Positions 1-55,908 of a stretch of DNA of 55,908 bases are shown here, one piece after another. Location: IMG/VR virus record IMGVR_UViG_3300027198_000001, positions 1 through 55,908 of that record; one strand, given 5' to 3'. Both the position numbers and the translations under genes were made by a program. The notes below the pieces were generated by a model. It saw nothing but the letters and a program-made list of their open reading frames with translations. It was not told the origin of the DNA and did no database searches. Positions within the stretch are counted from its first letter, which is position 1. Each line of letters starts with the position of its first letter. The DNA comes from a virus. Lineage: Duplodnaviria > Caudoviricetes.

Positions 1-142
1 AAGACAGGGACAGCGTGACAGGGACAGCGTGACAGGATCGTAAGACAGGGACAGCGTGACAGGGACAGCGTGACAGGATCGTAAGACAGGGACAGCGTGA
101 CAGGATCGTAAGACAGGGACAGCGTGACGCCAAAACGATGCA
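1..142. repeat. Left terminal tandem array / terminal repeat
   Basis: Units A=GACAGGGACAGCGT (14 bp) and B=GACAGGATCGTAA (13 bp) in order A-A-B-A-A-B-A-B-A, then GACGCCAAAACGATGCA; 17-142 is identical to 55783-55908. Confidence 0.95.
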
Positions 143-718
143 ACTTTTTTTTGCTAGTATATAGTGCGCCACTCAAAACGTGATTGCATAGGGCGGGGTG
201 CCATATCTGGAAAGCTTGAAAGTAGGGGATATGGTAAGTGCATCCATTCTGCGTTTTGTGATCACAATTCAGATTGCCCTAGAAAATACACCTTTTTAGT
301 GAATTACCGCTTATCAATCCATACAAGAATGCAATGTTTTCAATAGGTTAACCCCTAGGAAAGCACTCAAAACAGCAACGGTGAGGATCATCATGGCTTT
401 AAGGGGCGGGCGAGGGCCACCGGGGGTGCATGGGTAGTACGTATATGTATAAATACACGCACGAGCTTTTTGAGTTAGACAACTCTAGGGTGTATACATG
501 TGTATATACAGCATACATGTCAGATCTCTAATGTATACCATATGAAAGTAAGACCGAATCGGACCTATCTAGTACAGTAGGGCTAGGGGGTATACGGACC
601 ACGGAATGTTTTTGCATTATTGCCCTGGCTCTCTAGCAGAAAACTGGGTAGTAGAGCTATAGTGTGTCTATAGTAACACATTCCTAAACTATTTAGGGGT
701 AGTACATCATTTTATGGA

Positions 719-747
719 TTGACACGTAATGTGAAATCTTTATAACT
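719..747 (+). promoter_or_regulatory. Sigma70-like promoter (late arm)
   Basis: TTGACA-N16-TATAACT; same pattern recurs at 1129, 2813, 10758 and 25833. Confidence 0.6.
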
Positions 748-808
748 GTTAAGAGAGAGAGAGTTAAACACTTATAGTTAAACATATAAAAAGAGTAATA
801 CATAAAGA

Positions 809-1194
809 AGAGTATAACTAAAGAAGAGTAGTACAAATATGATAGTATTACTTCTGATAAGTTAAACATATTCAGAATGTGTAACATTTAGATCATTGGA
901 CATAGGAAGAGTGTAACTCTCTAGAGTATTACTCTAAGAGTACAAACTATTTACTTGTAATACATATATATCCGTGTTACTGTTCTTAGAGTTTAACTCT
1001 GTATAAGCAATAATCATAGTAAGAGTTATACTTTACTGGTACGTGTCACACTCAATAGTGTTACTCTCCTCCCTGTCTCCCTAACAATATTTGTATTGCG
1101 ACACGTACCACTTATTTTCATATAAGTGTTGACACCTATGACTAAAGACATACAACTATACGCATCTGATGACGTATTAGAAGAGTTTTACTCT
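809..1194. repeat. Cluster of 13-bp palindromes AGAGT-N3-ACTCT
   Basis: Perfect copies at 908-920, 923-935, 988-1000 and 1182-1194; degenerate copies near 809, 842, 937, 1022 and 1055. Confidence 0.8.
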
Positions 1195-1413
1195 GCATTA
1201 GCAGACGGTAACACACCTAAACTCAGACGTATTCATATCCCTAGAAGTGACGTATTCTATGTGAGGGCTGCTATAGAGGCAGACACTGGAGTGAAATACT
1301 CCTTGGATCACGTAGAGAGAGCTATGTACTTAGAGGGTCACTTATCTCGCAGAGATGTGTTAGACCCAGACAGGAAGAGACCCTATGCCGACACCCCCCA
1401 AGAAGAAGACTAA
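1138..1413 (+). CDS. Hypothetical phage protein
   Basis: ORF with ATG at 1138 at the head of the + arm gene string, overlapping the next gene. Confidence 0.7.
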   Translation: MTKDIQLYASDDVLEEFYSALADGNTPKLRRIHIPRSDVFYVRAAIEADTGVKYSLDHVERAMYLEGHLSRRDVLDPDRKRPYADTPQEED

Positions 1414-1657
1414 TCGTAACTACACCATGAGTGGTGAAGGTAAGTATGACAAGTCGCCTAAACGCATGGCTGATAACCGCTCTCGTAAGAAGGCACGTTA
1501 TGCTATGGAGAAGGGTGGCCTAGTCTCTAAGGGTGACGGCAAGGATGTTGATCACAAGGATGGCAACCCACGTAACAATGCTAAGTCTAACCTCCGTGTA
1601 CAGACACCAGCTAAGAACAGAAGTATCCCACGTAACAGCAAAGCAGGGAAGAAGTGA
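1385..1657 (+). CDS. Small HNH endonuclease-like protein (packaging region)
   Basis: DVDHKDGNPRNN...NLRV...NRS HNH motif; upstream of the terminase genes. Confidence 0.75.
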   Translation: MPTPPKKKTNRNYTMSGEGKYDKSPKRMADNRSRKKARYAMEKGGLVSKGDGKDVDHKDGNPRNNAKSNLRVQTPAKNRSIPRNSKAGKK

Positions 1658-1658
1658 T

Positions 1659-1937
1659 ATGCCTGTAGAGTATCGTGGAGAGAAGTTTTCTGGCTACAAC
1701 AAGCCTAAGCGCACATCAAGTCACCCTACTAAGTCACACGCAGTATTAGCTAAAGAAGGTGATACTGTTAAGATGATACGCTTTGGGGAGCAGGGTGCAT
1801 CTACAGCAGGTAAACCCAAAGCTGGTGAGTCGGACCAAATGAAGAAGAAGAGAGCATCATTCAAAGCTAGACATGCTAAGAATATTGCTAAAGGTAAAAT
1901 GAGTGCAGCTTACTGGGCTGACAAGGAAAAGTGGTAG
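1659..1937 (+). CDS. Basic conserved phage protein
   Basis: ATG at 1659 just after the previous stop; K/R-rich with KMIRFG...SFKARH...SAAYW motif. Confidence 0.75.
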   Translation: MPVEYRGEKFSGYNKPKRTSSHPTKSHAVLAKEGDTVKMIRFGEQGASTAGKPKAGESDQMKKKRASFKARHAKNIAKGKMSAAYWADKEKW

Positions 1938-1948
1938 ATATATTACAG

Positions 1949-2179
1949 ATGAAGTTTTATCATAAGTATAAAGTAGAACTAGAAGCTAAGGGTTATGTCG
2001 TAGATGAGCATGGTTATGTGTGGGATCACATGGGTAACCAGTCTGCAGGTGAAGACAACTATGGTAACGTACAGAGTAAAGACCCTAACGTCACTGAGAT
2101 CTGTCGTGTAGCAGAGTTAGAACAGTCAAAGCCTAAGCCTAAGAAGGTTAAAGCTAAGAAAGCTGCAGAGGAAGAGTAA
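1949..2179 (+). CDS. Hypothetical protein
   Basis: ORF coupled to the next gene by TAATG overlap. Confidence 0.7.
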   Translation: MKFYHKYKVELEAKGYVVDEHGYVWDHMGNQSAGEDNYGNVQSKDPNVTEICRVAELEQSKPKPKKVKAKKAAEEE

Positions 2180-2535
2180 TGGCATTAGTATCGCAGGGCA
2201 GGAATGCTCGTAAAAGATCTATATGGGGTCACAACACTACAGCAAGTGTAGAGACTGTCTATACCTGCCCTGCGAACTGTGTTGCAGAGTTGAACTATCT
2301 GCACATTCACAACAGTATGGGCAACACTGGTATCACTATTCAGTGGTATATTGCTGCCGATAACTACACTTCACACTATCTAGAGGGTAAAAACCTAGGT
2401 GTAGGTGAGACACTAACATTCCCAGATATTCAGCTTGTACTACAGGCTGGTGACAAGATTCAGGTAATGCCCTCTGTAGCGGCACATGTTGATACTATCC
2501 TGACTGTAACTGAGACCTTTGTTCCTGTAGGGTAA
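2179..2535 (+). CDS. Putative virion structural protein
   Basis: TVYTCPA...LVLQAGDKIQV beta-rich fold, similar to 13753-14061. Confidence 0.65.
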   Translation: MALVSQGRNARKRSIWGHNTTASVETVYTCPANCVAELNYLHIHNSMGNTGITIQWYIAADNYTSHYLEGKNLGVGETLTFPDIQLVLQAGDKIQVMPSVAAHVDTILTVTETFVPVG

Positions 2536-2639
2536 CGGGTATGCAGTATTAGTAAGTACAAAACACAAGAGGCTTAGATATAACTACGTGTATAATAGGG
2601 TTGCGCTGTGCAGTCCTTACATACAAAGGTTATATAACT

Positions 2640-2807
2640 ATGCTACAGAAACTCAAAGCAGCTATCATGCACTTTCATCGTGCTATCGTAAAGTCTCAAC
2701 AACGCCGTGCTGACTTCTTCATCTTGACTCACATGACAGATGCAGAACTGAGAGACATTGGTGTAGCTCGTGGTGAGATTAAAGAACGCTACTACGCTAA
2801 GGATTAA
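2640..2807 (+). CDS. DUF1127 (YjiS-like) small protein
   Basis: QQRRAD...LTHMTDAELRDIGVARGEI matches the DUF1127 L..L.D..L.DIG..R signature. Confidence 0.8.
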   Translation: MLQKLKAAIMHFHRAIVKSQQRRADFFILTHMTDAELRDIGVARGEIKERYYAKD

Positions 2808-2812
2808 GGTGC

Positions 2813-2841
2813 TTGCTATTAAGGTTGTACTGAGTATAACT
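2813..2841 (+). promoter_or_regulatory. Sigma70-like promoter of the terminase operon
   Basis: TTGCTA-N16-TATAACT upstream of RBS AGAGGA and ATG 2873. Confidence 0.55.
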
Positions 2842-2872
2842 ATATGCAAGCCTAATTAAAGAGGACAACTTA

Positions 2873-3244
2873 ATGGCAAGAAATCTAACAGAGAATCAGC
2901 AAAAGTTTCTAGAAGTACTCTTCGATGAAGCTGGTGGTGACGTTGTTCTTGCCAAGAAGTTGGCAGGTTATAGTGAAAACACACCTACACGCTTGATTGT
3001 AGAAGCACTTAAAGATGAGATCAATGACGCAACACGCACCTACTTCTCTCGTACTGCACCAAAAGCTGCTATGGCTATGGTTAACGCTTTGTATGACCCT
3101 ACAGAGCTTGGCATAAAAGAAAAGATGGCTGCAGCTAAAGACTTGCTAGATCGTGCAGGACTTGGTAAAGTAGACAGAGTAGATGTTTCCTCTTCTGGTG
3201 GTGGTATCTTCTATCTCCCACCTAAAGAAGGTAATAACGAGTAA
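2873..3244 (+). CDS. terS: Putative terminase small subunit
   Basis: N-terminal LTENQQKF...AKKLAGYS HTH typical of TerS; KMAAAKDLLDRAG; upstream of TerL. Confidence 0.7.
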   Translation: MARNLTENQQKFLEVLFDEAGGDVVLAKKLAGYSENTPTRLIVEALKDEINDATRTYFSRTAPKAAMAMVNALYDPTELGIKEKMAAAKDLLDRAGLGKVDRVDVSSSGGGIFYLPPKEGNNE

Positions 3245-3246
3245 CA

Positions 3247-3675
3247 GTGTCTTTTGATTATGATAGAGATCTAGGCTTCTGGGAGTTACCTAAGCCTAAC
3301 AAGGGTAGAGAACGGGAGTGGCACGTTATAGCTAGAGTAAGTTCTAGGATTGTACCTTTCGGCTATGAGGTACATCCAGAGAATGAAAAGCTCCTAGTTC
3401 CTATCCCTGACCAGCTTGAAGCGTTAGAGCTTGCAAAGCGTCACTTAAAGCAGTACTCTTTTAGAGATGTATCTCGCTGGCTTTCTAAACAGACAGGCCG
3501 TTACATATCACATATGGGCCTAAAGAAGAGAGTTGAAATTGAGCGAAGACGTAAAAAAACTGCTGCAATTAAACGCAAGCTTGCCAAGCGCCTCGAAGAA
3601 ACGCTACACGAGATCAAAAAACTCGAAGAGCAAAACATCGGAGCCTACTCCATCACAGGAGGGGAAGACACCTAA
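3247..3675 (+). CDS. HTH DNA-binding protein (recombinase-domain-like)
   Basis: VPFGYEV...LVPIPDQ...SFRDVSRWL...ISHMGL; GTG start. Confidence 0.65.
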   Translation: MSFDYDRDLGFWELPKPNKGREREWHVIARVSSRIVPFGYEVHPENEKLLVPIPDQLEALELAKRHLKQYSFRDVSRWLSKQTGRYISHMGLKKRVEIERRRKKTAAIKRKLAKRLEETLHEIKKLEEQNIGAYSITGGEDT

Positions 3676-5128
3676 GCAGGTTGAAACCGTTTACGCTGAA
3701 GTTAAATCTGCAGAGTATAACATCGAAGATGCACAGGACGTTGTATTCAAGCCTAACGCAGGGCCACAGACAGCCTTTCTAAGCTCCTCTGAGCGTGAAG
3801 TACTCTACGGGGGTGCTGCGGGTGGCGGAAAGTCTTATGCGATGCTTGCAGACCCCTTACACGGCCTCAATGACCCTAACTTCTCTGGTCTGCTAGTACG
3901 ACATACTACGGAAGAACTACGAGAGCTTATCCAGAAGAGCCAAGAACTATATCCTAAAGCTATTCCTGGCATTAAGTGGTCAGAGCGTAAGTCACAATGG
4001 ACTTCACCTCGTGGTGGTAGACTCTGGATGTCTTACTTGGATAAAGACTTGGATGTTAACCGCTACCAAGGTCAGGCGTTTAACTGGATTGGCTTTGACG
4101 AACTTACTCAGTGGGGTACGCCTTACGCTTGGGACTATATGCGTTCACGACTACGTAGTGCCAGCAAGGAGTTAGGTTTGTACATGAGAGGTACTACTAA
4201 CCCTGGTGGCGCTGGGCATAGTTGGGTTAAGAAGATGTTTATTGACCCTGGTCCTGCTAATAAATCTTTCTGGGCTACAGACATTGAGTCTGGTGAGACT
4301 ATTAGGTTCCCTGTAGGTCACAGTAAAGAGGGTCAGCCACTATTTAAGCGCAGATTTATCCCTGCAATGCTATTTGATAACCCCTACCTAGCAGACTCTG
4401 GCGACTATGAAGCCATGCTTCTGTCTCTACCTGCACACCAGCGTAAGCAGCTTCTAGAGGGTAACTGGGATATTAACGAGGGTGCAGCGTTTCCTGAGTT
4501 TGACAGGAACAAGCATGTAGTAGAAGCTTTTGACATTCCAGAGTCTTGGCCTCGGTTTAGAGCCTGTGACTACGGATACGGTTCTTACACTGGTGTTCTG
4601 TGGTTTGCTGTATCACCTTCTGAGCAGCTTGTTGTGTATAGAGAGTTGTATTGTTCTAAAGTTACCGCTTCTGATCTAGCAGATATGATCTTAGACTTAG
4701 AAGCACATGACGGTAAGATGCTATATGGCGTACTCGACTCTTCTCTCTGGCATAACAGGGGTGATACTGGACCTAGCCTTGCAGAGCAGATGAACATGAA
4801 GGGCTGTAGATGGAGGCCTTCTGATAGATCTAGAGGTTCTCGTATCTCAGGTAAGAACGAAATACACAGACGTTTACAAGTAGATGAGTACACAGAAGCC
4901 CCACGTCTCGTATTCACTAGCAATTGTACGCATACTATAGCTCAAATCCCATCTATACCTCTAGATAAGCGTAATCCAGAGGATGTAGATACAAACTCAG
5001 AAGATCACCTCTATGATGCCTTGCGCTATGGTATTATGACTAGACCACGCAGCAAAAGCATATGGGATTACGATCCTGCAACACAACGCACTGGTTTTCA
5101 GGCTAGTGACACAACATTTGGATACTAA
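3533..5128 (+). CDS. terL: Terminase large subunit
   Basis: Walker A YGGAAGGGKS, Walker B IGFDEL, GTTNPGG, nuclease DYGY and DHLYDALRY motifs; start uncertain (TTG). Confidence 0.95.
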   Translation: MKLSEDVKKLLQLNASLPSASKKRYTRSKNSKSKTSEPTPSQEGKTPKQVETVYAEVKSAEYNIEDAQDVVFKPNAGPQTAFLSSSEREVLYGGAAGGGKSYAMLADPLHGLNDPNFSGLLVRHTTEELRELIQKSQELYPKAIPGIKWSERKSQWTSPRGGRLWMSYLDKDLDVNRYQGQAFNWIGFDELTQWGTPYAWDYMRSRLRSASKELGLYMRGTTNPGGAGHSWVKKMFIDPGPANKSFWATDIESGETIRFPVGHSKEGQPLFKRRFIPAMLFDNPYLADSGDYEAMLLSLPAHQRKQLLEGNWDINEGAAFPEFDRNKHVVEAFDIPESWPRFRACDYGYGSYTGVLWFAVSPSEQLVVYRELYCSKVTASDLADMILDLEAHDGKMLYGVLDSSLWHNRGDTGPSLAEQMNMKGCRWRPSDRSRGSRISGKNEIHRRLQVDEYTEAPRLVFTSNCTHTIAQIPSIPLDKRNPEDVDTNSEDHLYDALRYGIMTRPRSKSIWDYDPATQRTGFQASDTTFGY

Positions 5129-5130
5129 GT

Positions 5131-7233
5131 ATGGCAGAAAATGATGAAATGATGTTCGAGACGGACGATGTTGTTGCAGCAGAGGACGGTAAGGACACTC
5201 TATTTACAGCAAGTAGTGTAGTTTCATACGTTACTGACAGGTTCACTAGAGCAGAAGACGCTCGTCTAGGCGATGAAGAGCGTTGGCTTAGAGCTTATCG
5301 CAACTATCGTGGCTTGTATGGTCCAGATGTTAAGTTCACTGACACTGAGAAGTCTCGTGTGTTTGTAAAGGTAACTAAAACTAAGACACTTGCTGCTTAT
5401 GGTCAGATCATTGACGTACTGTTTGGTAACAACAGGTTCCCAATGAGTGTAGATCCTTCTATTCTACCTGATGGTGTCGTAGAATCTGCTCATATCAACA
5501 TTGATCCTAATGCGGAACAGGCTGGTGACGCCCTTAAAGCTGTTACCTCTGATCCAGCATCTAAGCCTTACTTGATTGGCCCAGATACTAAGCTTATGCC
5601 CGGCGAGACACTTACTTCATTGAAGGATCGTCTTGGCCCACTAAAAGAAAAGCTTGCACCTATTTCTGATAAGATCATTGAGGGTGTAGGTACTACAGCT
5701 ACTACTGTAACATTCCACCCAGCTATGGTTGCAGCTAAGAAGATGGAAAAGAAGATCCACGACCAGCTTCAAGAGTCTGGCGCTTCTGTTCACCTTCGCT
5801 CTATGGCGTTTGAGATGGCTTTGCTTGGCACTGGTGTTATGAAGGGTCCATTTGCTGTAGATAAGGAGTATCCTAACTGGGACGAAGAGGGCAACTATGA
5901 GCCTCTCATTAAGACTGTACCTGAGTGTAGTCATGTCTCTGTATGGAACTTCTACCCAGACCCAGAAGCATCATCAATGGCAGATGCAGAGTATACTGTA
6001 GAGCGTCACAAGATGTCTCGCACACAGCTACGTGCATTGAAGTCTCGCCCATACTTCATGAAAGAGGCTATCGGTACAGCTATTGATAGAGGTGCTGACT
6101 ACATCCAGAAGCACTGGGAACAGGCTATGGAAGATGCCTCTACTCAACCAGAGTCAGAGCGTTGGGAAGTCCTAGAGTTCTGGGGTTTTGTAGATGTTGA
6201 TATTCTTGAAGAGAATGGCATCAAGATCCCTAAAGAGTATAAAGATCTTGATGAGCTTAATGCTAACGTATGGGTGTGTAACGGCGAAGTGATCCGTCTT
6301 GTGCTTAACCCATTCAAACCTGCACGTATTCCTTACTACGCCGTACCATATGAGCATAACCCTTACAGCTTCTTCGGTGTAGGTATTGCTGAGAACATGG
6401 ACGATACTCAGACGTTGATGAACGGCTTTATGCGTATGGCTATTGATAACGCTGCAATGTCGGGTAACTTGATCATTGAAGTAGATGAGTCTAACCTAGT
6501 TCCAGGACAAGATATGTCTATCTACCCAGGAAAGATCTTCAGGCGTCAAGGTGGCGCTCCAGGACAGGCTATCTTTGGTACGAAGTTCCCTAACGTAGCA
6601 CAAGAGAACATGCAGCTTTTTGATAAGGCTCGTGTACTGGCTGATGAGTCTACAGGCTTCCCTAGCTTTGCACATGGTCAGACTGGTGTGTCTGGTGTAG
6701 GTCGTACTGCTTCTGGTATCTCTATGCTTATGTCTGCAGCTAACGGTTCTATCCGCACTGTAGTTAAGAACGTAGATGACTACCTTATCAAACCACTAGG
6801 TAAGTCTTTCTTTGCATTCAACATGCAGTTTGACTTTGATCCTAGCATTCGTGGTGACTTGGAAGTTAATGCTTCAGGTACAGAGAGCCTCATGGCTAAC
6901 GAAGTACGCTCCCAGCGCTTGATGCAGTTCTTGCAGGTAGCACAGAACCCTGTCTTGGCTCCTTTCGCTAAGATGGACTACATCATTCGTGAGATTGCTA
7001 AGTCTATGGATCTTGACCCAGCTAAGGTTACCAACTCTATTACTGATGCAGCTATTCAGGCAGAGATCCTGAAAGGGTTCCAATCTGCACAGCAACCTCC
7101 TGCAGGTGGCCCAGCGCCACAGGGACAGGGTCCACAAGGCGTTCAGGACTCTTCTGGTGGGGGTGGTTCACAAATAGGTGTAGGTAATGCTCCAGCACCA
7201 GGAGAAGATGGGTTCAGTGGCAATGTCGCTTAA
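5131..7233 (+). CDS. Portal protein
   Basis: 700 aa after TerL; FYPDP, FFGVGIAENM, RTASGISMLM motifs of podoviral portals. Confidence 0.9.
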   Translation: MAENDEMMFETDDVVAAEDGKDTLFTASSVVSYVTDRFTRAEDARLGDEERWLRAYRNYRGLYGPDVKFTDTEKSRVFVKVTKTKTLAAYGQIIDVLFGNNRFPMSVDPSILPDGVVESAHINIDPNAEQAGDALKAVTSDPASKPYLIGPDTKLMPGETLTSLKDRLGPLKEKLAPISDKIIEGVGTTATTVTFHPAMVAAKKMEKKIHDQLQESGASVHLRSMAFEMALLGTGVMKGPFAVDKEYPNWDEEGNYEPLIKTVPECSHVSVWNFYPDPEASSMADAEYTVERHKMSRTQLRALKSRPYFMKEAIGTAIDRGADYIQKHWEQAMEDASTQPESERWEVLEFWGFVDVDILEENGIKIPKEYKDLDELNANVWVCNGEVIRLVLNPFKPARIPYYAVPYEHNPYSFFGVGIAENMDDTQTLMNGFMRMAIDNAAMSGNLIIEVDESNLVPGQDMSIYPGKIFRRQGGAPGQAIFGTKFPNVAQENMQLFDKARVLADESTGFPSFAHGQTGVSGVGRTASGISMLMSAANGSIRTVVKNVDDYLIKPLGKSFFAFNMQFDFDPSIRGDLEVNASGTESLMANEVRSQRLMQFLQVAQNPVLAPFAKMDYIIREIAKSMDLDPAKVTNSITDAAIQAEILKGFQSAQQPPAGGPAPQGQGPQGVQDSSGGGGSQIGVGNAPAPGEDGFSGNVA

Positions 7234-7411
7234 AAAGCTAGTCAATGATAAAGCTATCTGGGATGCGCTTATTGAGGAGTTAGATGGGCGCATCTCTGGT
7301 ACACATAAAACCTTAGAGAGTTTGACGGATACTTCTGAGATATATAGATGTCAGGGTTACATCCAAGCTTTACGGAAACTAAAATACTTGAGGGATGTAG
7401 TCAATGGCTGA
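7223..7411 (+). CDS. Small conserved post-portal protein
   Basis: ATG at 7223; EIYRCQGYIQALRKL motif typical of the small gene after podoviral portals. Confidence 0.75.
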   Translation: MSLKKLVNDKAIWDALIEELDGRISGTHKTLESLTDTSEIYRCQGYIQALRKLKYLRDVVNG

Positions 7412-9767
7412 TGATACGGGTGTAAAAGACCAAATGACTGGACTATTAGGTAGTACTGAAGAGGAGTGGTCAAACTATACGAACAAACTTGCTTCTGAGT
7501 CTGAACCCCTACCAGAGACTACCTTTAGAGATGTAGCTACCTTCGTTGGTGAGATGACACCTATTATTGGTGATGCTATGGCAGCTAAAGATGTTTATGA
7601 TGAGCTTAACAAAGAAGAGCCTAATTATTACTTAGCAGGGGCTTTAGGTGGGGCTACTATTGTAGGCCTTGTCCCCGGCTTAGGTGATGCTGCTTCTGCC
7701 GCCATTAAGAAGGGTGCTAAAGAAGTATTTGATGTAGCTAAGCGGGTAGAGGTCAATCCTAATGCTATGGGTTCTATGGGTGGTAACATCTCCTTGAAAC
7801 CCAAAGAGGCAGACCTTCCAGATATAGAATTACCTCCCGCTGAAAATGCAGCTAGAACACAGATTGCAGGTACGTTACCTACATATAAAAAAGCAGACAC
7901 CCTTTTAAATGATGCAGTAGGGGAGGGTAGAACTCTAGACTTTGGGGCAGGATTGGGTTTATCTAAAAAAGAGCTAGGCTTTGATACATATGAGCCATTC
8001 CCAAAAGCAGACTTTACACCTGATTTTATTTCTCCAGAAGATATTCCATCTAACTCATACAAAAAGGTTACAAACCTAAATGTTCTAAACGTAGTACCTC
8101 GTGAGGTTAGGGATGGTATCGTTATGGATATTGGCCGTATTCTTGAACCTAATGGTGTAGCTGTAATAACTACTCGTGGTAGAGATGTAATGGCTGCTAA
8201 AGGTACTCCTGGACCTGAGCCTATGTCTATCATTACATCTATGGATACATATCAAAAAGGTTTTACTCAGCCTGAACTTAGATCCTATATAACAGAGGTT
8301 TTAGGTAATGGTTTTGAAGTAGCAAACAACAAGCTTGGTGCTGCTGGTGTTACAATACGTAAGCTACCTACAGAAACTAATGATACAGGATTCGCTGAAG
8401 GTGGCCTTGTTAAAAAGAGACAGCAATATGCAGAAGGTGGATTAACAATGGATGATCAAATGGAAACAGTGTTTAAATCCTCTAGAGCAGAAGTAGATCC
8501 TGTGTCTGGTAATGAAGTACCTCTAGGTGCTAGGCCTGAAGAGGTTCGTGATGATATCCCAGCTAACCTCAGTGAAGGTGAGTATGTTGTACCTGCTGAC
8601 GTTCTACGTTACTATGGTGTTAAGTTCTTTGAAGATCTCCGTATGCAAGCTAAGCAAGGCTGGCAAGAGCTAGACGAAGGTGGTCGTGTAGGTGGTGAAC
8701 CTTCAGGTATGGAAATGGGTGAAGACGAACTTCCATTTGATATCAGTGAGTTGCAGACTATTGATGATTCACAGATGGGTGAACAGCCTGAGATGAACAT
8801 GGGTGGTTACATTAAGGGTTATGCTGATGGCGGTGTAGTAGACGTTGATATGACTGCACTACAGGAAGAGTTTCCAGATGCATTTACGACTGCTGGAAAA
8901 GGTTCTGGGCAAGAGTATCGCACTTACACCAATGCTGAAGGTATGACACTCTCTGTACGCTTTGTGAATGGTAAGCCTATGTCATCTATCCCTGCAGGTT
9001 ATACAGCTTCTGGTGAGACTGCTGCTGAAACTGCTGCACCAAAGCGTGAACGCAAAGATCGTGACACTCCTACCCAACAACAGCCTGTAGAACGTAAGGA
9101 CTGGGCTACTGCTGATGCTTCTGAGTTCGGCACTTACCTTGATCAGAAAGATAGCCTATTAGGCAGAGGCGTTAGAGCTATTGCTGGCGGTATTAACCCT
9201 CTTATGGGCGCTCTTATTAGTTATGCAGGTAACGCAGAAGACAAAAGAGTTATGGAAGCTCTAGATAACCGCCTTGCAGCTATTACAGACCCTAAAGATC
9301 CAGAGTATAAAAAGCTTATGGACATGAAGTCTAGATTTACTGCTGCTAATGAAAAAGATACAATTAAAGATAAAGTAGTACGTGGTACTGGTATCTATGG
9401 TGGCGGTAAGAGCATGACTGATGGTCTAGTTGATACCAGCGGTGATGGTAAGACGAACTTTGGTGATACATATCTTGGTGACTTGCTCGGCTTCGACGGC
9501 TCTATGGGCGTAGACGCTAAAGATAAAGATGGTAACAAGATTGGTATTACTGAGTCTGTTGGCGGTGGCAGAAGAGATATGACTAATAAAGACACATCTC
9601 CAGCGCCTACACCCCCTGCGTCATCACCTGAAGCTGCTACTGCAACAAGCGGGTCTGCCCCAAAAGTCACAACTACTTCAATTCCAGAGAGCTACGACGA
9701 TAAAATTAGCAGAGGTGGCGGCTTCATGCATGGCGGCTATGTCAGCAAGAAGTCTAAAAAGAAGTAA
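7404..9767 (+). CDS. Multidomain head-module protein: pre-toxin TG-like + SAM-dependent methyltransferase + conserved SEGEYV core
   Basis: TPIIGDAMAAKD...GLVPGLGD; LDFGAGLG...NVLNVV...TYQKGFTQPEL; DDIPANLSEGEYVVPADV; five [FYM]xxGG motifs. Confidence 0.8.
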   Translation: MADDTGVKDQMTGLLGSTEEEWSNYTNKLASESEPLPETTFRDVATFVGEMTPIIGDAMAAKDVYDELNKEEPNYYLAGALGGATIVGLVPGLGDAASAAIKKGAKEVFDVAKRVEVNPNAMGSMGGNISLKPKEADLPDIELPPAENAARTQIAGTLPTYKKADTLLNDAVGEGRTLDFGAGLGLSKKELGFDTYEPFPKADFTPDFISPEDIPSNSYKKVTNLNVLNVVPREVRDGIVMDIGRILEPNGVAVITTRGRDVMAAKGTPGPEPMSIITSMDTYQKGFTQPELRSYITEVLGNGFEVANNKLGAAGVTIRKLPTETNDTGFAEGGLVKKRQQYAEGGLTMDDQMETVFKSSRAEVDPVSGNEVPLGARPEEVRDDIPANLSEGEYVVPADVLRYYGVKFFEDLRMQAKQGWQELDEGGRVGGEPSGMEMGEDELPFDISELQTIDDSQMGEQPEMNMGGYIKGYADGGVVDVDMTALQEEFPDAFTTAGKGSGQEYRTYTNAEGMTLSVRFVNGKPMSSIPAGYTASGETAAETAAPKRERKDRDTPTQQQPVERKDWATADASEFGTYLDQKDSLLGRGVRAIAGGINPLMGALISYAGNAEDKRVMEALDNRLAAITDPKDPEYKKLMDMKSRFTAANEKDTIKDKVVRGTGIYGGGKSMTDGLVDTSGDGKTNFGDTYLGDLLGFDGSMGVDAKDKDGNKIGITESVGGGRRDMTNKDTSPAPTPPASSPEAATATSGSAPKVTTTSIPESYDDKISRGGGFMHGGYVSKKSKKK

Positions 9768-9836
9768 AACTACCAAACAAAACCAACTATAAGGCTACCC
9801 AGCAATAGTGCTGGCCCCACATAAAAGGACTACAAC

Positions 9837-10757
9837 ATGTCAGAAGCACAAATGAAGACTGATTCAGTTTCACATCGCCGCAACCAAGCTCGTGTAGATC
9901 GTGACGAGGCTGAACTACAAGCACTTCTAAAAGAGAGTGGCTTAGTAACTGAGGAAGAGACAGATGATAGCGTACAGCAAGAAGCCCCAGAAGAAACTGA
10001 GGAAGAAGCCGTTGTTAGCCAAGAAGCCATCCCCTCAGAAGAGCCAGAGCAAGAAGAAGCCTCAGAAGAAGGTCTAAGTGCAGAAGAGAAAAGCTTTAAG
10101 AAGCGTTACTCTGACATTCGTAAGTACATGCAAGAGAAAGACACAGAGTATAAGCGTGAGATTGAAGCACTCAAGACACGCCTAAGCAACTCTTCACAAA
10201 CCTCTCTTGAAGAAGTTACCACTAAGGAAGAGATTGAGGCTTGGGCTAAGCAGAACCCTAAAGCTAACGCCCTCATTCGTGCCTTGGCTGAAGAACAGAC
10301 TACTGAGAAGATGAAAGGCTTGGAAGGTCGTGTCAAAGAAGTAGAGGCTATGCGTACTCAGGCTCGTAAAGAGAAAGCTGAAGCTACGTTACTCTCTATG
10401 CACCCAGACTTCGATAACATTCGTAATGATGATGCATTCCATGACTGGGCTAAGGAACAGCCTAGCTGGGCGCAGACAGCACTCTATGATGAGCCTGACG
10501 ATGTTAAGTCTGTAGCTCGTGTGTTGGATCTCTACAAGGCTGACAAGGGTATCAAGACTAAGAAGCCTAGCGCAGACAAAGAGGCAGCATCTTCTGTTAA
10601 GTCTCGTCGTAGTGTAATTGATACAAATGACTCCTCTAACTACCTCTCTGAATCAGCAGTAGAGAAGATGAGTATTAAAGAATATGAGAGCCGCATGGAG
10701 GAAATCTTCAAAGCGCAGCAATCAGGAAAGTTTATTTACGATATGAGTAAAAGATAG
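9837..10757 (+). CDS. Capsid scaffolding protein
   Basis: Acidic coiled-coil protein (FKKRYSD, HPDF...F.DW) immediately before the MCP. Confidence 0.8.
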   Translation: MSEAQMKTDSVSHRRNQARVDRDEAELQALLKESGLVTEEETDDSVQQEAPEETEEEAVVSQEAIPSEEPEQEEASEEGLSAEEKSFKKRYSDIRKYMQEKDTEYKREIEALKTRLSNSSQTSLEEVTTKEEIEAWAKQNPKANALIRALAEEQTTEKMKGLEGRVKEVEAMRTQARKEKAEATLLSMHPDFDNIRNDDAFHDWAKEQPSWAQTALYDEPDDVKSVARVLDLYKADKGIKTKKPSADKEAASSVKSRRSVIDTNDSSNYLSESAVEKMSIKEYESRMEEIFKAQQSGKFIYDMSKR

Positions 10758-10786
10758 TTGACAATACTTTAACCATAAGTAAAACT
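10758..10786 (+). promoter_or_regulatory. Sigma70-like promoter of the major capsid gene
   Basis: TTGACA-N16-TAAAACT followed by hairpin 10791-10819. Confidence 0.6.
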
Positions 10787-10992
10787 AAGGGCATACACAG
10801 CTATGAAGTTTGTGTATGCTTTAACACTAAGCACAAACTCCCACATAAAGAACTACCTCCTATTATAGGCCCAGCGCTAAATGGACGGCCATCCTGATAG
10901 CAACGCTGACTACCCTATTAAGAAGAGCCTCTTTCAAGTGGATATGTAGTGTCTCCCCTCTAAGCCACATATATCTTTGAAAGGATTTCACA

Positions 10993-12051
10993 ATGGCTAT
11001 TACATCTGCATCTGGCGGCTTCAACGGAGCCTGGTCCCCAGTAATCTACTCGAAAACAGCACAGATTGCACTTCGCAAGTCCGCTGTTACTAACGCAATC
11101 ACCAACAACTCTTACTTTGGTGAAATCTCCAACCAAGGCGACACTGTTCGCATCCAAAAAGAGCCAGACGTAACAGTCACAGCTCTGCAGCGTCACACAT
11201 CCATCACTGCTGAGCAGTTGGATGACACAGACTTCTCCCTGACAATCGACAAAGCTAACTACTTCGCATTCAAAATGGATGACATCGAAGAGCAGTTCTC
11301 GCACGTTGATTTCACACGTATGGCTTCCGACAAAGCAGCTTATAAAATGGCTGACGCAATGGACGAAGAAGTATTGGGTTACTTGTCTGGTTACGCTGGT
11401 GGTGCTGGTGCTTGGGCTGCAAACACTGTAGCTTCTGGCGACAAAGCTAATGCTGCTGCTGGTGCAGACGAGCTTCTTGCTGCTAACAAGCTTGATGCAA
11501 CTGCTTTTGGTAACTTGACCATCTCCACTACAGCTACTGCTGGCGATGCTATCCCATTGGCTCCACGTCTTCCAGGCGCAACTGCGTTGTCTTCTTCGAC
11601 TGTTTCCCCATTGACTGTACTTGCTCGTATGGCTCGTAAGATGGACACACAGAACGTAGACGCTCGTGGTCGTTGGGTTGTACTTGATCCAGTGTTCGTA
11701 GAGATGCTGAAAGACGAAGATTCCCGTATGCTTAACGGCGACTTCGGTGGTGCTGGTCTCCAGAACGGTTTGATCCTCAACAACATCCACGGCTTCCGTG
11801 TATATGTATCCAACAACTTGCCATACCTCGGCACAGGTGCTGGTACTAACGGTACTGCTGCACAGTCCACAGACTATGGTGTTATTGTTGCTGGTCAGGA
11901 CGATGCTGTTGCTTCTGCTGAGCAGATCAACAAAGTTGAGTCTTACCGTGATCCAAACAGCTTTGCTGACATTGTACGTGGTATGCACCTCTATGGTCGC
12001 AAGATCCTGCGTCCAGAGTCGCTCATTGTAGCTAACTACAACGCTGCTTAA
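10993..12051 (+). CDS. Major capsid protein
   Basis: GEISNQGDTVRI, LTIDKANYFAF, ADIVRGMHLYGRK; strongly biased codon usage; RBS AAGGA. Confidence 0.92.
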   Translation: MAITSASGGFNGAWSPVIYSKTAQIALRKSAVTNAITNNSYFGEISNQGDTVRIQKEPDVTVTALQRHTSITAEQLDDTDFSLTIDKANYFAFKMDDIEEQFSHVDFTRMASDKAAYKMADAMDEEVLGYLSGYAGGAGAWAANTVASGDKANAAAGADELLAANKLDATAFGNLTISTTATAGDAIPLAPRLPGATALSSSTVSPLTVLARMARKMDTQNVDARGRWVVLDPVFVEMLKDEDSRMLNGDFGGAGLQNGLILNNIHGFRVYVSNNLPYLGTGAGTNGTAAQSTDYGVIVAGQDDAVASAEQINKVESYRDPNSFADIVRGMHLYGRKILRPESLIVANYNAA

Positions 12052-12063
12052 TCCACTTAACTT

Positions 12064-12091
12064 AGGGGCTGGCATTACGCTGGCCCCTTTG
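12064..12091 (+). terminator. Rho-independent terminator after the MCP
   Basis: GGGGCTGGC-attac-GCTGGCCCC hairpin followed by TTT. Confidence 0.6.
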
Positions 12092-12118
12092 TGCCTTTAA
12101 CATAGAGGACATCACAAG

Positions 12119-12556
12119 ATGGCTATTACAACTGCAATGTGCAACAGCTTCAAGCAAGAGCTTCTTGGTGGTGTTCACGACCTAGATACAGATGCTATTC
12201 GTATCGCTCTAATCAAAGCTACCCCTACTGGCTCTTATGCTGGTTCTACAACTAATTATAACAACGTCACAGTAAATGGTGATGAAGCTGTCGGTACTAA
12301 CTACGTAACAGGTGGCAACACTTTGTCTAGCGCAGTTATTACTCTTGACGGCTCCACTGCTATTGTTGACTTTGCTGACACTACTTGGTCTTCGGCAACA
12401 GTATCTGCATCTGGTTGTATCATCTATAATGCAACTAAGGGTAACGCTGCTATTGCTGTTATTGACTTTGGTGGTATTAAGACTTCTACAAATGGTGACT
12501 TCACTGTTCAGATCCCTGTAGCTGATGCTTCTAACGCTATTGTACGTATTGCTTAA
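12119..12556 (+). CDS. Virion structural protein
   Basis: 145 aa beta-rich protein after the MCP; RBS GAGGA. Confidence 0.75.
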   Translation: MAITTAMCNSFKQELLGGVHDLDTDAIRIALIKATPTGSYAGSTTNYNNVTVNGDEAVGTNYVTGGNTLSSAVITLDGSTAIVDFADTTWSSATVSASGCIIYNATKGNAAIAVIDFGGIKTSTNGDFTVQIPVADASNAIVRIA

Positions 12557-12571
12557 TAAGGAACGTCTGCT

Positions 12572-13741
12572 ATGGCTTTAATACTCAAGGATAGAGTAAA
12601 AGAAACTGCAACTGTTGAAGGTACAGGATCTGTAACTCTTGCTGGGGCAGTAGAGGGTTTTCAATCCTTTGCCTCAGTCTTGGGTAGTTCTGACACTACG
12701 TACTACGCCATCTCTCACCGTAATGCTGATGAGTGGGAAGTAGGTCTAGGTACTTATAGTGCTGGCACATTGGATCGTACTACAATCCTAGAAAGTTCTA
12801 ACTCTGGTGCTTCTGTTAGCTTTACTGCTGGTACTAAGGATGTATTCATTACACTGCCAGCAGAGAAGGCTGTTGTACTTGATGCTAACTATGACCTAAG
12901 CGTAGGCAATATTATCACTACTGGTTACCTTCGTGGCCCAGCAGTCTTTACTATTGACCCTGCTGCTCATGGTGATGATACAGGTACTCTTGTCATTGCT
13001 GGTAACCTTCAGGTGGATGGCGTTACTACTACTATTAACTCTACTACTCTCAACGTGGATGATCTAAACCTTACCTTAGCATCTGGTGCAGCTACACCTG
13101 CTGCAGCTAATGGTGCAGGTATCACTGTAGATGGTGCTGCGGCTACTATTACGTATGACTCAGCATCTGACAGATGGGTTATGAACAAGGCCTTGTCTGC
13201 AGATGTAGTAGGTAATGTTACAGGCCAAGTGTCTAGCATTAGCAACCATAGCACTACAGATGTTGTAGAGGGTACAAACCTTTACTATACAGCTACACGG
13301 TTTGACGATGCTCTAGCTACTAAGACTACTGCTGATCTTACTGAGGGTGTTAACCTCTATTATACTGCAGGACGTTTCGACACTGCCTTTAGTGCTAAGA
13401 ACACTACAGACCTCACTGAGGGTACAAACCTCTACTACACTACTGGACGTTTTGATAGTGCTTTAGCTACTAAGAGTACAACAGATCTCACTGAGGGTAC
13501 AAACCTCTACTACACTACATCTCGTGCTAATGCAGATTTTGATACACGTATTGCAACAAAAAGCACAACAGACCTAGCAGAGGGTACTAATCTGTATTAT
13601 ACTACATCAAGAGTTGATGCACATGTAAACAAAGCTTTTGTAGACTCACTTAATGTAGATGCAGATACGCTTGACGGCTTAAACTCTACAGACTTTGACC
13701 CTGCTGGAAGCGCTCTAGCTTTAGCTATTGCACTCGGATAA
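12572..13741 (+). CDS. Tail fibre-like protein with TxDLxEGTNLYYT repeats
   Basis: Five ~25-aa repeats; N-terminal DRVKET module; C-terminal ALALAIALG. Confidence 0.8.
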   Translation: MALILKDRVKETATVEGTGSVTLAGAVEGFQSFASVLGSSDTTYYAISHRNADEWEVGLGTYSAGTLDRTTILESSNSGASVSFTAGTKDVFITLPAEKAVVLDANYDLSVGNIITTGYLRGPAVFTIDPAAHGDDTGTLVIAGNLQVDGVTTTINSTTLNVDDLNLTLASGAATPAAANGAGITVDGAAATITYDSASDRWVMNKALSADVVGNVTGQVSSISNHSTTDVVEGTNLYYTATRFDDALATKTTADLTEGVNLYYTAGRFDTAFSAKNTTDLTEGTNLYYTTGRFDSALATKSTTDLTEGTNLYYTTSRANADFDTRIATKSTTDLAEGTNLYYTTSRVDAHVNKAFVDSLNVDADTLDGLNSTDFDPAGSALALAIALG

Positions 13742-13752
13742 GGAATAACTAA

Positions 13753-14061
13753 ATGGCAAACACCTTCGTAAACTACACAGGTGCGGCAGTAGGTACTACA
13801 CCATCTACAGTCTATACTGTACCAGCGGCGACTACCGCAGTTATGATCGGTATGAACGTAGCAAACGTAACAGCAGCACAGATCACTGTAGATGTGCAGT
13901 GTGCAGGTGTTTACCTAGTTAAGGGTGTAGCTATCCCTGCTGGAGCAAGCTTGAGTGTCTTGGATGGTAAGATTATCCTGGAAGCCGCAGATACAGCAGT
14001 TGTTACATCTAATACGGCTGCTTCTGTAGATGTTATTATCTCGGTCTTGGAGCAGAGCTAA
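13753..14061 (+). CDS. Virion structural / fibre adaptor protein
   Basis: TVYTVPA...KIILEAAD; RBS AAGGA. Confidence 0.75.
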   Translation: MANTFVNYTGAAVGTTPSTVYTVPAATTAVMIGMNVANVTAAQITVDVQCAGVYLVKGVAIPAGASLSVLDGKIILEAADTAVVTSNTAASVDVIISVLEQS

Positions 14062-14594
14062 TGAGCAAGCAGACAGATTTACTGAACCTCACAGATGCAA
14101 TCACTGCGAACGGCACAGCCTTAAAAGTTGACACTATCCAGACTGCCGCTGGCGGGGTTCCCACTGCATCTGACTTGGGTATCAATGTTGCTGGATCAGT
14201 GTTGCAGGTTGTGACTTATACAGATAGCACTAACGTAAATTTGGTTGGGCCTGACGACATTACACTGTGGAGTTTCCCTATTCACAATGTAGCTGCTGGT
14301 TCCTCTATTCACGGCCAAATCAACATTTCTTCACTAATGGAATATGCTGGGGTAAAGCGATGGCGCATTAAAAACGCTACGGGTGATGTTGTCGGGGAAA
14401 TGATTAGTCAGGGAAATGGGAATGGAGGCTGGAGGATGCCGCAAACATCTACCTCGTTTTTTGATGCATCGCCAGTAGTCGGAACAAACACATATTATCT
14501 AAGCGTAAGGGCTAATGTCCAAGTCTATTATAATTACACTACTGGTTACGGTAACGGGATTACGAGCGTCCAAATGATGGAGGTAGCAGGATGA
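14061..14594 (+). CDS. Short fibre / receptor-binding protein
   Basis: LKVDTIQ...GSVLQVV...MEVAG fibre-tip family pattern. Confidence 0.7.
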   Translation: MSKQTDLLNLTDAITANGTALKVDTIQTAAGGVPTASDLGINVAGSVLQVVTYTDSTNVNLVGPDDITLWSFPIHNVAAGSSIHGQINISSLMEYAGVKRWRIKNATGDVVGEMISQGNGNGGWRMPQTSTSFFDASPVVGTNTYYLSVRANVQVYYNYTTGYGNGITSVQMMEVAG

Positions 14595-14908
14595 TTGGTG
14601 CAATAAATACAATAGCGGCACTACAGTCCCTCCGCCCAGCATCACAATGGGTGCTGCGTGATGACATCCTTGAGTGGCATGACACTGAGCAGACCCAGCC
14701 AACCACAGAAGAACTGGCGGCAGAGGTTCTACGCTTACAAGCAGCCTATGACGCCAACCAGTATCAGCGTGACAGAGCCGCAGCTTACCCAAGTCTGACT
14801 GAGCAAGCTGACATGGCTTACTGGGACAGACAGAACGGCACCACGACACTTGATGACGCCATCAACGCTGTCAAAGTCGCATACCCTAAACCCACAGGAG
14901 AAGCATAA
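14591..14908 (+). CDS. Tail fibre assembly chaperone-like protein
   Basis: ALQSLRP...YQRDRAAAYPSLTEQ...VKVAYPKP. Confidence 0.7.
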   Translation: MIGAINTIAALQSLRPASQWVLRDDILEWHDTEQTQPTTEELAAEVLRLQAAYDANQYQRDRAAAYPSLTEQADMAYWDRQNGTTTLDDAINAVKVAYPKPTGEA

Positions 14909-16221
14909 TGGCTGGCTATATTGGCTCAAGGGCTTCCGTTGTCTCCTCTGGCGCTGAACGCAAGAAGACCTTCGCAATCACCACGACAACAACAGTCCTC
15001 ACTGGATTGTCCTACACGCCCACATTCGTGCATCTGTTTCACAACGGTGTTCGTCTCGTAGACGGCACAGACTACACAGCGACTAATGGCACAAGCATCA
15101 CGCTGACTTCTGCTGCTGAGAGTGGCGACGAGGTTGTCGTGATCTCGTATGCTTCGTTTCAAGTTGCTGATGCCTATACGAAGGCTGAGACTTACTCGAA
15201 GGCTGAAGCTGACGCTGAGATTGCTTTTAAATCGTTTACTGAGGGTGCCAACACAGGATATGGCACTGCTCATAGAGTAAACAACCCAGCTTACTATGGG
15301 GATATAGGTTCTGACGCCCTTGATTTGAGTTATAATGCTTTTGCTTCTACAACCCGTGGCGCTACTGGTGCCAAATCCACAGCAATTGGTGGTGGTGTAA
15401 CGGCATCTGGCGATAACTCCACAGCAATTGGCTCTAATTCAGAAGCATCTGGCCTTCGCTCAACAGCAATTGCATATCGTGCATTAGCATCTGGTGATAA
15501 CTCCGTAGCGGCGGGTTATATAGCAACAGCTTCTGGCATCGGTTCCTTCGCACAGGCTAGTAGGGGGAATGCTAGTGGTAGCTACTCAGCAAACTTTGGG
15601 AATAGAACATATGCAAGTGGGTATACTGCGTTTGCCTCTGGAAATGGAACAACAGCAGCGGGTGATAACTCATTTGTAGTAGGTTATAATGGCGGCACAG
15701 GCACAGCCTCTGGAACCGTGTTTGGCGTGGCGTATGGTAATAGCACTGGGGACATCACGGCTTCTACGACAGACACGAACTTAGTGCTTGCTGTGTCTAA
15801 TGCTGGTCATGTCACTATGCCGTATCAGCCTTTCTTTAAGGCCAGATCACAGCCTAACGTAAATATTACGACACAGGGGCAGATATTACCGTTTGACGTT
15901 GTGGATAAAAACATAGGCAATCATTACAATAACAGCACATTTACGTTCACCGCCCCTGTTAATGGGGCCTACGTTTTTAACGTAATGCTGTTTACCCCTC
16001 CCAACCTAATATCTTTCGATTACTTCTACGTTAACGGGGTCCGTCAGACTTCTATTGAGCAGAACCATGCTCCAACAGGATACACTAACCGCAGTGATGT
16101 GTTTGTGGTCTACCTAGTTGCAGGGGACGCCGTGAGTATAGTTCATTGGGTAGGCACAACGCACCTCAACGGGTCTTTTGCTGGGCCACACAGCTACTTC
16201 AGCGGCTACCTTCTCGGATAA
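14908..16221 (+). CDS. Fibre protein with YadA-like head repeats and C-terminal C1q-like domain
   Basis: ASGDNSTAIG repeats; FDVVDKNIGNHYNNSTFTFTAPVNGAYVF...FSGYLLG. Confidence 0.8.
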   Translation: MAGYIGSRASVVSSGAERKKTFAITTTTTVLTGLSYTPTFVHLFHNGVRLVDGTDYTATNGTSITLTSAAESGDEVVVISYASFQVADAYTKAETYSKAEADAEIAFKSFTEGANTGYGTAHRVNNPAYYGDIGSDALDLSYNAFASTTRGATGAKSTAIGGGVTASGDNSTAIGSNSEASGLRSTAIAYRALASGDNSVAAGYIATASGIGSFAQASRGNASGSYSANFGNRTYASGYTAFASGNGTTAAGDNSFVVGYNGGTGTASGTVFGVAYGNSTGDITASTTDTNLVLAVSNAGHVTMPYQPFFKARSQPNVNITTQGQILPFDVVDKNIGNHYNNSTFTFTAPVNGAYVFNVMLFTPPNLISFDYFYVNGVRQTSIEQNHAPTGYTNRSDVFVVYLVAGDAVSIVHWVGTTHLNGSFAGPHSYFSGYLLG

Positions 16222-16251
16222 CCCCCCACACAAACAAAAGGAGGCATCAAC

Positions 16252-16527
16252 ATGCCAAACATCACAATCACGCTGACTGAGACACAATATAAAGGTCTTG
16301 AATACGCTGCCCTGTCACCTGAAGACTGGGCCATCAACGCAGTCACAGAACGCTGCCGCATTGCTAACGACGAGATCGTGCAGCTAACAGTGCAGCACTG
16401 CTTGGACAACGGCGAGGCCATCCCTCTGACCCGTGAAGCTATCGTGGCTCATGCGTTTGAACACGGTGTCGTCAAGACTTCAGCAGAGCGTCAAGCAGAG
16501 GCAGAACTAGCCCAGCAGGTTATCTGA
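16252..16527 (+). CDS. Small fibre-associated protein
   Basis: RBS GGAGG; follows a fibre gene. Confidence 0.7.
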   Translation: MPNITITLTETQYKGLEYAALSPEDWAINAVTERCRIANDEIVQLTVQHCLDNGEAIPLTREAIVAHAFEHGVVKTSAERQAEAELAQQVI

Positions 16528-17330
16528 TGAGTGGGTACATTGGCAACGTCCCAACACCACAGGCCACCCAGACACGCCAGTCGTTCACAGCTACAGCCTC
16601 CCAGACTAGCTTCGCCACAGCGGGTTACACCGCTGGCTTCCTCGACGTGTATCTCAACGGGGTACACCTGCTAGACAGCGCAGACTACACAGCTACTAAT
16701 GGTTCAGACATTGTGCTGACTGTTGGTGCTGCTGCGGGTGATGTGCTGGAGGTTGTGTCGTATAGTACGTTTGAGGTGGCTGATGTATATACGATGGCTG
16801 AGACCTACTCGAAGGTTGAAGCTGACAGTCGCTATGTGAACACAACAGGTGACACTATGACGGGTTCGCTTACTGCAAGCGGTCAGTTGAAACAGTTTGG
16901 TAGCAACCTTGTAATAGACGATGAACGTGGCACAAACATCGCCGAACTTGATACTTTCGTGATGACCGCAGGATCCAACTACAAATTGGCCCGCATTATG
17001 ACGGTAGGCGACACTCAGCGTATAGGCACATTTGCGCTAATGATTTGGATGTATGATTCTGGCCCCCACGGTGCGGGTACTCATTATTGGAGTGCCTCAT
17101 ACTCAGGTGTCATTTCTACGAACCATTCTGGAACAGCCTACAATGCAACAGGGCCATCTCAGTTAACTTTAAACAGTCACTACCATCACAGGACGGTAGC
17201 AGAGCCTACTTTCTACTTGGATAGTGATAACTCTGTGGGTGCATACGGTCACACCAACTTATACATTAACGTACCTGTAAACACGCAATTTTACAATGTT
17301 GGTGTCTATTTAAAACGATTGGCTTGGTGA
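16527..17330 (+). CDS. Fibre protein (N-terminus paralogous to 14908-16221)
   Basis: GYIG...NGV.L.D..DYTATNG...VVSY..F.VAD.YT.AETYSK.EAD shared; different C-terminus. Confidence 0.8.
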   Translation: MSGYIGNVPTPQATQTRQSFTATASQTSFATAGYTAGFLDVYLNGVHLLDSADYTATNGSDIVLTVGAAAGDVLEVVSYSTFEVADVYTMAETYSKVEADSRYVNTTGDTMTGSLTASGQLKQFGSNLVIDDERGTNIAELDTFVMTAGSNYKLARIMTVGDTQRIGTFALMIWMYDSGPHGAGTHYWSASYSGVISTNHSGTAYNATGPSQLTLNSHYHHRTVAEPTFYLDSDNSVGAYGHTNLYINVPVNTQFYNVGVYLKRLAW

Positions 17331-17340
17331 GGAGATAATC

Positions 17341-17655
17341 ATGGGGTTTACTTATAAAGATATTACATACGTTGTCACACCTGACAGCAGTATCCCAGAT
17401 GGCAATGGTGGGGTTATCCCCCTACGTGAGCATCTTGGCATGACGGACGAGGCATTTGGTAAAGCAATGCTTGAACACAGCACTGAGGAAACCCGTAAAG
17501 CTAGGGCGTCTTCTTACCCGTCTATTGGGGATCAACTCGACGCACTGTTTCACGCTGGGGTTTTCCCAACAGAAATGTCGTCTCTGATCCAACAGGTTAA
17601 AGATAGCAATCCAAAGCCAAAAGCAGAACTATCTTCTCAGGAGGCATCAACATGA
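17341..17655 (+). CDS. Tail fibre assembly chaperone-like protein
   Basis: RASSYPSIGDQLDALFH...VKDSNPKP. Confidence 0.7.
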   Translation: MGFTYKDITYVVTPDSSIPDGNGGVIPLREHLGMTDEAFGKAMLEHSTEETRKARASSYPSIGDQLDALFHAGVFPTEMSSLIQQVKDSNPKPKAELSSQEAST

Positions 17656-18251
17656 GTAGATCACGAGCAAGACTAGCCGCAGACTGGTTCGCAAAGCTGC
17701 GGCAGAATGCAGTGACACAAGAGGTCGAGCATACGGATGTTGTGGCTGCTGAAGCTACTGCCACTGCGGCTATCCAAGTTGAGTTAGACGCTAAAGCACC
17801 TCTTGATCATAACCACATTTCTGAGGGGAGTTTCACTGTTGGAGGCAGTGCAAGTACGTACTACCCAGTTATATTTGAGAGACATTGGGGCTGTAAAATC
17901 TTAATATGGAAGCACGTACATAACTATGCAACTTGGGATGGACTTGTAACATTTCAAATTGATACGCATCCTTATGGCTGGGGTGGATATGCCAGTAACT
18001 ACTTTGTTAGACAAAATGTATACTCCAATAGAGCTTTTGTTCATTCTGCTGGTGGCACTGGTGATGCTGGTAGCTACGTGGTTGTATACTTACTCGGAGG
18101 TGGCAGGACTTATCAATATGCTACAAGTGGTCTTCACACAGCAGGGGGTCTTTGGGGCGGTCCTTATTATACTACTACAGCTTTGACTAATAATGGTACT
18201 GTTGGCCCAACCACTTCGGCAGCGAGTCAAGCATATAAGACCATATCATAG
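17652..18251 (+). CDS. Putative fibre / receptor-binding protein
   Basis: Helical N-terminus and aromatic beta-rich C-terminus; followed by a chaperone gene. Confidence 0.6.
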   Translation: MSRSRARLAADWFAKLRQNAVTQEVEHTDVVAAEATATAAIQVELDAKAPLDHNHISEGSFTVGGSASTYYPVIFERHWGCKILIWKHVHNYATWDGLVTFQIDTHPYGWGGYASNYFVRQNVYSNRAFVHSAGGTGDAGSYVVVYLLGGGRTYQYATSGLHTAGGLWGGPYYTTTALTNNGTVGPTTSAASQAYKTIS

Positions 18252-18260
18252 GAGGACTAA

Positions 18261-18602
18261 ATGGAAGATTATACAGCAATTGAAAACCCTTGGGTTGGTA
18301 CATTTGTGGATGCAGATGTTTGGTCTCACACAGAGAACATCCTAATGGGTAAAGCCCCTAGAGACTACCTAGAAGCCCACGGTTGTTTGCCAGAAGATAT
18401 AGACGCAGCACTGTCTGAGCAGCTTCGCATGGAGCGTGACGGCCTGTTAGCTGAAGTAGATGCCTTCGTCGGCAATCCACTGCGCTGGGCTACACTCTCA
18501 GCAGAACAGCAGGATGATTGGGCAGTCTACCGTCAGTCTCTGCTTGATGTGCCACAACAGGCTGGCTTCCCGAAGGATGTCGTGTGGCCTGTTAAACCCT
18601 AA
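18261..18602 (+). CDS. Phage tail assembly chaperone
   Basis: RMERDGLL...WAVYRQSLLDVPQQAGFP..V.WP.KP motif. Confidence 0.85.
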   Translation: MEDYTAIENPWVGTFVDADVWSHTENILMGKAPRDYLEAHGCLPEDIDAALSEQLRMERDGLLAEVDAFVGNPLRWATLSAEQQDDWAVYRQSLLDVPQQAGFPKDVVWPVKP

Positions 18603-18616
18603 CTGAGGATACTTAA

Positions 18617-19294
18617 ATGTTTGGCTTTAGCGCATTATCTATCTCACCATTCTCTACTGATGTAGAAGTACGCTTTGATGTAGTAGGTGTATCTGCTATT
18701 GCTGCAACAAACCCTGTCGTTGTAGTAGCCCCTGCCAACACTAGCTTAGCACCTGTATCTGCTTCTTCTGCGCTGGGCGATGTAGTAGTTACTGCAGATA
18801 GCATTACACCTAGTGCATCTGTATCTGCTGCAAGCTCACTAGGTAATACTATAGTTGTAGCTAAAGCTGTAACTATTCCATTAGGGCTTGCTTCTACTGG
18901 ATATGTAGGTATAACTACTGTAGTAGCTCTATCTAATACACAGATAAACAGCCCAGCGCTAAGCATTACTGTAGGTAATACAAGTGTTATAGCTAAAGCT
19001 GTTACAATCCCTACAGGTGTAGCAGCTAACAGCAATACTAATACAGTAGATACAAGAACTACAAACGTATTTGAGATTAGTTCACCACCACTAAACATCT
19101 ATGCTAGAAGACCTGAGATTCAAGCTGTTCAGTTTAACTATGAGCTTATCAAAGATAGCTACAGCAGAAATAGGGTTGTATACGTAGAGCCTACGGTTAA
19201 AGGCTTTACTGTTTCTATACCAGCAGATCCTTCACAAAGAACCATATACATTGAGGCTACAAACACGGACAGAGTAGTTCGTATTGCAGCATAA
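18617..19294 (+). CDS. Virion structural protein
   Basis: MFGFSALS..PF N-terminus; A/V/T/S-rich repeats. Confidence 0.7.
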   Translation: MFGFSALSISPFSTDVEVRFDVVGVSAIAATNPVVVVAPANTSLAPVSASSALGDVVVTADSITPSASVSAASSLGNTIVVAKAVTIPLGLASTGYVGITTVVALSNTQINSPALSITVGNTSVIAKAVTIPTGVAANSNTNTVDTRTTNVFEISSPPLNIYARRPEIQAVQFNYELIKDSYSRNRVVYVEPTVKGFTVSIPADPSQRTIYIEATNTDRVVRIAA

Positions 19295-19305
19295 GGAATA
19301 CATGA

Positions 19306-19623
19306 ATGTCATATAAGTGGCCTGATAAAGATAAAGATGAGATACTTGACTTCAATGTAGATTGGTCACGCTTCTTGGGTGATGATAACATCTCTGGTGT
19401 TACTTGGTATATTGATGATGCTAATGGTGTTAAGACTGAGGTGTCTGCTGCTGATGTAGTTAACGGTTTGCAGATGGTTCAGAAGACTAACACCTTGAGT
19501 ATATCTACAATCAGACTCTCCCTTGGCATTAATAACGTCAGGTATCTTATTACTTGTAAGGTCACTACAGTAGAGGGTCTACAGTATGAGCGCTCTATCT
19601 ATCTACGTGTTAAGGAGAAGTAA
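19306..19623 (+). CDS. Fibre-tail adaptor-like protein
   Basis: KDKDEILDFNVDW...ERSIYLRVKEK. Confidence 0.7.
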   Translation: MSYKWPDKDKDEILDFNVDWSRFLGDDNISGVTWYIDDANGVKTEVSAADVVNGLQMVQKTNTLSISTIRLSLGINNVRYLITCKVTTVEGLQYERSIYLRVKEK

Positions 19624-19625
19624 GA

Positions 19626-20315
19626 ATGGCATATGACTTTATTGGTCTAGTTAATGACGTTAACAGACGCCTTAACGAAGTAGAACTAACTACAACAAAC
19701 TTTGCTGGCGCACAGGGTTACTATAACCTTACTAAGGATGCTGTTAACGCAGCTATTAGACACATTCACCAAGAAGAGTTTGAATGGCCTTGGAACCATG
19801 CTGAAGAAGAAGAAACCTTAACAGCGGGTGAAGTACGTTATAGTATGCCTTACGATAGTAAGAGTATTAATATGAATAGCTTCCGTATTAAAAGAGATAC
19901 GGCGCTTAATGTACCTACAGTAAAGTTAAAACTGTTAAACTATGAAGATTATCTTGACAAATATGTGGACTATGAGTATAACTCTAGTGAATCTGCTAGA
20001 GGTGTTCCAAGATACGTTGTTAGAGCGCCAAGCCGTGAGTTGCTCTTTGTTCCATCTCCTAACGCAGCCTACGAAGTAGTATACGAGTACTACAGAAATG
20101 GCGTAGACATGCAGAAGGCTGCAGATGTCCCTGTTATCCCTGAGCAGTATCGCCACGTTGTAGTAGACGGTGCAATGTATTATGCTTATGTATTCCGCTC
20201 AGATCTTCAAGCTGCACAACTATCCCAAAGTAAGTTTGCTGATGGCATTAAGAACATGCGTTCCATTAACATCAACCGCACTGAATACCTTAGAGATACA
20301 AGAGTACACTTCTAA
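19626..20315 (+). CDS. Tail tubular protein A / adaptor (T7 gp11-like)
   Basis: LVNDVNRRLNE...WPW...P.P...Y...YEYY; position in the tail module. Confidence 0.75.
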   Translation: MAYDFIGLVNDVNRRLNEVELTTTNFAGAQGYYNLTKDAVNAAIRHIHQEEFEWPWNHAEEEETLTAGEVRYSMPYDSKSINMNSFRIKRDTALNVPTVKLKLLNYEDYLDKYVDYEYNSSESARGVPRYVVRAPSRELLFVPSPNAAYEVVYEYYRNGVDMQKAADVPVIPEQYRHVVVDGAMYYAYVFRSDLQAAQLSQSKFADGIKNMRSININRTEYLRDTRVHF

Positions 20316-21850
20316 TGGCTACTAATTGGCAGACATTCCCTATTGAGTTTAAAGGTGGTCTCATCTCTAATCTCAGCCCTCTCCAGCAGGGTGCTAATGC
20401 CGTAGGTTCTGCTACTATCTTGCAGAACTTTGAACCTGCTCGTTCTGGCGGTTACTCCAAGCTACAGGGTTATACTAAAGTAGATCCTAACATCATCCCA
20501 GGCGTGGGGCGTGTACTGGCTGTTAAAGTTGTTAACCCAGGTGAATACTTAGCTGCACGTAACAATGGATCTGTTACAGAGTATTATAAGTCATCTGGTA
20601 ATGGCTGGACTTCCGTAGGTGCTGCAGCTTTAGCTGGGTCTAAAGTAAGATCTATTGAGTATAACTTTGGCGCAGGTCACTATGTAGTATTTGTAGATTC
20701 CTTTAATTACCCAGCCCTGTATGAAGATGCTACAGATACATTAACCTTCATTAACTCTAATACAGATCTTGAAGGGTCTGAGCAGGTTGCAGTGTTTAAG
20801 AATACTGTGTTCTTCTCTAAAGGTTCAAACCTATACTTCTCTGCCCCTTCATCTTCGCAAGACTTTAGCTCTGCTAATGGTGGTGGTGTTATTAACGTAA
20901 GCCATAAGATTACAGGTCTTATTGCATTCCGTGATCAGCTAATCATCTTTAGCCGCAACAAGATCCAAAGACTTACTGGTAGCACTATTTCTGACTTCCA
21001 GCTTAATCCTATTACAGAGAGCATTGGTTGTCTAGACCCTGACACTATCCAAGAAGTTGGTGGTGACATTATGTATATGTCTCCAGATGGTATTAGACTC
21101 CTTGGTGCTACAGATCGTATTGGTGACTTTGCACTTGAAGTAGCTTCTGATCCTATTGCTGATGACGTATACAAGTTTGCTCAGAGTACGTCTAACTTCT
21201 GTTCTATTGTAGTTAGAGAGAAGGCTCAGTATCGTATCTTTGCATATACAGAGTCAGAACAGTCTAAGGTTGCTCGTGGGTTGTTGGTTACAAAGTTCTC
21301 CAACCAAGGTTCAACAGACATGGCTTGGGGTGAGTGTTCTGGTATCAAAGCTTTTGTAGCAGACTCTAAGTATACAGAGTCAAGTGAGACTATTGTCTTT
21401 GCTAACGAGACAGGTTATCTTTACGTTATGGAACAGGGTTCTAGCTTTGATGGAGAACCTATTGAAGCTATTTACGAATCTCCCTATATGCCTATCTCTG
21501 ATCCACAGATGCGTAAGACCTTTTATAAGTTAACATCTTATATTGACCCTAGAGGGGCTTTTGATATTGATTTATCTGTAAAGTATGACTTTACTCGCTC
21601 TAATAATCAAAACCTTATCCAGCCAGCCTCTACTAGCGTATCTAGCTCTGGACTGTCTGTATTCTTTTATGGTGCTGTTACTGCTACATACAGTCAGGCT
21701 ACTTATGGTGGATCTCTAGACAAGGTTTATCAGAACCAGATTATTGGATCAGGAAAGACTATTTCAATTCGCATTGAAGACAACTCAACAAACCCCTCAT
21801 TTACACTGGATACAGTACTCTTAGAGTACACCCAGAATGACAGACAATAA
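20315..21850 (+). CDS. Tail tubular protein B / nozzle
   Basis: 511 aa beta-propeller-like (F.GGL; SIGCL.PDTIQEVGGD); follows the adaptor gene. Confidence 0.75.
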   Translation: MATNWQTFPIEFKGGLISNLSPLQQGANAVGSATILQNFEPARSGGYSKLQGYTKVDPNIIPGVGRVLAVKVVNPGEYLAARNNGSVTEYYKSSGNGWTSVGAAALAGSKVRSIEYNFGAGHYVVFVDSFNYPALYEDATDTLTFINSNTDLEGSEQVAVFKNTVFFSKGSNLYFSAPSSSQDFSSANGGGVINVSHKITGLIAFRDQLIIFSRNKIQRLTGSTISDFQLNPITESIGCLDPDTIQEVGGDIMYMSPDGIRLLGATDRIGDFALEVASDPIADDVYKFAQSTSNFCSIVVREKAQYRIFAYTESEQSKVARGLLVTKFSNQGSTDMAWGECSGIKAFVADSKYTESSETIVFANETGYLYVMEQGSSFDGEPIEAIYESPYMPISDPQMRKTFYKLTSYIDPRGAFDIDLSVKYDFTRSNNQNLIQPASTSVSSSGLSVFFYGAVTATYSQATYGGSLDKVYQNQIIGSGKTISIRIEDNSTNPSFTLDTVLLEYTQNDRQ

Positions 21851-21865
21851 TAAGGAAGCTATCTT

Positions 21866-23761
21866 ATGGTAGGTTACACACGCCAAGATACGGCAAACAA
21901 CATTGCTAACGGTAACGTAATTGATGCGGATGACCTTGATAGCGAGTTTAACGCTGTTGAGGATTCCTTTAATGCCATTAGTGGTCACACACATGATGGC
22001 ACCCCAGGGAATGGCTCTCCTGTCACTAAGGTAGGGCCATCACAAGATATTATTGTAGGTACAACTAACATACTACCTAAAGGTACTAATACCATTGACC
22101 TTGGCTCTGCTGCTGCTCAGTTTAAGGATGCTTGGTTTGATGGTACAGTAAGCACAGACACACTTAATGTAGGTGTTTCTGGTTTCACTACTATTGTAGA
22201 TAACGAGTATGATGTAGCTTCTGGTAACCTTACATTTGATGTAGCTGGTGATATTGTTCTAGATGCAGATGGTGGTGACGTATATCTTAAAGATGGTGGT
22301 GTAGACTTTGGTAGACTTGTAAACAATGCTAACCAATTGTCCGTCTACTCTGGTACAACAGAGGCTTTAGCTCTAAGCGGTGCTAACACTTCTGCTAAGG
22401 GTTCTTTAGCTGTAGCTACTAACGCTACCGTTGGTGGTACTCTAGCTGTAACAGGTAACACATCTGTATCTGCAGGTAACCTTACAGTTAACACAGGAAA
22501 CGTAAACATTGGTGGTACTCTAGGTGTTACTGGTACAATTACAGGTACTCTTAGCGGCACTGTATCTTCTTTGGGTAACCACACTACAAACAGCCTTGCT
22601 GAAGGTACTAAGCTCTACTACACAGACGCCAGAGTTAAAGCTGCTATTGGTGTAACAGACGCTGGCGGTGACGGTAGCCTGACATACTCAAATGGTAACA
22701 TCACTTACACTGGCCCTTCTGCTACAGAGGTGAGAAATCACTTTAGTGCAGGTACTGGTGTAGGTATTGCTGGTGGTGTTGTCTCTATTGGACAGCCCGT
22801 AGGTACTACATCAAATGTTGTATTTAACAACGTAACTGCTTCTGGTAATGCTGTTATTAATGGTAACCTTACAGTATCTGGTACAACTACTACTATCAAT
22901 ACTGAGACTGTAAACATTGCTGATAACCAGATTGTACTCAACTCTAACTTTACAGGTGCAACACCTACTCAGAATGGTGGTATTGAGATTGAGCGTGGCA
23001 CACAGCCAAACAAGACATTTGTATGGGATGAGACTACTGATAAGTGGACTGTAGGTAGTGAAGCTCTTGTAGCTGGCAGCTTCCAAGGACCACTAACAGG
23101 TAATGCTTCTACAGCAACTGCACTACAAACAGCACGTACTATTAGTCTTGCTGGTGATGTATCTGGCTCTGTATCATTCAATGGTACATCTAACGTAAGC
23201 ATCACTGCTGTAGTAGCAGACAATAGCCACAACCACGTTATCAGTAACATTGATGGATTGCAGACAGAGATTGATACTAAAGCTGAAAAAGCTGGCTCTA
23301 TTACACAAGTCTTTAACTGCGAAAGTTTAACTGTAGGTAGTGGCGGAGCCTCCTACATTTACATGCAGGACAACGATCATGGAACACGTAGCATCCATAA
23401 CAACTCAAACCAAGTAGGCTTTTTGACACAGGCAGGTAATTGGGGTTCCTACTGTGATGACAATGGTAACTGGACTGCTGTAGGTAACGTAACTGCTTAT
23501 TCTGACAGACGCCTCAAGTCTGATATTGTTACAATTCCTAATGCTTTGGATACTGTGTCTAAGCTTCGTGGTGTTAACTTCACCAAAGACGGTAAAGCAT
23601 CTACAGGTGTTATTGCTCAAGAAGTACAGGAAGTAATGCCAGAGGTTGTACACGTAGGTGAAGAGTATCTCTCTGTAGCTTATGGCAACCTTGTTGGTGT
23701 ACTTATTGAGGCGGTTAAAGAGCTTAAAGCTGAAGTAGAAGCTCTCAAGAAAGGTCTGTGA
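21866..23761 (+). CDS. Main tail fibre with C-terminal intramolecular chaperone (peptidase S74)
   Basis: YSDRRLKSDI...GVIAQEVQEVMPE...VAYGNLVGVLIEAVKEL. Confidence 0.9.
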   Translation: MVGYTRQDTANNIANGNVIDADDLDSEFNAVEDSFNAISGHTHDGTPGNGSPVTKVGPSQDIIVGTTNILPKGTNTIDLGSAAAQFKDAWFDGTVSTDTLNVGVSGFTTIVDNEYDVASGNLTFDVAGDIVLDADGGDVYLKDGGVDFGRLVNNANQLSVYSGTTEALALSGANTSAKGSLAVATNATVGGTLAVTGNTSVSAGNLTVNTGNVNIGGTLGVTGTITGTLSGTVSSLGNHTTNSLAEGTKLYYTDARVKAAIGVTDAGGDGSLTYSNGNITYTGPSATEVRNHFSAGTGVGIAGGVVSIGQPVGTTSNVVFNNVTASGNAVINGNLTVSGTTTTINTETVNIADNQIVLNSNFTGATPTQNGGIEIERGTQPNKTFVWDETTDKWTVGSEALVAGSFQGPLTGNASTATALQTARTISLAGDVSGSVSFNGTSNVSITAVVADNSHNHVISNIDGLQTEIDTKAEKAGSITQVFNCESLTVGSGGASYIYMQDNDHGTRSIHNNSNQVGFLTQAGNWGSYCDDNGNWTAVGNVTAYSDRRLKSDIVTIPNALDTVSKLRGVNFTKDGKASTGVIAQEVQEVMPEVVHVGEEYLSVAYGNLVGVLIEAVKELKAEVEALKKGL

Positions 23762-23762
23762 T

Positions 23763-24749
23763 ATGGCACTTCAAGCACCAGGACAAGCAATATCACTATC
23801 ACAGATACAAGAAGAGTTTGGTGGGTCTAGCCCTATCAGCCTCTCTGAGTATTGGGGCTTAGCAACAGGCTTACCTACATCAGGGCAGACCATAAGTGCT
23901 TATGATTTCTACAGTAAATCCTTCCTAGTTACGGAGGTGATTACATCCAGCAGAACTTGGACACCTAAACTCAACAAAGCCGCCTACATACACATCTTCG
24001 TATTTGGTGCTGGTGGCTCTGGTGGCTCTGCAGAGTGTGACAACTCTTCTAGTTTTGGTAACCCAGCAGGTACGGCTGCTGCCGCTGGTGGAGGTGGAGG
24101 AGGTTTCTGTTACTCTAAAATACCCGCAGCTTCCGCATCCAGTTCCACTATTACCATAGGCACAGGTGGAGCGGGAGTGAGAAGCGCTTTTGACCACTAC
24201 CTAGTTGGCAATGCTGGCAGTCATAGTGGGTTTGTAGGGTCTGGCCTAAATATGATAGCCTATGGTGGCGGCGGGGGTGGCGCTCGTGAGATATCAACAG
24301 TAGGCTCAGATACTAGCACTGCTGCTGCTGCTGTTGGAGGCAGTGCCTCTGGCGGTAACCAGCTAAACTATACAGGCGGTGCGTCTGGCGGTGCAATTGC
24401 ATCTGCTACTGAATCTACGTGCGCCTCTGGTGGTGGTTGCGCAGTAATAGATGGTAACAGCGGAGCAAGTGCATCTGTTATTAGTAGTCAAACAAGTGAT
24501 GGTGCAAGAATTAGTAATAACTCCTCTTGGCCTACGTATCTATCAACTTACCAGCAAGGCCGCTCTCAGTCACCTATTCTTGGCAGTACAATCTATAGTT
24601 TTGATGCGACTAGTGGTGTGCGTAATGGAAATTCCTCAAATGCAGGATATGGCGCAGGTTCTGGTGGCTCTGTTGACAGGAGTACCTCAGCAGATCATCT
24701 AAGCGGAAATGGTGGCAACGGCATTGTTATCATCGTATATGAGGTGTAA
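23763..24749 (+). CDS. Glycine-rich tail protein
   Basis: ISLSQIQEEFGG N-terminus; GAGGSGG...GNGGNGIVII. Confidence 0.75.
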   Translation: MALQAPGQAISLSQIQEEFGGSSPISLSEYWGLATGLPTSGQTISAYDFYSKSFLVTEVITSSRTWTPKLNKAAYIHIFVFGAGGSGGSAECDNSSSFGNPAGTAAAAGGGGGGFCYSKIPAASASSSTITIGTGGAGVRSAFDHYLVGNAGSHSGFVGSGLNMIAYGGGGGGAREISTVGSDTSTAAAAVGGSASGGNQLNYTGGASGGAIASATESTCASGGGCAVIDGNSGASASVISSQTSDGARISNNSSWPTYLSTYQQGRSQSPILGSTIYSFDATSGVRNGNSSNAGYGAGSGGSVDRSTSADHLSGNGGNGIVIIVYEV

Positions 24750-24753
24750 TGAA

Positions 24754-25131
24754 ATGACATACTCACTAGGAAACAAAAGCCTACAAACGCTAGAAGGTGT
24801 ACACCCCGACCTTGTAGCTGTAGTTAAACTAGCCATCACTCTTACAGAGCAAGACTTTTCTGTAGGTGAAGGTCTTAGATCAGTAGAACGCCAGAAGACA
24901 CTCGTAGCTGCTGGTAAGTCTACAACAATGAATAGCAGACACATTACTGGACATGCTGTAGATCTCTTTCCGTATCCTGTGTCATGGGACTGGAAGTACT
25001 TTCACCCTATTGCTGATGCTATGAAGCAAGCAGCACAAACACTAAACATCGACTTGCAATGGGGTGGTGACTGGAAGTCTTTCCCTGATGGCCCTCACTT
25101 TCAACTATCACGGAAAGCTTACCCAAAATGA
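24754..25131 (+). CDS. Endolysin, peptidase M15 family
   Basis: LEGVHPDL...EGLRS.ERQ...SRHITGHAVD...WGGDW..F.DGPHFQL. Confidence 0.9.
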   Translation: MTYSLGNKSLQTLEGVHPDLVAVVKLAITLTEQDFSVGEGLRSVERQKTLVAAGKSTTMNSRHITGHAVDLFPYPVSWDWKYFHPIADAMKQAAQTLNIDLQWGGDWKSFPDGPHFQLSRKAYPK

Positions 25132-25388
25132 CCACAGAGCCTTGGCACCTATCTAAATCCGTACCTGCAACCTTGGTCTTTGCTATTGCGATGCAGACTG
25201 TTGCACTCATCTGGTTCGTAGCTTCTATGAATAATGCAGTAGAGTCCAACAAGGTTAGCATCGTTAAACTTGAGACTAGACAAGAAACACTATCTACTAT
25301 GGTACAGCAGCAAGCTGTGACTTCTGCTCGTATGGACGAGAATATCAAAGCTATCCGTACTGCTGTAGAGGCTATGGCTGGAAGATGA
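25128..25388 (+). CDS. Membrane protein of the lysis cassette (holin-like)
   Basis: One TM segment plus coiled coil; ATGA overlap with the endolysin. Confidence 0.6.
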   Translation: MTTEPWHLSKSVPATLVFAIAMQTVALIWFVASMNNAVESNKVSIVKLETRQETLSTMVQQQAVTSARMDENIKAIRTAVEAMAGR

Positions 25389-25594
25389 AACCTAAGACGT
25401 ACAAACGTGAAGTAGCTATACTCTTGTTTGTTTGGCTTGCCTACCTTGTGGAAACTAAAGATGTTAACATCATTGAGATCTTGGTCTGGCCTGTCTTTAC
25501 GTTTAGCGCTTTGGCTTTCGGTATGGATTGGTTTGGTAAGTCTGGCGGGGTGCGGGGTCAGCCCACTGAGCCTACTGACGGGCGGCGGGACTAA
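25385..25594 (+). CDS. Putative holin
   Basis: Two short TM segments and a charged C-terminus; within the lysis cassette. Confidence 0.6.
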   Translation: MKPKTYKREVAILLFVWLAYLVETKDVNIIEILVWPVFTFSALAFGMDWFGKSGGVRGQPTEPTDGRRD

Positions 25595-25826
25595 CGTAGC
25601 TGCAAACACACAGTTAGGTAAAGAGAATAACCAGACTGTCGGAGTAGTTAGTAACACTAGACCACAGATGCGGATAGAAGCCCCTGTAGATACTGTAATA
25701 CAGGATACGAGTACTAACACAGAAGTAGACCCTCTCATGCTGCTTCTACTAATTGCAGGATGGTTAGCGCCTAGCCCTGGTGAGATAGGTAGAAGTTTCA
25801 TTGGATTATTTCGTAGAAGGCCTTGA
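25461..25826 (+). CDS. Putative unimolecular spanin
   Basis: N-terminal signal with lipobox LAGC plus C-terminal TM (LMLLLLIAGWLAP); start codon uncertain. Confidence 0.65.
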   Translation: MLTSLRSWSGLSLRLALWLSVWIGLVSLAGCGVSPLSLLTGGGTNVAANTQLGKENNQTVGVVSNTRPQMRIEAPVDTVIQDTSTNTEVDPLMLLLLIAGWLAPSPGEIGRSFIGLFRRRP

Positions 25827-25832
25827 CTGCTA

Positions 25833-25862
25833 TTGCTTTATATGCAGCTAAGTGATATAACT
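25833..25862 (+). promoter_or_regulatory. Sigma70-like promoter of the internal virion protein operon
   Basis: TTGCTT-N17-TATAACT in an intergenic gap. Confidence 0.5.
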
Positions 25863-25942
25863 ACCACTATAACCCTCCCCAACACATAAATATATAACTG
25901 CAGCTATTTACTTGAGGCTGGGTAATAACAAGGACTATTATA

Positions 25943-27985
25943 ATGGCTAAACGATTTGGTGGCTTTACACCTGAACAGATGGGAAAGATTGTCCCAGAAA
26001 TGCAAGGTATGCAAGCTGATGAGCAAGCTAAGTTCTTAGCCTCTCAGCCTGGTGCTGCTGCTCGTGTAGGCAAGATGAGTGAATTGGCTGAGAAGCGAAT
26101 TAATATGGCTTATGGTGGTTATGTAAAGGGCTATGCTGCTGGCGGCATGGCTACTGATCTAGATACAGCACAACAGTCTTATGCAGACTCCCAGAAAGCA
26201 CTACAAGATGCAAGAGCTGCTCAAGCTGCTAACCCTGAAGACACAACACTACAAGATGCTATTACTTCTGCAGAGGCTGCTGCTAACCTAGCTAAAGAGG
26301 GTATGTCATCTGCTGAAGCTATATTTAAAGCTACTGAAGTACCAACCAGTGCAGAGCTAGTCTCTGGTGCTATCAATGATCCTACATCTATGACAACTAA
26401 AACAGATGTAGAGCTAAACAAAGTAACAGATGAACAACTTATTGACCCCGCTACTGGTCAGCTTAAAGATCCTGCACCTACGGTGAGTGGTACTACAGCA
26501 GAGACTGCTGCTGCTGTTCAAGCACCTACAGACGTTACTGCGGAAGCTGTAAGTACTACACTCTCTACACCTGCTGTATCTAAAGCACTAGACAGCTTAG
26601 AAGCTGCCAAAGGTACTGTATCTGAAGATGCTACTGTAGATGCAGCTAATATGTCTCCACAACAGCTTGCACAGCTAGGCCTAGATGCTGCTCAGATTGA
26701 TAAAGCCCAGACAGTAGATGCACCTGATGCTCGTACACTACAGACTGGTGAAATGGTTTCAGGCTCTGCTGTTGATATGGAGCGGGTCAAGAAAGAGATT
26801 AACTTTGAAGCTGCTACAGGAGCGCCGTCAACAGACGCTACAGTGCAAGGTCAACTTACTGGACTGATGGAGCAGTTTGAAGGTAAAAACCCTCCAGCAT
26901 GGGCTGCAGGTGCTATGAGAGCCGCTGGTGCAGCTATGGCTGCTCGTGGCTTGTCTGCCTCATCTATGGCTGGTCAGGCTGTCGTACAGGCAGCTATGGA
27001 AAGCGCTCTGCCTATCGCTATGCAAGATTCACAGACATCTGCTGCGTTTGAGAAGCAGAACCTTAGCAACAAGCAACAGGCTGCTATGTTTGCTGCAGAG
27101 AAACGTGCTGAGTTCATGGGTATGGAGTTCACCCAAGAGTTCCAAACTCGTGTAGCTAACGCTTCTAAGATCTCTGACATTGCCAATATGAACTTCACTG
27201 CTGAACAGCAGGTAGCCTTAGAGAATGCTCGTATGGCTCAGTCTGTAGACTTGGCTAACCTTGGTGCTAAGAATGCTAAGGTATTGGCAGATGCTGCAGC
27301 TATGTCTCAGATGGACTTGGCTAACCTCTCTAATGAGCAGCAAGCTAGAGTTACGAATGCTAAAGCTTTCCTAGACATGGATATGTCTAACCTAGCTAAT
27401 CAGCAGCAGACTTCTATCTTTAAGACTAAAGCTATGACGGATAGTATCCTGAGTGACTCTTCTGCTGATAATGCTACTAAGCAGTTTAATGCTTCTAGTA
27501 AGATGCAGACAGAGCAGTTCATGGCTAACCTCACCTCTACTGTTAGTATGTTTAACAATGAGCAAACTAATGCAATGAGTAAGTTTAATGCAGGTGAAGC
27601 AAACGCTATTGAGAAGTTCAACAGTGAGCTTATCAACCAGCGTGAACAGTTTAACACAAACAACTCTCTTGTAATTGAGCAAGCTAACGCTGCTTGGTAT
27701 CAATCCGTATCTACTCAAAACACAGCAGCAATCAATGATGCTAACAGAGCAGATGCACAAGCAGCTAACAACATGACTAACCTAGCCTTTAATGCTGCTA
27801 TGCAAGAGACTAGAGATATGATGCAGTATGCTTGGACTTCTGAAGAGAATGATGCTAACAGGGCTGTACAACTAGCCATCGCTAAGCTTAGCTCAGAAGA
27901 TGCTAAAACGGCTGCAGCAGCAAGTAAAACAGAAGGTATGTGGGGAGCTTTTGGTAGCTTCGCTGCGGCTGTATGGAGAGGATAA
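25943..27985 (+). CDS. Internal virion (ejection) protein
   Basis: A/Q/N-rich helical repeats; MAYGG and YAAGG motifs; C-terminal amphipathic segment. Confidence 0.7.
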   Translation: MAKRFGGFTPEQMGKIVPEMQGMQADEQAKFLASQPGAAARVGKMSELAEKRINMAYGGYVKGYAAGGMATDLDTAQQSYADSQKALQDARAAQAANPEDTTLQDAITSAEAAANLAKEGMSSAEAIFKATEVPTSAELVSGAINDPTSMTTKTDVELNKVTDEQLIDPATGQLKDPAPTVSGTTAETAAAVQAPTDVTAEAVSTTLSTPAVSKALDSLEAAKGTVSEDATVDAANMSPQQLAQLGLDAAQIDKAQTVDAPDARTLQTGEMVSGSAVDMERVKKEINFEAATGAPSTDATVQGQLTGLMEQFEGKNPPAWAAGAMRAAGAAMAARGLSASSMAGQAVVQAAMESALPIAMQDSQTSAAFEKQNLSNKQQAAMFAAEKRAEFMGMEFTQEFQTRVANASKISDIANMNFTAEQQVALENARMAQSVDLANLGAKNAKVLADAAAMSQMDLANLSNEQQARVTNAKAFLDMDMSNLANQQQTSIFKTKAMTDSILSDSSADNATKQFNASSKMQTEQFMANLTSTVSMFNNEQTNAMSKFNAGEANAIEKFNSELINQREQFNTNNSLVIEQANAAWYQSVSTQNTAAINDANRADAQAANNMTNLAFNAAMQETRDMMQYAWTSEENDANRAVQLAIAKLSSEDAKTAAAASKTEGMWGAFGSFAAAVWRG

Positions 27986-27989
27986 GCTA

Positions 27990-29108
27990 ATGGATTTCAA
28001 TAAATATAAGTACTCTCTAGATATCTTTGACTTGCTTGGTAGTGATGTAGAAGGTGTAACACCTCTTAGCCGTGGTCTGTTCACCCCTAAGAAGGGTGCA
28101 GAAGAGCCTGAAGTAAAGAGAGACCCAGCTAGAGAAATGGCACAGCTTACAGTTGCTACTTTTGGTGGTCAAGACAATGCTAGAAAGTACTTTGGTACAA
28201 GCCTCCCTGCTACGTCTAATGACTATAGTGACCTAGACCCTTGGAGAGAAGCTGCCCTTAGATCTGCAGAAGAGACTGAGCTTCTAAAGCAGGATAGAGG
28301 TATCACACGGTCCCTAGGTCTAGAAGATGTTGAGAGACGCAACCTTACAGGCGACCCTTTTGAGGGTAATCAACTTGTTAAGTATAAAGCCCCTCCTCTG
28401 CCTAGTATGCGCCCTGTCGTTGACTTTGAGAGATCTCTTAGCTCTGAGGATATTCCTTATAAAGAAGGTGAAGAAGTTGCAACTACAATTACAGATCCAA
28501 CTACAGGGAGAGGTTTGATGTCTCCACAAGGTGGTGGTGTATCTGAAACACCTACAGAAAGTAAGGGTATCCTAGACTTCATTGGTTCTGGTGAAGGTAC
28601 ATACACTTCAAGCAATAGAGGTACTATTGGAAAAGATATTATAGGCGCAAATAGAAACACTACTAGAAATGGTAAGTCTTTGACTGAGATGACTATTGGT
28701 GAAATCCAAGCCCTACAGACTATTGATGATCCTAATGATCCTAACAGGCTATTTGCAGTGGGTAAGTATCAAGTTATTCCAAGCACAATGGATATTGTTG
28801 TGAAGGGTTTAGACCTCTCTTCTGATCAGATTTTTGATACAGCGACACAAGATAGAATTGCTAAGTTCTTAATCAGTGAGAAGAGACCTAAACTAGGGGA
28901 CTTCTTGTCTGGTGGCGAAACATCCCTAGACCGTGCAATGCTTGAAATGGCTAAAGAGTTTGCATCTATCCCTGTGCCGTATGACGTTAAAAAAGGTAGC
29001 AGGACTATTAAAGCGGGTCAGAGCTATTACGCTGAAGAAGGTGGTAACTTAGCTAATCACACTATAGAAGAGACTAGAAACATGCTGTTAGCTGCTAGAA
29101 GCTCATAA
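27990..29108 (+). CDS. Internal virion protein with C-terminal lysozyme-like domain
   Basis: LDFIGSGEG...LTEMTIGEI...AVGKYQVIPST...FD..TQD...EFASIP; ATG at 27990. Confidence 0.8.
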   Translation: MDFNKYKYSLDIFDLLGSDVEGVTPLSRGLFTPKKGAEEPEVKRDPAREMAQLTVATFGGQDNARKYFGTSLPATSNDYSDLDPWREAALRSAEETELLKQDRGITRSLGLEDVERRNLTGDPFEGNQLVKYKAPPLPSMRPVVDFERSLSSEDIPYKEGEEVATTITDPTTGRGLMSPQGGGVSETPTESKGILDFIGSGEGTYTSSNRGTIGKDIIGANRNTTRNGKSLTEMTIGEIQALQTIDDPNDPNRLFAVGKYQVIPSTMDIVVKGLDLSSDQIFDTATQDRIAKFLISEKRPKLGDFLSGGETSLDRAMLEMAKEFASIPVPYDVKKGSRTIKAGQSYYAEEGGNLANHTIEETRNMLLAARSS

Positions 29109-29174
29109 TCTAGTTTCATTATAATCTGTATCTGCTATTATAGCACCAACACGACATTCTAAGAAAGTATAACA

Positions 29175-29738
29175 ATGGTAGATGTATTCTCTCGCCCCAT
29201 CCCAGGTCAATCCCTCACAGCTACACCAAAGAACGCACCTTGGGAGAGGCCTCCTGAGCTTGTAGAGACAGGTGATGCAGTCAAGTATTACATCAACAAG
29301 CTTGCAGATGAAGATGTCATGGATGATCTTGCTGTTACCTTTGAGATGGGTGCTGACCTCAAGACTGTAGTGGAAACACTTATGACTATGGGTTCTATGA
29401 AAGGCTTACACACTGTAGAGGTTGGCATGTTGGCTGGACCTATTGTGGCATCCTTTGTTAAGGCTGCTATGTCTACGTATGGTATTGAAGTTAAAGAGAC
29501 AGCTACAGACCCTAAAGAAGATCGTAAAGATAGAAACATTGCCCGCATGAAACTCTTGATGCAGGAATACCTTAAAACAGACCCTAAGAAAGATGCTGGA
29601 TCAGAATTGATTGAAGAGCTATCCACAGTAGACGCTACAGACGTATCACAAGATGATACAGAACCACAACAAGAGCAAGAGCCTATGATGGAAGCAGAAG
29701 CTGCTCCTACAGGTCTTATGGCTAAGGGAGAAGTATAA
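29175..29738 (+). CDS. Putative internal virion protein
   Basis: RPIPGQSLT..P.N.PWERPP N-terminus; coupled to the next gene. Confidence 0.7.
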   Translation: MVDVFSRPIPGQSLTATPKNAPWERPPELVETGDAVKYYINKLADEDVMDDLAVTFEMGADLKTVVETLMTMGSMKGLHTVEVGMLAGPIVASFVKAAMSTYGIEVKETATDPKEDRKDRNIARMKLLMQEYLKTDPKKDAGSELIEELSTVDATDVSQDDTEPQQEQEPMMEAEAAPTGLMAKGEV

Positions 29739-32092
29739 TGGCTGATTGGCAAGCATTCGCTACAGCATTCTTGGGTGACTCAGCTACGTACATCAACGAG
29801 CGTAAAGACAAGGCAGAAGACTACGCAGAGAAACTTGCTGAGCAAGCAGAGCGTAACAAAGGTAAGCTACTGCAGCTTAGACAGGTAGCAGATGCACAGA
29901 ACTCTTTTGTAGGACAAGCTCGTGATCTACATGCAAGTGATGCACAGATTGAGGCTGCACTAGATGCTGGACCTGAAGGCCTAAAAACGCTTGTAGGTAC
30001 ATTAAATACACTTAGATCTTCTTATGGCTCTAGTTTTAATGCTGACTTGGTTAAAGAAGCTGCTGCACTCCCAGAGGCATTCTCTCCAACGGGTAACATT
30101 GACGTATATTCACGTTATGGCCTTGGTAGCCAAACTATGGGCGATATTGAAGCACCTAAAGGTGGATGGTTTGCAAGGGCTATGGGTACAGATGCTAAAG
30201 CTCGTGTTAGAGCAGAAGCTGATGCAGAGGCATTTGGCGGTACGGGTATGTCTGTATATGACATGGCAGAGCTTGATAGTGTGACAGGCTACACCAGCAG
30301 AAACAGTGGATCTTACTTGCGTTACACTCAACCAAAGATATTCAACCCTGCTAATACTGCTGAAGAACAAACAAATATTATGACAAGGGCAAAGCTTGTT
30401 ATGGCTATGGATGGGTATACAGCTTTTGATACCGCTATTGCTAATGCAGATACTAAATTCAAAACGCCTGAACAGGTAGCTGCTGAGGTAGCTAACTTAA
30501 AAGCTCAACAAAAACAATTCCTTACTGATAACATATACGGGTATATAGACACACAAACAGCTCTATTTGGAGAGTCCTACCTTGAAGCTGTTGGGCCTAG
30601 CCTACAGAGTCTTGGTTTAAGCCCTGACAACCTTAGCCCAGTGAGAGGTACTGTTGATGCAGGGAGCTTATCATCAGGTGTAACAGAGAATGAGGATGGT
30701 AGCTTAGCGGTTACTTTTAGCACTACCAATGAAGAGGGTGAAGCTACGATAGACTCTTTTACAGTAACTGTTGATGGCTTAGTTAAAGGATCAGATGGTA
30801 CGGTTCTATCCCCAGAAAAGTCTGCTGAGGCCTTAGATTATTATGGTCTTGTATCTCCTGCTGCACTTGCTGCCGCTGCTGAAGCTGATGTCGATGAAGT
30901 AGATGCTGAAGTTATTGAAGACCCTATCATGGCAGCTTACCAAGAGTATGGTCAGTCTAGAAAAGCTGGTGTACCTGTGTCTGCAGAGGATGTCCGTAAT
31001 CAAATGGGTGATATTGGACAAACCTTAGCTGAAGCCACAGATGTAGCAGTAGATTGGACAGTGGGTGCTGCACAAACAGTAGATAGAGGGTTAGCATACG
31101 CAACAAAACCTATATCTAAGTTTACGAATGGTACAGCTATGGTAATGGGTTCCATTATGGATGCAGTAGGTATGCCTGGTGCTGATAAAGCTGCTGATAA
31201 CCTTTATCAATTTGTAGCTGATAGCGTCAATGGTAGACAGAGTAAGCTAGATAAAGGCTTATTTGCTTCTCTACTTGATAATGAAGGTAATCAAGGAGAT
31301 CCTGATGTTCCAAGTATTTATGAGTTCTTTAAGAATGTCTTTGATATCGACAAGAAAGACTTTGAGAATAGTCCAGAAGCTGTAGCATCTATTGAACAGT
31401 TGGCCGCTGACATTCAGGCTAACAAGCGTCAACGCATTGGCACTGTAGGCTTCCAAGACTTAGGCTTACGAGAGGGTGAAAACATTTCTGAAGATATGCC
31501 TGAAACTGCTTCTGATACAAACTTAGATAGAATGGAGCAATCACGCCTAGGACGAGTAGGGGCTGAGTCTGACAGGCTCTCTACAGAGTCTAAGTCTATG
31601 CCAGATGGTTACATCCCTGTTCAAATTGGTGCAACAGAGTTAAATCTACCTAGTGTCATTGAAGGCCTTAGTGTTGCTGCAAGAAATGCCTTGGAAAAAG
31701 ATCTTAAAGCTTGGTCTGAGCGTCCGACTCCTAGAGGGTATCAGCCTACACAGATTGGTGCAACAGAGTTGAACCTTCCTAAAATGCTTGAAGCACTAAA
31801 GCCTAAGACACGTACTATGGTTGAAAAAGAGCTACAAGCACTGCCTCAAACACCTGAGCGTAGAGCTAATGCTGCACGAGACCAAAGAGTTTCTAATGAA
31901 GTTAATCGCCGTGAGCTTACAGAAGGTGCTACACGTATAGCTGAGATGCTCTCACGCCCCACATCTGAAGTAAGCCAAGAGGAACTAACTAAGTTTATCA
32001 TGGAAGTACAGGCTAAGTTTGGCGAAGATGCAGTGAAGGCAGAACTACAGCGTGTCATTCGTGGCAGAGCAGCAAAAGGCGGTACAGAGTAA
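29738..32092 (+). CDS. Putative internal virion protein
   Basis: 784 aa helical protein in the ejectosome position; internal QIGATELNLP duplication. Confidence 0.7.
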   Translation: MADWQAFATAFLGDSATYINERKDKAEDYAEKLAEQAERNKGKLLQLRQVADAQNSFVGQARDLHASDAQIEAALDAGPEGLKTLVGTLNTLRSSYGSSFNADLVKEAAALPEAFSPTGNIDVYSRYGLGSQTMGDIEAPKGGWFARAMGTDAKARVRAEADAEAFGGTGMSVYDMAELDSVTGYTSRNSGSYLRYTQPKIFNPANTAEEQTNIMTRAKLVMAMDGYTAFDTAIANADTKFKTPEQVAAEVANLKAQQKQFLTDNIYGYIDTQTALFGESYLEAVGPSLQSLGLSPDNLSPVRGTVDAGSLSSGVTENEDGSLAVTFSTTNEEGEATIDSFTVTVDGLVKGSDGTVLSPEKSAEALDYYGLVSPAALAAAAEADVDEVDAEVIEDPIMAAYQEYGQSRKAGVPVSAEDVRNQMGDIGQTLAEATDVAVDWTVGAAQTVDRGLAYATKPISKFTNGTAMVMGSIMDAVGMPGADKAADNLYQFVADSVNGRQSKLDKGLFASLLDNEGNQGDPDVPSIYEFFKNVFDIDKKDFENSPEAVASIEQLAADIQANKRQRIGTVGFQDLGLREGENISEDMPETASDTNLDRMEQSRLGRVGAESDRLSTESKSMPDGYIPVQIGATELNLPSVIEGLSVAARNALEKDLKAWSERPTPRGYQPTQIGATELNLPKMLEALKPKTRTMVEKELQALPQTPERRANAARDQRVSNEVNRRELTEGATRIAEMLSRPTSEVSQEELTKFIMEVQAKFGEDAVKAELQRVIRGRAAKGGTE

Positions 32093-35000
32093 TGGCTGAA
32101 GATCAAGACTTTTTCAATAAACTCATGGGTGGTACTAGAGTTGTAGAGCCTACTGAGGTTAAGCCTGTAGAAGATACAAAGCCCGTAGAAGAAGATGACT
32201 TTTTCAATAAACTTATGAGTGGTACTAAAGTTGCATCAGAGCAACCCACTCGTACAGCACAAGCTACAACACGTCCTTACGAAGGTGTAGTAAACAACCG
32301 TACAGATAAGCTAAAGAAGGATGACCTTCTACGTACAGAAAACATTGGTGTAATCCGTAGCTATATGGGTCAGAAGTATGGTACGGATGGCGTTAAAGGT
32401 ACAGACGAAGAAGTCATGGAATCCTTTGTAGACACTATGCGCTGGTTTAACACAAACACTGCAAGTACTATTGGTGAAGCTCGTCGTATCAAGAATGCTG
32501 ATGAAACTAAAAGAGCCACAGCAGGTGAAGCTTTTGAATTGTATGACCGCTTAGGCAACGTCTTTGTCAACGATGGTGTCATGGGTGCTGTAGATGGCGT
32601 GAAAGACTATATCTTTGCTGCTGTTGCTGACCCTACAAACTACCTTGGTTTGCTTACTGGTGGTTGGGCTAAAGCTGGTGCTGTAGGCGTAGGTGCAGCA
32701 GGTAAAGAGTTAGTAAAAGGTTTGGCTAGACAGGCTGGTGAAGAGGCTCTCAAGAAAGGTCTCAACAAGACCGCACAACAGGCTGCTGTAGATGCAGCGG
32801 TATCAGGTGCTACATCTCAGCTTGTTAAGCGTGGCATTCGTGGACCTGCTCGTAAGGCTCTTATCAAGGAAGCAGCTAAACGTGAAGCTGATCTCTTTGA
32901 GTATACCATTAAGCGCCGGGCAGAGTCTGACTTTATGAAAGACCGTATTACGTCTGCAACTAAAGGTTCTATCATCAACACTATTGCACTTGATGGTGCA
33001 GTAGCTGCAATGAACGATGTACAGATCCAAAACACAATGATGGATGTAGGTGTACAAGAAGAGTATAGCCTCCTTCAGACAGGCTTCTCGTCATTGCTTG
33101 GTGGTGTTGGTGGTACATTCCAACTTGCAGGTATGAACCTTCCTATTAAGTCTAACGTATCTGACATTGCTGCTGATATTGATATTGGTAAGATGAAGGG
33201 TGAGATGACTAGGACTATTAACCTAGCTCTAGACAAGACTGAAACTAAGCAAGCTACTGATGCAGTACTTAAAGCAGCTAAATCTTGGAAAGAGAAAGTA
33301 GCTCGTGGTAAGGCTGTCTATGACGATGTACCTACTGCTGTAGACCTTATTAAAGACATCATGTTTGGTGCAGATGAGAAGAGCGGTCTCGTAGCTATCT
33401 ACAGAGACAAGGGTGTACAACTACCACAAGACATGCGGGTCACAGACCTAATGACTAACCTTGTGAAGTATATGGCACCTAAAGAGCTTGATAGCATCAA
33501 CAAGGAGATTAAATCTCTTGGTATTTCCCTTGGAGACACAACACAAGTAGCTACAAACCTTCGTGATCTTATTGCTGTAGAAGTTAGCAAAGGTGGCCAG
33601 CTTCTTAATGTAATGTCTCAAGTACGTAGAACTATTGATGGCGGTGTATACAGAGGTGAGCAGATCTTGCAGCAACAAACAGAAGAGGCTATGGAAGCCT
33701 TGCCTGATAAAGCTGACTATGGTCGCTACATGCAGGGTCTCTGGAGACGTATGCTTGTATCCAGCCCTGCTACATCTGCAGTAAACGTATTGGGCTTTAC
33801 TCAATTCTATGGTGGTACAGCTATCGCAGAAGTGCTGACAGGTAGTCAGTTCTTGGTTGCTGGCCTCATTAAAGGTGGTAGCAAGACCGCTGCAGGTAAA
33901 GAGAGCCTGAGAAAAGCTGCTGTGTACAAAGATATGGTTACACAAAAGCTTCGCTATCTTGCTGACCCTCACTCCACCAAAGAAGCCTACATGAAGATCC
34001 TAGAAGATTATGACAATGTTCGTAAGACTCTATATGAATCTCTTACAGGTGGTGTAGACGTTAATGCTGAGCGTTATGGTATTGATCCTAGCAACCCTAT
34101 CTTTAAGAGCTTGGAATCTCTTGCAGAAGGTTCTTCTATTATTGCTGGTGTAAGAGCGCAGGACACTTGGTCTAAGTCTGTCATGTTTATGTCAGAGATG
34201 GATAAGCAGATGCGTCTGAAGCATGACATGCCTCTAGATGCTGTATTGCGTGGTGGTAAGATGGAACTTATTGATGATGACATCTTAGGTAAAACATTGG
34301 ATGCTACTCAGAAGTCGGTCTTCTCTAAAGACTATACAACAGGTCAAAACTCTTTGGTTGAGGGTGTAGCTACAACTGTAGAGTCTATCTCTCGTGCGCC
34401 TCTCTTGGGTACACTCTTGCCGTTTGGCAGGTTCTTCAACAACGTACTAGCATCCACATACCAGTGGACAGCGGGTGGTATGCTTGGCTACGCTGGGGCT
34501 ATTAAGCGTCAGGTAGTGAATGGTAAGCCTATTGAAGTGTCTGACGTAGAGGCGTTGTCTAGAAGCGCTGTAGGTCTTACATTCATGTATCTAGCTATGG
34601 ACTACGACAAGGAGCGTCAAAAGGATAACCTTAGCATCTTTGACGTTAAAGTAGGTGATACTATTGTTAACGCTCAGAACACTTTCCCTATGTCTCTGTT
34701 CCTATCTGCTGGTAGACTTCTCAATGATAAGCGTGAAGGCAAGCCAGTAAACAACGAAGTCTGGATGTCTACACTTGAGCAGTTGGCTGTTGGTCAGCTT
34801 GCATCTGATGTAGAGTTTAAGAATGACATTCGTGCGCTGGGCGAAGCTATCTTCAGTGAAGATGGTGACAAGGGTGCTGCTATGCTTGATGGCCTAGCTA
34901 TGAAGTCTGGTAACTTTGTAGCAGGTTTCACAAGACCTTTGGATGCAGCAAACAAGATGGTTGGCCTCATGGTTAACAATGATGCAGCTAAAGATGTGAG

Positions 35001-35619
35001 ACAGGCTGAAGGTGGTGCTGTCATTGCTCAGAGTGCAACCAAGTACGTAGACAACATCATTGAACTTCTGATTGGTGAGACAGAGACTATCACAGGTGAT
35101 ACACTACGTGTAGCTACTCGTGAGGGTGATCTGAGAGATCCTAACCCTTTCTTGTCTATGCTGGGTATTAAGATCCAAGAAGGTCGTACCCCTGGTGAAG
35201 AGCTTTACGATATGATGGACATGCCACGCTATACAGCTAACAAGCGTACACAGATTGCTGCATATGATCGTGCCTACAACGAGTATATTGCACCAACGGT
35301 TAATCGTTATGCACAAGAGATGTTATCTAATCCTGACTTCCAAGCTCTACCAGAGGATAAGCAGAGAGTAGTAATGACTGCTAGACTAAAGGAAGCTGCT
35401 ACACAGATGAAGACATACCTTGAGAATGCTCCTACGGAATCTCACATTCAAACTATCAGGCTTAAAGCTTTGGCTGTACCTAAAGCACCAAAACAAGCTG
35501 CACTGAAGTTTCTGCGAGAAGAGGAGGGCTTTGACGGTACAATCAAAGATATGTCATACTTAGAACTAGCAGCCTACATGCAATACGTAGAATACTACAA
35601 AGCCCAGACAGACTGGTAA
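32092..35619 (+). CDS. Large internal virion protein
   Basis: 1175 aa, last gene of the + arm; N-terminal DFFNKLM.GT duplication. Confidence 0.75.
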   Translation: MAEDQDFFNKLMGGTRVVEPTEVKPVEDTKPVEEDDFFNKLMSGTKVASEQPTRTAQATTRPYEGVVNNRTDKLKKDDLLRTENIGVIRSYMGQKYGTDGVKGTDEEVMESFVDTMRWFNTNTASTIGEARRIKNADETKRATAGEAFELYDRLGNVFVNDGVMGAVDGVKDYIFAAVADPTNYLGLLTGGWAKAGAVGVGAAGKELVKGLARQAGEEALKKGLNKTAQQAAVDAAVSGATSQLVKRGIRGPARKALIKEAAKREADLFEYTIKRRAESDFMKDRITSATKGSIINTIALDGAVAAMNDVQIQNTMMDVGVQEEYSLLQTGFSSLLGGVGGTFQLAGMNLPIKSNVSDIAADIDIGKMKGEMTRTINLALDKTETKQATDAVLKAAKSWKEKVARGKAVYDDVPTAVDLIKDIMFGADEKSGLVAIYRDKGVQLPQDMRVTDLMTNLVKYMAPKELDSINKEIKSLGISLGDTTQVATNLRDLIAVEVSKGGQLLNVMSQVRRTIDGGVYRGEQILQQQTEEAMEALPDKADYGRYMQGLWRRMLVSSPATSAVNVLGFTQFYGGTAIAEVLTGSQFLVAGLIKGGSKTAAGKESLRKAAVYKDMVTQKLRYLADPHSTKEAYMKILEDYDNVRKTLYESLTGGVDVNAERYGIDPSNPIFKSLESLAEGSSIIAGVRAQDTWSKSVMFMSEMDKQMRLKHDMPLDAVLRGGKMELIDDDILGKTLDATQKSVFSKDYTTGQNSLVEGVATTVESISRAPLLGTLLPFGRFFNNVLASTYQWTAGGMLGYAGAIKRQVVNGKPIEVSDVEALSRSAVGLTFMYLAMDYDKERQKDNLSIFDVKVGDTIVNAQNTFPMSLFLSAGRLLNDKREGKPVNNEVWMSTLEQLAVGQLASDVEFKNDIRALGEAIFSEDGDKGAAMLDGLAMKSGNFVAGFTRPLDAANKMVGLMVNNDAAKDVRQAEGGAVIAQSATKYVDNIIELLIGETETITGDTLRVATREGDLRDPNPFLSMLGIKIQEGRTPGEELYDMMDMPRYTANKRTQIAAYDRAYNEYIAPTVNRYAQEMLSNPDFQALPEDKQRVVMTARLKEAATQMKTYLENAPTESHIQTIRLKALAVPKAPKQAALKFLREEEGFDGTIKDMSYLELAAYMQYVEYYKAQTDW

Positions 35620-35630
35620 AACAAAAGAAG

Positions 35631-35658
35631 AGGGGAGCCGCTAAGCTCCCCTTTTTTT
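35631..35658. terminator. Bidirectional Rho-independent terminator
   Basis: AGGGGAGC-cgctaa-GCTCCCCT with a T-run on the right and an A-rich run on the left, between the convergent arms. Confidence 0.9.
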
Positions 35659-35659
35659 A

Positions 35660-35863
35660 TTACTTAACACCGTGTGTGTCTGCTGCTTTCTTTGCCCACA
35701 TGATCGACTCTGTTAGTCGCTCTAGTGCATTGATCCGCTCTTCTGACACATATAGATTATCTGTGTAGTACTTCTCTAGATTAGCAGCGGCTTCCAGCAA
35801 GGCTTCAGAAAAGATATCACCATAAGACTTCCTGAACACTGCTGCTTCTTCTTCTATACTCAT
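35660..35863 (-). CDS. Small helical protein, Acb2/Tad1-like
   Basis: ERINALERLTESIMWAKKA resembles the R..A.T.LEE..MWA..A motif. Confidence 0.55.
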   Translation of the reverse strand: MSIEEEAAVFRKSYGDIFSEALLEAAANLEKYYTDNLYVSEERINALERLTESIMWAKKAADTHGVK

Positions 35864-36570
35864 AGACCTTCTTTCATAAACACCTTAACCCACTCAGCAC
35901 AGATACCACTACGCACAATGTCATCCACACCAAACTCAATGACAGGAACATCCAACAAGTGCTTCTTAGAGAGATGAATGACCTTGGCGAGACCAGACGT
36001 ACCTTTAAGATCGGACTGTTGAATGTCCCCGTTCATAACGATTGTACTACCTTCGCCTACACGAGTCAACAGCATTTTAATCTCTGCTACTTCGATGTTC
36101 TGGGCTTCGTCTACAATGATGAAAGCATTATCAAAGCTACGACCACGCATGAGTGCAAGTGTAGCTACTTCGATGTTGCCAGCCTTTAGTGCTGTATCTA
36201 CTGCACCACGACCTAGATGCTTTACCAGAACGTCCAACACAGGTAAGGCCCAAGGCTGTGCTTTCTCTTCAAGAGTACCGGGCAAGAACCCAATGTCTTT
36301 ACCTACAGCTACGTGAGGCCGTGTGATAACGATCTTGTCGATCTCTTTGAGAGTATACAGATCGGCAGCACATGTAGCTGTGACGTAGGTCTTACCAGTA
36401 CCCGCAGGGCCAAGGATAAGCACTTGCTGGCTTGTGTTGATAGCTTGGATAAGCTTCCCTTGGTTTACCGTCTTAGGTACAATACCTGACACAGGCTTAG
36501 ATGCCGCCCCTTTGTATGTAGTCTTACGGCGTGAGCGTGTAGTCTTCTTTGGTGGTTCACTATCGTTCAT
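35860..36570 (-). CDS. phoH: PhoH-like ATPase
   Basis: GPAGTGKT, ITRP, GFLPGTLEEK, MRGRSF, IVDEAQN, GDIQQSD. Confidence 0.95.
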   Translation of the reverse strand: MNDSEPPKKTTRSRRKTTYKGAASKPVSGIVPKTVNQGKLIQAINTSQQVLILGPAGTGKTYVTATCAADLYTLKEIDKIVITRPHVAVGKDIGFLPGTLEEKAQPWALPVLDVLVKHLGRGAVDTALKAGNIEVATLALMRGRSFDNAFIIVDEAQNIEVAEIKMLLTRVGEGSTIVMNGDIQQSDLKGTSGLAKVIHLSKKHLLDVPVIEFGVDDIVRSGICAEWVKVFMKEGL

Positions 36571-37013
36571 AGCTTTACTAACTCTGCTGATGTATATGGG
36601 ATATGGAAAAACAACTCACCCTTCTGGATGTATCTACCTAGAGCTTCTTTTAGACTCTCTTTAGTTAGAAGGGTGTCCTTAATGCGCCATGCCTGTTTGA
36701 AGTCAGGGCGGAAGATGTAGAAGTTTAGAACACCGTCTACACTCTTGTGCTTGTCTAGCAATCGTTGCTTTCGCTCTGGTAGTCGGATCTCTTTCCAGTT
36801 TGTATTCCAATCACCTGTCCACCCTGTTTTAACTTCAACTTCATTGAAGTAGGTTAATCCATTCTTCTGTGATACTACATCTACATTGTAATTCTCTTCG
36901 TTGCTTACAATAGTATGCCCATTAGCCTCTAGGTGACCTACCAAAGCCGCACGAGCAGGTTCGTCGTATGCTTTGTATAAGGCATTACTAAATGGTTTTC
37001 TATAAGCTGACAT
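36567..37013 (-). CDS. PD-(D/E)xK-like nuclease family protein
   Basis: YNVD(x)n-EVEVK motif. Confidence 0.55.
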   Translation of the reverse strand: MSAYRKPFSNALYKAYDEPARAALVGHLEANGHTIVSNEENYNVDVVSQKNGLTYFNEVEVKTGWTGDWNTNWKEIRLPERKQRLLDKHKSVDGVLNFYIFRPDFKQAWRIKDTLLTKESLKEALGRYIQKGELFFHIPYTSAELVKL

Positions 37014-37032
37014 GCAGTTTCCTTTTTTGTTA

Positions 37033-37120
37033 TGGTGTCAGTCAGGGGAATTGAACCCCCTCAACAACTGCGCCACTGACGCCTAGGGTAGCTGTTGTTG
37101 TCGGCAAACCTGCACTGACA
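37033..37120 (-). ncRNA. tRNA-like RNA with acceptor stem, T-arm and CCA but non-canonical D/anticodon region
   Basis: GTCAGT/ACTGAC-A-CCA; GGGGG-TTCAATT-CCCCT T-arm; long CAACAAC/GTTGTTG stem in place of the anticodon arm. Confidence 0.65.
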
Positions 37121-37123
37121 TAT

Positions 37124-37200
37124 TGGTCCTCCCTACAGGACTCGAACCTGTAACCTAGTCATTAGAAGTGACTTGCTCTATCCTGTTGAGCTAAGGAAGG
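37124..37200 (-). tRNA. tRNA-Arg (anticodon TCT)
   Basis: CCTTCCT/AGGGAGG acceptor, TAGCTCAACAGGATAGAGC D-arm, AGTCA-CTTCTAA-TGACT anticodon arm, GTTCGAG T-loop, encoded CCA. Confidence 0.95.
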
Positions 37201-37213
37201 GTTTGGGTGAAGA

Positions 37214-37441
37214 CTATAGGCTCTTGATATACTTGTCAAGTTCCTCATAACCACCAATGTACTCACCCTGTGAGTTCCAGATTTGTGGTACAGTTGTAAG
37301 CTCTGCCTTGCCTAGCAAGTCTTTAAGCCACTTAGAACTACGGATGTTGTAGGTTACTGAGTACATCTTGTTCTCTACCATTAACGCCTTAGCCTTATCG
37401 CAGTATGAGCAGTTGTCTTGTGTAATGACGATGAATGTCAC
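37214..37441 (-). CDS. Glutaredoxin (NrdH-like)
   Basis: CSYC, TVPQI, YIGGY; adjacent to the RNR gene. Confidence 0.92.
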   Translation of the reverse strand: MTFIVITQDNCSYCDKAKALMVENKMYSVTYNIRSSKWLKDLLGKAELTTVPQIWNSQGEYIGGYEELDKYIKSL

Positions 37442-37497
37442 TGTGTCACCTCCTTCAGGTGTGTAAGCAGTTTAGACACATGCTCAGGTGGTTAGAG

Positions 37498-39501
37498 TTA
37501 ACGGATAGGGCAAGCACCTGTGGCACAAGCTTCGTCAGACAGATCATCTGTAGAGGCCAAGTTAGTCAAGTCTACTGGCATCAACGTGTTAGCATACGCA
37601 CGATACACTTCCTCAGATACGACCTCCTGTGGCAAGTAGGCATAACCCAAGTCTTCTGCTGTCTTAGTTGGGTCATTACGATAGATGAATGACACACCCA
37701 CATATGTATCCCAGTTGTCCAAGATCCAGTCAATGATGACAGGAACCTCACCAGTGTCGTAGCTGATAGTGACAGAACAGTTGTGATCTACGTAGTGATC
37801 CATCATCAACTTGTAACGATCAAGCTGACCAATGGCTGACTCAAGGTTAACATGCTTGCCGTCTACTACATCAAACTTAACATCCTCGTAGGCTACAGGG
37901 AATGTAACCAACACACTGTCAATCTCGAAGGGCTTGTCGATCACCTTGTAGCCAGCAGCTACCAGTGTAGGGATGATCTCGTCATGCTTAGAGAACGTCA
38001 CGTTGTTGAAGAGATACTTACCTAGTGGCTTGTGTACACCCTCAGTAGTGTCCATGATCTTAGACAGTGTACCAGAAGGCTTGACTGTAGTGACCAGCTT
38101 AGCACGAGGCAAGCCCAGCTCGTCAGCCATAGAGTTGGCACCCTTCTTAGCAGAAGAACGTAGTGCCTGTAGCATAGCTTCGATGTTGCTTACACCTGTG
38201 TGGTGATCCAAGAACTTAACAATACCTGTAGCACCTACACCACAGAGACGGAGGAACTCGTTAAGCTCGTGCCAAGAACGCTGCAACACACCATCATCTA
38301 GGTTCACACATGTCTGACGGTAGTTAGCACGAGCTACGATCTCAATAGCTTCTTGTAGTCCACCAAAGTCAGTGAGGAACTTACCCCAATCTACCTCGAC
38401 AAGGTTGCAAAAACTCTTATTTCCGAGCAAAATCTCAGCGCAAGGATTTACACCTTTAAAGTGTGGCGCTCTCTTCTTTGCACTTTCTGCGTTAATGAAC
38501 CCAGGCTCAGACCCACCAGCCTCAACCATCTTGTCGAAGATGTAGCTAAGCTCCCACTTGGTTGGCTTCTTATGGAAGACAATAGAGTTGTTGGACTGCT
38601 GACGATGCTCATTACCGTGCAACCAGAAGTCTTTCTTAGCTGAGATGAAGGCGTCTACTTCAGGGTCAGACACTGGCATCAAAGCAATCTCAGCAGAACG
38701 ACGAGAGGATAGTGTAGTACCCAAGTGGTTAAGCACATCAAGGATGTCGATACGTGTAAGAAGCTGACCAGCACGATCATTCATCAAGTCACAGATGCGT
38801 TGGAATGCTACAGTAACAGTGGCATCGCCTGAGCTAATCCAACCGTAACCCTTGAGGCGTTCACCTGCTGCACGTACTTCCGTAAAGTCCAAGACCAGTA
38901 CATCTACAGCATCCTTCATAGCAAAGAGTTTACCTGCTGACTTAGCCCAAGCTTCAGCACTATCACCAATCTTTAGGTGGTATGTCTTCTTGCCGTCTTC
39001 ATCTACGGATGTCCATGACTGGTTGCTAGGACAGCCCTTAGTTTCACCCAAGACCTTAGCAGAGCGAATGATCTTCACGTCTAACTTCTTAGCGAAGCCA
39101 TTGAGTGTACCGACAACAGGCTCGAAGCCTACACCACACCCTTGAAGCAACAACCACATAGCATCTACGATATCGTGTACAGTCTCTACACGGCCAAAGG
39201 AACAATTGAACTGTGATGCTTCTCGTGTCTTAGACACCTGTGTACCGCCCAGCCACAGTGTACGGCCTGATACAGTAGCTTTACGCTCCATCATAAGGGT
39301 ACGTAGCTTATTAAGTTCGTCGGTCTCTAGCATGTCTAGGGTGCTGCCCTTGGCACGTTCCCAGAGCCACTTCTGGTGATCAACTACACGATCTACTGTC
39401 TCACCCCATGTCTCGAAGGTGCCATCCTCTTTAGGGCGGTTATATGTACGCCGTGTCACCACATTGGCACGAGTAGAAAACTCTTGGTAGTTCTTAGTCA
39501 T
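37498..39501 (-). CDS. nrdJ: Class II (B12-dependent, RTPR-type) ribonucleotide reductase
   Basis: RRTYNR, FNCSF, NPCAEI, TTVKPSGT, C-terminal CATGACPIR; no beta-subunit gene. Confidence 0.92.
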   Translation of the reverse strand: MTKNYQEFSTRANVVTRRTYNRPKEDGTFETWGETVDRVVDHQKWLWERAKGSTLDMLETDELNKLRTLMMERKATVSGRTLWLGGTQVSKTREASQFNCSFGRVETVHDIVDAMWLLLQGCGVGFEPVVGTLNGFAKKLDVKIIRSAKVLGETKGCPSNQSWTSVDEDGKKTYHLKIGDSAEAWAKSAGKLFAMKDAVDVLVLDFTEVRAAGERLKGYGWISSGDATVTVAFQRICDLMNDRAGQLLTRIDILDVLNHLGTTLSSRRSAEIALMPVSDPEVDAFISAKKDFWLHGNEHRQQSNNSIVFHKKPTKWELSYIFDKMVEAGGSEPGFINAESAKKRAPHFKGVNPCAEILLGNKSFCNLVEVDWGKFLTDFGGLQEAIEIVARANYRQTCVNLDDGVLQRSWHELNEFLRLCGVGATGIVKFLDHHTGVSNIEAMLQALRSSAKKGANSMADELGLPRAKLVTTVKPSGTLSKIMDTTEGVHKPLGKYLFNNVTFSKHDEIIPTLVAAGYKVIDKPFEIDSVLVTFPVAYEDVKFDVVDGKHVNLESAIGQLDRYKLMMDHYVDHNCSVTISYDTGEVPVIIDWILDNWDTYVGVSFIYRNDPTKTAEDLGYAYLPQEVVSEEVYRAYANTLMPVDLTNLASTDDLSDEACATGACPIR

Positions 39502-39881
39502 CGCTTGTCTCCGCTTCCTTTAAGTGTGCCACGTTCTTTGCGGCCATTCAGTTTTTCCATATTAAGCTCTGCTACTCTCTTCAAGCTACCACCAAAGATG
39601 TGAGAGGTAACTGTCAGGTAGTACAATACATCGCCTAACTCATTTAGAATGTCTTCATTAGTAAATCTAGTCTTATCCCTATAAACTTTCTTTACTTTCT
39701 CAGCTACCTCACCAGCCTCTCCTACAAGACCTAAGACGTTCTCAAATAGCCTGTCAGTACCTTCTGTCATAACAAGTGTCTCTGCCCAGTCACTATAGAA
39801 CTGCATCTGGTCTTTTGAGGCTTCTTGGTTCTCAAACATATCAAAGTAACCCATTGCCTTCAAATCTTCTCCGCTAATCAT
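39498..39881 (-). CDS. mazG: MazG-like nucleotide pyrophosphohydrolase
   Basis: GLVGEAGEVAEKVKK...ELGDVLYY...N.EKL..R..RG.L.GSGD.R. Confidence 0.9.
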   Translation of the reverse strand: MISGEDLKAMGYFDMFENQEASKDQMQFYSDWAETLVMTEGTDRLFENVLGLVGEAGEVAEKVKKVYRDKTRFTNEDILNELGDVLYYLTVTSHIFGGSLKRVAELNMEKLNGRKERGTLKGSGDKR

Positions 39882-40051
39882 AGTCTCTCCTTCACTATCA
39901 GATTATCAATCTCTACATCATCTACATCATACATAACATCTGTAATCAGATCGTGTATATCAGACTCGTGTGCATCTTCATACGAAGACAGGATATTGTT
40001 AGACTTATCCACCTTCAAAACAAACATGACATTAAACTTTTTCTGGCTCAT
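39878..40051 (-). CDS. Hypothetical acidic protein (57 aa, not in ORF track)
   Basis: MSQKKFNVMFVLKVD...KERL; ATGA overlaps on both sides. Confidence 0.65.
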   Translation of the reverse strand: MSQKKFNVMFVLKVDKSNNILSSYEDAHESDIHDLITDVMYDVDDVEIDNLIVKERL

Positions 40052-40299
40052 CCTTCTTTCTCCTGTAATGCTTCTTTCTCCTGTAATGCTTCGTTCATCT
40101 TACGCAGGTAGTATGCCGCCTTATGCATATCCTCTAAAGGCTTCTGCTTGTATTTGTAACGATGTTGATACTTAATCAAGTTACCGTGACAGTAAGCAAT
40201 GAAACCATCTAGTCCCAGCACTTGCTTGATATACTCAATACACTCTATTCCACCAGAGTTATAGTGCGCTGGGCGTTCTACTGGATCATATTCACTCAT
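40048..40299 (-). CDS. DUF3310 protein (T7 gp1.7-related)
   Basis: DPVERPAHY..GGIECI...GNLIKY..RY..K...ED..KA..YL. Confidence 0.85.
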   Translation of the reverse strand: MSEYDPVERPAHYNSGGIECIEYIKQVLGLDGFIAYCHGNLIKYQHRYKYKQKPLEDMHKAAYYLRKMNEALQEKEALQEKEG

Positions 40300-40661
40300 G
40301 CTGAACCTACTGTTTTTGTTTTAGCATTCAAAGTCAGGACATTACCTTCCTTTTTGTACACAGGCTTTGTATCTTCTTCCATATCAGCCATAACCTCTTC
40401 ATATTGATCTGGGAATAGATGCTTAGCAATCTCAGTCATAGCTGGGTATAGCTCTTCAATGAAGTCTGGGTACTCGTCGTTATACATAAATGCAGCCGAC
40501 ATAAGCATAGCTGCCTGTAGCATCTCTGCGCCAGCCATACCATTTGGAACTTCTTGAGAGATAACTATGCCTGTACTGATGATATTGTTCCACTCACCAT
40601 CCTCACCGTACTCTGGCTTGATGATGATAGCTACTTCATCCTCTTTAAGGGTATAGCCCAT
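40296..40661 (-). CDS. Hypothetical protein
   Basis: Coupled ORF in the replication operon. Confidence 0.75.
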   Translation of the reverse strand: MGYTLKEDEVAIIIKPEYGEDGEWNNIISTGIVISQEVPNGMAGAEMLQAAMLMSAAFMYNDEYPDFIEELYPAMTEIAKHLFPDQYEEVMADMEEDTKPVYKKEGNVLTLNAKTKTVGSA

Positions 40662-41101
40662 TAGGTCTTCCTTTTTGTCTTTAGCAGAATCTTACTTGTA
40701 TTACAGCGTGATCCTGGCTCTGTCAACCAACTCTCAGGGATTACCCTATGTGACCACTTATACCCATGCTTCTCACACCACTCAAAGTATCTAGACTTAG
40801 CGCCCTTATTGAGAGGTGCTTTAGCATTCCAGAACACGAAGCGGATATCTAACTCTGGGTGCTGCTCCTTGACTGCTAAATGTTTACGGCGGTCATCAGC
40901 GTCGAAGTAGCCTTTGGTTTCAATTAAGATACCATTATCTAACTCGAAGTCTGGTGTATAAGTTCTGTATCTAAGATCCTCCCATTCAATCTTTAGAAGC
41001 TCATATTTAACTTCTAACTGTCTCTCTGACAAAAACGCAACGGCCTCATCTTCAAGGCCGCTGCGATAGCTACTAGATATATGTCTTGCTCTTCTAGCCA
41101 T
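40661..41101 (-). CDS. Endonuclease I (T7 gp3-like Holliday junction resolvase)
   Basis: YRSGLE, YTPDF, IETKG, HPELDIRFVF, WCEKHG. Confidence 0.92.
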   Translation of the reverse strand: MARRARHISSSYRSGLEDEAVAFLSERQLEVKYELLKIEWEDLRYRTYTPDFELDNGILIETKGYFDADDRRKHLAVKEQHPELDIRFVFWNAKAPLNKGAKSRYFEWCEKHGYKWSHRVIPESWLTEPGSRCNTSKILLKTKRKT

Positions 41102-41958
41102 TAGGTATCTTCCGCCAAGTAGATGTAGTCTACCATAGGTGGGTTTTTAGCCTTAGAGTTTGGCGATGGTATGGTCTGTAGTGTAGGCCAACATTTGTGT
41201 TTGAAGGCACAGAAACCACACTCGACACCCAGCTTTGTATTGCCCGTCTCTTTGCGATAGAACGTCTCTTTGATAGGCTCAAAGCAACGCTCAAATGGCT
41301 CGTCGTTGTCGATGTAATCTGTAAGCTCTTCAATCTGTTTCAGAACAGCCTCTTTGTCTACGCCATCAGCAGCAACGTACTTAAACTCGCCATTAGCTTT
41401 GTTGACTACCCACCAGCCGCCAACCTCTTTACCTGCGCCCTCTGCATACCCTACAAGCTGTGGGATGTAGCCGAAGCTGTCACCTGTAGCTAAGGCCTCA
41501 AAGGATGCAAACTTGTTTTGATAAGACCACGGAGACGCAGACTTAACGTCATCCACCTTACCATCCAAGATCATGTCATACTCACCACGGATTTCTTTAC
41601 CGTTAGCTAACTTGAGTGTGACGTAATCGTTGTCTGTAAACTCCACATTTGCTGCTCTCATAATACCTTTGAACACTGCTTCAACAATGTCACCGAGGAT
41701 CATGTTCATCAGGAAGTGTGGCGGGAAAGGTGTCTTACCCTCTGGTTCATTCTTGTCATACCATAGCTGGCACTTAGGGCGACCAATGTTAGACATGCGT
41801 AAGCGGAATGCGTCACGAGGACCACTATCAAACTGCTTAAACAACGCTGCCTTAACGTCGGAGGCGACCTTATCAGCCACCTCCTCTGTCATTGTAGTCT
41901 CACCCGCCATAGCTCTTTGCAAGAATGTAAAGATTGCTAGTTCTGCAGGGTGATTCAT
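41101..41958 (-). CDS. PD-(D/E)xK exonuclease (Cas4/RecB-like)
   Basis: RMSNIGRP.CQLW, GEYD, DDVKS, Q..GY, C-terminal C..C..K..CW. Confidence 0.8.
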   Translation of the reverse strand: MNHPAELAIFTFLQRAMAGETTMTEEVADKVASDVKAALFKQFDSGPRDAFRLRMSNIGRPKCQLWYDKNEPEGKTPFPPHFLMNMILGDIVEAVFKGIMRAANVEFTDNDYVTLKLANGKEIRGEYDMILDGKVDDVKSASPWSYQNKFASFEALATGDSFGYIPQLVGYAEGAGKEVGGWWVVNKANGEFKYVAADGVDKEAVLKQIEELTDYIDNDEPFERCFEPIKETFYRKETGNTKLGVECGFCAFKHKCWPTLQTIPSPNSKAKNPPMVDYIYLAEDT

Positions 41959-42836
41959 TAGTCTGCGTCCACATCAATGATAGAACCAACAAGAGCGGCA
42001 TCTTCAGCACTCATGCTACGGTCAGAGCGTTCATGGTGCATATCCATGATCTTACCGTTGCTGTACTCAATGAAGCCCAAGAAGTCTTTAAGCGTCTCAT
42101 TGTCTCCGTCAGACAGTTCAACCGTCTCACCTACAGCAGACTTGATGATACCATAAGTAGCACCTGTTGGGATGCTAGCCTCTTCACCAGTCAAGGTAAG
42201 TGTAGCCATGATTGGAAGCAGGTTCTTACGAGCAAGAACAGCAAGTGAAGCATCAATAGCCTTCAAGCTGTCACGGTTCTTAACATCCATTACGAATGGC
42301 AAGTTCTCGTACTTACCAGAGATGTCTTCACCCTTTTCGTTCTTAGGCTCAGCGATAGTGACTACACCCATATACATCTTTACACGCTTAACAGAGCGCA
42401 TAACTTCTTTAACTGCATCAGACAAAGCGTTGAAGTCTTCGATGTAACCACTTGGACGTCCCAGGTTGAAGCCACCAATGCTGTCCTGCATATCACCATT
42501 GAGATTGTTGCCCATGACAGACTTTTCCATCTCGTTAGTTCCAGAGTTCCAGCGTTGCCACTGTTGGCGCTGGGCGAAGACACGAATAGAGATGCTCTCT
42601 GAATAGATAACATCGTCACCCATTGTGATCTTGTAAGACCCTACAGGGATAACGTCTGTCTTGATCTTCTTACCACCTACGTCAATCTCACCCTTGAGTG
42701 CGGTGCTGACTACGTTGATACGTGCAATAGATGGGCCATTCTGTTTACCAGAAGATTCTGATACACCCATCAACTCTGCGAGAGACTTACCACGATCTGC
42801 GGCTACTGTTAGTTCTGTACTCATTTTATTCTCCAT
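41958..42836 (-). CDS. Putative single-stranded DNA-binding protein
   Basis: Between polymerase and exonuclease; acidic C-terminal tail; own promoter. Confidence 0.55.
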   Translation of the reverse strand: MENKMSTELTVAADRGKSLAELMGVSESSGKQNGPSIARINVVSTALKGEIDVGGKKIKTDVIPVGSYKITMGDDVIYSESISIRVFAQRQQWQRWNSGTNEMEKSVMGNNLNGDMQDSIGGFNLGRPSGYIEDFNALSDAVKEVMRSVKRVKMYMGVVTIAEPKNEKGEDISGKYENLPFVMDVKNRDSLKAIDASLAVLARKNLLPIMATLTLTGEEASIPTGATYGIIKSAVGETVELSDGDNETLKDFLGFIEYSNGKIMDMHHERSDRSMSAEDAALVGSIIDVDAD

Positions 42837-42859
42837 GAGATTTGTGTTAAAGAGACTAA

Positions 42860-42888
42860 GTTATACCATCAAGCGTCTTTTACGTCAA
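42860..42888 (-). promoter_or_regulatory. Sigma70-like promoter of the SSB-like gene
   Basis: TTGACG-N17-TATAAC on the - strand. Confidence 0.65.
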
Positions 42889-44917
42889 GCCAATTAGGCC
42901 CAATCTTTGACTCAAGTAGTAGTGGCACGTTCATTACAACACCATAGGCTTTCTCTATGAGGTCGTTTAGTTCTTCGTTCATATCGTCAATGATTTGTAG
43001 CACGATTTCCTTCTCCTCTGGGTGAGTATCTACAACTGTTGAGTCATGCACTGTATTAACAAGGCAGGATTGTAGACCACTTAACCGTTTCTCCAATTCT
43101 ATCAGCACGACAGGAACCACATCACCAGTAGCAAAGCCCTGTACTGGGTAGTTCTTGATCATAGTGAAGTGTGATACACCGCCACGCTGGTTACGTTTAA
43201 CATCTGGGAAAGCGTATTGCCGCCCAGACTTACTGGTAATCTTGTTGAAGCGTACTGCTTCATCTGCCAAGCTCTTGTGCCAAGCAGCTACACCTTCATA
43301 CTTCTCGTTGAAGTGGATGTAGTATGCCTCTTCTGCCTTACTTCTGCCGTACCCTGTAGCCCCGAAGAGGGGTGCGAAGGTATGCTCCTTAGCTTGCTGA
43401 CGTGTAGTAGGCTGTCCAGCATCTGTGATAACCTGTGCAGTGTAGCTGTGAACATCAAAGCCGTTTGCAATCTCTGCAATAGCTACAGGGTCTTGCGATA
43501 GGTATGCAGCAGTACGAAACTCTAGCTGTGCAAAGTCTGCCTCTAGGATGTGACCGCCCTCCCAGCGTGATATGAACACACGCTTAACAGGGAATGTGCC
43601 GCCACGAGGCATGTTCTGCATGTTAGGGTTACGACCACTGAAGCGGCCAGTAGCAGTAATGTGCTGTGTTAGACCTACGTGTAAGTAGCCATCTTTCTTG
43701 GTGAAGGTGTCAATGCCTTCGACGAATGAAGATAGGTAGCTGCTAACAGCAGACAGACGCTTGAGGTCAGTAAGAAAGCTGATCGCTTCTTCCATGCCCT
43801 TTGTCTTAGCCGTACCAATGAGTACATCTAGGTTATCCTTTCCTGTGCTGAAACCATTGGCGCTGACCCACTTCTTTGTAGGTGCAGCAAATGCTAGTCC
43901 AGCTAATATATTTGTCTCTTTTAGTTGATAACCACGAGCATCGCAGTCCTTGCACTTGTTTGGACGGGAAAACTTTGTGCCATCCTTCTTTATCTTAAAC
44001 ACCTTACCTTGACCCTTACATTCAGGGCAGGTGAAAGCTTTAGTGCGGCGGATCAGAGTGCTGTTAGCCTCTACAGCCTGTGTGAACTCTTTCTTATCAT
44101 TGGCATACTCGAATAGAGTAGCCCACTCTTTCTTGTTGTTGATCTTACGAGAGAAAACTACCTGAGACATCTGCTCTGGTGAGTTGAGGTTTATAGGTGT
44201 GTCGCCCATGATCTCACGCACCTTGTGTTGCAGTCTGTCTTCGATGTCTGCCTTCTCTTGCTCAAACTCTTTACGCACTGCATCAAGGGCAACACGATCC
44301 ACCTTGAAACCTGCCATATACATACGTGTAAGCGTCTTACATGTGTCAAACGTAACTGCCTTAACCTTGGCTAACGACTGCGCCTCTGGCTCACTATAGT
44401 CTGCCTCAATAGCGTGAAACAGTTCTCGTGTCGTATCTAAGTCAGCTTGAAGATAGAACGTAAGCTCTTTCAGTGGGATCTCGTTGGTGTTGTAACCATC
44501 CTTGAAGTACTTCTTGAGAGTGTCATCCTTTTGCGAAGTTAGCTGTCTGCGCTGGGCGCATCCGTCTAGGCTAAGGCTATCCTTCTGGCCTCGCAGTAAG
44601 ATGTATTCCGCTAACATTGTGTCATATATGTCACAGTCATATGTAAAGCCACACTCCCACAACCACATAAGATCGTGCTGGGCATTATGCATGATCAGAA
44701 GCGTAGTCATATCTAGGATATCTTGGATAAGCTTACGCCCAGCGCCACTGGTATCCTTAGCTTCTACGTGATCAATGTTAACAATGAATGTCTCTTCGGC
44801 ATTATCCGCATTCTGCATCCCAACCTGCACAAGGAAGTTACCCTCCTCATACGGATCAAGGTGCCACTTGTCGTTACGCATTTGTGTAGTGTTCTCAACG
44901 TCTAATACCAGTCTCAT
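42869..44917 (-). CDS. polA: DNA polymerase family A with inserted DnaJ-like zinc finger
   Basis: ExoI LDVE, HNAQHDL, TGRFSG..PNMQN, motif A DFAQLE, motif B RQQAKEHTF, motif C VHDS; CPECKGQG...CKDCDARG insert. Confidence 0.95.
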   Translation of the reverse strand: MRLVLDVENTTQMRNDKWHLDPYEEGNFLVQVGMQNADNAEETFIVNIDHVEAKDTSGAGRKLIQDILDMTTLLIMHNAQHDLMWLWECGFTYDCDIYDTMLAEYILLRGQKDSLSLDGCAQRRQLTSQKDDTLKKYFKDGYNTNEIPLKELTFYLQADLDTTRELFHAIEADYSEPEAQSLAKVKAVTFDTCKTLTRMYMAGFKVDRVALDAVRKEFEQEKADIEDRLQHKVREIMGDTPINLNSPEQMSQVVFSRKINNKKEWATLFEYANDKKEFTQAVEANSTLIRRTKAFTCPECKGQGKVFKIKKDGTKFSRPNKCKDCDARGYQLKETNILAGLAFAAPTKKWVSANGFSTGKDNLDVLIGTAKTKGMEEAISFLTDLKRLSAVSSYLSSFVEGIDTFTKKDGYLHVGLTQHITATGRFSGRNPNMQNMPRGGTFPVKRVFISRWEGGHILEADFAQLEFRTAAYLSQDPVAIAEIANGFDVHSYTAQVITDAGQPTTRQQAKEHTFAPLFGATGYGRSKAEEAYYIHFNEKYEGVAAWHKSLADEAVRFNKITSKSGRQYAFPDVKRNQRGGVSHFTMIKNYPVQGFATGDVVPVVLIELEKRLSGLQSCLVNTVHDSTVVDTHPEEKEIVLQIIDDMNEELNDLIEKAYGVVMNVPLLLESKIGPNWLDVKDA

Positions 44918-44928
44918 CCATCTCTCCT

Positions 44929-46158
44929 CTATGCGCTATATAGGCTGCGCCCACCATCCAACTCACAGTGTACCACACCATGCCAGCCACCTTTAAGCTT
45001 GTTCTTAGCGATGTTCAAGTGTCGCTGAGTGTCTTGCTCGTCTGCACCTTCGACTACAGGGTTCTTACTGATCAAGACCATCAGGTCAGCTTCAGCAGCC
45101 TTACCTGTCTTGGAGCCTTCCATCATGGACTGATCCACAATGACCTTACCTTCTGCTACCGCACTTAGCTGTGACATCCAGACTACGCAGCAACTGTACT
45201 GCTTAGCGATGTTACGTGCATAGATGGCTGCATCCTTGAGGTATACGTCTGACTTGTCACTGGTCTTAGATGCAAACTTGTCACCCATGTCTAGGATCAG
45301 GATGTCAGGACGTTCTTGCTTCACTAGGGATTCAACCCACTGCATGTCTTTGTTTGTGCTGTCCTTAATACGGATGTTCTTACGTACTGGCTCATAGCGT
45401 GAACGGGCCAGCGTCACGTTACCCTTAACCTCTTCCATAGTCATACCAGCAGCAGCACTCAAGTAACGTGCGCCTACACGCTCATATGCCTCCTCGTTAC
45501 ACAAGACTACGCACTTGGCTCCTTGATGCGCCCAACCCCCAGGCCCAGCAATCAGTGATGCATGGAAGGATGTCTTACCTGTGTTGGGACGTGCGCCAAC
45601 CAGAAGTAGGTGACCCCCACTAACACCCTCGACCTTACGCTGTAGACTAGGGATGTTAAACTTCCACTGTGTCTGTAGATCGTTAGCCTCAAGCAGACGG
45701 TCAATAGAGATGTCTTCCCATGTGATCTTAACATTGGGTGTGAAGTCATCTTTGTAGTCATCCAAGATGCGGCGTAGAGGCTCCAAGGATGTCTGTGACC
45801 CGTTAACGAAGTCAAAGCCTAGGTTAGCTACAAGATCGCCTACATACTGCTGGAACAATTGCCCTAGCACTGTGTCTGCAATCTCTTCTTTGACTACATC
45901 AGCTTTATCCATCTTACGGAATAGATCACCGTATGCAGTCTTTGTAGCTGTAGTCATGGTCTGGTTCTGTGCGTAGAACAGCGCTTCTAGGTCAGCCATG
46001 TTGAGGTCGCCATCGTAGTTGTTCATAGCATGATCTAGTGTCTGCTTGATCTTACGGATGTCCTTAGTGAAGATCTTATCTGGGCATCTGATACCCTTGT
46101 GTTGGTCATAGAAGTCACGCTTTAGGAGCGTCTTAATCAGTGCTAGTTCCATCGTCAT
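44929..46158 (-). CDS. DnaB-like replicative helicase
   Basis: GARPNTGKT, ILDMGD, SQLS, EADL, IAKNK. Confidence 0.9.
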   Translation of the reverse strand: MTMELALIKTLLKRDFYDQHKGIRCPDKIFTKDIRKIKQTLDHAMNNYDGDLNMADLEALFYAQNQTMTTATKTAYGDLFRKMDKADVVKEEIADTVLGQLFQQYVGDLVANLGFDFVNGSQTSLEPLRRILDDYKDDFTPNVKITWEDISIDRLLEANDLQTQWKFNIPSLQRKVEGVSGGHLLLVGARPNTGKTSFHASLIAGPGGWAHQGAKCVVLCNEEAYERVGARYLSAAAGMTMEEVKGNVTLARSRYEPVRKNIRIKDSTNKDMQWVESLVKQERPDILILDMGDKFASKTSDKSDVYLKDAAIYARNIAKQYSCCVVWMSQLSAVAEGKVIVDQSMMEGSKTGKAAEADLMVLISKNPVVEGADEQDTQRHLNIAKNKLKGGWHGVVHCELDGGRSLYSA

Positions 46159-46342
46159 CGTCGTTCTCTCCCCGAACCCAGTATATAATAGTCATTACAG
46201 CCACCCAAGGCCACATCAGCGAAAACTTGTCAGCGGCATAAGGGTCTTCATTCTCATCCTCTGGCTCTGTAATGGAATACAGTAGTACCACACCTAAGAG
46301 ATACATAAAAGCTGCACCATTTAGAAACATCGCTACATTCAT
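46133..46342 (-). CDS. Small membrane protein
   Basis: Two hydrophobic segments; overlaps neighbouring genes. Confidence 0.6.
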   Translation of the reverse strand: MNVAMFLNGAAFMYLLGVVLLYSITEPEDENEDPYAADKFSLMWPWVAVMTIIYWVRGENDDDDGTSTD

Positions 46343-46578
46343 TTTGTGTCCTTGGGTGTTGCATAGTAAGCGCCTTCTTTACTGCTTAGTGCAGCAAATA
46401 TGTCTAGCACCTGTTGGTATGACATGAAGAGCATCTGATACTCCTCTAAAGAATTGTCAAACTGTCTCATGTAAACAGAGCCATCATCTGCCAGAATTAC
46501 TTCAACGTCTTCAAATTTATCACGCTCGTCTAGTGTAGTAATGATGGAAGCATCAGACTCAAACTCTACGGTAAACAT
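46339..46578 (-). CDS. Hypothetical protein
   Basis: ATG at 46578 coupled to the upstream stop (MFTVEFESDAS...). Confidence 0.65.
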   Translation of the reverse strand: MFTVEFESDASIITTLDERDKFEDVEVILADDGSVYMRQFDNSLEEYQMLFMSYQQVLDIFAALSSKEGAYYATPKDTK

Positions 46579-46769
46579 TAGTGGTACTCCTCTATCTCTT
46601 GTAGCATAGCGTTGACGTATGAATACACGTAATCTTGGTTGTCCCACTTCTTCAGTCTAGCCTTCAATGTAATGAGGTTATCTAAAAGTAAGGAGAGTTT
46701 GTCTTCTGCATTCCATGCTCGTTCAGCCCACTCTTCCTTAGTTGCTACGTCTACTCTGTAGTCACTCAT
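46578..46769 (-). CDS. Hypothetical protein
   Basis: Coupled ORF. Confidence 0.6.
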   Translation of the reverse strand: MSDYRVDVATKEEWAERAWNAEDKLSLLLDNLITLKARLKKWDNQDYVYSYVNAMLQEIEEYH

Positions 46770-47001
46770 AGTCTTTCACTCCGTGTTTCTCAATGTCGCC
46801 TAGCATGTGTTCTAGCATCCACTTGATGTCTTCTTTGTCCTCGCTCTGGATGCTTACGGGTTCTGCAGTGTAGCTATCTGAACTGTAGTAGTAGTAGTTC
46901 TTATGCACTGCATACCAGACCTCATCGTCAGGCTCTGTGTGCTTCATTAGTTGATAGTGCCAACTCATTCCGTTTCTCCATTTGTCTATTAGGATCGTCA
47001 C
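46762..47001 (-). CDS. Hypothetical protein
   Basis: Coupled ORF; SWHYQLMK motif, true start may be internal. Confidence 0.6.
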   Translation of the reverse strand: MTILIDKWRNGMSWHYQLMKHTEPDDEVWYAVHKNYYYYSSDSYTAEPVSIQSEDKEDIKWMLEHMLGDIEKHGVKDYE

Positions 47002-47729
47002 GAATTGCTCATTAGAGCATCCCAGCTTACTGGGAATAGTTCTGACATCTTCTCACTGATCTGGTCAGCTAACACACGGCTCTCATACTGAGTGTCTTCC
47101 TTGCAGCGTAGGCGGCACATGTCAGCAAAGGCATCAAGGCTACCAGACCAGTACCACTCAGTTAGCTGCGAGGTTGGCAACACCATACGTGCCATCTCAG
47201 GGGCGACATCGCTATTAAGCATAGCATTATAAAGGTCTAATGCCCTAGCATTTACATAAGATGACCACCTACTAGGTGTATCACTTACATTATCATACTC
47301 TGTATGGCCCTCAATAGAAAGTTCAGGGTCTGCAACTATCCAGTATAACATGTCCACTACTTCATCACTAGACCCTTGCTTCTTATCCTCACTACGCCCA
47401 CGCCACACGTCAGGAACATAGAACTCAGGCTTATCATCCACGTACCTACGACTGATCTCATTCCATCGCAGGAACTTATGCTTCACTAGCTGACGTGCTA
47501 CGAAGATAGGTGCCTTGACGTGGAAGCTTGCAAAGGCGTGACCGAAGGGGCTGATGTGCTTATGCTTGGCTAGGTAGTTGATGAGCTTGGCATCTCTCTC
47601 AAGTAAGCCTTCTCTTAGTGCAGAGAACTCCCAATCACTCTTCTTACCAAAGGATACTCGTGCTGCGTTAACTACGGACAGGTCACTGCCCATGTGGTCG
47701 ATGTATGTAGCTGTGATCTGGTTAGTCAT
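46998..47729 (-). CDS. thyX: Flavin-dependent thymidylate synthase
   Basis: VVNAARVSF, H.SPF, APIFVARQLVKH...NEISRRY, PEMARMVLP. Confidence 0.93.
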   Translation of the reverse strand: MTNQITATYIDHMGSDLSVVNAARVSFGKKSDWEFSALREGLLERDAKLINYLAKHKHISPFGHAFASFHVKAPIFVARQLVKHKFLRWNEISRRYVDDKPEFYVPDVWRGRSEDKKQGSSDEVVDMLYWIVADPELSIEGHTEYDNVSDTPSRWSSYVNARALDLYNAMLNSDVAPEMARMVLPTSQLTEWYWSGSLDAFADMCRLRCKEDTQYESRVLADQISEKMSELFPVSWDALMSNS

Positions 47730-48258
47730 TCTGTAACTCCTTCATAATTTCTACGTTGACGGGTTTAAGGCCTAGTCCTACCAAGGCTTTGTCATAAGCT
47801 CTTGCTGCTTCTAATTCGCAGGTGAAGGCACCTATGTGAGTTTGTTTGTTTTTAACCATAATATGGACATAAAACTTTTTTCTATCTTTTCTCCAATACA
47901 CACCTTGATAAGGACTGCTCGTCTTCTGACTCTTGTAATAAGCCTGTGTATTCTCTCTGTTGGTGACTAACCGTAAGTTAGTATAGTGGTTGTTAGTCTT
48001 AACACCGTCTATGTGATCCATACAAGAAGTAGGCCATTCACCATACTCAAAGAACCAAACAACGTGGTGCGCCCTATGGACGAGATGTTTATTATTAAGG
48101 TATGATACAACATACTGATAACCCTTATTTGTTAACCCTAAAGCAGGTTTACCCATTCTATTGTTAAATACCTGACCCTTATCTCTGTCGTATGTGTAGT
48201 TAGCCATTAGATGATCTAACAATTCTTGGCTAGGTTTCTTAGGTATATGGTATGACAT
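47722..48258 (-). CDS. HNH homing endonuclease with AP2-like DNA-binding domain
   Basis: AHHVVW...MDHIDGVKTNN...NLR...N; SPYQGVYW...GAF..E.EAARAYD. Confidence 0.88.
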   Translation of the reverse strand: MSYHIPKKPSQELLDHLMANYTYDRDKGQVFNNRMGKPALGLTNKGYQYVVSYLNNKHLVHRAHHVVWFFEYGEWPTSCMDHIDGVKTNNHYTNLRLVTNRENTQAYYKSQKTSSPYQGVYWRKDRKKFYVHIMVKNKQTHIGAFTCELEAARAYDKALVGLGLKPVNVEIMKELQND

Positions 48259-49039
48259 CTGTTATCCTCTTCAGTCTCTCCATGTCATCGTCTAAGCGAT
48301 ACTTGATATCATCGTCAAGCCTAAATGCCGTAGCTTTAGCGCCTGTCCATAGGTTGATCTCTCTGCTGAACTGCAAGGTCTTGTGTGCTGCATCTGGATC
48401 TAGTGCCACGATAACTTTGCTATACTCACCAATCTTAGCCATGTGGTTAGGCGTCAGGGATGTCCCCAGGATTGCCATAGCTGTAACATTTGGCAACTCT
48501 TGGTGGGCCACTATAGCTGACACACAATCCTCTACCACAACGATGGTGCTACCCGATCCCACAAGGTAATAGTCTGCCTTGCCTGAGTAGCGATACCACT
48601 TAGGTATCTTACCACCTACAGCCCTGCCATTAGCGTCGATGATGCGGCCCTTGAAGTGGATGGGGAACACAACACGTTCATCCTTCACGTCATACATCAG
48701 GCCTCTTGAGGCGATACCCCAGCGGCTAACAAACCTGTGAAACTTATCATGCTCTGCGCTGGGCTGCACAACATACTCAGGTATCTCCATAGTCTCTACC
48801 TCCTTGGCCTTAGCTTTGGGCCGCTTCTTCAGTAAGTGCTGCACTTCTATGGCTGTAAGGTTGCCGTGATAAAAGCCCTTGGCTGAACAGTCTAGCTTGT
48901 AGCAGTTATACTTGATCTCACCCATCTCTTTGGTGATCGTGAAGGTGTTCTTAGCAAAGCAAGATGGACAGTTCATGCGGCGGCTCTCGCCATCCTTGAT
49001 CTCTACTGTCTCTACATATCTACGAATGCTCATCTTCAT
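48239..49039 (-). CDS. DNA primase (Zn finger + TOPRIM)
   Basis: CPSC...CYKLDC; VVVEDCVSA; VALDPDA. Confidence 0.88.
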   Translation of the reverse strand: MKMSIRRYVETVEIKDGESRRMNCPSCFAKNTFTITKEMGEIKYNCYKLDCSAKGFYHGNLTAIEVQHLLKKRPKAKAKEVETMEIPEYVVQPSAEHDKFHRFVSRWGIASRGLMYDVKDERVVFPIHFKGRIIDANGRAVGGKIPKWYRYSGKADYYLVGSGSTIVVVEDCVSAIVAHQELPNVTAMAILGTSLTPNHMAKIGEYSKVIVALDPDAAHKTLQFSREINLWTGAKATAFRLDDDIKYRLDDDMERLKRITDVIPYT

Positions 49040-49376
49040 TCACCCCCTGCATGTAACTACACTCTTTAATGTTAAAGAACTGCCAACAAACTCTATAGTC
49101 TATACTATACCACTCACCCCTTATTCTCTTTTTAGCAAGCTTTTCATGTATTTCTTTTTCTATACCTCTTGCATCTTTCTCAGACCAAGGCCCAAAGAAG
49201 GTATGTAGAATTATACGTTTGCTATTAGCACACTGTAATGCCTCTCTCCTCTTAAACGGGTCTCTACTTATTCCTATCTTTGTTATAACATCTTCTCCGT
49301 CAGGAGACATGAAGTAAACATAACAACCTTTTGGGTGTCGGAGATAGAGGTTATAGCTACGAATGCTCATCTTCAT
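49020..49376 (-). CDS. GIY-YIG superfamily (T5orf172-like) protein
   Basis: CYVYFM...KIGISRDP.KR...LQ.AN...EKEIH......RGEWY; start at 49376. Confidence 0.85.
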   Translation of the reverse strand: MKMSIRSYNLYLRHPKGCYVYFMSPDGEDVITKIGISRDPFKRREALQCANSKRIILHTFFGPWSEKDARGIEKEIHEKLAKKRIRGEWYSIDYRVCWQFFNIKECSYMQGVNEDEHS

Positions 49377-49377
49377 T
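49020..49377. repeat. 21-bp direct repeat flanking the T5orf172-like gene
   Basis: CTACGAATGCTCATCTTCATT at 49020-49040 and 49357-49377. Confidence 0.9.
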
Positions 49378-50277
49378 ACCTCTTGCTGATAGTGCCTTAG
49401 ACGCACCGCTGAATGTGTTGACCATGTATGGGGCCAGTGATGTCGGACTAGCATGTCCCGTCACCTGCATAATACCAACTAAGTCTACACCTGCTTCCAT
49501 CATTTCTGTCACTGCTGTGCGTCTCAAATCCATAGCTGTAAGTTCACGTGATAGATTAGCTTCGTCCAATACTGCATTGATATTGTTAGATATTTCATTA
49601 ATCAGGTAAGGTCTGATCAAGCCCTTGTTGATAGAAATCTTAGGCGCAACAAAATCCTGGAACCCGAACTCCTCTTTTTGTGTGCGTAACATTTGGCATA
49701 GGTTCTGACTGATAGGTAGATGCACATCAGCACCTCGCTTAGATTGTGTCAAGTCCATGCGGCACTGATCAAGGTCTAGGCTTTCCCACTTCAGCATCCT
49801 CATGTCACCTACTCGCTGGCCCCAGTCATATGACATATGAACCAGCAACCCTAAGCTTCGATATTCCCACTTGCTATATGCAACGGTCAGGAAAGATTTG
49901 ATGTCTGACCTCTCCCACTTAACCTTACGTGGCTTAGTGGCGATAGTCTTGATAACAGCTACAGGGTTATGGATCATGATATCCTTGGTCATGCCATAGC
50001 GCCAAGCTACTGACAGTGCTGACTTTGTGTAGTTAGCTTGGCGTATACCATAGGATGCCACCCATTTCTCGTAGGCTGTAGCTAACATCCCAGCGGTCAG
50101 GTCACAGATACGGATGTTAGCAAGCTTAGTCTTGTGCTTGACTGTTGTCTGCATAGCCTTAGTCAGGCATCGCTCATACTCTAGCTGTGTCTTGCCTGTG
50201 ACCCGCAGGTAAGCAGGGCTGGCATAGTAAAACTCAATTAGCTTTTCTATCTTTGCTGTGCTTTTGGGTATCTTCAT
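49357..50277 (-). CDS. int: Tyrosine integrase/recombinase
   Basis: GQRVGD (R), QSKRG (K), MDLRRT, TGH...LAPY catalytic residues. Confidence 0.88.
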   Translation of the reverse strand: MKIPKSTAKIEKLIEFYYASPAYLRVTGKTQLEYERCLTKAMQTTVKHKTKLANIRICDLTAGMLATAYEKWVASYGIRQANYTKSALSVAWRYGMTKDIMIHNPVAVIKTIATKPRKVKWERSDIKSFLTVAYSKWEYRSLGLLVHMSYDWGQRVGDMRMLKWESLDLDQCRMDLTQSKRGADVHLPISQNLCQMLRTQKEEFGFQDFVAPKISINKGLIRPYLINEISNNINAVLDEANLSRELTAMDLRRTAVTEMMEAGVDLVGIMQVTGHASPTSLAPYMVNTFSGASKALSARGNEDEHS

Positions 50278-50446
50278 CTGTCTCCCTCTCCTTCTTTGGC
50301 GTCACTGGTAGCCTACCAACCCAAGATGTTACGTCATCAATGGGATCGTCGCTTCTTTGATTGTTCATACTCCAGTTCCTTCTTAGCAAATGCAATAGAT
50401 TTACATAGCCCAACAAGATAAAACACGCAGATAGCGGCTGGCAAGA

Positions 50447-50614
50447 TTACCATAGTGCTGCCCCCTCTTGCAAGTGTTCTAGCTCTGACAGTTGATCTGA
50501 CAGAATGTCGATGCTGGCGTCAGTATCTGTATCCCACTCCATATTCTCTACTGTCTTCATCAGGTCTCTGTCAAATGATCCTACAGGGACGTTGCTGGTT
50601 CTGTTGCGGCTCAT
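50447..50614 (-). CDS. Hypothetical protein
   Basis: ATG at 50614 after RBS GGAGG. Confidence 0.55.
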   Translation of the reverse strand: MSRNRTSNVPVGSFDRDLMKTVENMEWDTDTDASIDILSDQLSELEHLQEGAALW

Positions 50615-50618
50615 AGTC

Positions 50619-50834
50619 TTACGCCTCCTCTTGTAGTGTGTATCGCACATAGCGCTGGCCTGTGACGGGGTGTCGTTTAAGCGTAGACAGGATGTTATAG
50701 CCCAGCGCACGAAGTTCATGAATACGCTTGGTAAGGCTGCTAATGCTGTATTCAATCATCGCCTCTCTCACCGTAATACCTTTACATGTGCGGAGGTGCT
50801 GGAGGATCTTCTTGTGTTGTGTTTTAGTTTGCAT
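50619..50834 (-). CDS. Winged helix-turn-helix protein
   Basis: Q...IL.HL....IT..EA...Y.I..L..RI.ELR..GYNI; ATG at 50834. Confidence 0.75.
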   Translation of the reverse strand: MQTKTQHKKILQHLRTCKGITVREAMIEYSISSLTKRIHELRALGYNILSTLKRHPVTGQRYVRYTLQEEA

Positions 50835-51567
50835 TGTGCATCTCCATTGTTTTGTTTGCTTCATATACCGCAATGGCAAAGCCACGAGGTGTTGCTGATC
50901 GTATGTCTTTGGTGCGCTGGCTCTTACCGCCCAGCTTCATCATCGCTGTGCTGTAACCATTACCGTGATAGGCCTCTGGGTCAACACTAATCTTGTATGG
51001 CATCACAAAGCCGCCACCTGTCCAGAGACATGTGTGCTTTTTGTATGCATCCTTGGCTGCGATGTATTCGGGCCAGCGTGGATGCTCTGATTGATCGTAA
51101 GGAATGTAACCACCATATTCATAAGGGTGGAACTTATGGTCAGGCTTGCGCCACTGGGTAGCCAATACAGAGATAGGGTTTTCGATGAAGTATGGCACAC
51201 CCAACATATCAAAGAAGGTTGCACACATCACAGCATAGTTGACAGCCTTGATCTGAAAGTCTGGGTCAGCCTCAGCTTTCTTCTTAAACCATGCAGCACC
51301 AGACACAGCCATGTCGGTGCATACTGGGAAGGCCATACAGAACACGACATTATGTTGTCGCCATATATCGTAGAGCATTTCCAAGGTAGTATGTTTGTGC
51401 AGGTCGGCATGAAGGTAGCTTATACTGCCTGTGCCATGCTCTTCATACCGCTCTACCAATGGCTCGTGCTGGATGTCGAAGGCATAGCAGGTATAGCCAG
51501 CCTCTGCCCAAGGCTTCAGTGCCTCGCCTGTGAAGTCGTATAAGCTTAACACGATACCCTTGGTCAT
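50824..51567 (-). CDS. Phage DNA cytosine-5 methyltransferase-like protein
   Basis: VLSLYD.TG, FPVCTD (motif IV variant), IENP, YKKHTCLW, RSATP.GFA. Confidence 0.75.
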   Translation of the reverse strand: MTKGIVLSLYDFTGEALKPWAEAGYTCYAFDIQHEPLVERYEEHGTGSISYLHADLHKHTTLEMLYDIWRQHNVVFCMAFPVCTDMAVSGAAWFKKKAEADPDFQIKAVNYAVMCATFFDMLGVPYFIENPISVLATQWRKPDHKFHPYEYGGYIPYDQSEHPRWPEYIAAKDAYKKHTCLWTGGGFVMPYKISVDPEAYHGNGYSTAMMKLGGKSQRTKDIRSATPRGFAIAVYEANKTMEMHNAN

Positions 51568-51716
51568 AACACCATCCCTTCGCTGTAATATTCAATAAAG
51601 GGGCTATAGATTTGAACACCACAGCCCGTTTCATCACACCACAAAACCAGCAAACCACTGGATGCAGCAACATACATTATAAGGCCAATCAAGGCTAGTT
51701 TTGTTGGGGTATTCAT
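51564..51716 (-). CDS. Small membrane protein (50 aa, not in ORF track)
   Basis: MNTPTKLALIGLIMYVAASSGLLVLW...; ATGA overlap with the MTase gene. Confidence 0.5.
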   Translation of the reverse strand: MNTPTKLALIGLIMYVAASSGLLVLWCDETGCGVQIYSPFIEYYSEGMVL

Positions 51717-51735
51717 ATCTCTCTATCTCCTCTGT

Positions 51736-52050
51736 TTAGTGGCTGCTTGCTTCTGATACACTGCAAGCCGTGCCAACTTGTGTTGCTGTTGCACTTAGCA
51801 TTGATGTGCCGCAAAGGCACAGGCCAGTTAGTCTACGATCTGCACCGATACTCCACTCGCATTCACCAAGCAAGGTTGATCTGTAATAGCGTGACACAAA
51901 CCAAGGCCTGTCATCTGCCATCACATAAAATTCAACCAGCGGGTCTGGCTCTTTGTGTCGGAGGCAATCATTTAAGCCATACTTATCGCCCTGCCTGATC
52001 TGCTTGGCATACAGGTGGTCACCTTCATTGTTTAAGCCGAGGTCAATCAT
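51736..52050 (-). CDS. Hypothetical early protein
   Basis: GDKYGLNDCL...PLVEFY...FVSRYY..TL motif; RBS AAGGA. Confidence 0.7.
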   Translation of the reverse strand: MIDLGLNNEGDHLYAKQIRQGDKYGLNDCLRHKEPDPLVEFYVMADDRPWFVSRYYRSTLLGECEWSIGADRRLTGLCLCGTSMLSATATQVGTACSVSEASSH

Positions 52051-52218
52051 TATACAAATCCTTCAGTTTAGCTAACACCTTCGCCCTCTGTAAAAAGAAA
52101 TGCATATACTCAACATCTGATAGTGAACTTTCATCTAATGCATCCCAAGTGGACAGTGAGATGCTATCCTCAACCAATCCCCTGATGCATTTCAGTTCTT
52201 CCGTTGTAAAGTTCATCG

Positions 52219-52386
52219 TCATAGTTCCACCTCTTTTATGTCTGTCTCACTGTCGCAATCCATACAATATGCTTGATCATATGTGCTTTGTAGCTCCCAT
52301 CGTTGGCCTAAAACATCGAATGCTGCGACAGCGTCAACACATACGTCCTCACTATTACATGCCTTGCATATATACTTAACGGCCAT
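52219..52386 (-). CDS. Small zinc-ribbon protein
   Basis: CKACNS...YCMDC; ATG after RBS GGAGGA. Confidence 0.65.
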   Translation of the reverse strand: MAVKYICKACNSEDVCVDAVAAFDVLGQRWELQSTYDQAYCMDCDSETDIKEVEL

Positions 52387-52387
52387 A

Positions 52388-52603
52388 TCAAATGTCCTCC
52401 TGTTCAACGATATACTTATCTATAAAAGCAAATCCCGCTTCATTACCTTCCTCGTCACTGGACAGGATAATGTCTAAATGATTGCCGTCTGCATCTTGTA
52501 GCGAAAACACAGGGAATGTCGCACCATCCCACTCATCTTCTTCAAAGCGGAACGCTGTAATCTTGTAGCCAATTAGTTGGCTGTAGTAGTTGTGCATATT
52601 CAT
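52388..52603 (-). CDS. Hypothetical acidic early protein
   Basis: LSSDEEGNEAGF motif. Confidence 0.65.
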   Translation of the reverse strand: MNMHNYYSQLIGYKITAFRFEEDEWDGATFPVFSLQDADGNHLDIILSSDEEGNEAGFAFIDKYIVEQEDI

Positions 52604-52608
52604 CTGTT

Positions 52609-52872
52609 TTAAACCTCAAAGTATTTGCGTAGGTAGGAGTGGCATGTGCCATGATTATGTTGCTGGTAGTGTTCAGATGCAAGTTCTAGCATAGTCTCAC
52701 GATGTGTAAGCACATCAATGGATACACTTTCATCCTGTGCGTCTTCGGTCACCATACTTGAGCAATCATCTAGGATGCTACTCAGGGCGGCACGGCTCAC
52801 GTTCTGCGCTGGGCCTTCGAGTGCTGTGCGGATAAAGTCATCTTGGATTTGTGCGTATGTCATATGTATCAC
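52609..52872 (-). CDS. Hypothetical early protein
   Basis: ORF in the early gene string. Confidence 0.55.
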   Translation of the reverse strand: MIHMTYAQIQDDFIRTALEGPAQNVSRAALSSILDDCSSMVTEDAQDESVSIDVLTHRETMLELASEHYQQHNHGTCHSYLRKYFEV

Positions 52873-52876
52873 CGTA

Positions 52877-53011
52877 TTAGTTAAAGATTAAAGGAAGGAA
52901 CAACATGCCGTAGCCAATGCCGAACAGGCAAGCCACGCCTAGGATGTCCTGCGCCCACCACATGATGCGCTGGTTGCGGTCTTTGCGTTTGCGTATCTCT
53001 CTGCGTGTCAT
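52877..53011 (-). CDS. Small membrane protein (44 aa, not in ORF track)
   Basis: MTRREIRKRK...DILGVACLFGIGYGMLFLP; ATGA overlap. Confidence 0.55.
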   Translation of the reverse strand: MTRREIRKRKDRNQRIMWWAQDILGVACLFGIGYGMLFLPLIFN

Positions 53012-53223
53012 AGGTCTTCCCCTTCTTCTTCGCCGACATTCATTAGCATCCAGTCACAAGCGTATTCCATTGCGTCATGCCTATTGTCAAAGCCGTAGCA
53101 AGTGAAGCACTCAATATCTACCCACTGCCCCCCTACAGGGATTTGAATGTTAAAGGTGGCTGATCCATTCCACTCAATACGGTAATGGTTGCCGTCGATG
53201 TGTTCAATTTCAAGGTATTCCAT
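53008..53223 (-). CDS. Hypothetical early protein
   Basis: Preceded by the shared ATAAGACACATG leader. Confidence 0.65.
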   Translation of the reverse strand: MEYLEIEHIDGNHYRIEWNGSATFNIQIPVGGQWVDIECFTCYGFDNRHDAMEYACDWMLMNVGEEEGEDL

Positions 53224-53228
53224 GTGTC

Positions 53229-53549
53229 TTATTTCCCGTAATATTCTTGCATTTCAGCATTAGACCAATTGTCTGGCGGTGTCGGCACAGTCGCTTGCAC
53301 CTGATCCAGTTCGTCAGCGTGAGGCCAATGGTCAAGGTCGAGTGTCAGGCACACCTGAGCGGCCCCATGATCGAAGACTGTGTGTCTGTCGTATTGGACG
53401 GGTGCTGTCCCTCCTGACTTTCGCATCAAGTCTTGGAAACAGCCCTCTGTGATCTCAACTGTGTCGATGTGATCCCCTGAGAAATCGCTGTCGATGATAT
53501 CAATATATGCGACAGCAAAGAAGCGGATTGGTGTGTCTGTGGTATTCAT
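53229..53549 (-). CDS. Hypothetical acidic early protein
   Basis: Coupled ORF. Confidence 0.65.
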   Translation of the reverse strand: MNTTDTPIRFFAVAYIDIIDSDFSGDHIDTVEITEGCFQDLMRKSGGTAPVQYDRHTVFDHGAAQVCLTLDLDHWPHADELDQVQATVPTPPDNWSNAEMQEYYGK

Positions 53550-53689
53550 AGGTCTGCCCCTTCCATATCTTCAATGTTATTGAACTTAATATAGAGAGTG
53601 CCGTCTCCAAAGTCTTCTACAAGCTCCCAGTCACTATTGCCTTTTTCAATAATAGTGTCTAGCCAATCAAAAAAGTCTTCACGTTCCAT
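53546..53689 (-). CDS. Small acidic protein (47 aa, not in ORF track)
   Basis: MEREDFFDWLD...; leader AAGGATAAGACACATG. Confidence 0.6.
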   Translation of the reverse strand: MEREDFFDWLDTIIEKGNSDWELVEDFGDGTLYIKFNNIEDMEGADL

Positions 53690-54123
53690 GTGTCTTATCC
53701 TTCCATCAATACTTGTTTCACGTCTGCCTTGCTACGACCAGACAAGGCACAAACCTCATGCAGCGTGGCGTTCCAGTGTGTGTCGAAATAGTCCCGCACC
53801 ATGTCATCTGTCCATTTAGCAAACATCTGTTCTACTCCCTATCTGCGGTGTGGTCAAAGTGGCAATCTTCTACTGAAAAAGGTGTTACGTCATAAGCCAA
53901 GGCAATGCCAGCAAGCTTAGCTTGATCTCGCCCTACTGCTTGCCATGCGCAATAGGCCTCCCATATGCGGTTTTCGTATGTCATGCGTCTAATCCCTTCA
54001 TAGGCTTATATTTCTGCGTCACACAAAAGCTTAGGCATAGCTTGCCGATCTTGATGAAGCGGATGCCGCCTACCTTTTGTGTTGATACGTTAAAGAATTG
54101 CATTCGATTATCCTCACCGATTG

Positions 54124-54252
54124 TTAAGAGTTGAAGTATACCTGCGCACAAAAGAGAGTGAAGCAGATGAGCGCACCGATACCAATCTGAATGGCCTCAA
54201 CTGTGTCTTGGTGGCGAAGCTGACGTTGGCGGGCTTTCTGGCGTTGTGTCAT
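54124..54252 (-). CDS. Small membrane protein (42 aa, not in ORF track)
   Basis: MTQRQKARQRQ...IGIGALICFTLF; leader AAGGATAAGACACATG. Confidence 0.55.
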   Translation of the reverse strand: MTQRQKARQRQLRHQDTVEAIQIGIGALICFTLFCAQVYFNS

Positions 54253-54331
54253 GTGTCTTATCCTTTGTTGTGATACATCCCCGGAGCCGAGATACAATCC
54301 TGGCGTTGGGATCTTAGGGTTTTGTTTTGCA

Positions 54332-54623
54332 CCTTAATGATACAGCCCCGCAAGGCTGCACTGTTAAAGCTTTGACTTGATTTCATCCATTGCCCTTTGA
54401 AGGCATTCGATAGCACGCAAAGGCATTTCCAAGTGGCACGATATCAATGCGGTCAATATCTGATCCGCTACAGGGTCAACCATTCTGTCGCAATCATCAT
54501 TCCACGCCATAGAATTGCGCAGGGCTTGCATAATCTTTAGTTCTTTACTTGCCATTGGGTCATGTCCTTTGTTGTGTTGTTGCCTTAATGATGCAGCCCC
54601 GCAAGGCTGCACTGTTAAAGCTT
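54332..54623. repeat. 41-bp direct repeat forming hairpins (RNase III-like sites)
   Basis: CCTTAATGAT(A/G)CAGCCCCGCAAGGCTGCACTGTTAAAGCTT at 54332-54372 and 54583-54623. Confidence 0.9.
54364..54555 (-). CDS. Hypothetical early protein
   Basis: MASKELK...; RBS AAAGGA; bracketed by the 41-bp repeats. Confidence 0.6.
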   Translation of the reverse strand: MASKELKIMQALRNSMAWNDDCDRMVDPVADQILTALISCHLEMPLRAIECLQRAMDEIKSKL

Positions 54624-55239
54624 AGACGGTCACAGCCGCCACACATTCCACATGGTATCGGGACACTACATCGCCAGTATCCAAGGCCTTGTTGGCACGA
54701 TTGCCAGCTACATGTTCGCACCATGTGTCCCACCAGTATTGAGTGCCTTCCAGCTGACACATCTCTACATAAGCCGTCACTTTCTTGCGCTTGCTTGCGG
54801 CGGTCATCTTGGCGGGTGGTGTTTGCACTGCACTAGGCTTGATGCCTAGGCGCTTGATGTTATGGCTGTCGATACAGGCCACGTTGAAGCCAAACATTTG
54901 GGCCACGAAAGCCGCTTTCACCATGCCTAGGTTCGGGATGTCGATAAACAACAGGATCGCCGCAACACAAGCCTCGACACTATCTGTGCCTAGGGTGTCT
55001 TTGATATGGTTAACCTTGCCCCACAAGAAAGCGTCATGTGTTGTGACGTAGTCGTATCCGTCACCCTTCTTGCCCCACATGAACCGACTAGCAGCGCCAA
55101 GCTTGTTCGTGTCTTGGACTTGTGCAAGGCAGGTTGAAAGCCCCGCCTGAATTGTCGCTAAGGTAAAAACTACAACAGGCTTTACCGATTGCTTGGCTTC
55201 ACAGATTGCCATGATGGCTTGAACGTCACGAGTATACAT
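54622..55239 (-). CDS. HhH-superfamily DNA glycosylase-like protein
   Basis: IPNLGMVKAAF helix-hairpin-helix followed by ACIDSH; first gene of the - arm, RBS GGAGA. Confidence 0.6.
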   Translation of the reverse strand: MYTRDVQAIMAICEAKQSVKPVVVFTLATIQAGLSTCLAQVQDTNKLGAASRFMWGKKGDGYDYVTTHDAFLWGKVNHIKDTLGTDSVEACVAAILLFIDIPNLGMVKAAFVAQMFGFNVACIDSHNIKRLGIKPSAVQTPPAKMTAASKRKKVTAYVEMCQLEGTQYWWDTWCEHVAGNRANKALDTGDVVSRYHVECVAAVTV

Positions 55240-55549
55240 TTGTCAGTCTCCAAACTGAATTAAAACATTGATACGGCCAGTCTTACCTACGGGAACAATG
55301 CTGCAACAGACTATTGTTTTATCCCTTATTCGGTGGCGAAGCGCCGTGACCGCACTGATGTTTTAACTTAGACCATAATCGGGTTGCCCCTAGGTGTCGA
55401 ATTCGTGCCAGCAATTTCAAAAAGCGTTCGGGCTTTCACCCTCATAAATTCAAACCATCGCCGCAACTCTTAGGCCTCGCCGCCCGTTCCGTGTTGCTTA
55501 GGTCTAAACCCGTATCTAGCAGCGCCTTGTTTGCCGTTTCGATATGACT

Positions 55550-55578
55550 GTTATGACTTTGCTTTTCATATCGTGCAA
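55550..55578 (-). promoter_or_regulatory. Early sigma70-like promoter
   Basis: TTGCAC-N17-CATAAC on the - strand with an AT-rich upstream element. Confidence 0.5.
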
Positions 55579-55705
55579 CAAGAAAAACCAAATAAAGTGA
55601 AATTAATTTTAAAGCCCAATAAAATAAGGGGTTTTATGCATAGGTTTTTGCTTGGATGCGTCCCAGGTTTTACCTAATTTTGCTTTTTTGACGTGAAAAA
55701 CACCC

Positions 55706-55908
55706 CGAATCAGCAAAACGAATCAGCAAAACGAATCAGCGTGACAGGATCGTAAGACAGGGACAGCGTGACAGGATCGTAAGACAGGGACAGCGTGACA
55801 GGATCGTAAGACAGGGACAGCGTGACAGGGACAGCGTGACAGGATCGTAAGACAGGGACAGCGTGACAGGATCGTAAGACAGGGACAGCGTGACGCCAAA
55901 ACGATGCA
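55706..55908. repeat. Right terminal tandem array / terminal repeat
   Basis: About 2.7 copies of CGAATCAGCAAAA, then B-A-B-A-B-A-A-B-A-B-A and the tail GACGCCAAAACGATGCA. Confidence 0.95.

Follow-up and report, generated by a model that had tools for sequence, protein, structure and literature searches.

What is the gene directly behind the portal gene of an HMO-2011-type podophage for: building the head, or carrying an enzyme into the host? Phages of this type are placed among the most abundant marine phages in the available part of PMC9038755. Our window, the whole stretch of DNA analysed (55,908 nucleotides, IMG/VR record IMGVR_UViG_3300027198_000001), is the contig of a complete HMO-2011-type podophage, and the target gene is a 787-aa ORF at 7404..9767 (+) without internal stop. 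A sequence-only reading of this DNA had described it as a conserved head-module protein fused to a PT-TG-like pre-toxin domain and a methyltransferase (MTase), the latter being a swappable cassette packaged in the head and injected with the DNA. The observation itself is confirmed. All peptide strings quoted in that reading were recovered in the translation of 7404..9767: KDQMTGLL (residues 8-15), TPIIGDAMAAKD (52-63) and GLVPGLGDAA (88-97) in the N-terminal part, LDFGAGLG (178-185), YEPF (196-199), NVLNVV (226-231) and TYQKGFTQPEL (282-292) in the MTase, and FAEGG (330-334), YAEGG (342-346) and DDQMETVF (350-357) at the junction. The sequence features of the gene exceed chance, and the interpretation put upon them is partly supported. 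The gene and its surroundings comprise the following features.

5131..7233 (+), portal protein gene, 700 aa, directly upstream of the target gene (Pfam SU10_portal 1.3e-25; phrog_332/1216)
7187..7411 (+), small ORF, 74 aa from the first ATG, overlapping the portal stop and sharing an 8-nt overlap with the target-gene start (ATGGCTGA)
7404..9767 (+), the whole modular post-portal gene, 787 aa: cargo cassette, conserved core and tail
7404..7448 (+), N-terminal peptide, residues 1-15 (MADDTGVKDQMTGLL), resembling the N-terminus of cargo-less forms and the junction peptide 349-357
7521..7742 (+), module A, residues ~40-113; helices with a hydrophobic, Gly-rich stretch YLAGALGGATIVGLVPGLG, conserved as the "pre-cargo" head in many extended forms
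7827..8366 (+), predicted class I SAM-dependent MTase, residues 142-321, exchangeable cargo (AF2 fold, Foldseek, invariant motifs)
8367..8447 (+), junction linker with FAEGG (8391-8405), YAEGG (8427-8441) and an SD-like AAGGTGG (8434-8440)
8448..8702 (+), conserved core, residues 349-433, starting at Met349: VDPVSGNEVP..EEVRDDIPA.LSEGEYVVPADV, then a long helix
8793..8837 (+), second [FYM]xxGG pair (MNMGGY, YADGGV; residues 464-478), after the core
8910..9383 (+), tail region: small beta unit 503-535 and helical bundle 572-660 (AF2 pLDDT 85-95)
9384..9764 (+), Gly/Ser/Thr/Lys-rich C-terminal tail, residues 661-787, mostly predicted disordered
9837..10757 (+), downstream acidic, helical protein, 306 aa (phrog_13678, unknown function, 6.6e-51; no Pfam match above cut-off)
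10993..12051 (+), major capsid protein gene (phrog_267 "major head protein", 3.9e-55)

A Pfam scan of the genome places terminase and portal genes next to the target gene. Its reported location between portal and scaffold holds for the portal side; the label "scaffold" for 9837..10757 reflects position only, since phrog_13678 carries no function. The small upstream ORF has further in-frame ATGs at 7208 and 7223 and matches no family in Pfam or PHROG; small ORFs of 54-72 aa occupy the equivalent post-portal site in the CRP phages and HMO-2011. Elsewhere the window also holds a T7-like trio of candidate internal proteins (29175-35619; 187, 784 and 1175 aa) without family matches. A sequence search of the whole 787-aa protein against the PDB returned chance-level matches only (E 0.46 and above).

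At least 591 viral contigs encode a relative of the core, with protein lengths of 399-2156 aa and the core located anywhere between residues ~40 and ~1670. The best 80 of these loci were examined; the ORF could be extracted in 78 of the 80 and was complete in 62 (399-2156 aa, core at residue ~40 to ~1668). Chimerism is possible in metagenomic contigs. The 70 left-complete ORFs divide into 29 short and 41 extended forms. In 53 of the 80 loci, those with a complete upstream portal ORF, a 65-83% identical portal protein lies directly upstream of the core gene. The slot before the core is filled very differently from relative to relative: by four kinds of cell-wall hydrolase, by LPD23, L5-gp82-like, ART-PolyVal-like or ParB-like domains, or by another divergent MTase. 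Pfam matches in 40 extended forms comprise L5_gp82 (3), Hydrolase_2 (2), LPD23 (2), and Phage_lysozyme, NLPC_P60, CHAP and Methyltransf_23 (1 each), and 29 or more of the 40 cargo segments have no Pfam match at all; the ART-PolyVal (1.2e-4) and ParB_N (7e-4) matches both lie under the curated cut-off. Isolates contribute Hydrolase_2 (CRP-3, CRP-2) and DUF7178 (CRP-738, CRP-3, CRP-212); extended forms occur for instance in CRP-3, CRP-738 and CRP-207, short forms in CRP-603 and CRP-235. When cargo regions were grouped by greedy clustering with reciprocal coverage of at least 60%, about 24 architecture types emerged among 142 proteins. Single-linkage clustering was dropped, as it drew unrelated cargos together into a single cluster of 88.

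A clean exchange is seen between the contigs of two relatives, L073 and L082. Either flank is 97-100% identical in DNA, and the two differ in a block of ~600 bp matching the extent of the MTase domain; the right-hand boundary of this cassette is the junction corresponding to 8367..8447. On a quick portal tree, 20 architecture labels require 32 changes, compared with 33.2 for shuffled labels: architecture does not track portal phylogeny. The predicted variation ahead of a constant SEGEYV core is thus borne out by the architecture count, the Pfam diversity and the L073/L082 swap, and module A, MTase, core and tail behave as independent modules, just as the proposed modular split had it.

The constant part of the protein is the "SEGEYVVPADV" core (about residues 360-430), in which 15 positions are invariant in 14 isolates. 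AF2 models it as coil (365-397) followed by a helix (398-425; pLDDT 85-87). The motif of ~60 residues belongs to no Pfam family, its profile hit only ribosomal bL31 in the PDB (E about 1), and residues 349-787 retrieved only unnamed viral clusters from the ESM Atlas, with scores of 0.88 or below. A complex prediction of portal and core scored 0.00 and gave no answer, which counts neither for nor against binding. By hhalign the core matches, at 96.3% probability and E 1.5e-9, a "virion structural protein" of a Rhizobium phage, and the Rhizobium-phage protein bearing the motif falls into phrog_8003, "virion structural protein" (5.5e-83), a label that is an annotation and not a test. Fusion to a conserved head-module protein is supported, the core being shared with isolates and viral contigs and adjacent to the portal. 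Behind the core, the first tail region is common to many relatives, not all (52/78), and the C-terminal tail, with short helices at 690-694 and 715-718 and ending in FMHGGY (774-779) and KKSKKK, is present in 20/78.

The AF2 model of the MTase domain (pLDDT 92.8, pTM 0.86) found at least 500 Foldseek matches in the PDB at E ≤ 0.001, and all the top ones listed are SAM MTases (e.g. METTL6, 8owx, E 3.3e-8; TM up to 0.59). The Rossmann MTase fold that had been read from the letters is thus recovered, and residues 142-321 are predicted to adopt the class I SAM MTase fold. Motif I, D179-x-G-x-G (LDFGAGLG; D179, G181, G183), and the acidic E197 of E197-P-F are invariant in a 30-sequence family alignment; the glycine loop and the acidic residue expected to end strand 2 of a class I enzyme are therefore both recognizable. 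The family profile also matches PE N-methyltransferase 8ys9 at 5e-4. Pfam Methyltransf_11, 23 and 25 stayed below cut-off (Methyltransf_23 14.7 bits, E 0.026, against 27), so that the MTase constitutes a separate family for which Pfam has no model. This family has at least 837 cluster representatives in proteins of 210-4770 aa, and 24 of 33 of its genome loci carry ORFs of at least 1000 aa. The reported resemblance to phosphorothioation-associated MTases survives as a marginal match of 27 residues around TYQKGFTQPEL (E 0.0047), and membership in TIGR04096 falls away (15.7 bits against an NCBIfam cut-off of 150); this kinship was too weak to use.

What the enzyme would methylate can be narrowed down from its motifs. 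The expression [SDN]PP[FYW] has no match in the 787-aa protein, where PP occurs only in ELPPAE (144) and PTPPAS (737) and the segment after strand 4 reads NLNVLNVVP; membership among the DNA amino-MTases (N6A/N4C) fails on this count. DNA C5-cytosine MTases use a catalytic cysteine in a PC motif, and the whole protein contains no cysteine, so this class fails as well. The domain is therefore not a canonical DNA MTase, and methylation of DNA, one of the roles first suggested for it, appears less likely. Motifs and structural neighbours together make a host protein, RNA or a small molecule the more likely substrate of the putative enzyme over a DNA base.

Module A precedes this cargo. It is present in 23/78 viral-contig relatives, in 21 of them within the first ~130 residues (in L030 and L044 it begins near residue 200), and a wider survey found 344 proteins at E ≤ 1e-3, of which 120 were examined. 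Its helices are modelled at pLDDT 59-77, and its profile hit only eS25 in the PDB (E 0.21). The sequence-only reading had seen a PT-TG domain here, and one could go further and take module A as a true PT-TG pre-toxin domain and the gene as a polymorphic toxin in the bacterial sense. In favour of this, module A precedes a variety of enzymatic domains, we take a short P-[IV]-[IV]-G-[DT]-like motif to be common to it and PT-TG, and an ESM Atlas feature search with residues 1-135 returned, at rank 13 and with a score of 0.87 (below the 0.9 level), a cluster made up 100% of PF14449 carriers, which is a lead only. Yet PF14449, with its gathering score of 23.5 bits as the membership criterion, found nothing at E ≤ 1 on the whole protein or residues 1-142, nothing at E ≤ 10 across the six-frame genome, and nothing at E ≤ 1 in any of the 23 module-A relatives; instead, a different family, DUF4112, recurs as a weak match in 16 of these 23. 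In polymorphic toxin systems, PT-TG stands ahead of variable C-terminal toxin domains, with a cognate immunity gene behind them; here no small gene lies between the target ORF and 9837..10757, in agreement with the initial remark that no immunity gene follows, and the cargo is an MTase rather than a toxin. PT-TG membership was rejected, and we consider a bacterial-type toxin very improbable.

The extreme N-terminus and the junction share a further trait with the cargo-less forms. The motif [DENKS]xQ[TM] occurs within the first 25 residues of 21/29 short and 18/41 extended forms, against a background of 100/2318 windows (4.3%). At the junction, the second-module start codon described earlier is in place: the in-frame ATG at 8448-8450 encodes Met349, and the SD-like AAGGTGG ends 7 nt upstream. 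The latter is partly forced by the peptide, because the same string encodes the E-G-G of YAEGG. In the alignment, Met349 falls where the short, cargo-less forms have their start codon, and a Met follows the junction GG in 34 of 45 extended forms by regular expression and in 7 more, with other spacing, by eye; 4 lack it. Four of 38 junctions listed by regular expression (L030, L035, L071, L093) were hits at a wrong site. An internal ATG with an SD-like motif, aligned to the start of a free-standing homologue, makes this a candidate nested in-frame pair. GGA is enriched at the junction (13/36, compared with 39/345 elsewhere; Fisher p 2.8e-4). We treat this as no more than suggestive, since a single clade supplies most of the 13 and [EQK]GG is also found with no Met behind it. 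A far-reaching version of these findings would turn the gene into a cargo socket. The junction would be a working, translated ribosome binding site giving two products, a short essential core from Met349 and a sub-stoichiometric full-length form that drags the enzyme into the head; cassette exchange would use the same junction, together with module A, as its recombination flanks; and the MTase, whose at least 837 clusters are nearly confined to giant phage proteins, would represent a novel kind of injected effector that methylates a non-DNA host target. Taken as a whole, this version seems rather unlikely to us.

Our preferred reading, to which we assign a probability of about 65%, is that the gene encodes a polyvalent, virion-internal cargo carrier of an HMO-2011-type podophage, anchored by the core, swappable in its cargo and released with the DNA, with an early-acting MTase. 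Modularity, fold, synteny, cassette exchange and domain repertoire follow from the data above; packaging, ejection and substrate are the inferred elements. The C-terminal ~440 residues (core and tail, from Met349) would be the ancestral protein. This part would adjoin the portal gene in every phage with this morphogenesis module, and ~40% of relatives carry it alone. The invariant core peptide of ~60 residues and its helix would anchor the protein inside the procapsid. The N-terminal 348 residues would form the accessory cassette, made up of the N-terminal peptide, the helical hydrophobic module A and an MTase with intact SAM-binding motifs. Recombination swaps the cargo: its left-hand flank, module A with its linker, is conserved, as is the [FY]x[EQK]GG-Met junction that forms the right-hand one, and closely related phages carry different enzymes as a result. 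Built into the head, the protein would enter the host together with the DNA, and the MTase could act early there.

Cell-wall hydrolases joined to this core imply a role during entry, and they bear directly on the view that the protein is an assembly-only, scaffold- or chaperone-like factor that is not retained or not ejected, its MTase acting late in the infected cell (targets could be a head protein or phage DNA awaiting packaging). Such a factor would suit a gene between portal and scaffold-like gene, and a core and tail predicted to be largely extended, helical or disordered, as in scaffolding proteins. CRP-345 and CRP-13, moreover, have a separate class I MTase gene directly after the core-bearing gene, so that methylation close to head assembly may be important in its own right. 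Four kinds of peptidoglycan hydrolase on one core, however, fit exit at entry and not a scaffold, the core motif sits in a "virion structural protein" PHROG of Rhizobium phages, and ART-PolyVal, ParB and LPD23 are domains of predicted delivered proteins in the available text of PMC5512222. We regard the assembly-only view as unlikely.

Another view shares most of the carrier reading: the protein could be a component of the ejection channel, an analogue of T7 gp14 or P22 gp7 (IVP-B), with core and tail in a trans-envelope conduit, module A in the membrane and the enzymes as passengers. It overlaps with the carrier reading and differs solely in taking the core as channel instead of anchor. In Rhizobium phage RHph_TM3_14A the core-motif protein follows an IVP-A-like acyltransferase and precedes proteins of 963 and >2300 aa, in an operon of acyltransferase, phrog_511 "internal virion protein" and two giant proteins; this is the layout described for IVP operons in the available part of PMC4819975, whose Table 2, as far as accessible, gives no IVP-D for HMO-2011. 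The hydrophobic Gly-rich helix of module A would fit as well. On the other hand, its KD19 hydropathy peaks at 1.45, short of what is usually expected of a transmembrane segment, the gene of the window is post-portal and not downstream of the tail tube genes, and the trio at 29175-35619 better fits the IVP-B/C/D size pattern. With this separate trio in the window, the target protein is not needed to explain ejection. A channel role is possible and, in our judgement, doubtful.

The post-portal gene of HMO-2011-type phages, so far a "hypothetical protein", emerges as a hypervariable enzyme carrier and a likely arms-race locus of these phages. Its compact conserved anchor motif could serve to load foreign proteins into virions, and a large, unnamed MTase family is flagged as a candidate early-infection effector.

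Several known systems combine some of these traits. Lambda C/Nu3 is a post-portal gene with an in-frame internal start, from which the C-terminal part can be made alone; its N-terminal part is a protease, in place of the swappable cargo here, where the internal start is a candidate only. T4 Alt is targeted to the head by a cleaved N-terminal capsid-targeting peptide. P1 DarB and T4 Alt, as summarised in the accessible text of PMC5512222, are head-carried modifying enzymes acting at entry, as proposed here; DarB is a DNA N6A MTase with a helicase, whereas the enzyme here is fused to a structural core.

Pfam Phage_Mu_F has no match at E ≤ 1 on the protein. The phage group studied here presumably does not consist mainly of temperate prophages of Firmicutes, unlike the phages with MuF toxins. 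The MuF polymorphic toxins of temperate phages, in the available part of Jamet et al. 2017 (PMC5576092), are likewise post-portal head-module proteins of a polymorphic family with a variable enzymatic domain; there the variable domain is C-terminal, here it is N-terminal to the conserved part, and an immunity gene is missing here.

The internal virion proteins of podoviruses can carry lysozyme domains as well as cytoplasmic passengers (Hardies et al. 2016, PMC4819975, available sections). Examples given there are the vRNAP of N4 gp50, a SAM-methylase site in Pseudomonas phage H66 gp60 and the muralytic domains of T7 gp16 and phiKMV; variable lysozyme and cytoplasm-bound domains, including a SAM-dependent methylase, are thus common to both systems. 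Their genes lie downstream of tail tube B, in contrast to the post-portal position here, and the window has its own IVP trio; no sequence similarity of the target protein to IVP-D was detected.

The best match are the polyvalent proteins of phages and conjugative elements (Iyer, Burroughs, Anand, de Souza, Aravind 2017, PMC5512222), which in the available text combine several unrelated enzymatic or adaptor domains per polypeptide beside portal or terminase genes; packaging and delivery along with the DNA are predicted for them, as proposed here. The class is defined by two or more unrelated domains in a phage- or plasmid-encoded polypeptide, in a portal/terminase or T4SS context. By its sequence, the window protein qualifies through at least two unrelated predicted domains in a portal and terminase context, and the polyvalent repertoire (lysozyme, NlpC/P60, ART-PolyVal, ParB, LPD23, methylases) appears to be shared by its relatives, not by the window protein itself. 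The accessible sections name MuF, portal or MPTase as anchors, where we find a ~60-residue core without a Pfam family, and they do not mention the core-motif family; the methylase described there is of the DarB type, N6A with an SF2 helicase, compared with a small stand-alone Rossmann domain without [SDN]PP[FYW] here. Since the idea of packaged, polyvalent effectors is already known, our result extends it and does not overturn it. This gene is best described as encoding a polyvalent cargo carrier with a new anchor motif: the concept is known, the setting is new and very abundant.

The viral contig of the window is complete (55,908 bp), and the target gene at 7404-9767 (+) is a 787-aa ORF without internal stop. 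All strings quoted from it in the sequence-only reading were found in its translation or DNA where they had been placed. The gene is surrounded by the following features:

3533-5128, terminase large subunit gene, upstream of the target gene
5131-7233, portal gene (SU10_portal, 1.3e-25), upstream of the target gene
7187-7411, small ORF overlapping the portal stop and the start of the target gene
3' of the target gene, acidic protein of 306 aa (phrog_13678, a family without assigned function)
downstream of the target gene, with the 306-aa acidic protein, major capsid gene

In tblastn searches against sequenced phages the window groups with the HMO-2011-type podophages (Roseobacter phages CRP-1, 2, 3, 9, 13, 207, 212, 235, 345, 603 and 738, plus HMO-2011); none of the 25 matching records reached 80% query coverage. 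Elsewhere in the window, a 389-aa protein at 12572-13741 (+) with about six tandem copies of a unit of about 20 residues (...TTDLTEGTNLYYT..RFD...) is probably a fibre or decoration protein. The 437-aa protein at 14908-16221 (+) joins YadA head repeats (2e-12) to a C-terminal C1q domain (1.4e-13), an adhesin-like combination that is unusual for a phage fibre. The 402-aa protein at 27900-29108 (+) matches the endolysin PHROG phrog_90 over its C-terminal half (6.3e-25) and is a possible muralytic enzyme, either virion-associated or for lysis.

When segments of the target protein were compared with its orthologues by BLAST, five separable parts emerged:

residues ~40-113, module A
residues 142-321, methyltransferase (MTase)-like module
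residues 349 to ~433, core
C-terminal to the core, two tail segments

The core is the sole universal module, present in 14/14 isolate proteins with 15 invariant residues, while orthologue length ranges from 377 to 1395 aa. It is N-terminal in CRP-603, CRP-345, HMO-2011 and CRP-1, central in CRP-207, CRP-2, CRP-13 and CRP-9, C-terminal in CRP-3, CRP-212 and CRP-235, and located on a gene of its own in CRP-738. A core-alignment scan of IMG/VR yielded at least 591 relatives. From 80 fetched loci the core ORF was recovered in 78 and was complete in 62 (399-2156 aa, core start between residue ~40 and ~1668). The 70 5'-complete core ORFs comprise 29 short forms, which lack cargo, and 41 extended forms with N-terminal cargo. 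At the 53 loci with a complete upstream ORF, the core gene is preceded by a portal gene that shares 65-83% identity with the window's. Searches of the core against Pfam, PDB and Atlas gave no family match. The model of the whole protein (pLDDT 68 overall) shows no regular secondary structure in the conserved core peptide (residues 365-397); this peptide is followed by a confident helix (398-425), a small beta unit (503-535), a helical bundle (572-660) and ~125 mostly disordered final residues.

Our analysis confirms the observation and supports its interpretation in part: the gene does fuse a modular, polymorphic cargo, here an MTase, to a conserved head-module protein. The prediction of the sequence-only reading that a variable domain would accompany a constant core was borne out when the segment between module A and core was clustered in 142 of 143 proteins (one was dropped for want of a core): about 24 architecture types emerged (largest n=40, 38 and 24), with the core kept. 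The window belongs to an MTase-only type (n=8), and two viral loci (L021, L069) and one collection protein (P0005) combine the MTase with extra sequence. None of the three largest types without the MTase is related to the MTase profile (hhalign probability <2%); representatives of other types match Phage_L5_gp82 (3.3e-8) and, below cut-off, ART-PolyVal (1.2e-4) and ParB_N (7e-4). In the isolates CRP-3 and CRP-2 the N-terminus holds a cell-wall hydrolase of the Hydrolase_2 family (5.9e-16 and 1.3e-11, respectively), accompanied in CRP-3 by the MTase and DUF7178, the latter also being found in CRP-738 and CRP-212. DUF7178 (PF23802) recurs in the cargo of these three isolates (CRP-738 gp40, 3617-6124 of locus L003, 5.4e-24; CRP-3, L001; CRP-212, L009). 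Pfam searches of 40 extended metagenomic forms returned Phage_L5_gp82 (3), Hydrolase_2 (2), LPD23 (2) and Phage_lysozyme, NLPC_P60, CHAP and Methyltransf_23 (1 each), and no match in the forms outside these seven families.

On a quick ML tree of the portals of 53 phages, 20 architecture labels require 32 changes (minimum possible 19). After shuffling, the mean is 33.2 changes, and 36 of 200 shuffles need as few as the real labels; portal phylogeny and architecture are thus essentially uncorrelated. Portals that are nearly identical accompany different forms in the locus pairs L042/L037, L018/L030, L064/L056 and L073/L083. A cassette swap is cleanly demonstrated between L073 and L082: their DNA is 97-100% identical across portal, small ORF, module A and ~70 further codons, then 24-46% identical for ~600 bp, with identity back at 97-99% shortly upstream of the YAEGG junction. 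In L073 this divergent block coincides exactly with the MTase domain; in L082 its place is taken by a Rossmann domain of very divergent sequence that contains VDIGGG, YDPF and HNVLNVI (hhalign against the MTase family profile: probability 67.7%, E 4.9e-5, 120 columns). The tails differ in two short hypervariable patches (L073 about 7071-7126 and 7653-7800), the genes being otherwise 92-100% identical.

Direct matches of the MTase module are marginal (Methyltransf_23, E 0.026, 14.7 bits against a cut-off of 27; TIGR04096 of NCBIfam, E 0.0047 across 27 residues). The proposed MTase-bearing module was recovered as a class I SAM MTase fold: AlphaFold2 on a 30-member alignment gave pLDDT 92.8 and pTM 0.86, and among the Foldseek matches listed for PDB only class I SAM MTases occur (E down to 3.3e-8, TM up to 0.59), including METTL6, several structural-genomics MTases, and small-molecule and peptide N-MTases. 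The family profile matches phosphatidylethanolamine N-methyltransferase by sequence (E 5e-4), and LDFGAGLG, E-P-F, NLNVLNV, PGG..ITTRG and YQKGF are invariant in the 30-member family alignment. The module is thus modelled as an MTase fold with an intact SAM site. The motifs make the suggested methylation of DNA unlikely: a canonical DNA base MTase is improbable because the target protein contains neither cysteine nor [SDN]PP[FYW], the catalytic motif of DNA amino-MTases (PMC10853773), and because the bare ~180-residue Rossmann core would leave no room for a target-recognition domain.

This MTase is of a small, non-DarB-like kind without a Pfam model. In an exhaustive phmmer search 837 cluster representatives reached E<=0.001, 231 of them E<=1e-30, with the domain at nearly any position in proteins of 210-4770 aa. 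In BFVD, too, the nearest structures come from within large phage proteins, and one of them is joined to a cytidylyltransferase-like domain. A pattern-limited scan of 185,579 species genomes found only 33 loci of the family, most of them on MAG contigs; the reading frame is 1000 aa or longer at 24 of these loci, and at 23 of them it is truncated by a locus end. Two family members, P0056 and P0082, share a Cys-containing C-terminal block (R.SFCARM.GMKK...NKSLR.WNC), which is a further conserved module. Mycobacterium phage Myrna gp97 (L015, 3810-7445) carries the same MTase module (46% identity) directly 5' of the major head protein gene, and for both reasons its label 'tape measure' looks doubtful. 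In CRP-345 (L006, 7219-7920) and CRP-13 (L008, 5749-6441) a free-standing class I SAM MTase gene of a different family (Methyltransf_25, about 5e-9 to 5e-10) lies immediately 3' of the post-portal gene.

Module A occurs in 23 of 78 viral-contig relatives, in 21 of them within the first ~130 residues and in L030 and L044 from near residue 200. In a large protein collection, 344 proteins of 432-1378 aa also have it at their head; PF25735 was found in 32 of the 120 listed, the others having no precomputed Pfam domain. The module is predicted to be helical with moderate confidence, its most hydrophobic stretch being YLAGALGGATIVGLVPGLG (KD 1.45). The claimed homology to PT-TG is not supported. The HMM PF14449 has no match in the target protein, none at E<=10 in the six-frame window genome and none at E<=1 among the 23 relatives, and a language-model feature search that places a PT-TG cluster at rank 13 (score 0.87) is a lead only by the tool's own grading; module A was therefore rejected as a PT-TG member. 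DUF4112 weakly matches 16/23 module-A relatives (best E 1.5e-4, below cut-off). A functional analogy to PT-TG holds, in that a conserved module stands ahead of variable enzymatic domains.

Short forms begin with M(A)..[DE]Q[MT]E..F. In extended forms this start peptide is internal, after [FY]x[EQK]GG..M, so that Met349 of the window aligns with the short-form start codon. The DQM motif noted at both starts is a real pattern, present N-terminally in 21/29 short and 18/41 extended forms versus 4.3% of background windows. A regular expression found GG-x(1-5)-M-x(1-3)-Q at the junction in 34 of 45 extended forms; by eye, seven of the remaining 11 have a Met at other spacing and four have none. An SD-like string 6-9 nt 5' of the junction ATG arises from the E/Q/K-G-G codons (AAGGAGG 11, AGGTG 15 and AAGG-type 12 in 38 rows, four of them regex mis-hits). 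At the junction Gly, the SD-optimal codon GGA is used more often (13/36) than at the remaining GG dipeptides of these genes (39/345; Fisher p 2.8e-4, the 13 being related). Internal initiation at the junction ATG is possible on these sequence features. However, [FYM]xxGG also occurs without a following Met (after the short-form start, after the core and at the C-terminus), and this recurrence, together with the relatedness of the 13 GGA sequences, argues that the SD-like string is at least partly a peptide motif. Directly N-terminal to the core, CRP-3 (L001), CRP-212 (L009), CRP-235 (L010) and CRP-738 (gp39, L003 6134-7282) have a Cys-rich knuckle (e.g. HGGMPCGCGGDCDGSCG), which in this C-terminal-core clade may be a metal-binding element in place of the GG-Met junction.

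A match to the core profile beyond the HMO-2011-type phages lies in the C-terminal part of a 362-aa protein encoded by Rhizobium phage RHph_TM3_14A (hhalign probability 96.3%, E 1.5e-9). This protein keeps the signature DD[IV]PA.L..GE[YF]V.P.DVV..[YW]G.K and belongs to phrog_8003, 'virion structural protein' (5.5e-83). Its gene follows phrog_511 ('internal virion protein'), a 61-aa ORF and an acyl-CoA N-acyltransferase and precedes proteins of 963 aa and >2300 aa, a layout that matches the internal-virion-protein operons of Hardies et al. (PMC4819975). Internal virion proteins variably carry tail lysozymes and cytoplasm-destined passenger domains, including a SAM-methylase site in H66 gp60; Table 2 of the same paper has no IVP-D entry for HMO-2011 (PMC4819975). 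Against a channel role of the target protein stands the window's own trio at 29175-35619 (+), three consecutive ORFs (187, 784 and 1175 aa) whose size and order recall the T7 gp14/15/16 internal virion proteins; Pfam and PHROG searches gave no family matches for them. We infer that the target protein is packaged and injected, and the best indirect argument that it would leave the virion at entry is the fusion of cell-wall hydrolases to the same core.

The HMO-2011-type genome papers PMC9038755, PMC8528129 and PMC6918029 do not discuss the target gene in the passages searched; there, 'methyltransferase' is absent from the first two and confined to the reference list of the third. A literature search (outside the original HMO-2011 paper and supplements) found no paper pairing 'HMO-2011' with 'polyvalent'. 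The polyvalent or packaged effector carrier is an already known concept; what is notable here is the abundance, the clean cassette swap, the new anchor motif, an MTase family that is large and still unnamed, and a nested start that may be functional. Among known systems, the 'polyvalent protein' described in 2017 by Iyer et al. (PMC5512222) comes closest; it is a multidomain protein of phages and conjugative elements that is predicted to be packaged and delivered and whose phage genes adjoin portal and terminase genes. Its repertoire (lysozyme, peptidases, ART, ParB, methylases, LPDs) matches domains in the window's relatives. In contrast to polyvalent proteins, which are anchored by MuF, portal or MPTase (PMC5512222), the target protein has a new core motif as its anchor, a new pre-cargo module A and an MTase from a small family unlike DarB and without a Pfam model. 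MuF polymorphic toxins have the post-portal position and the polymorphism in common with the target gene, but their domain order is opposite and they carry immunity genes (PMC5576092).
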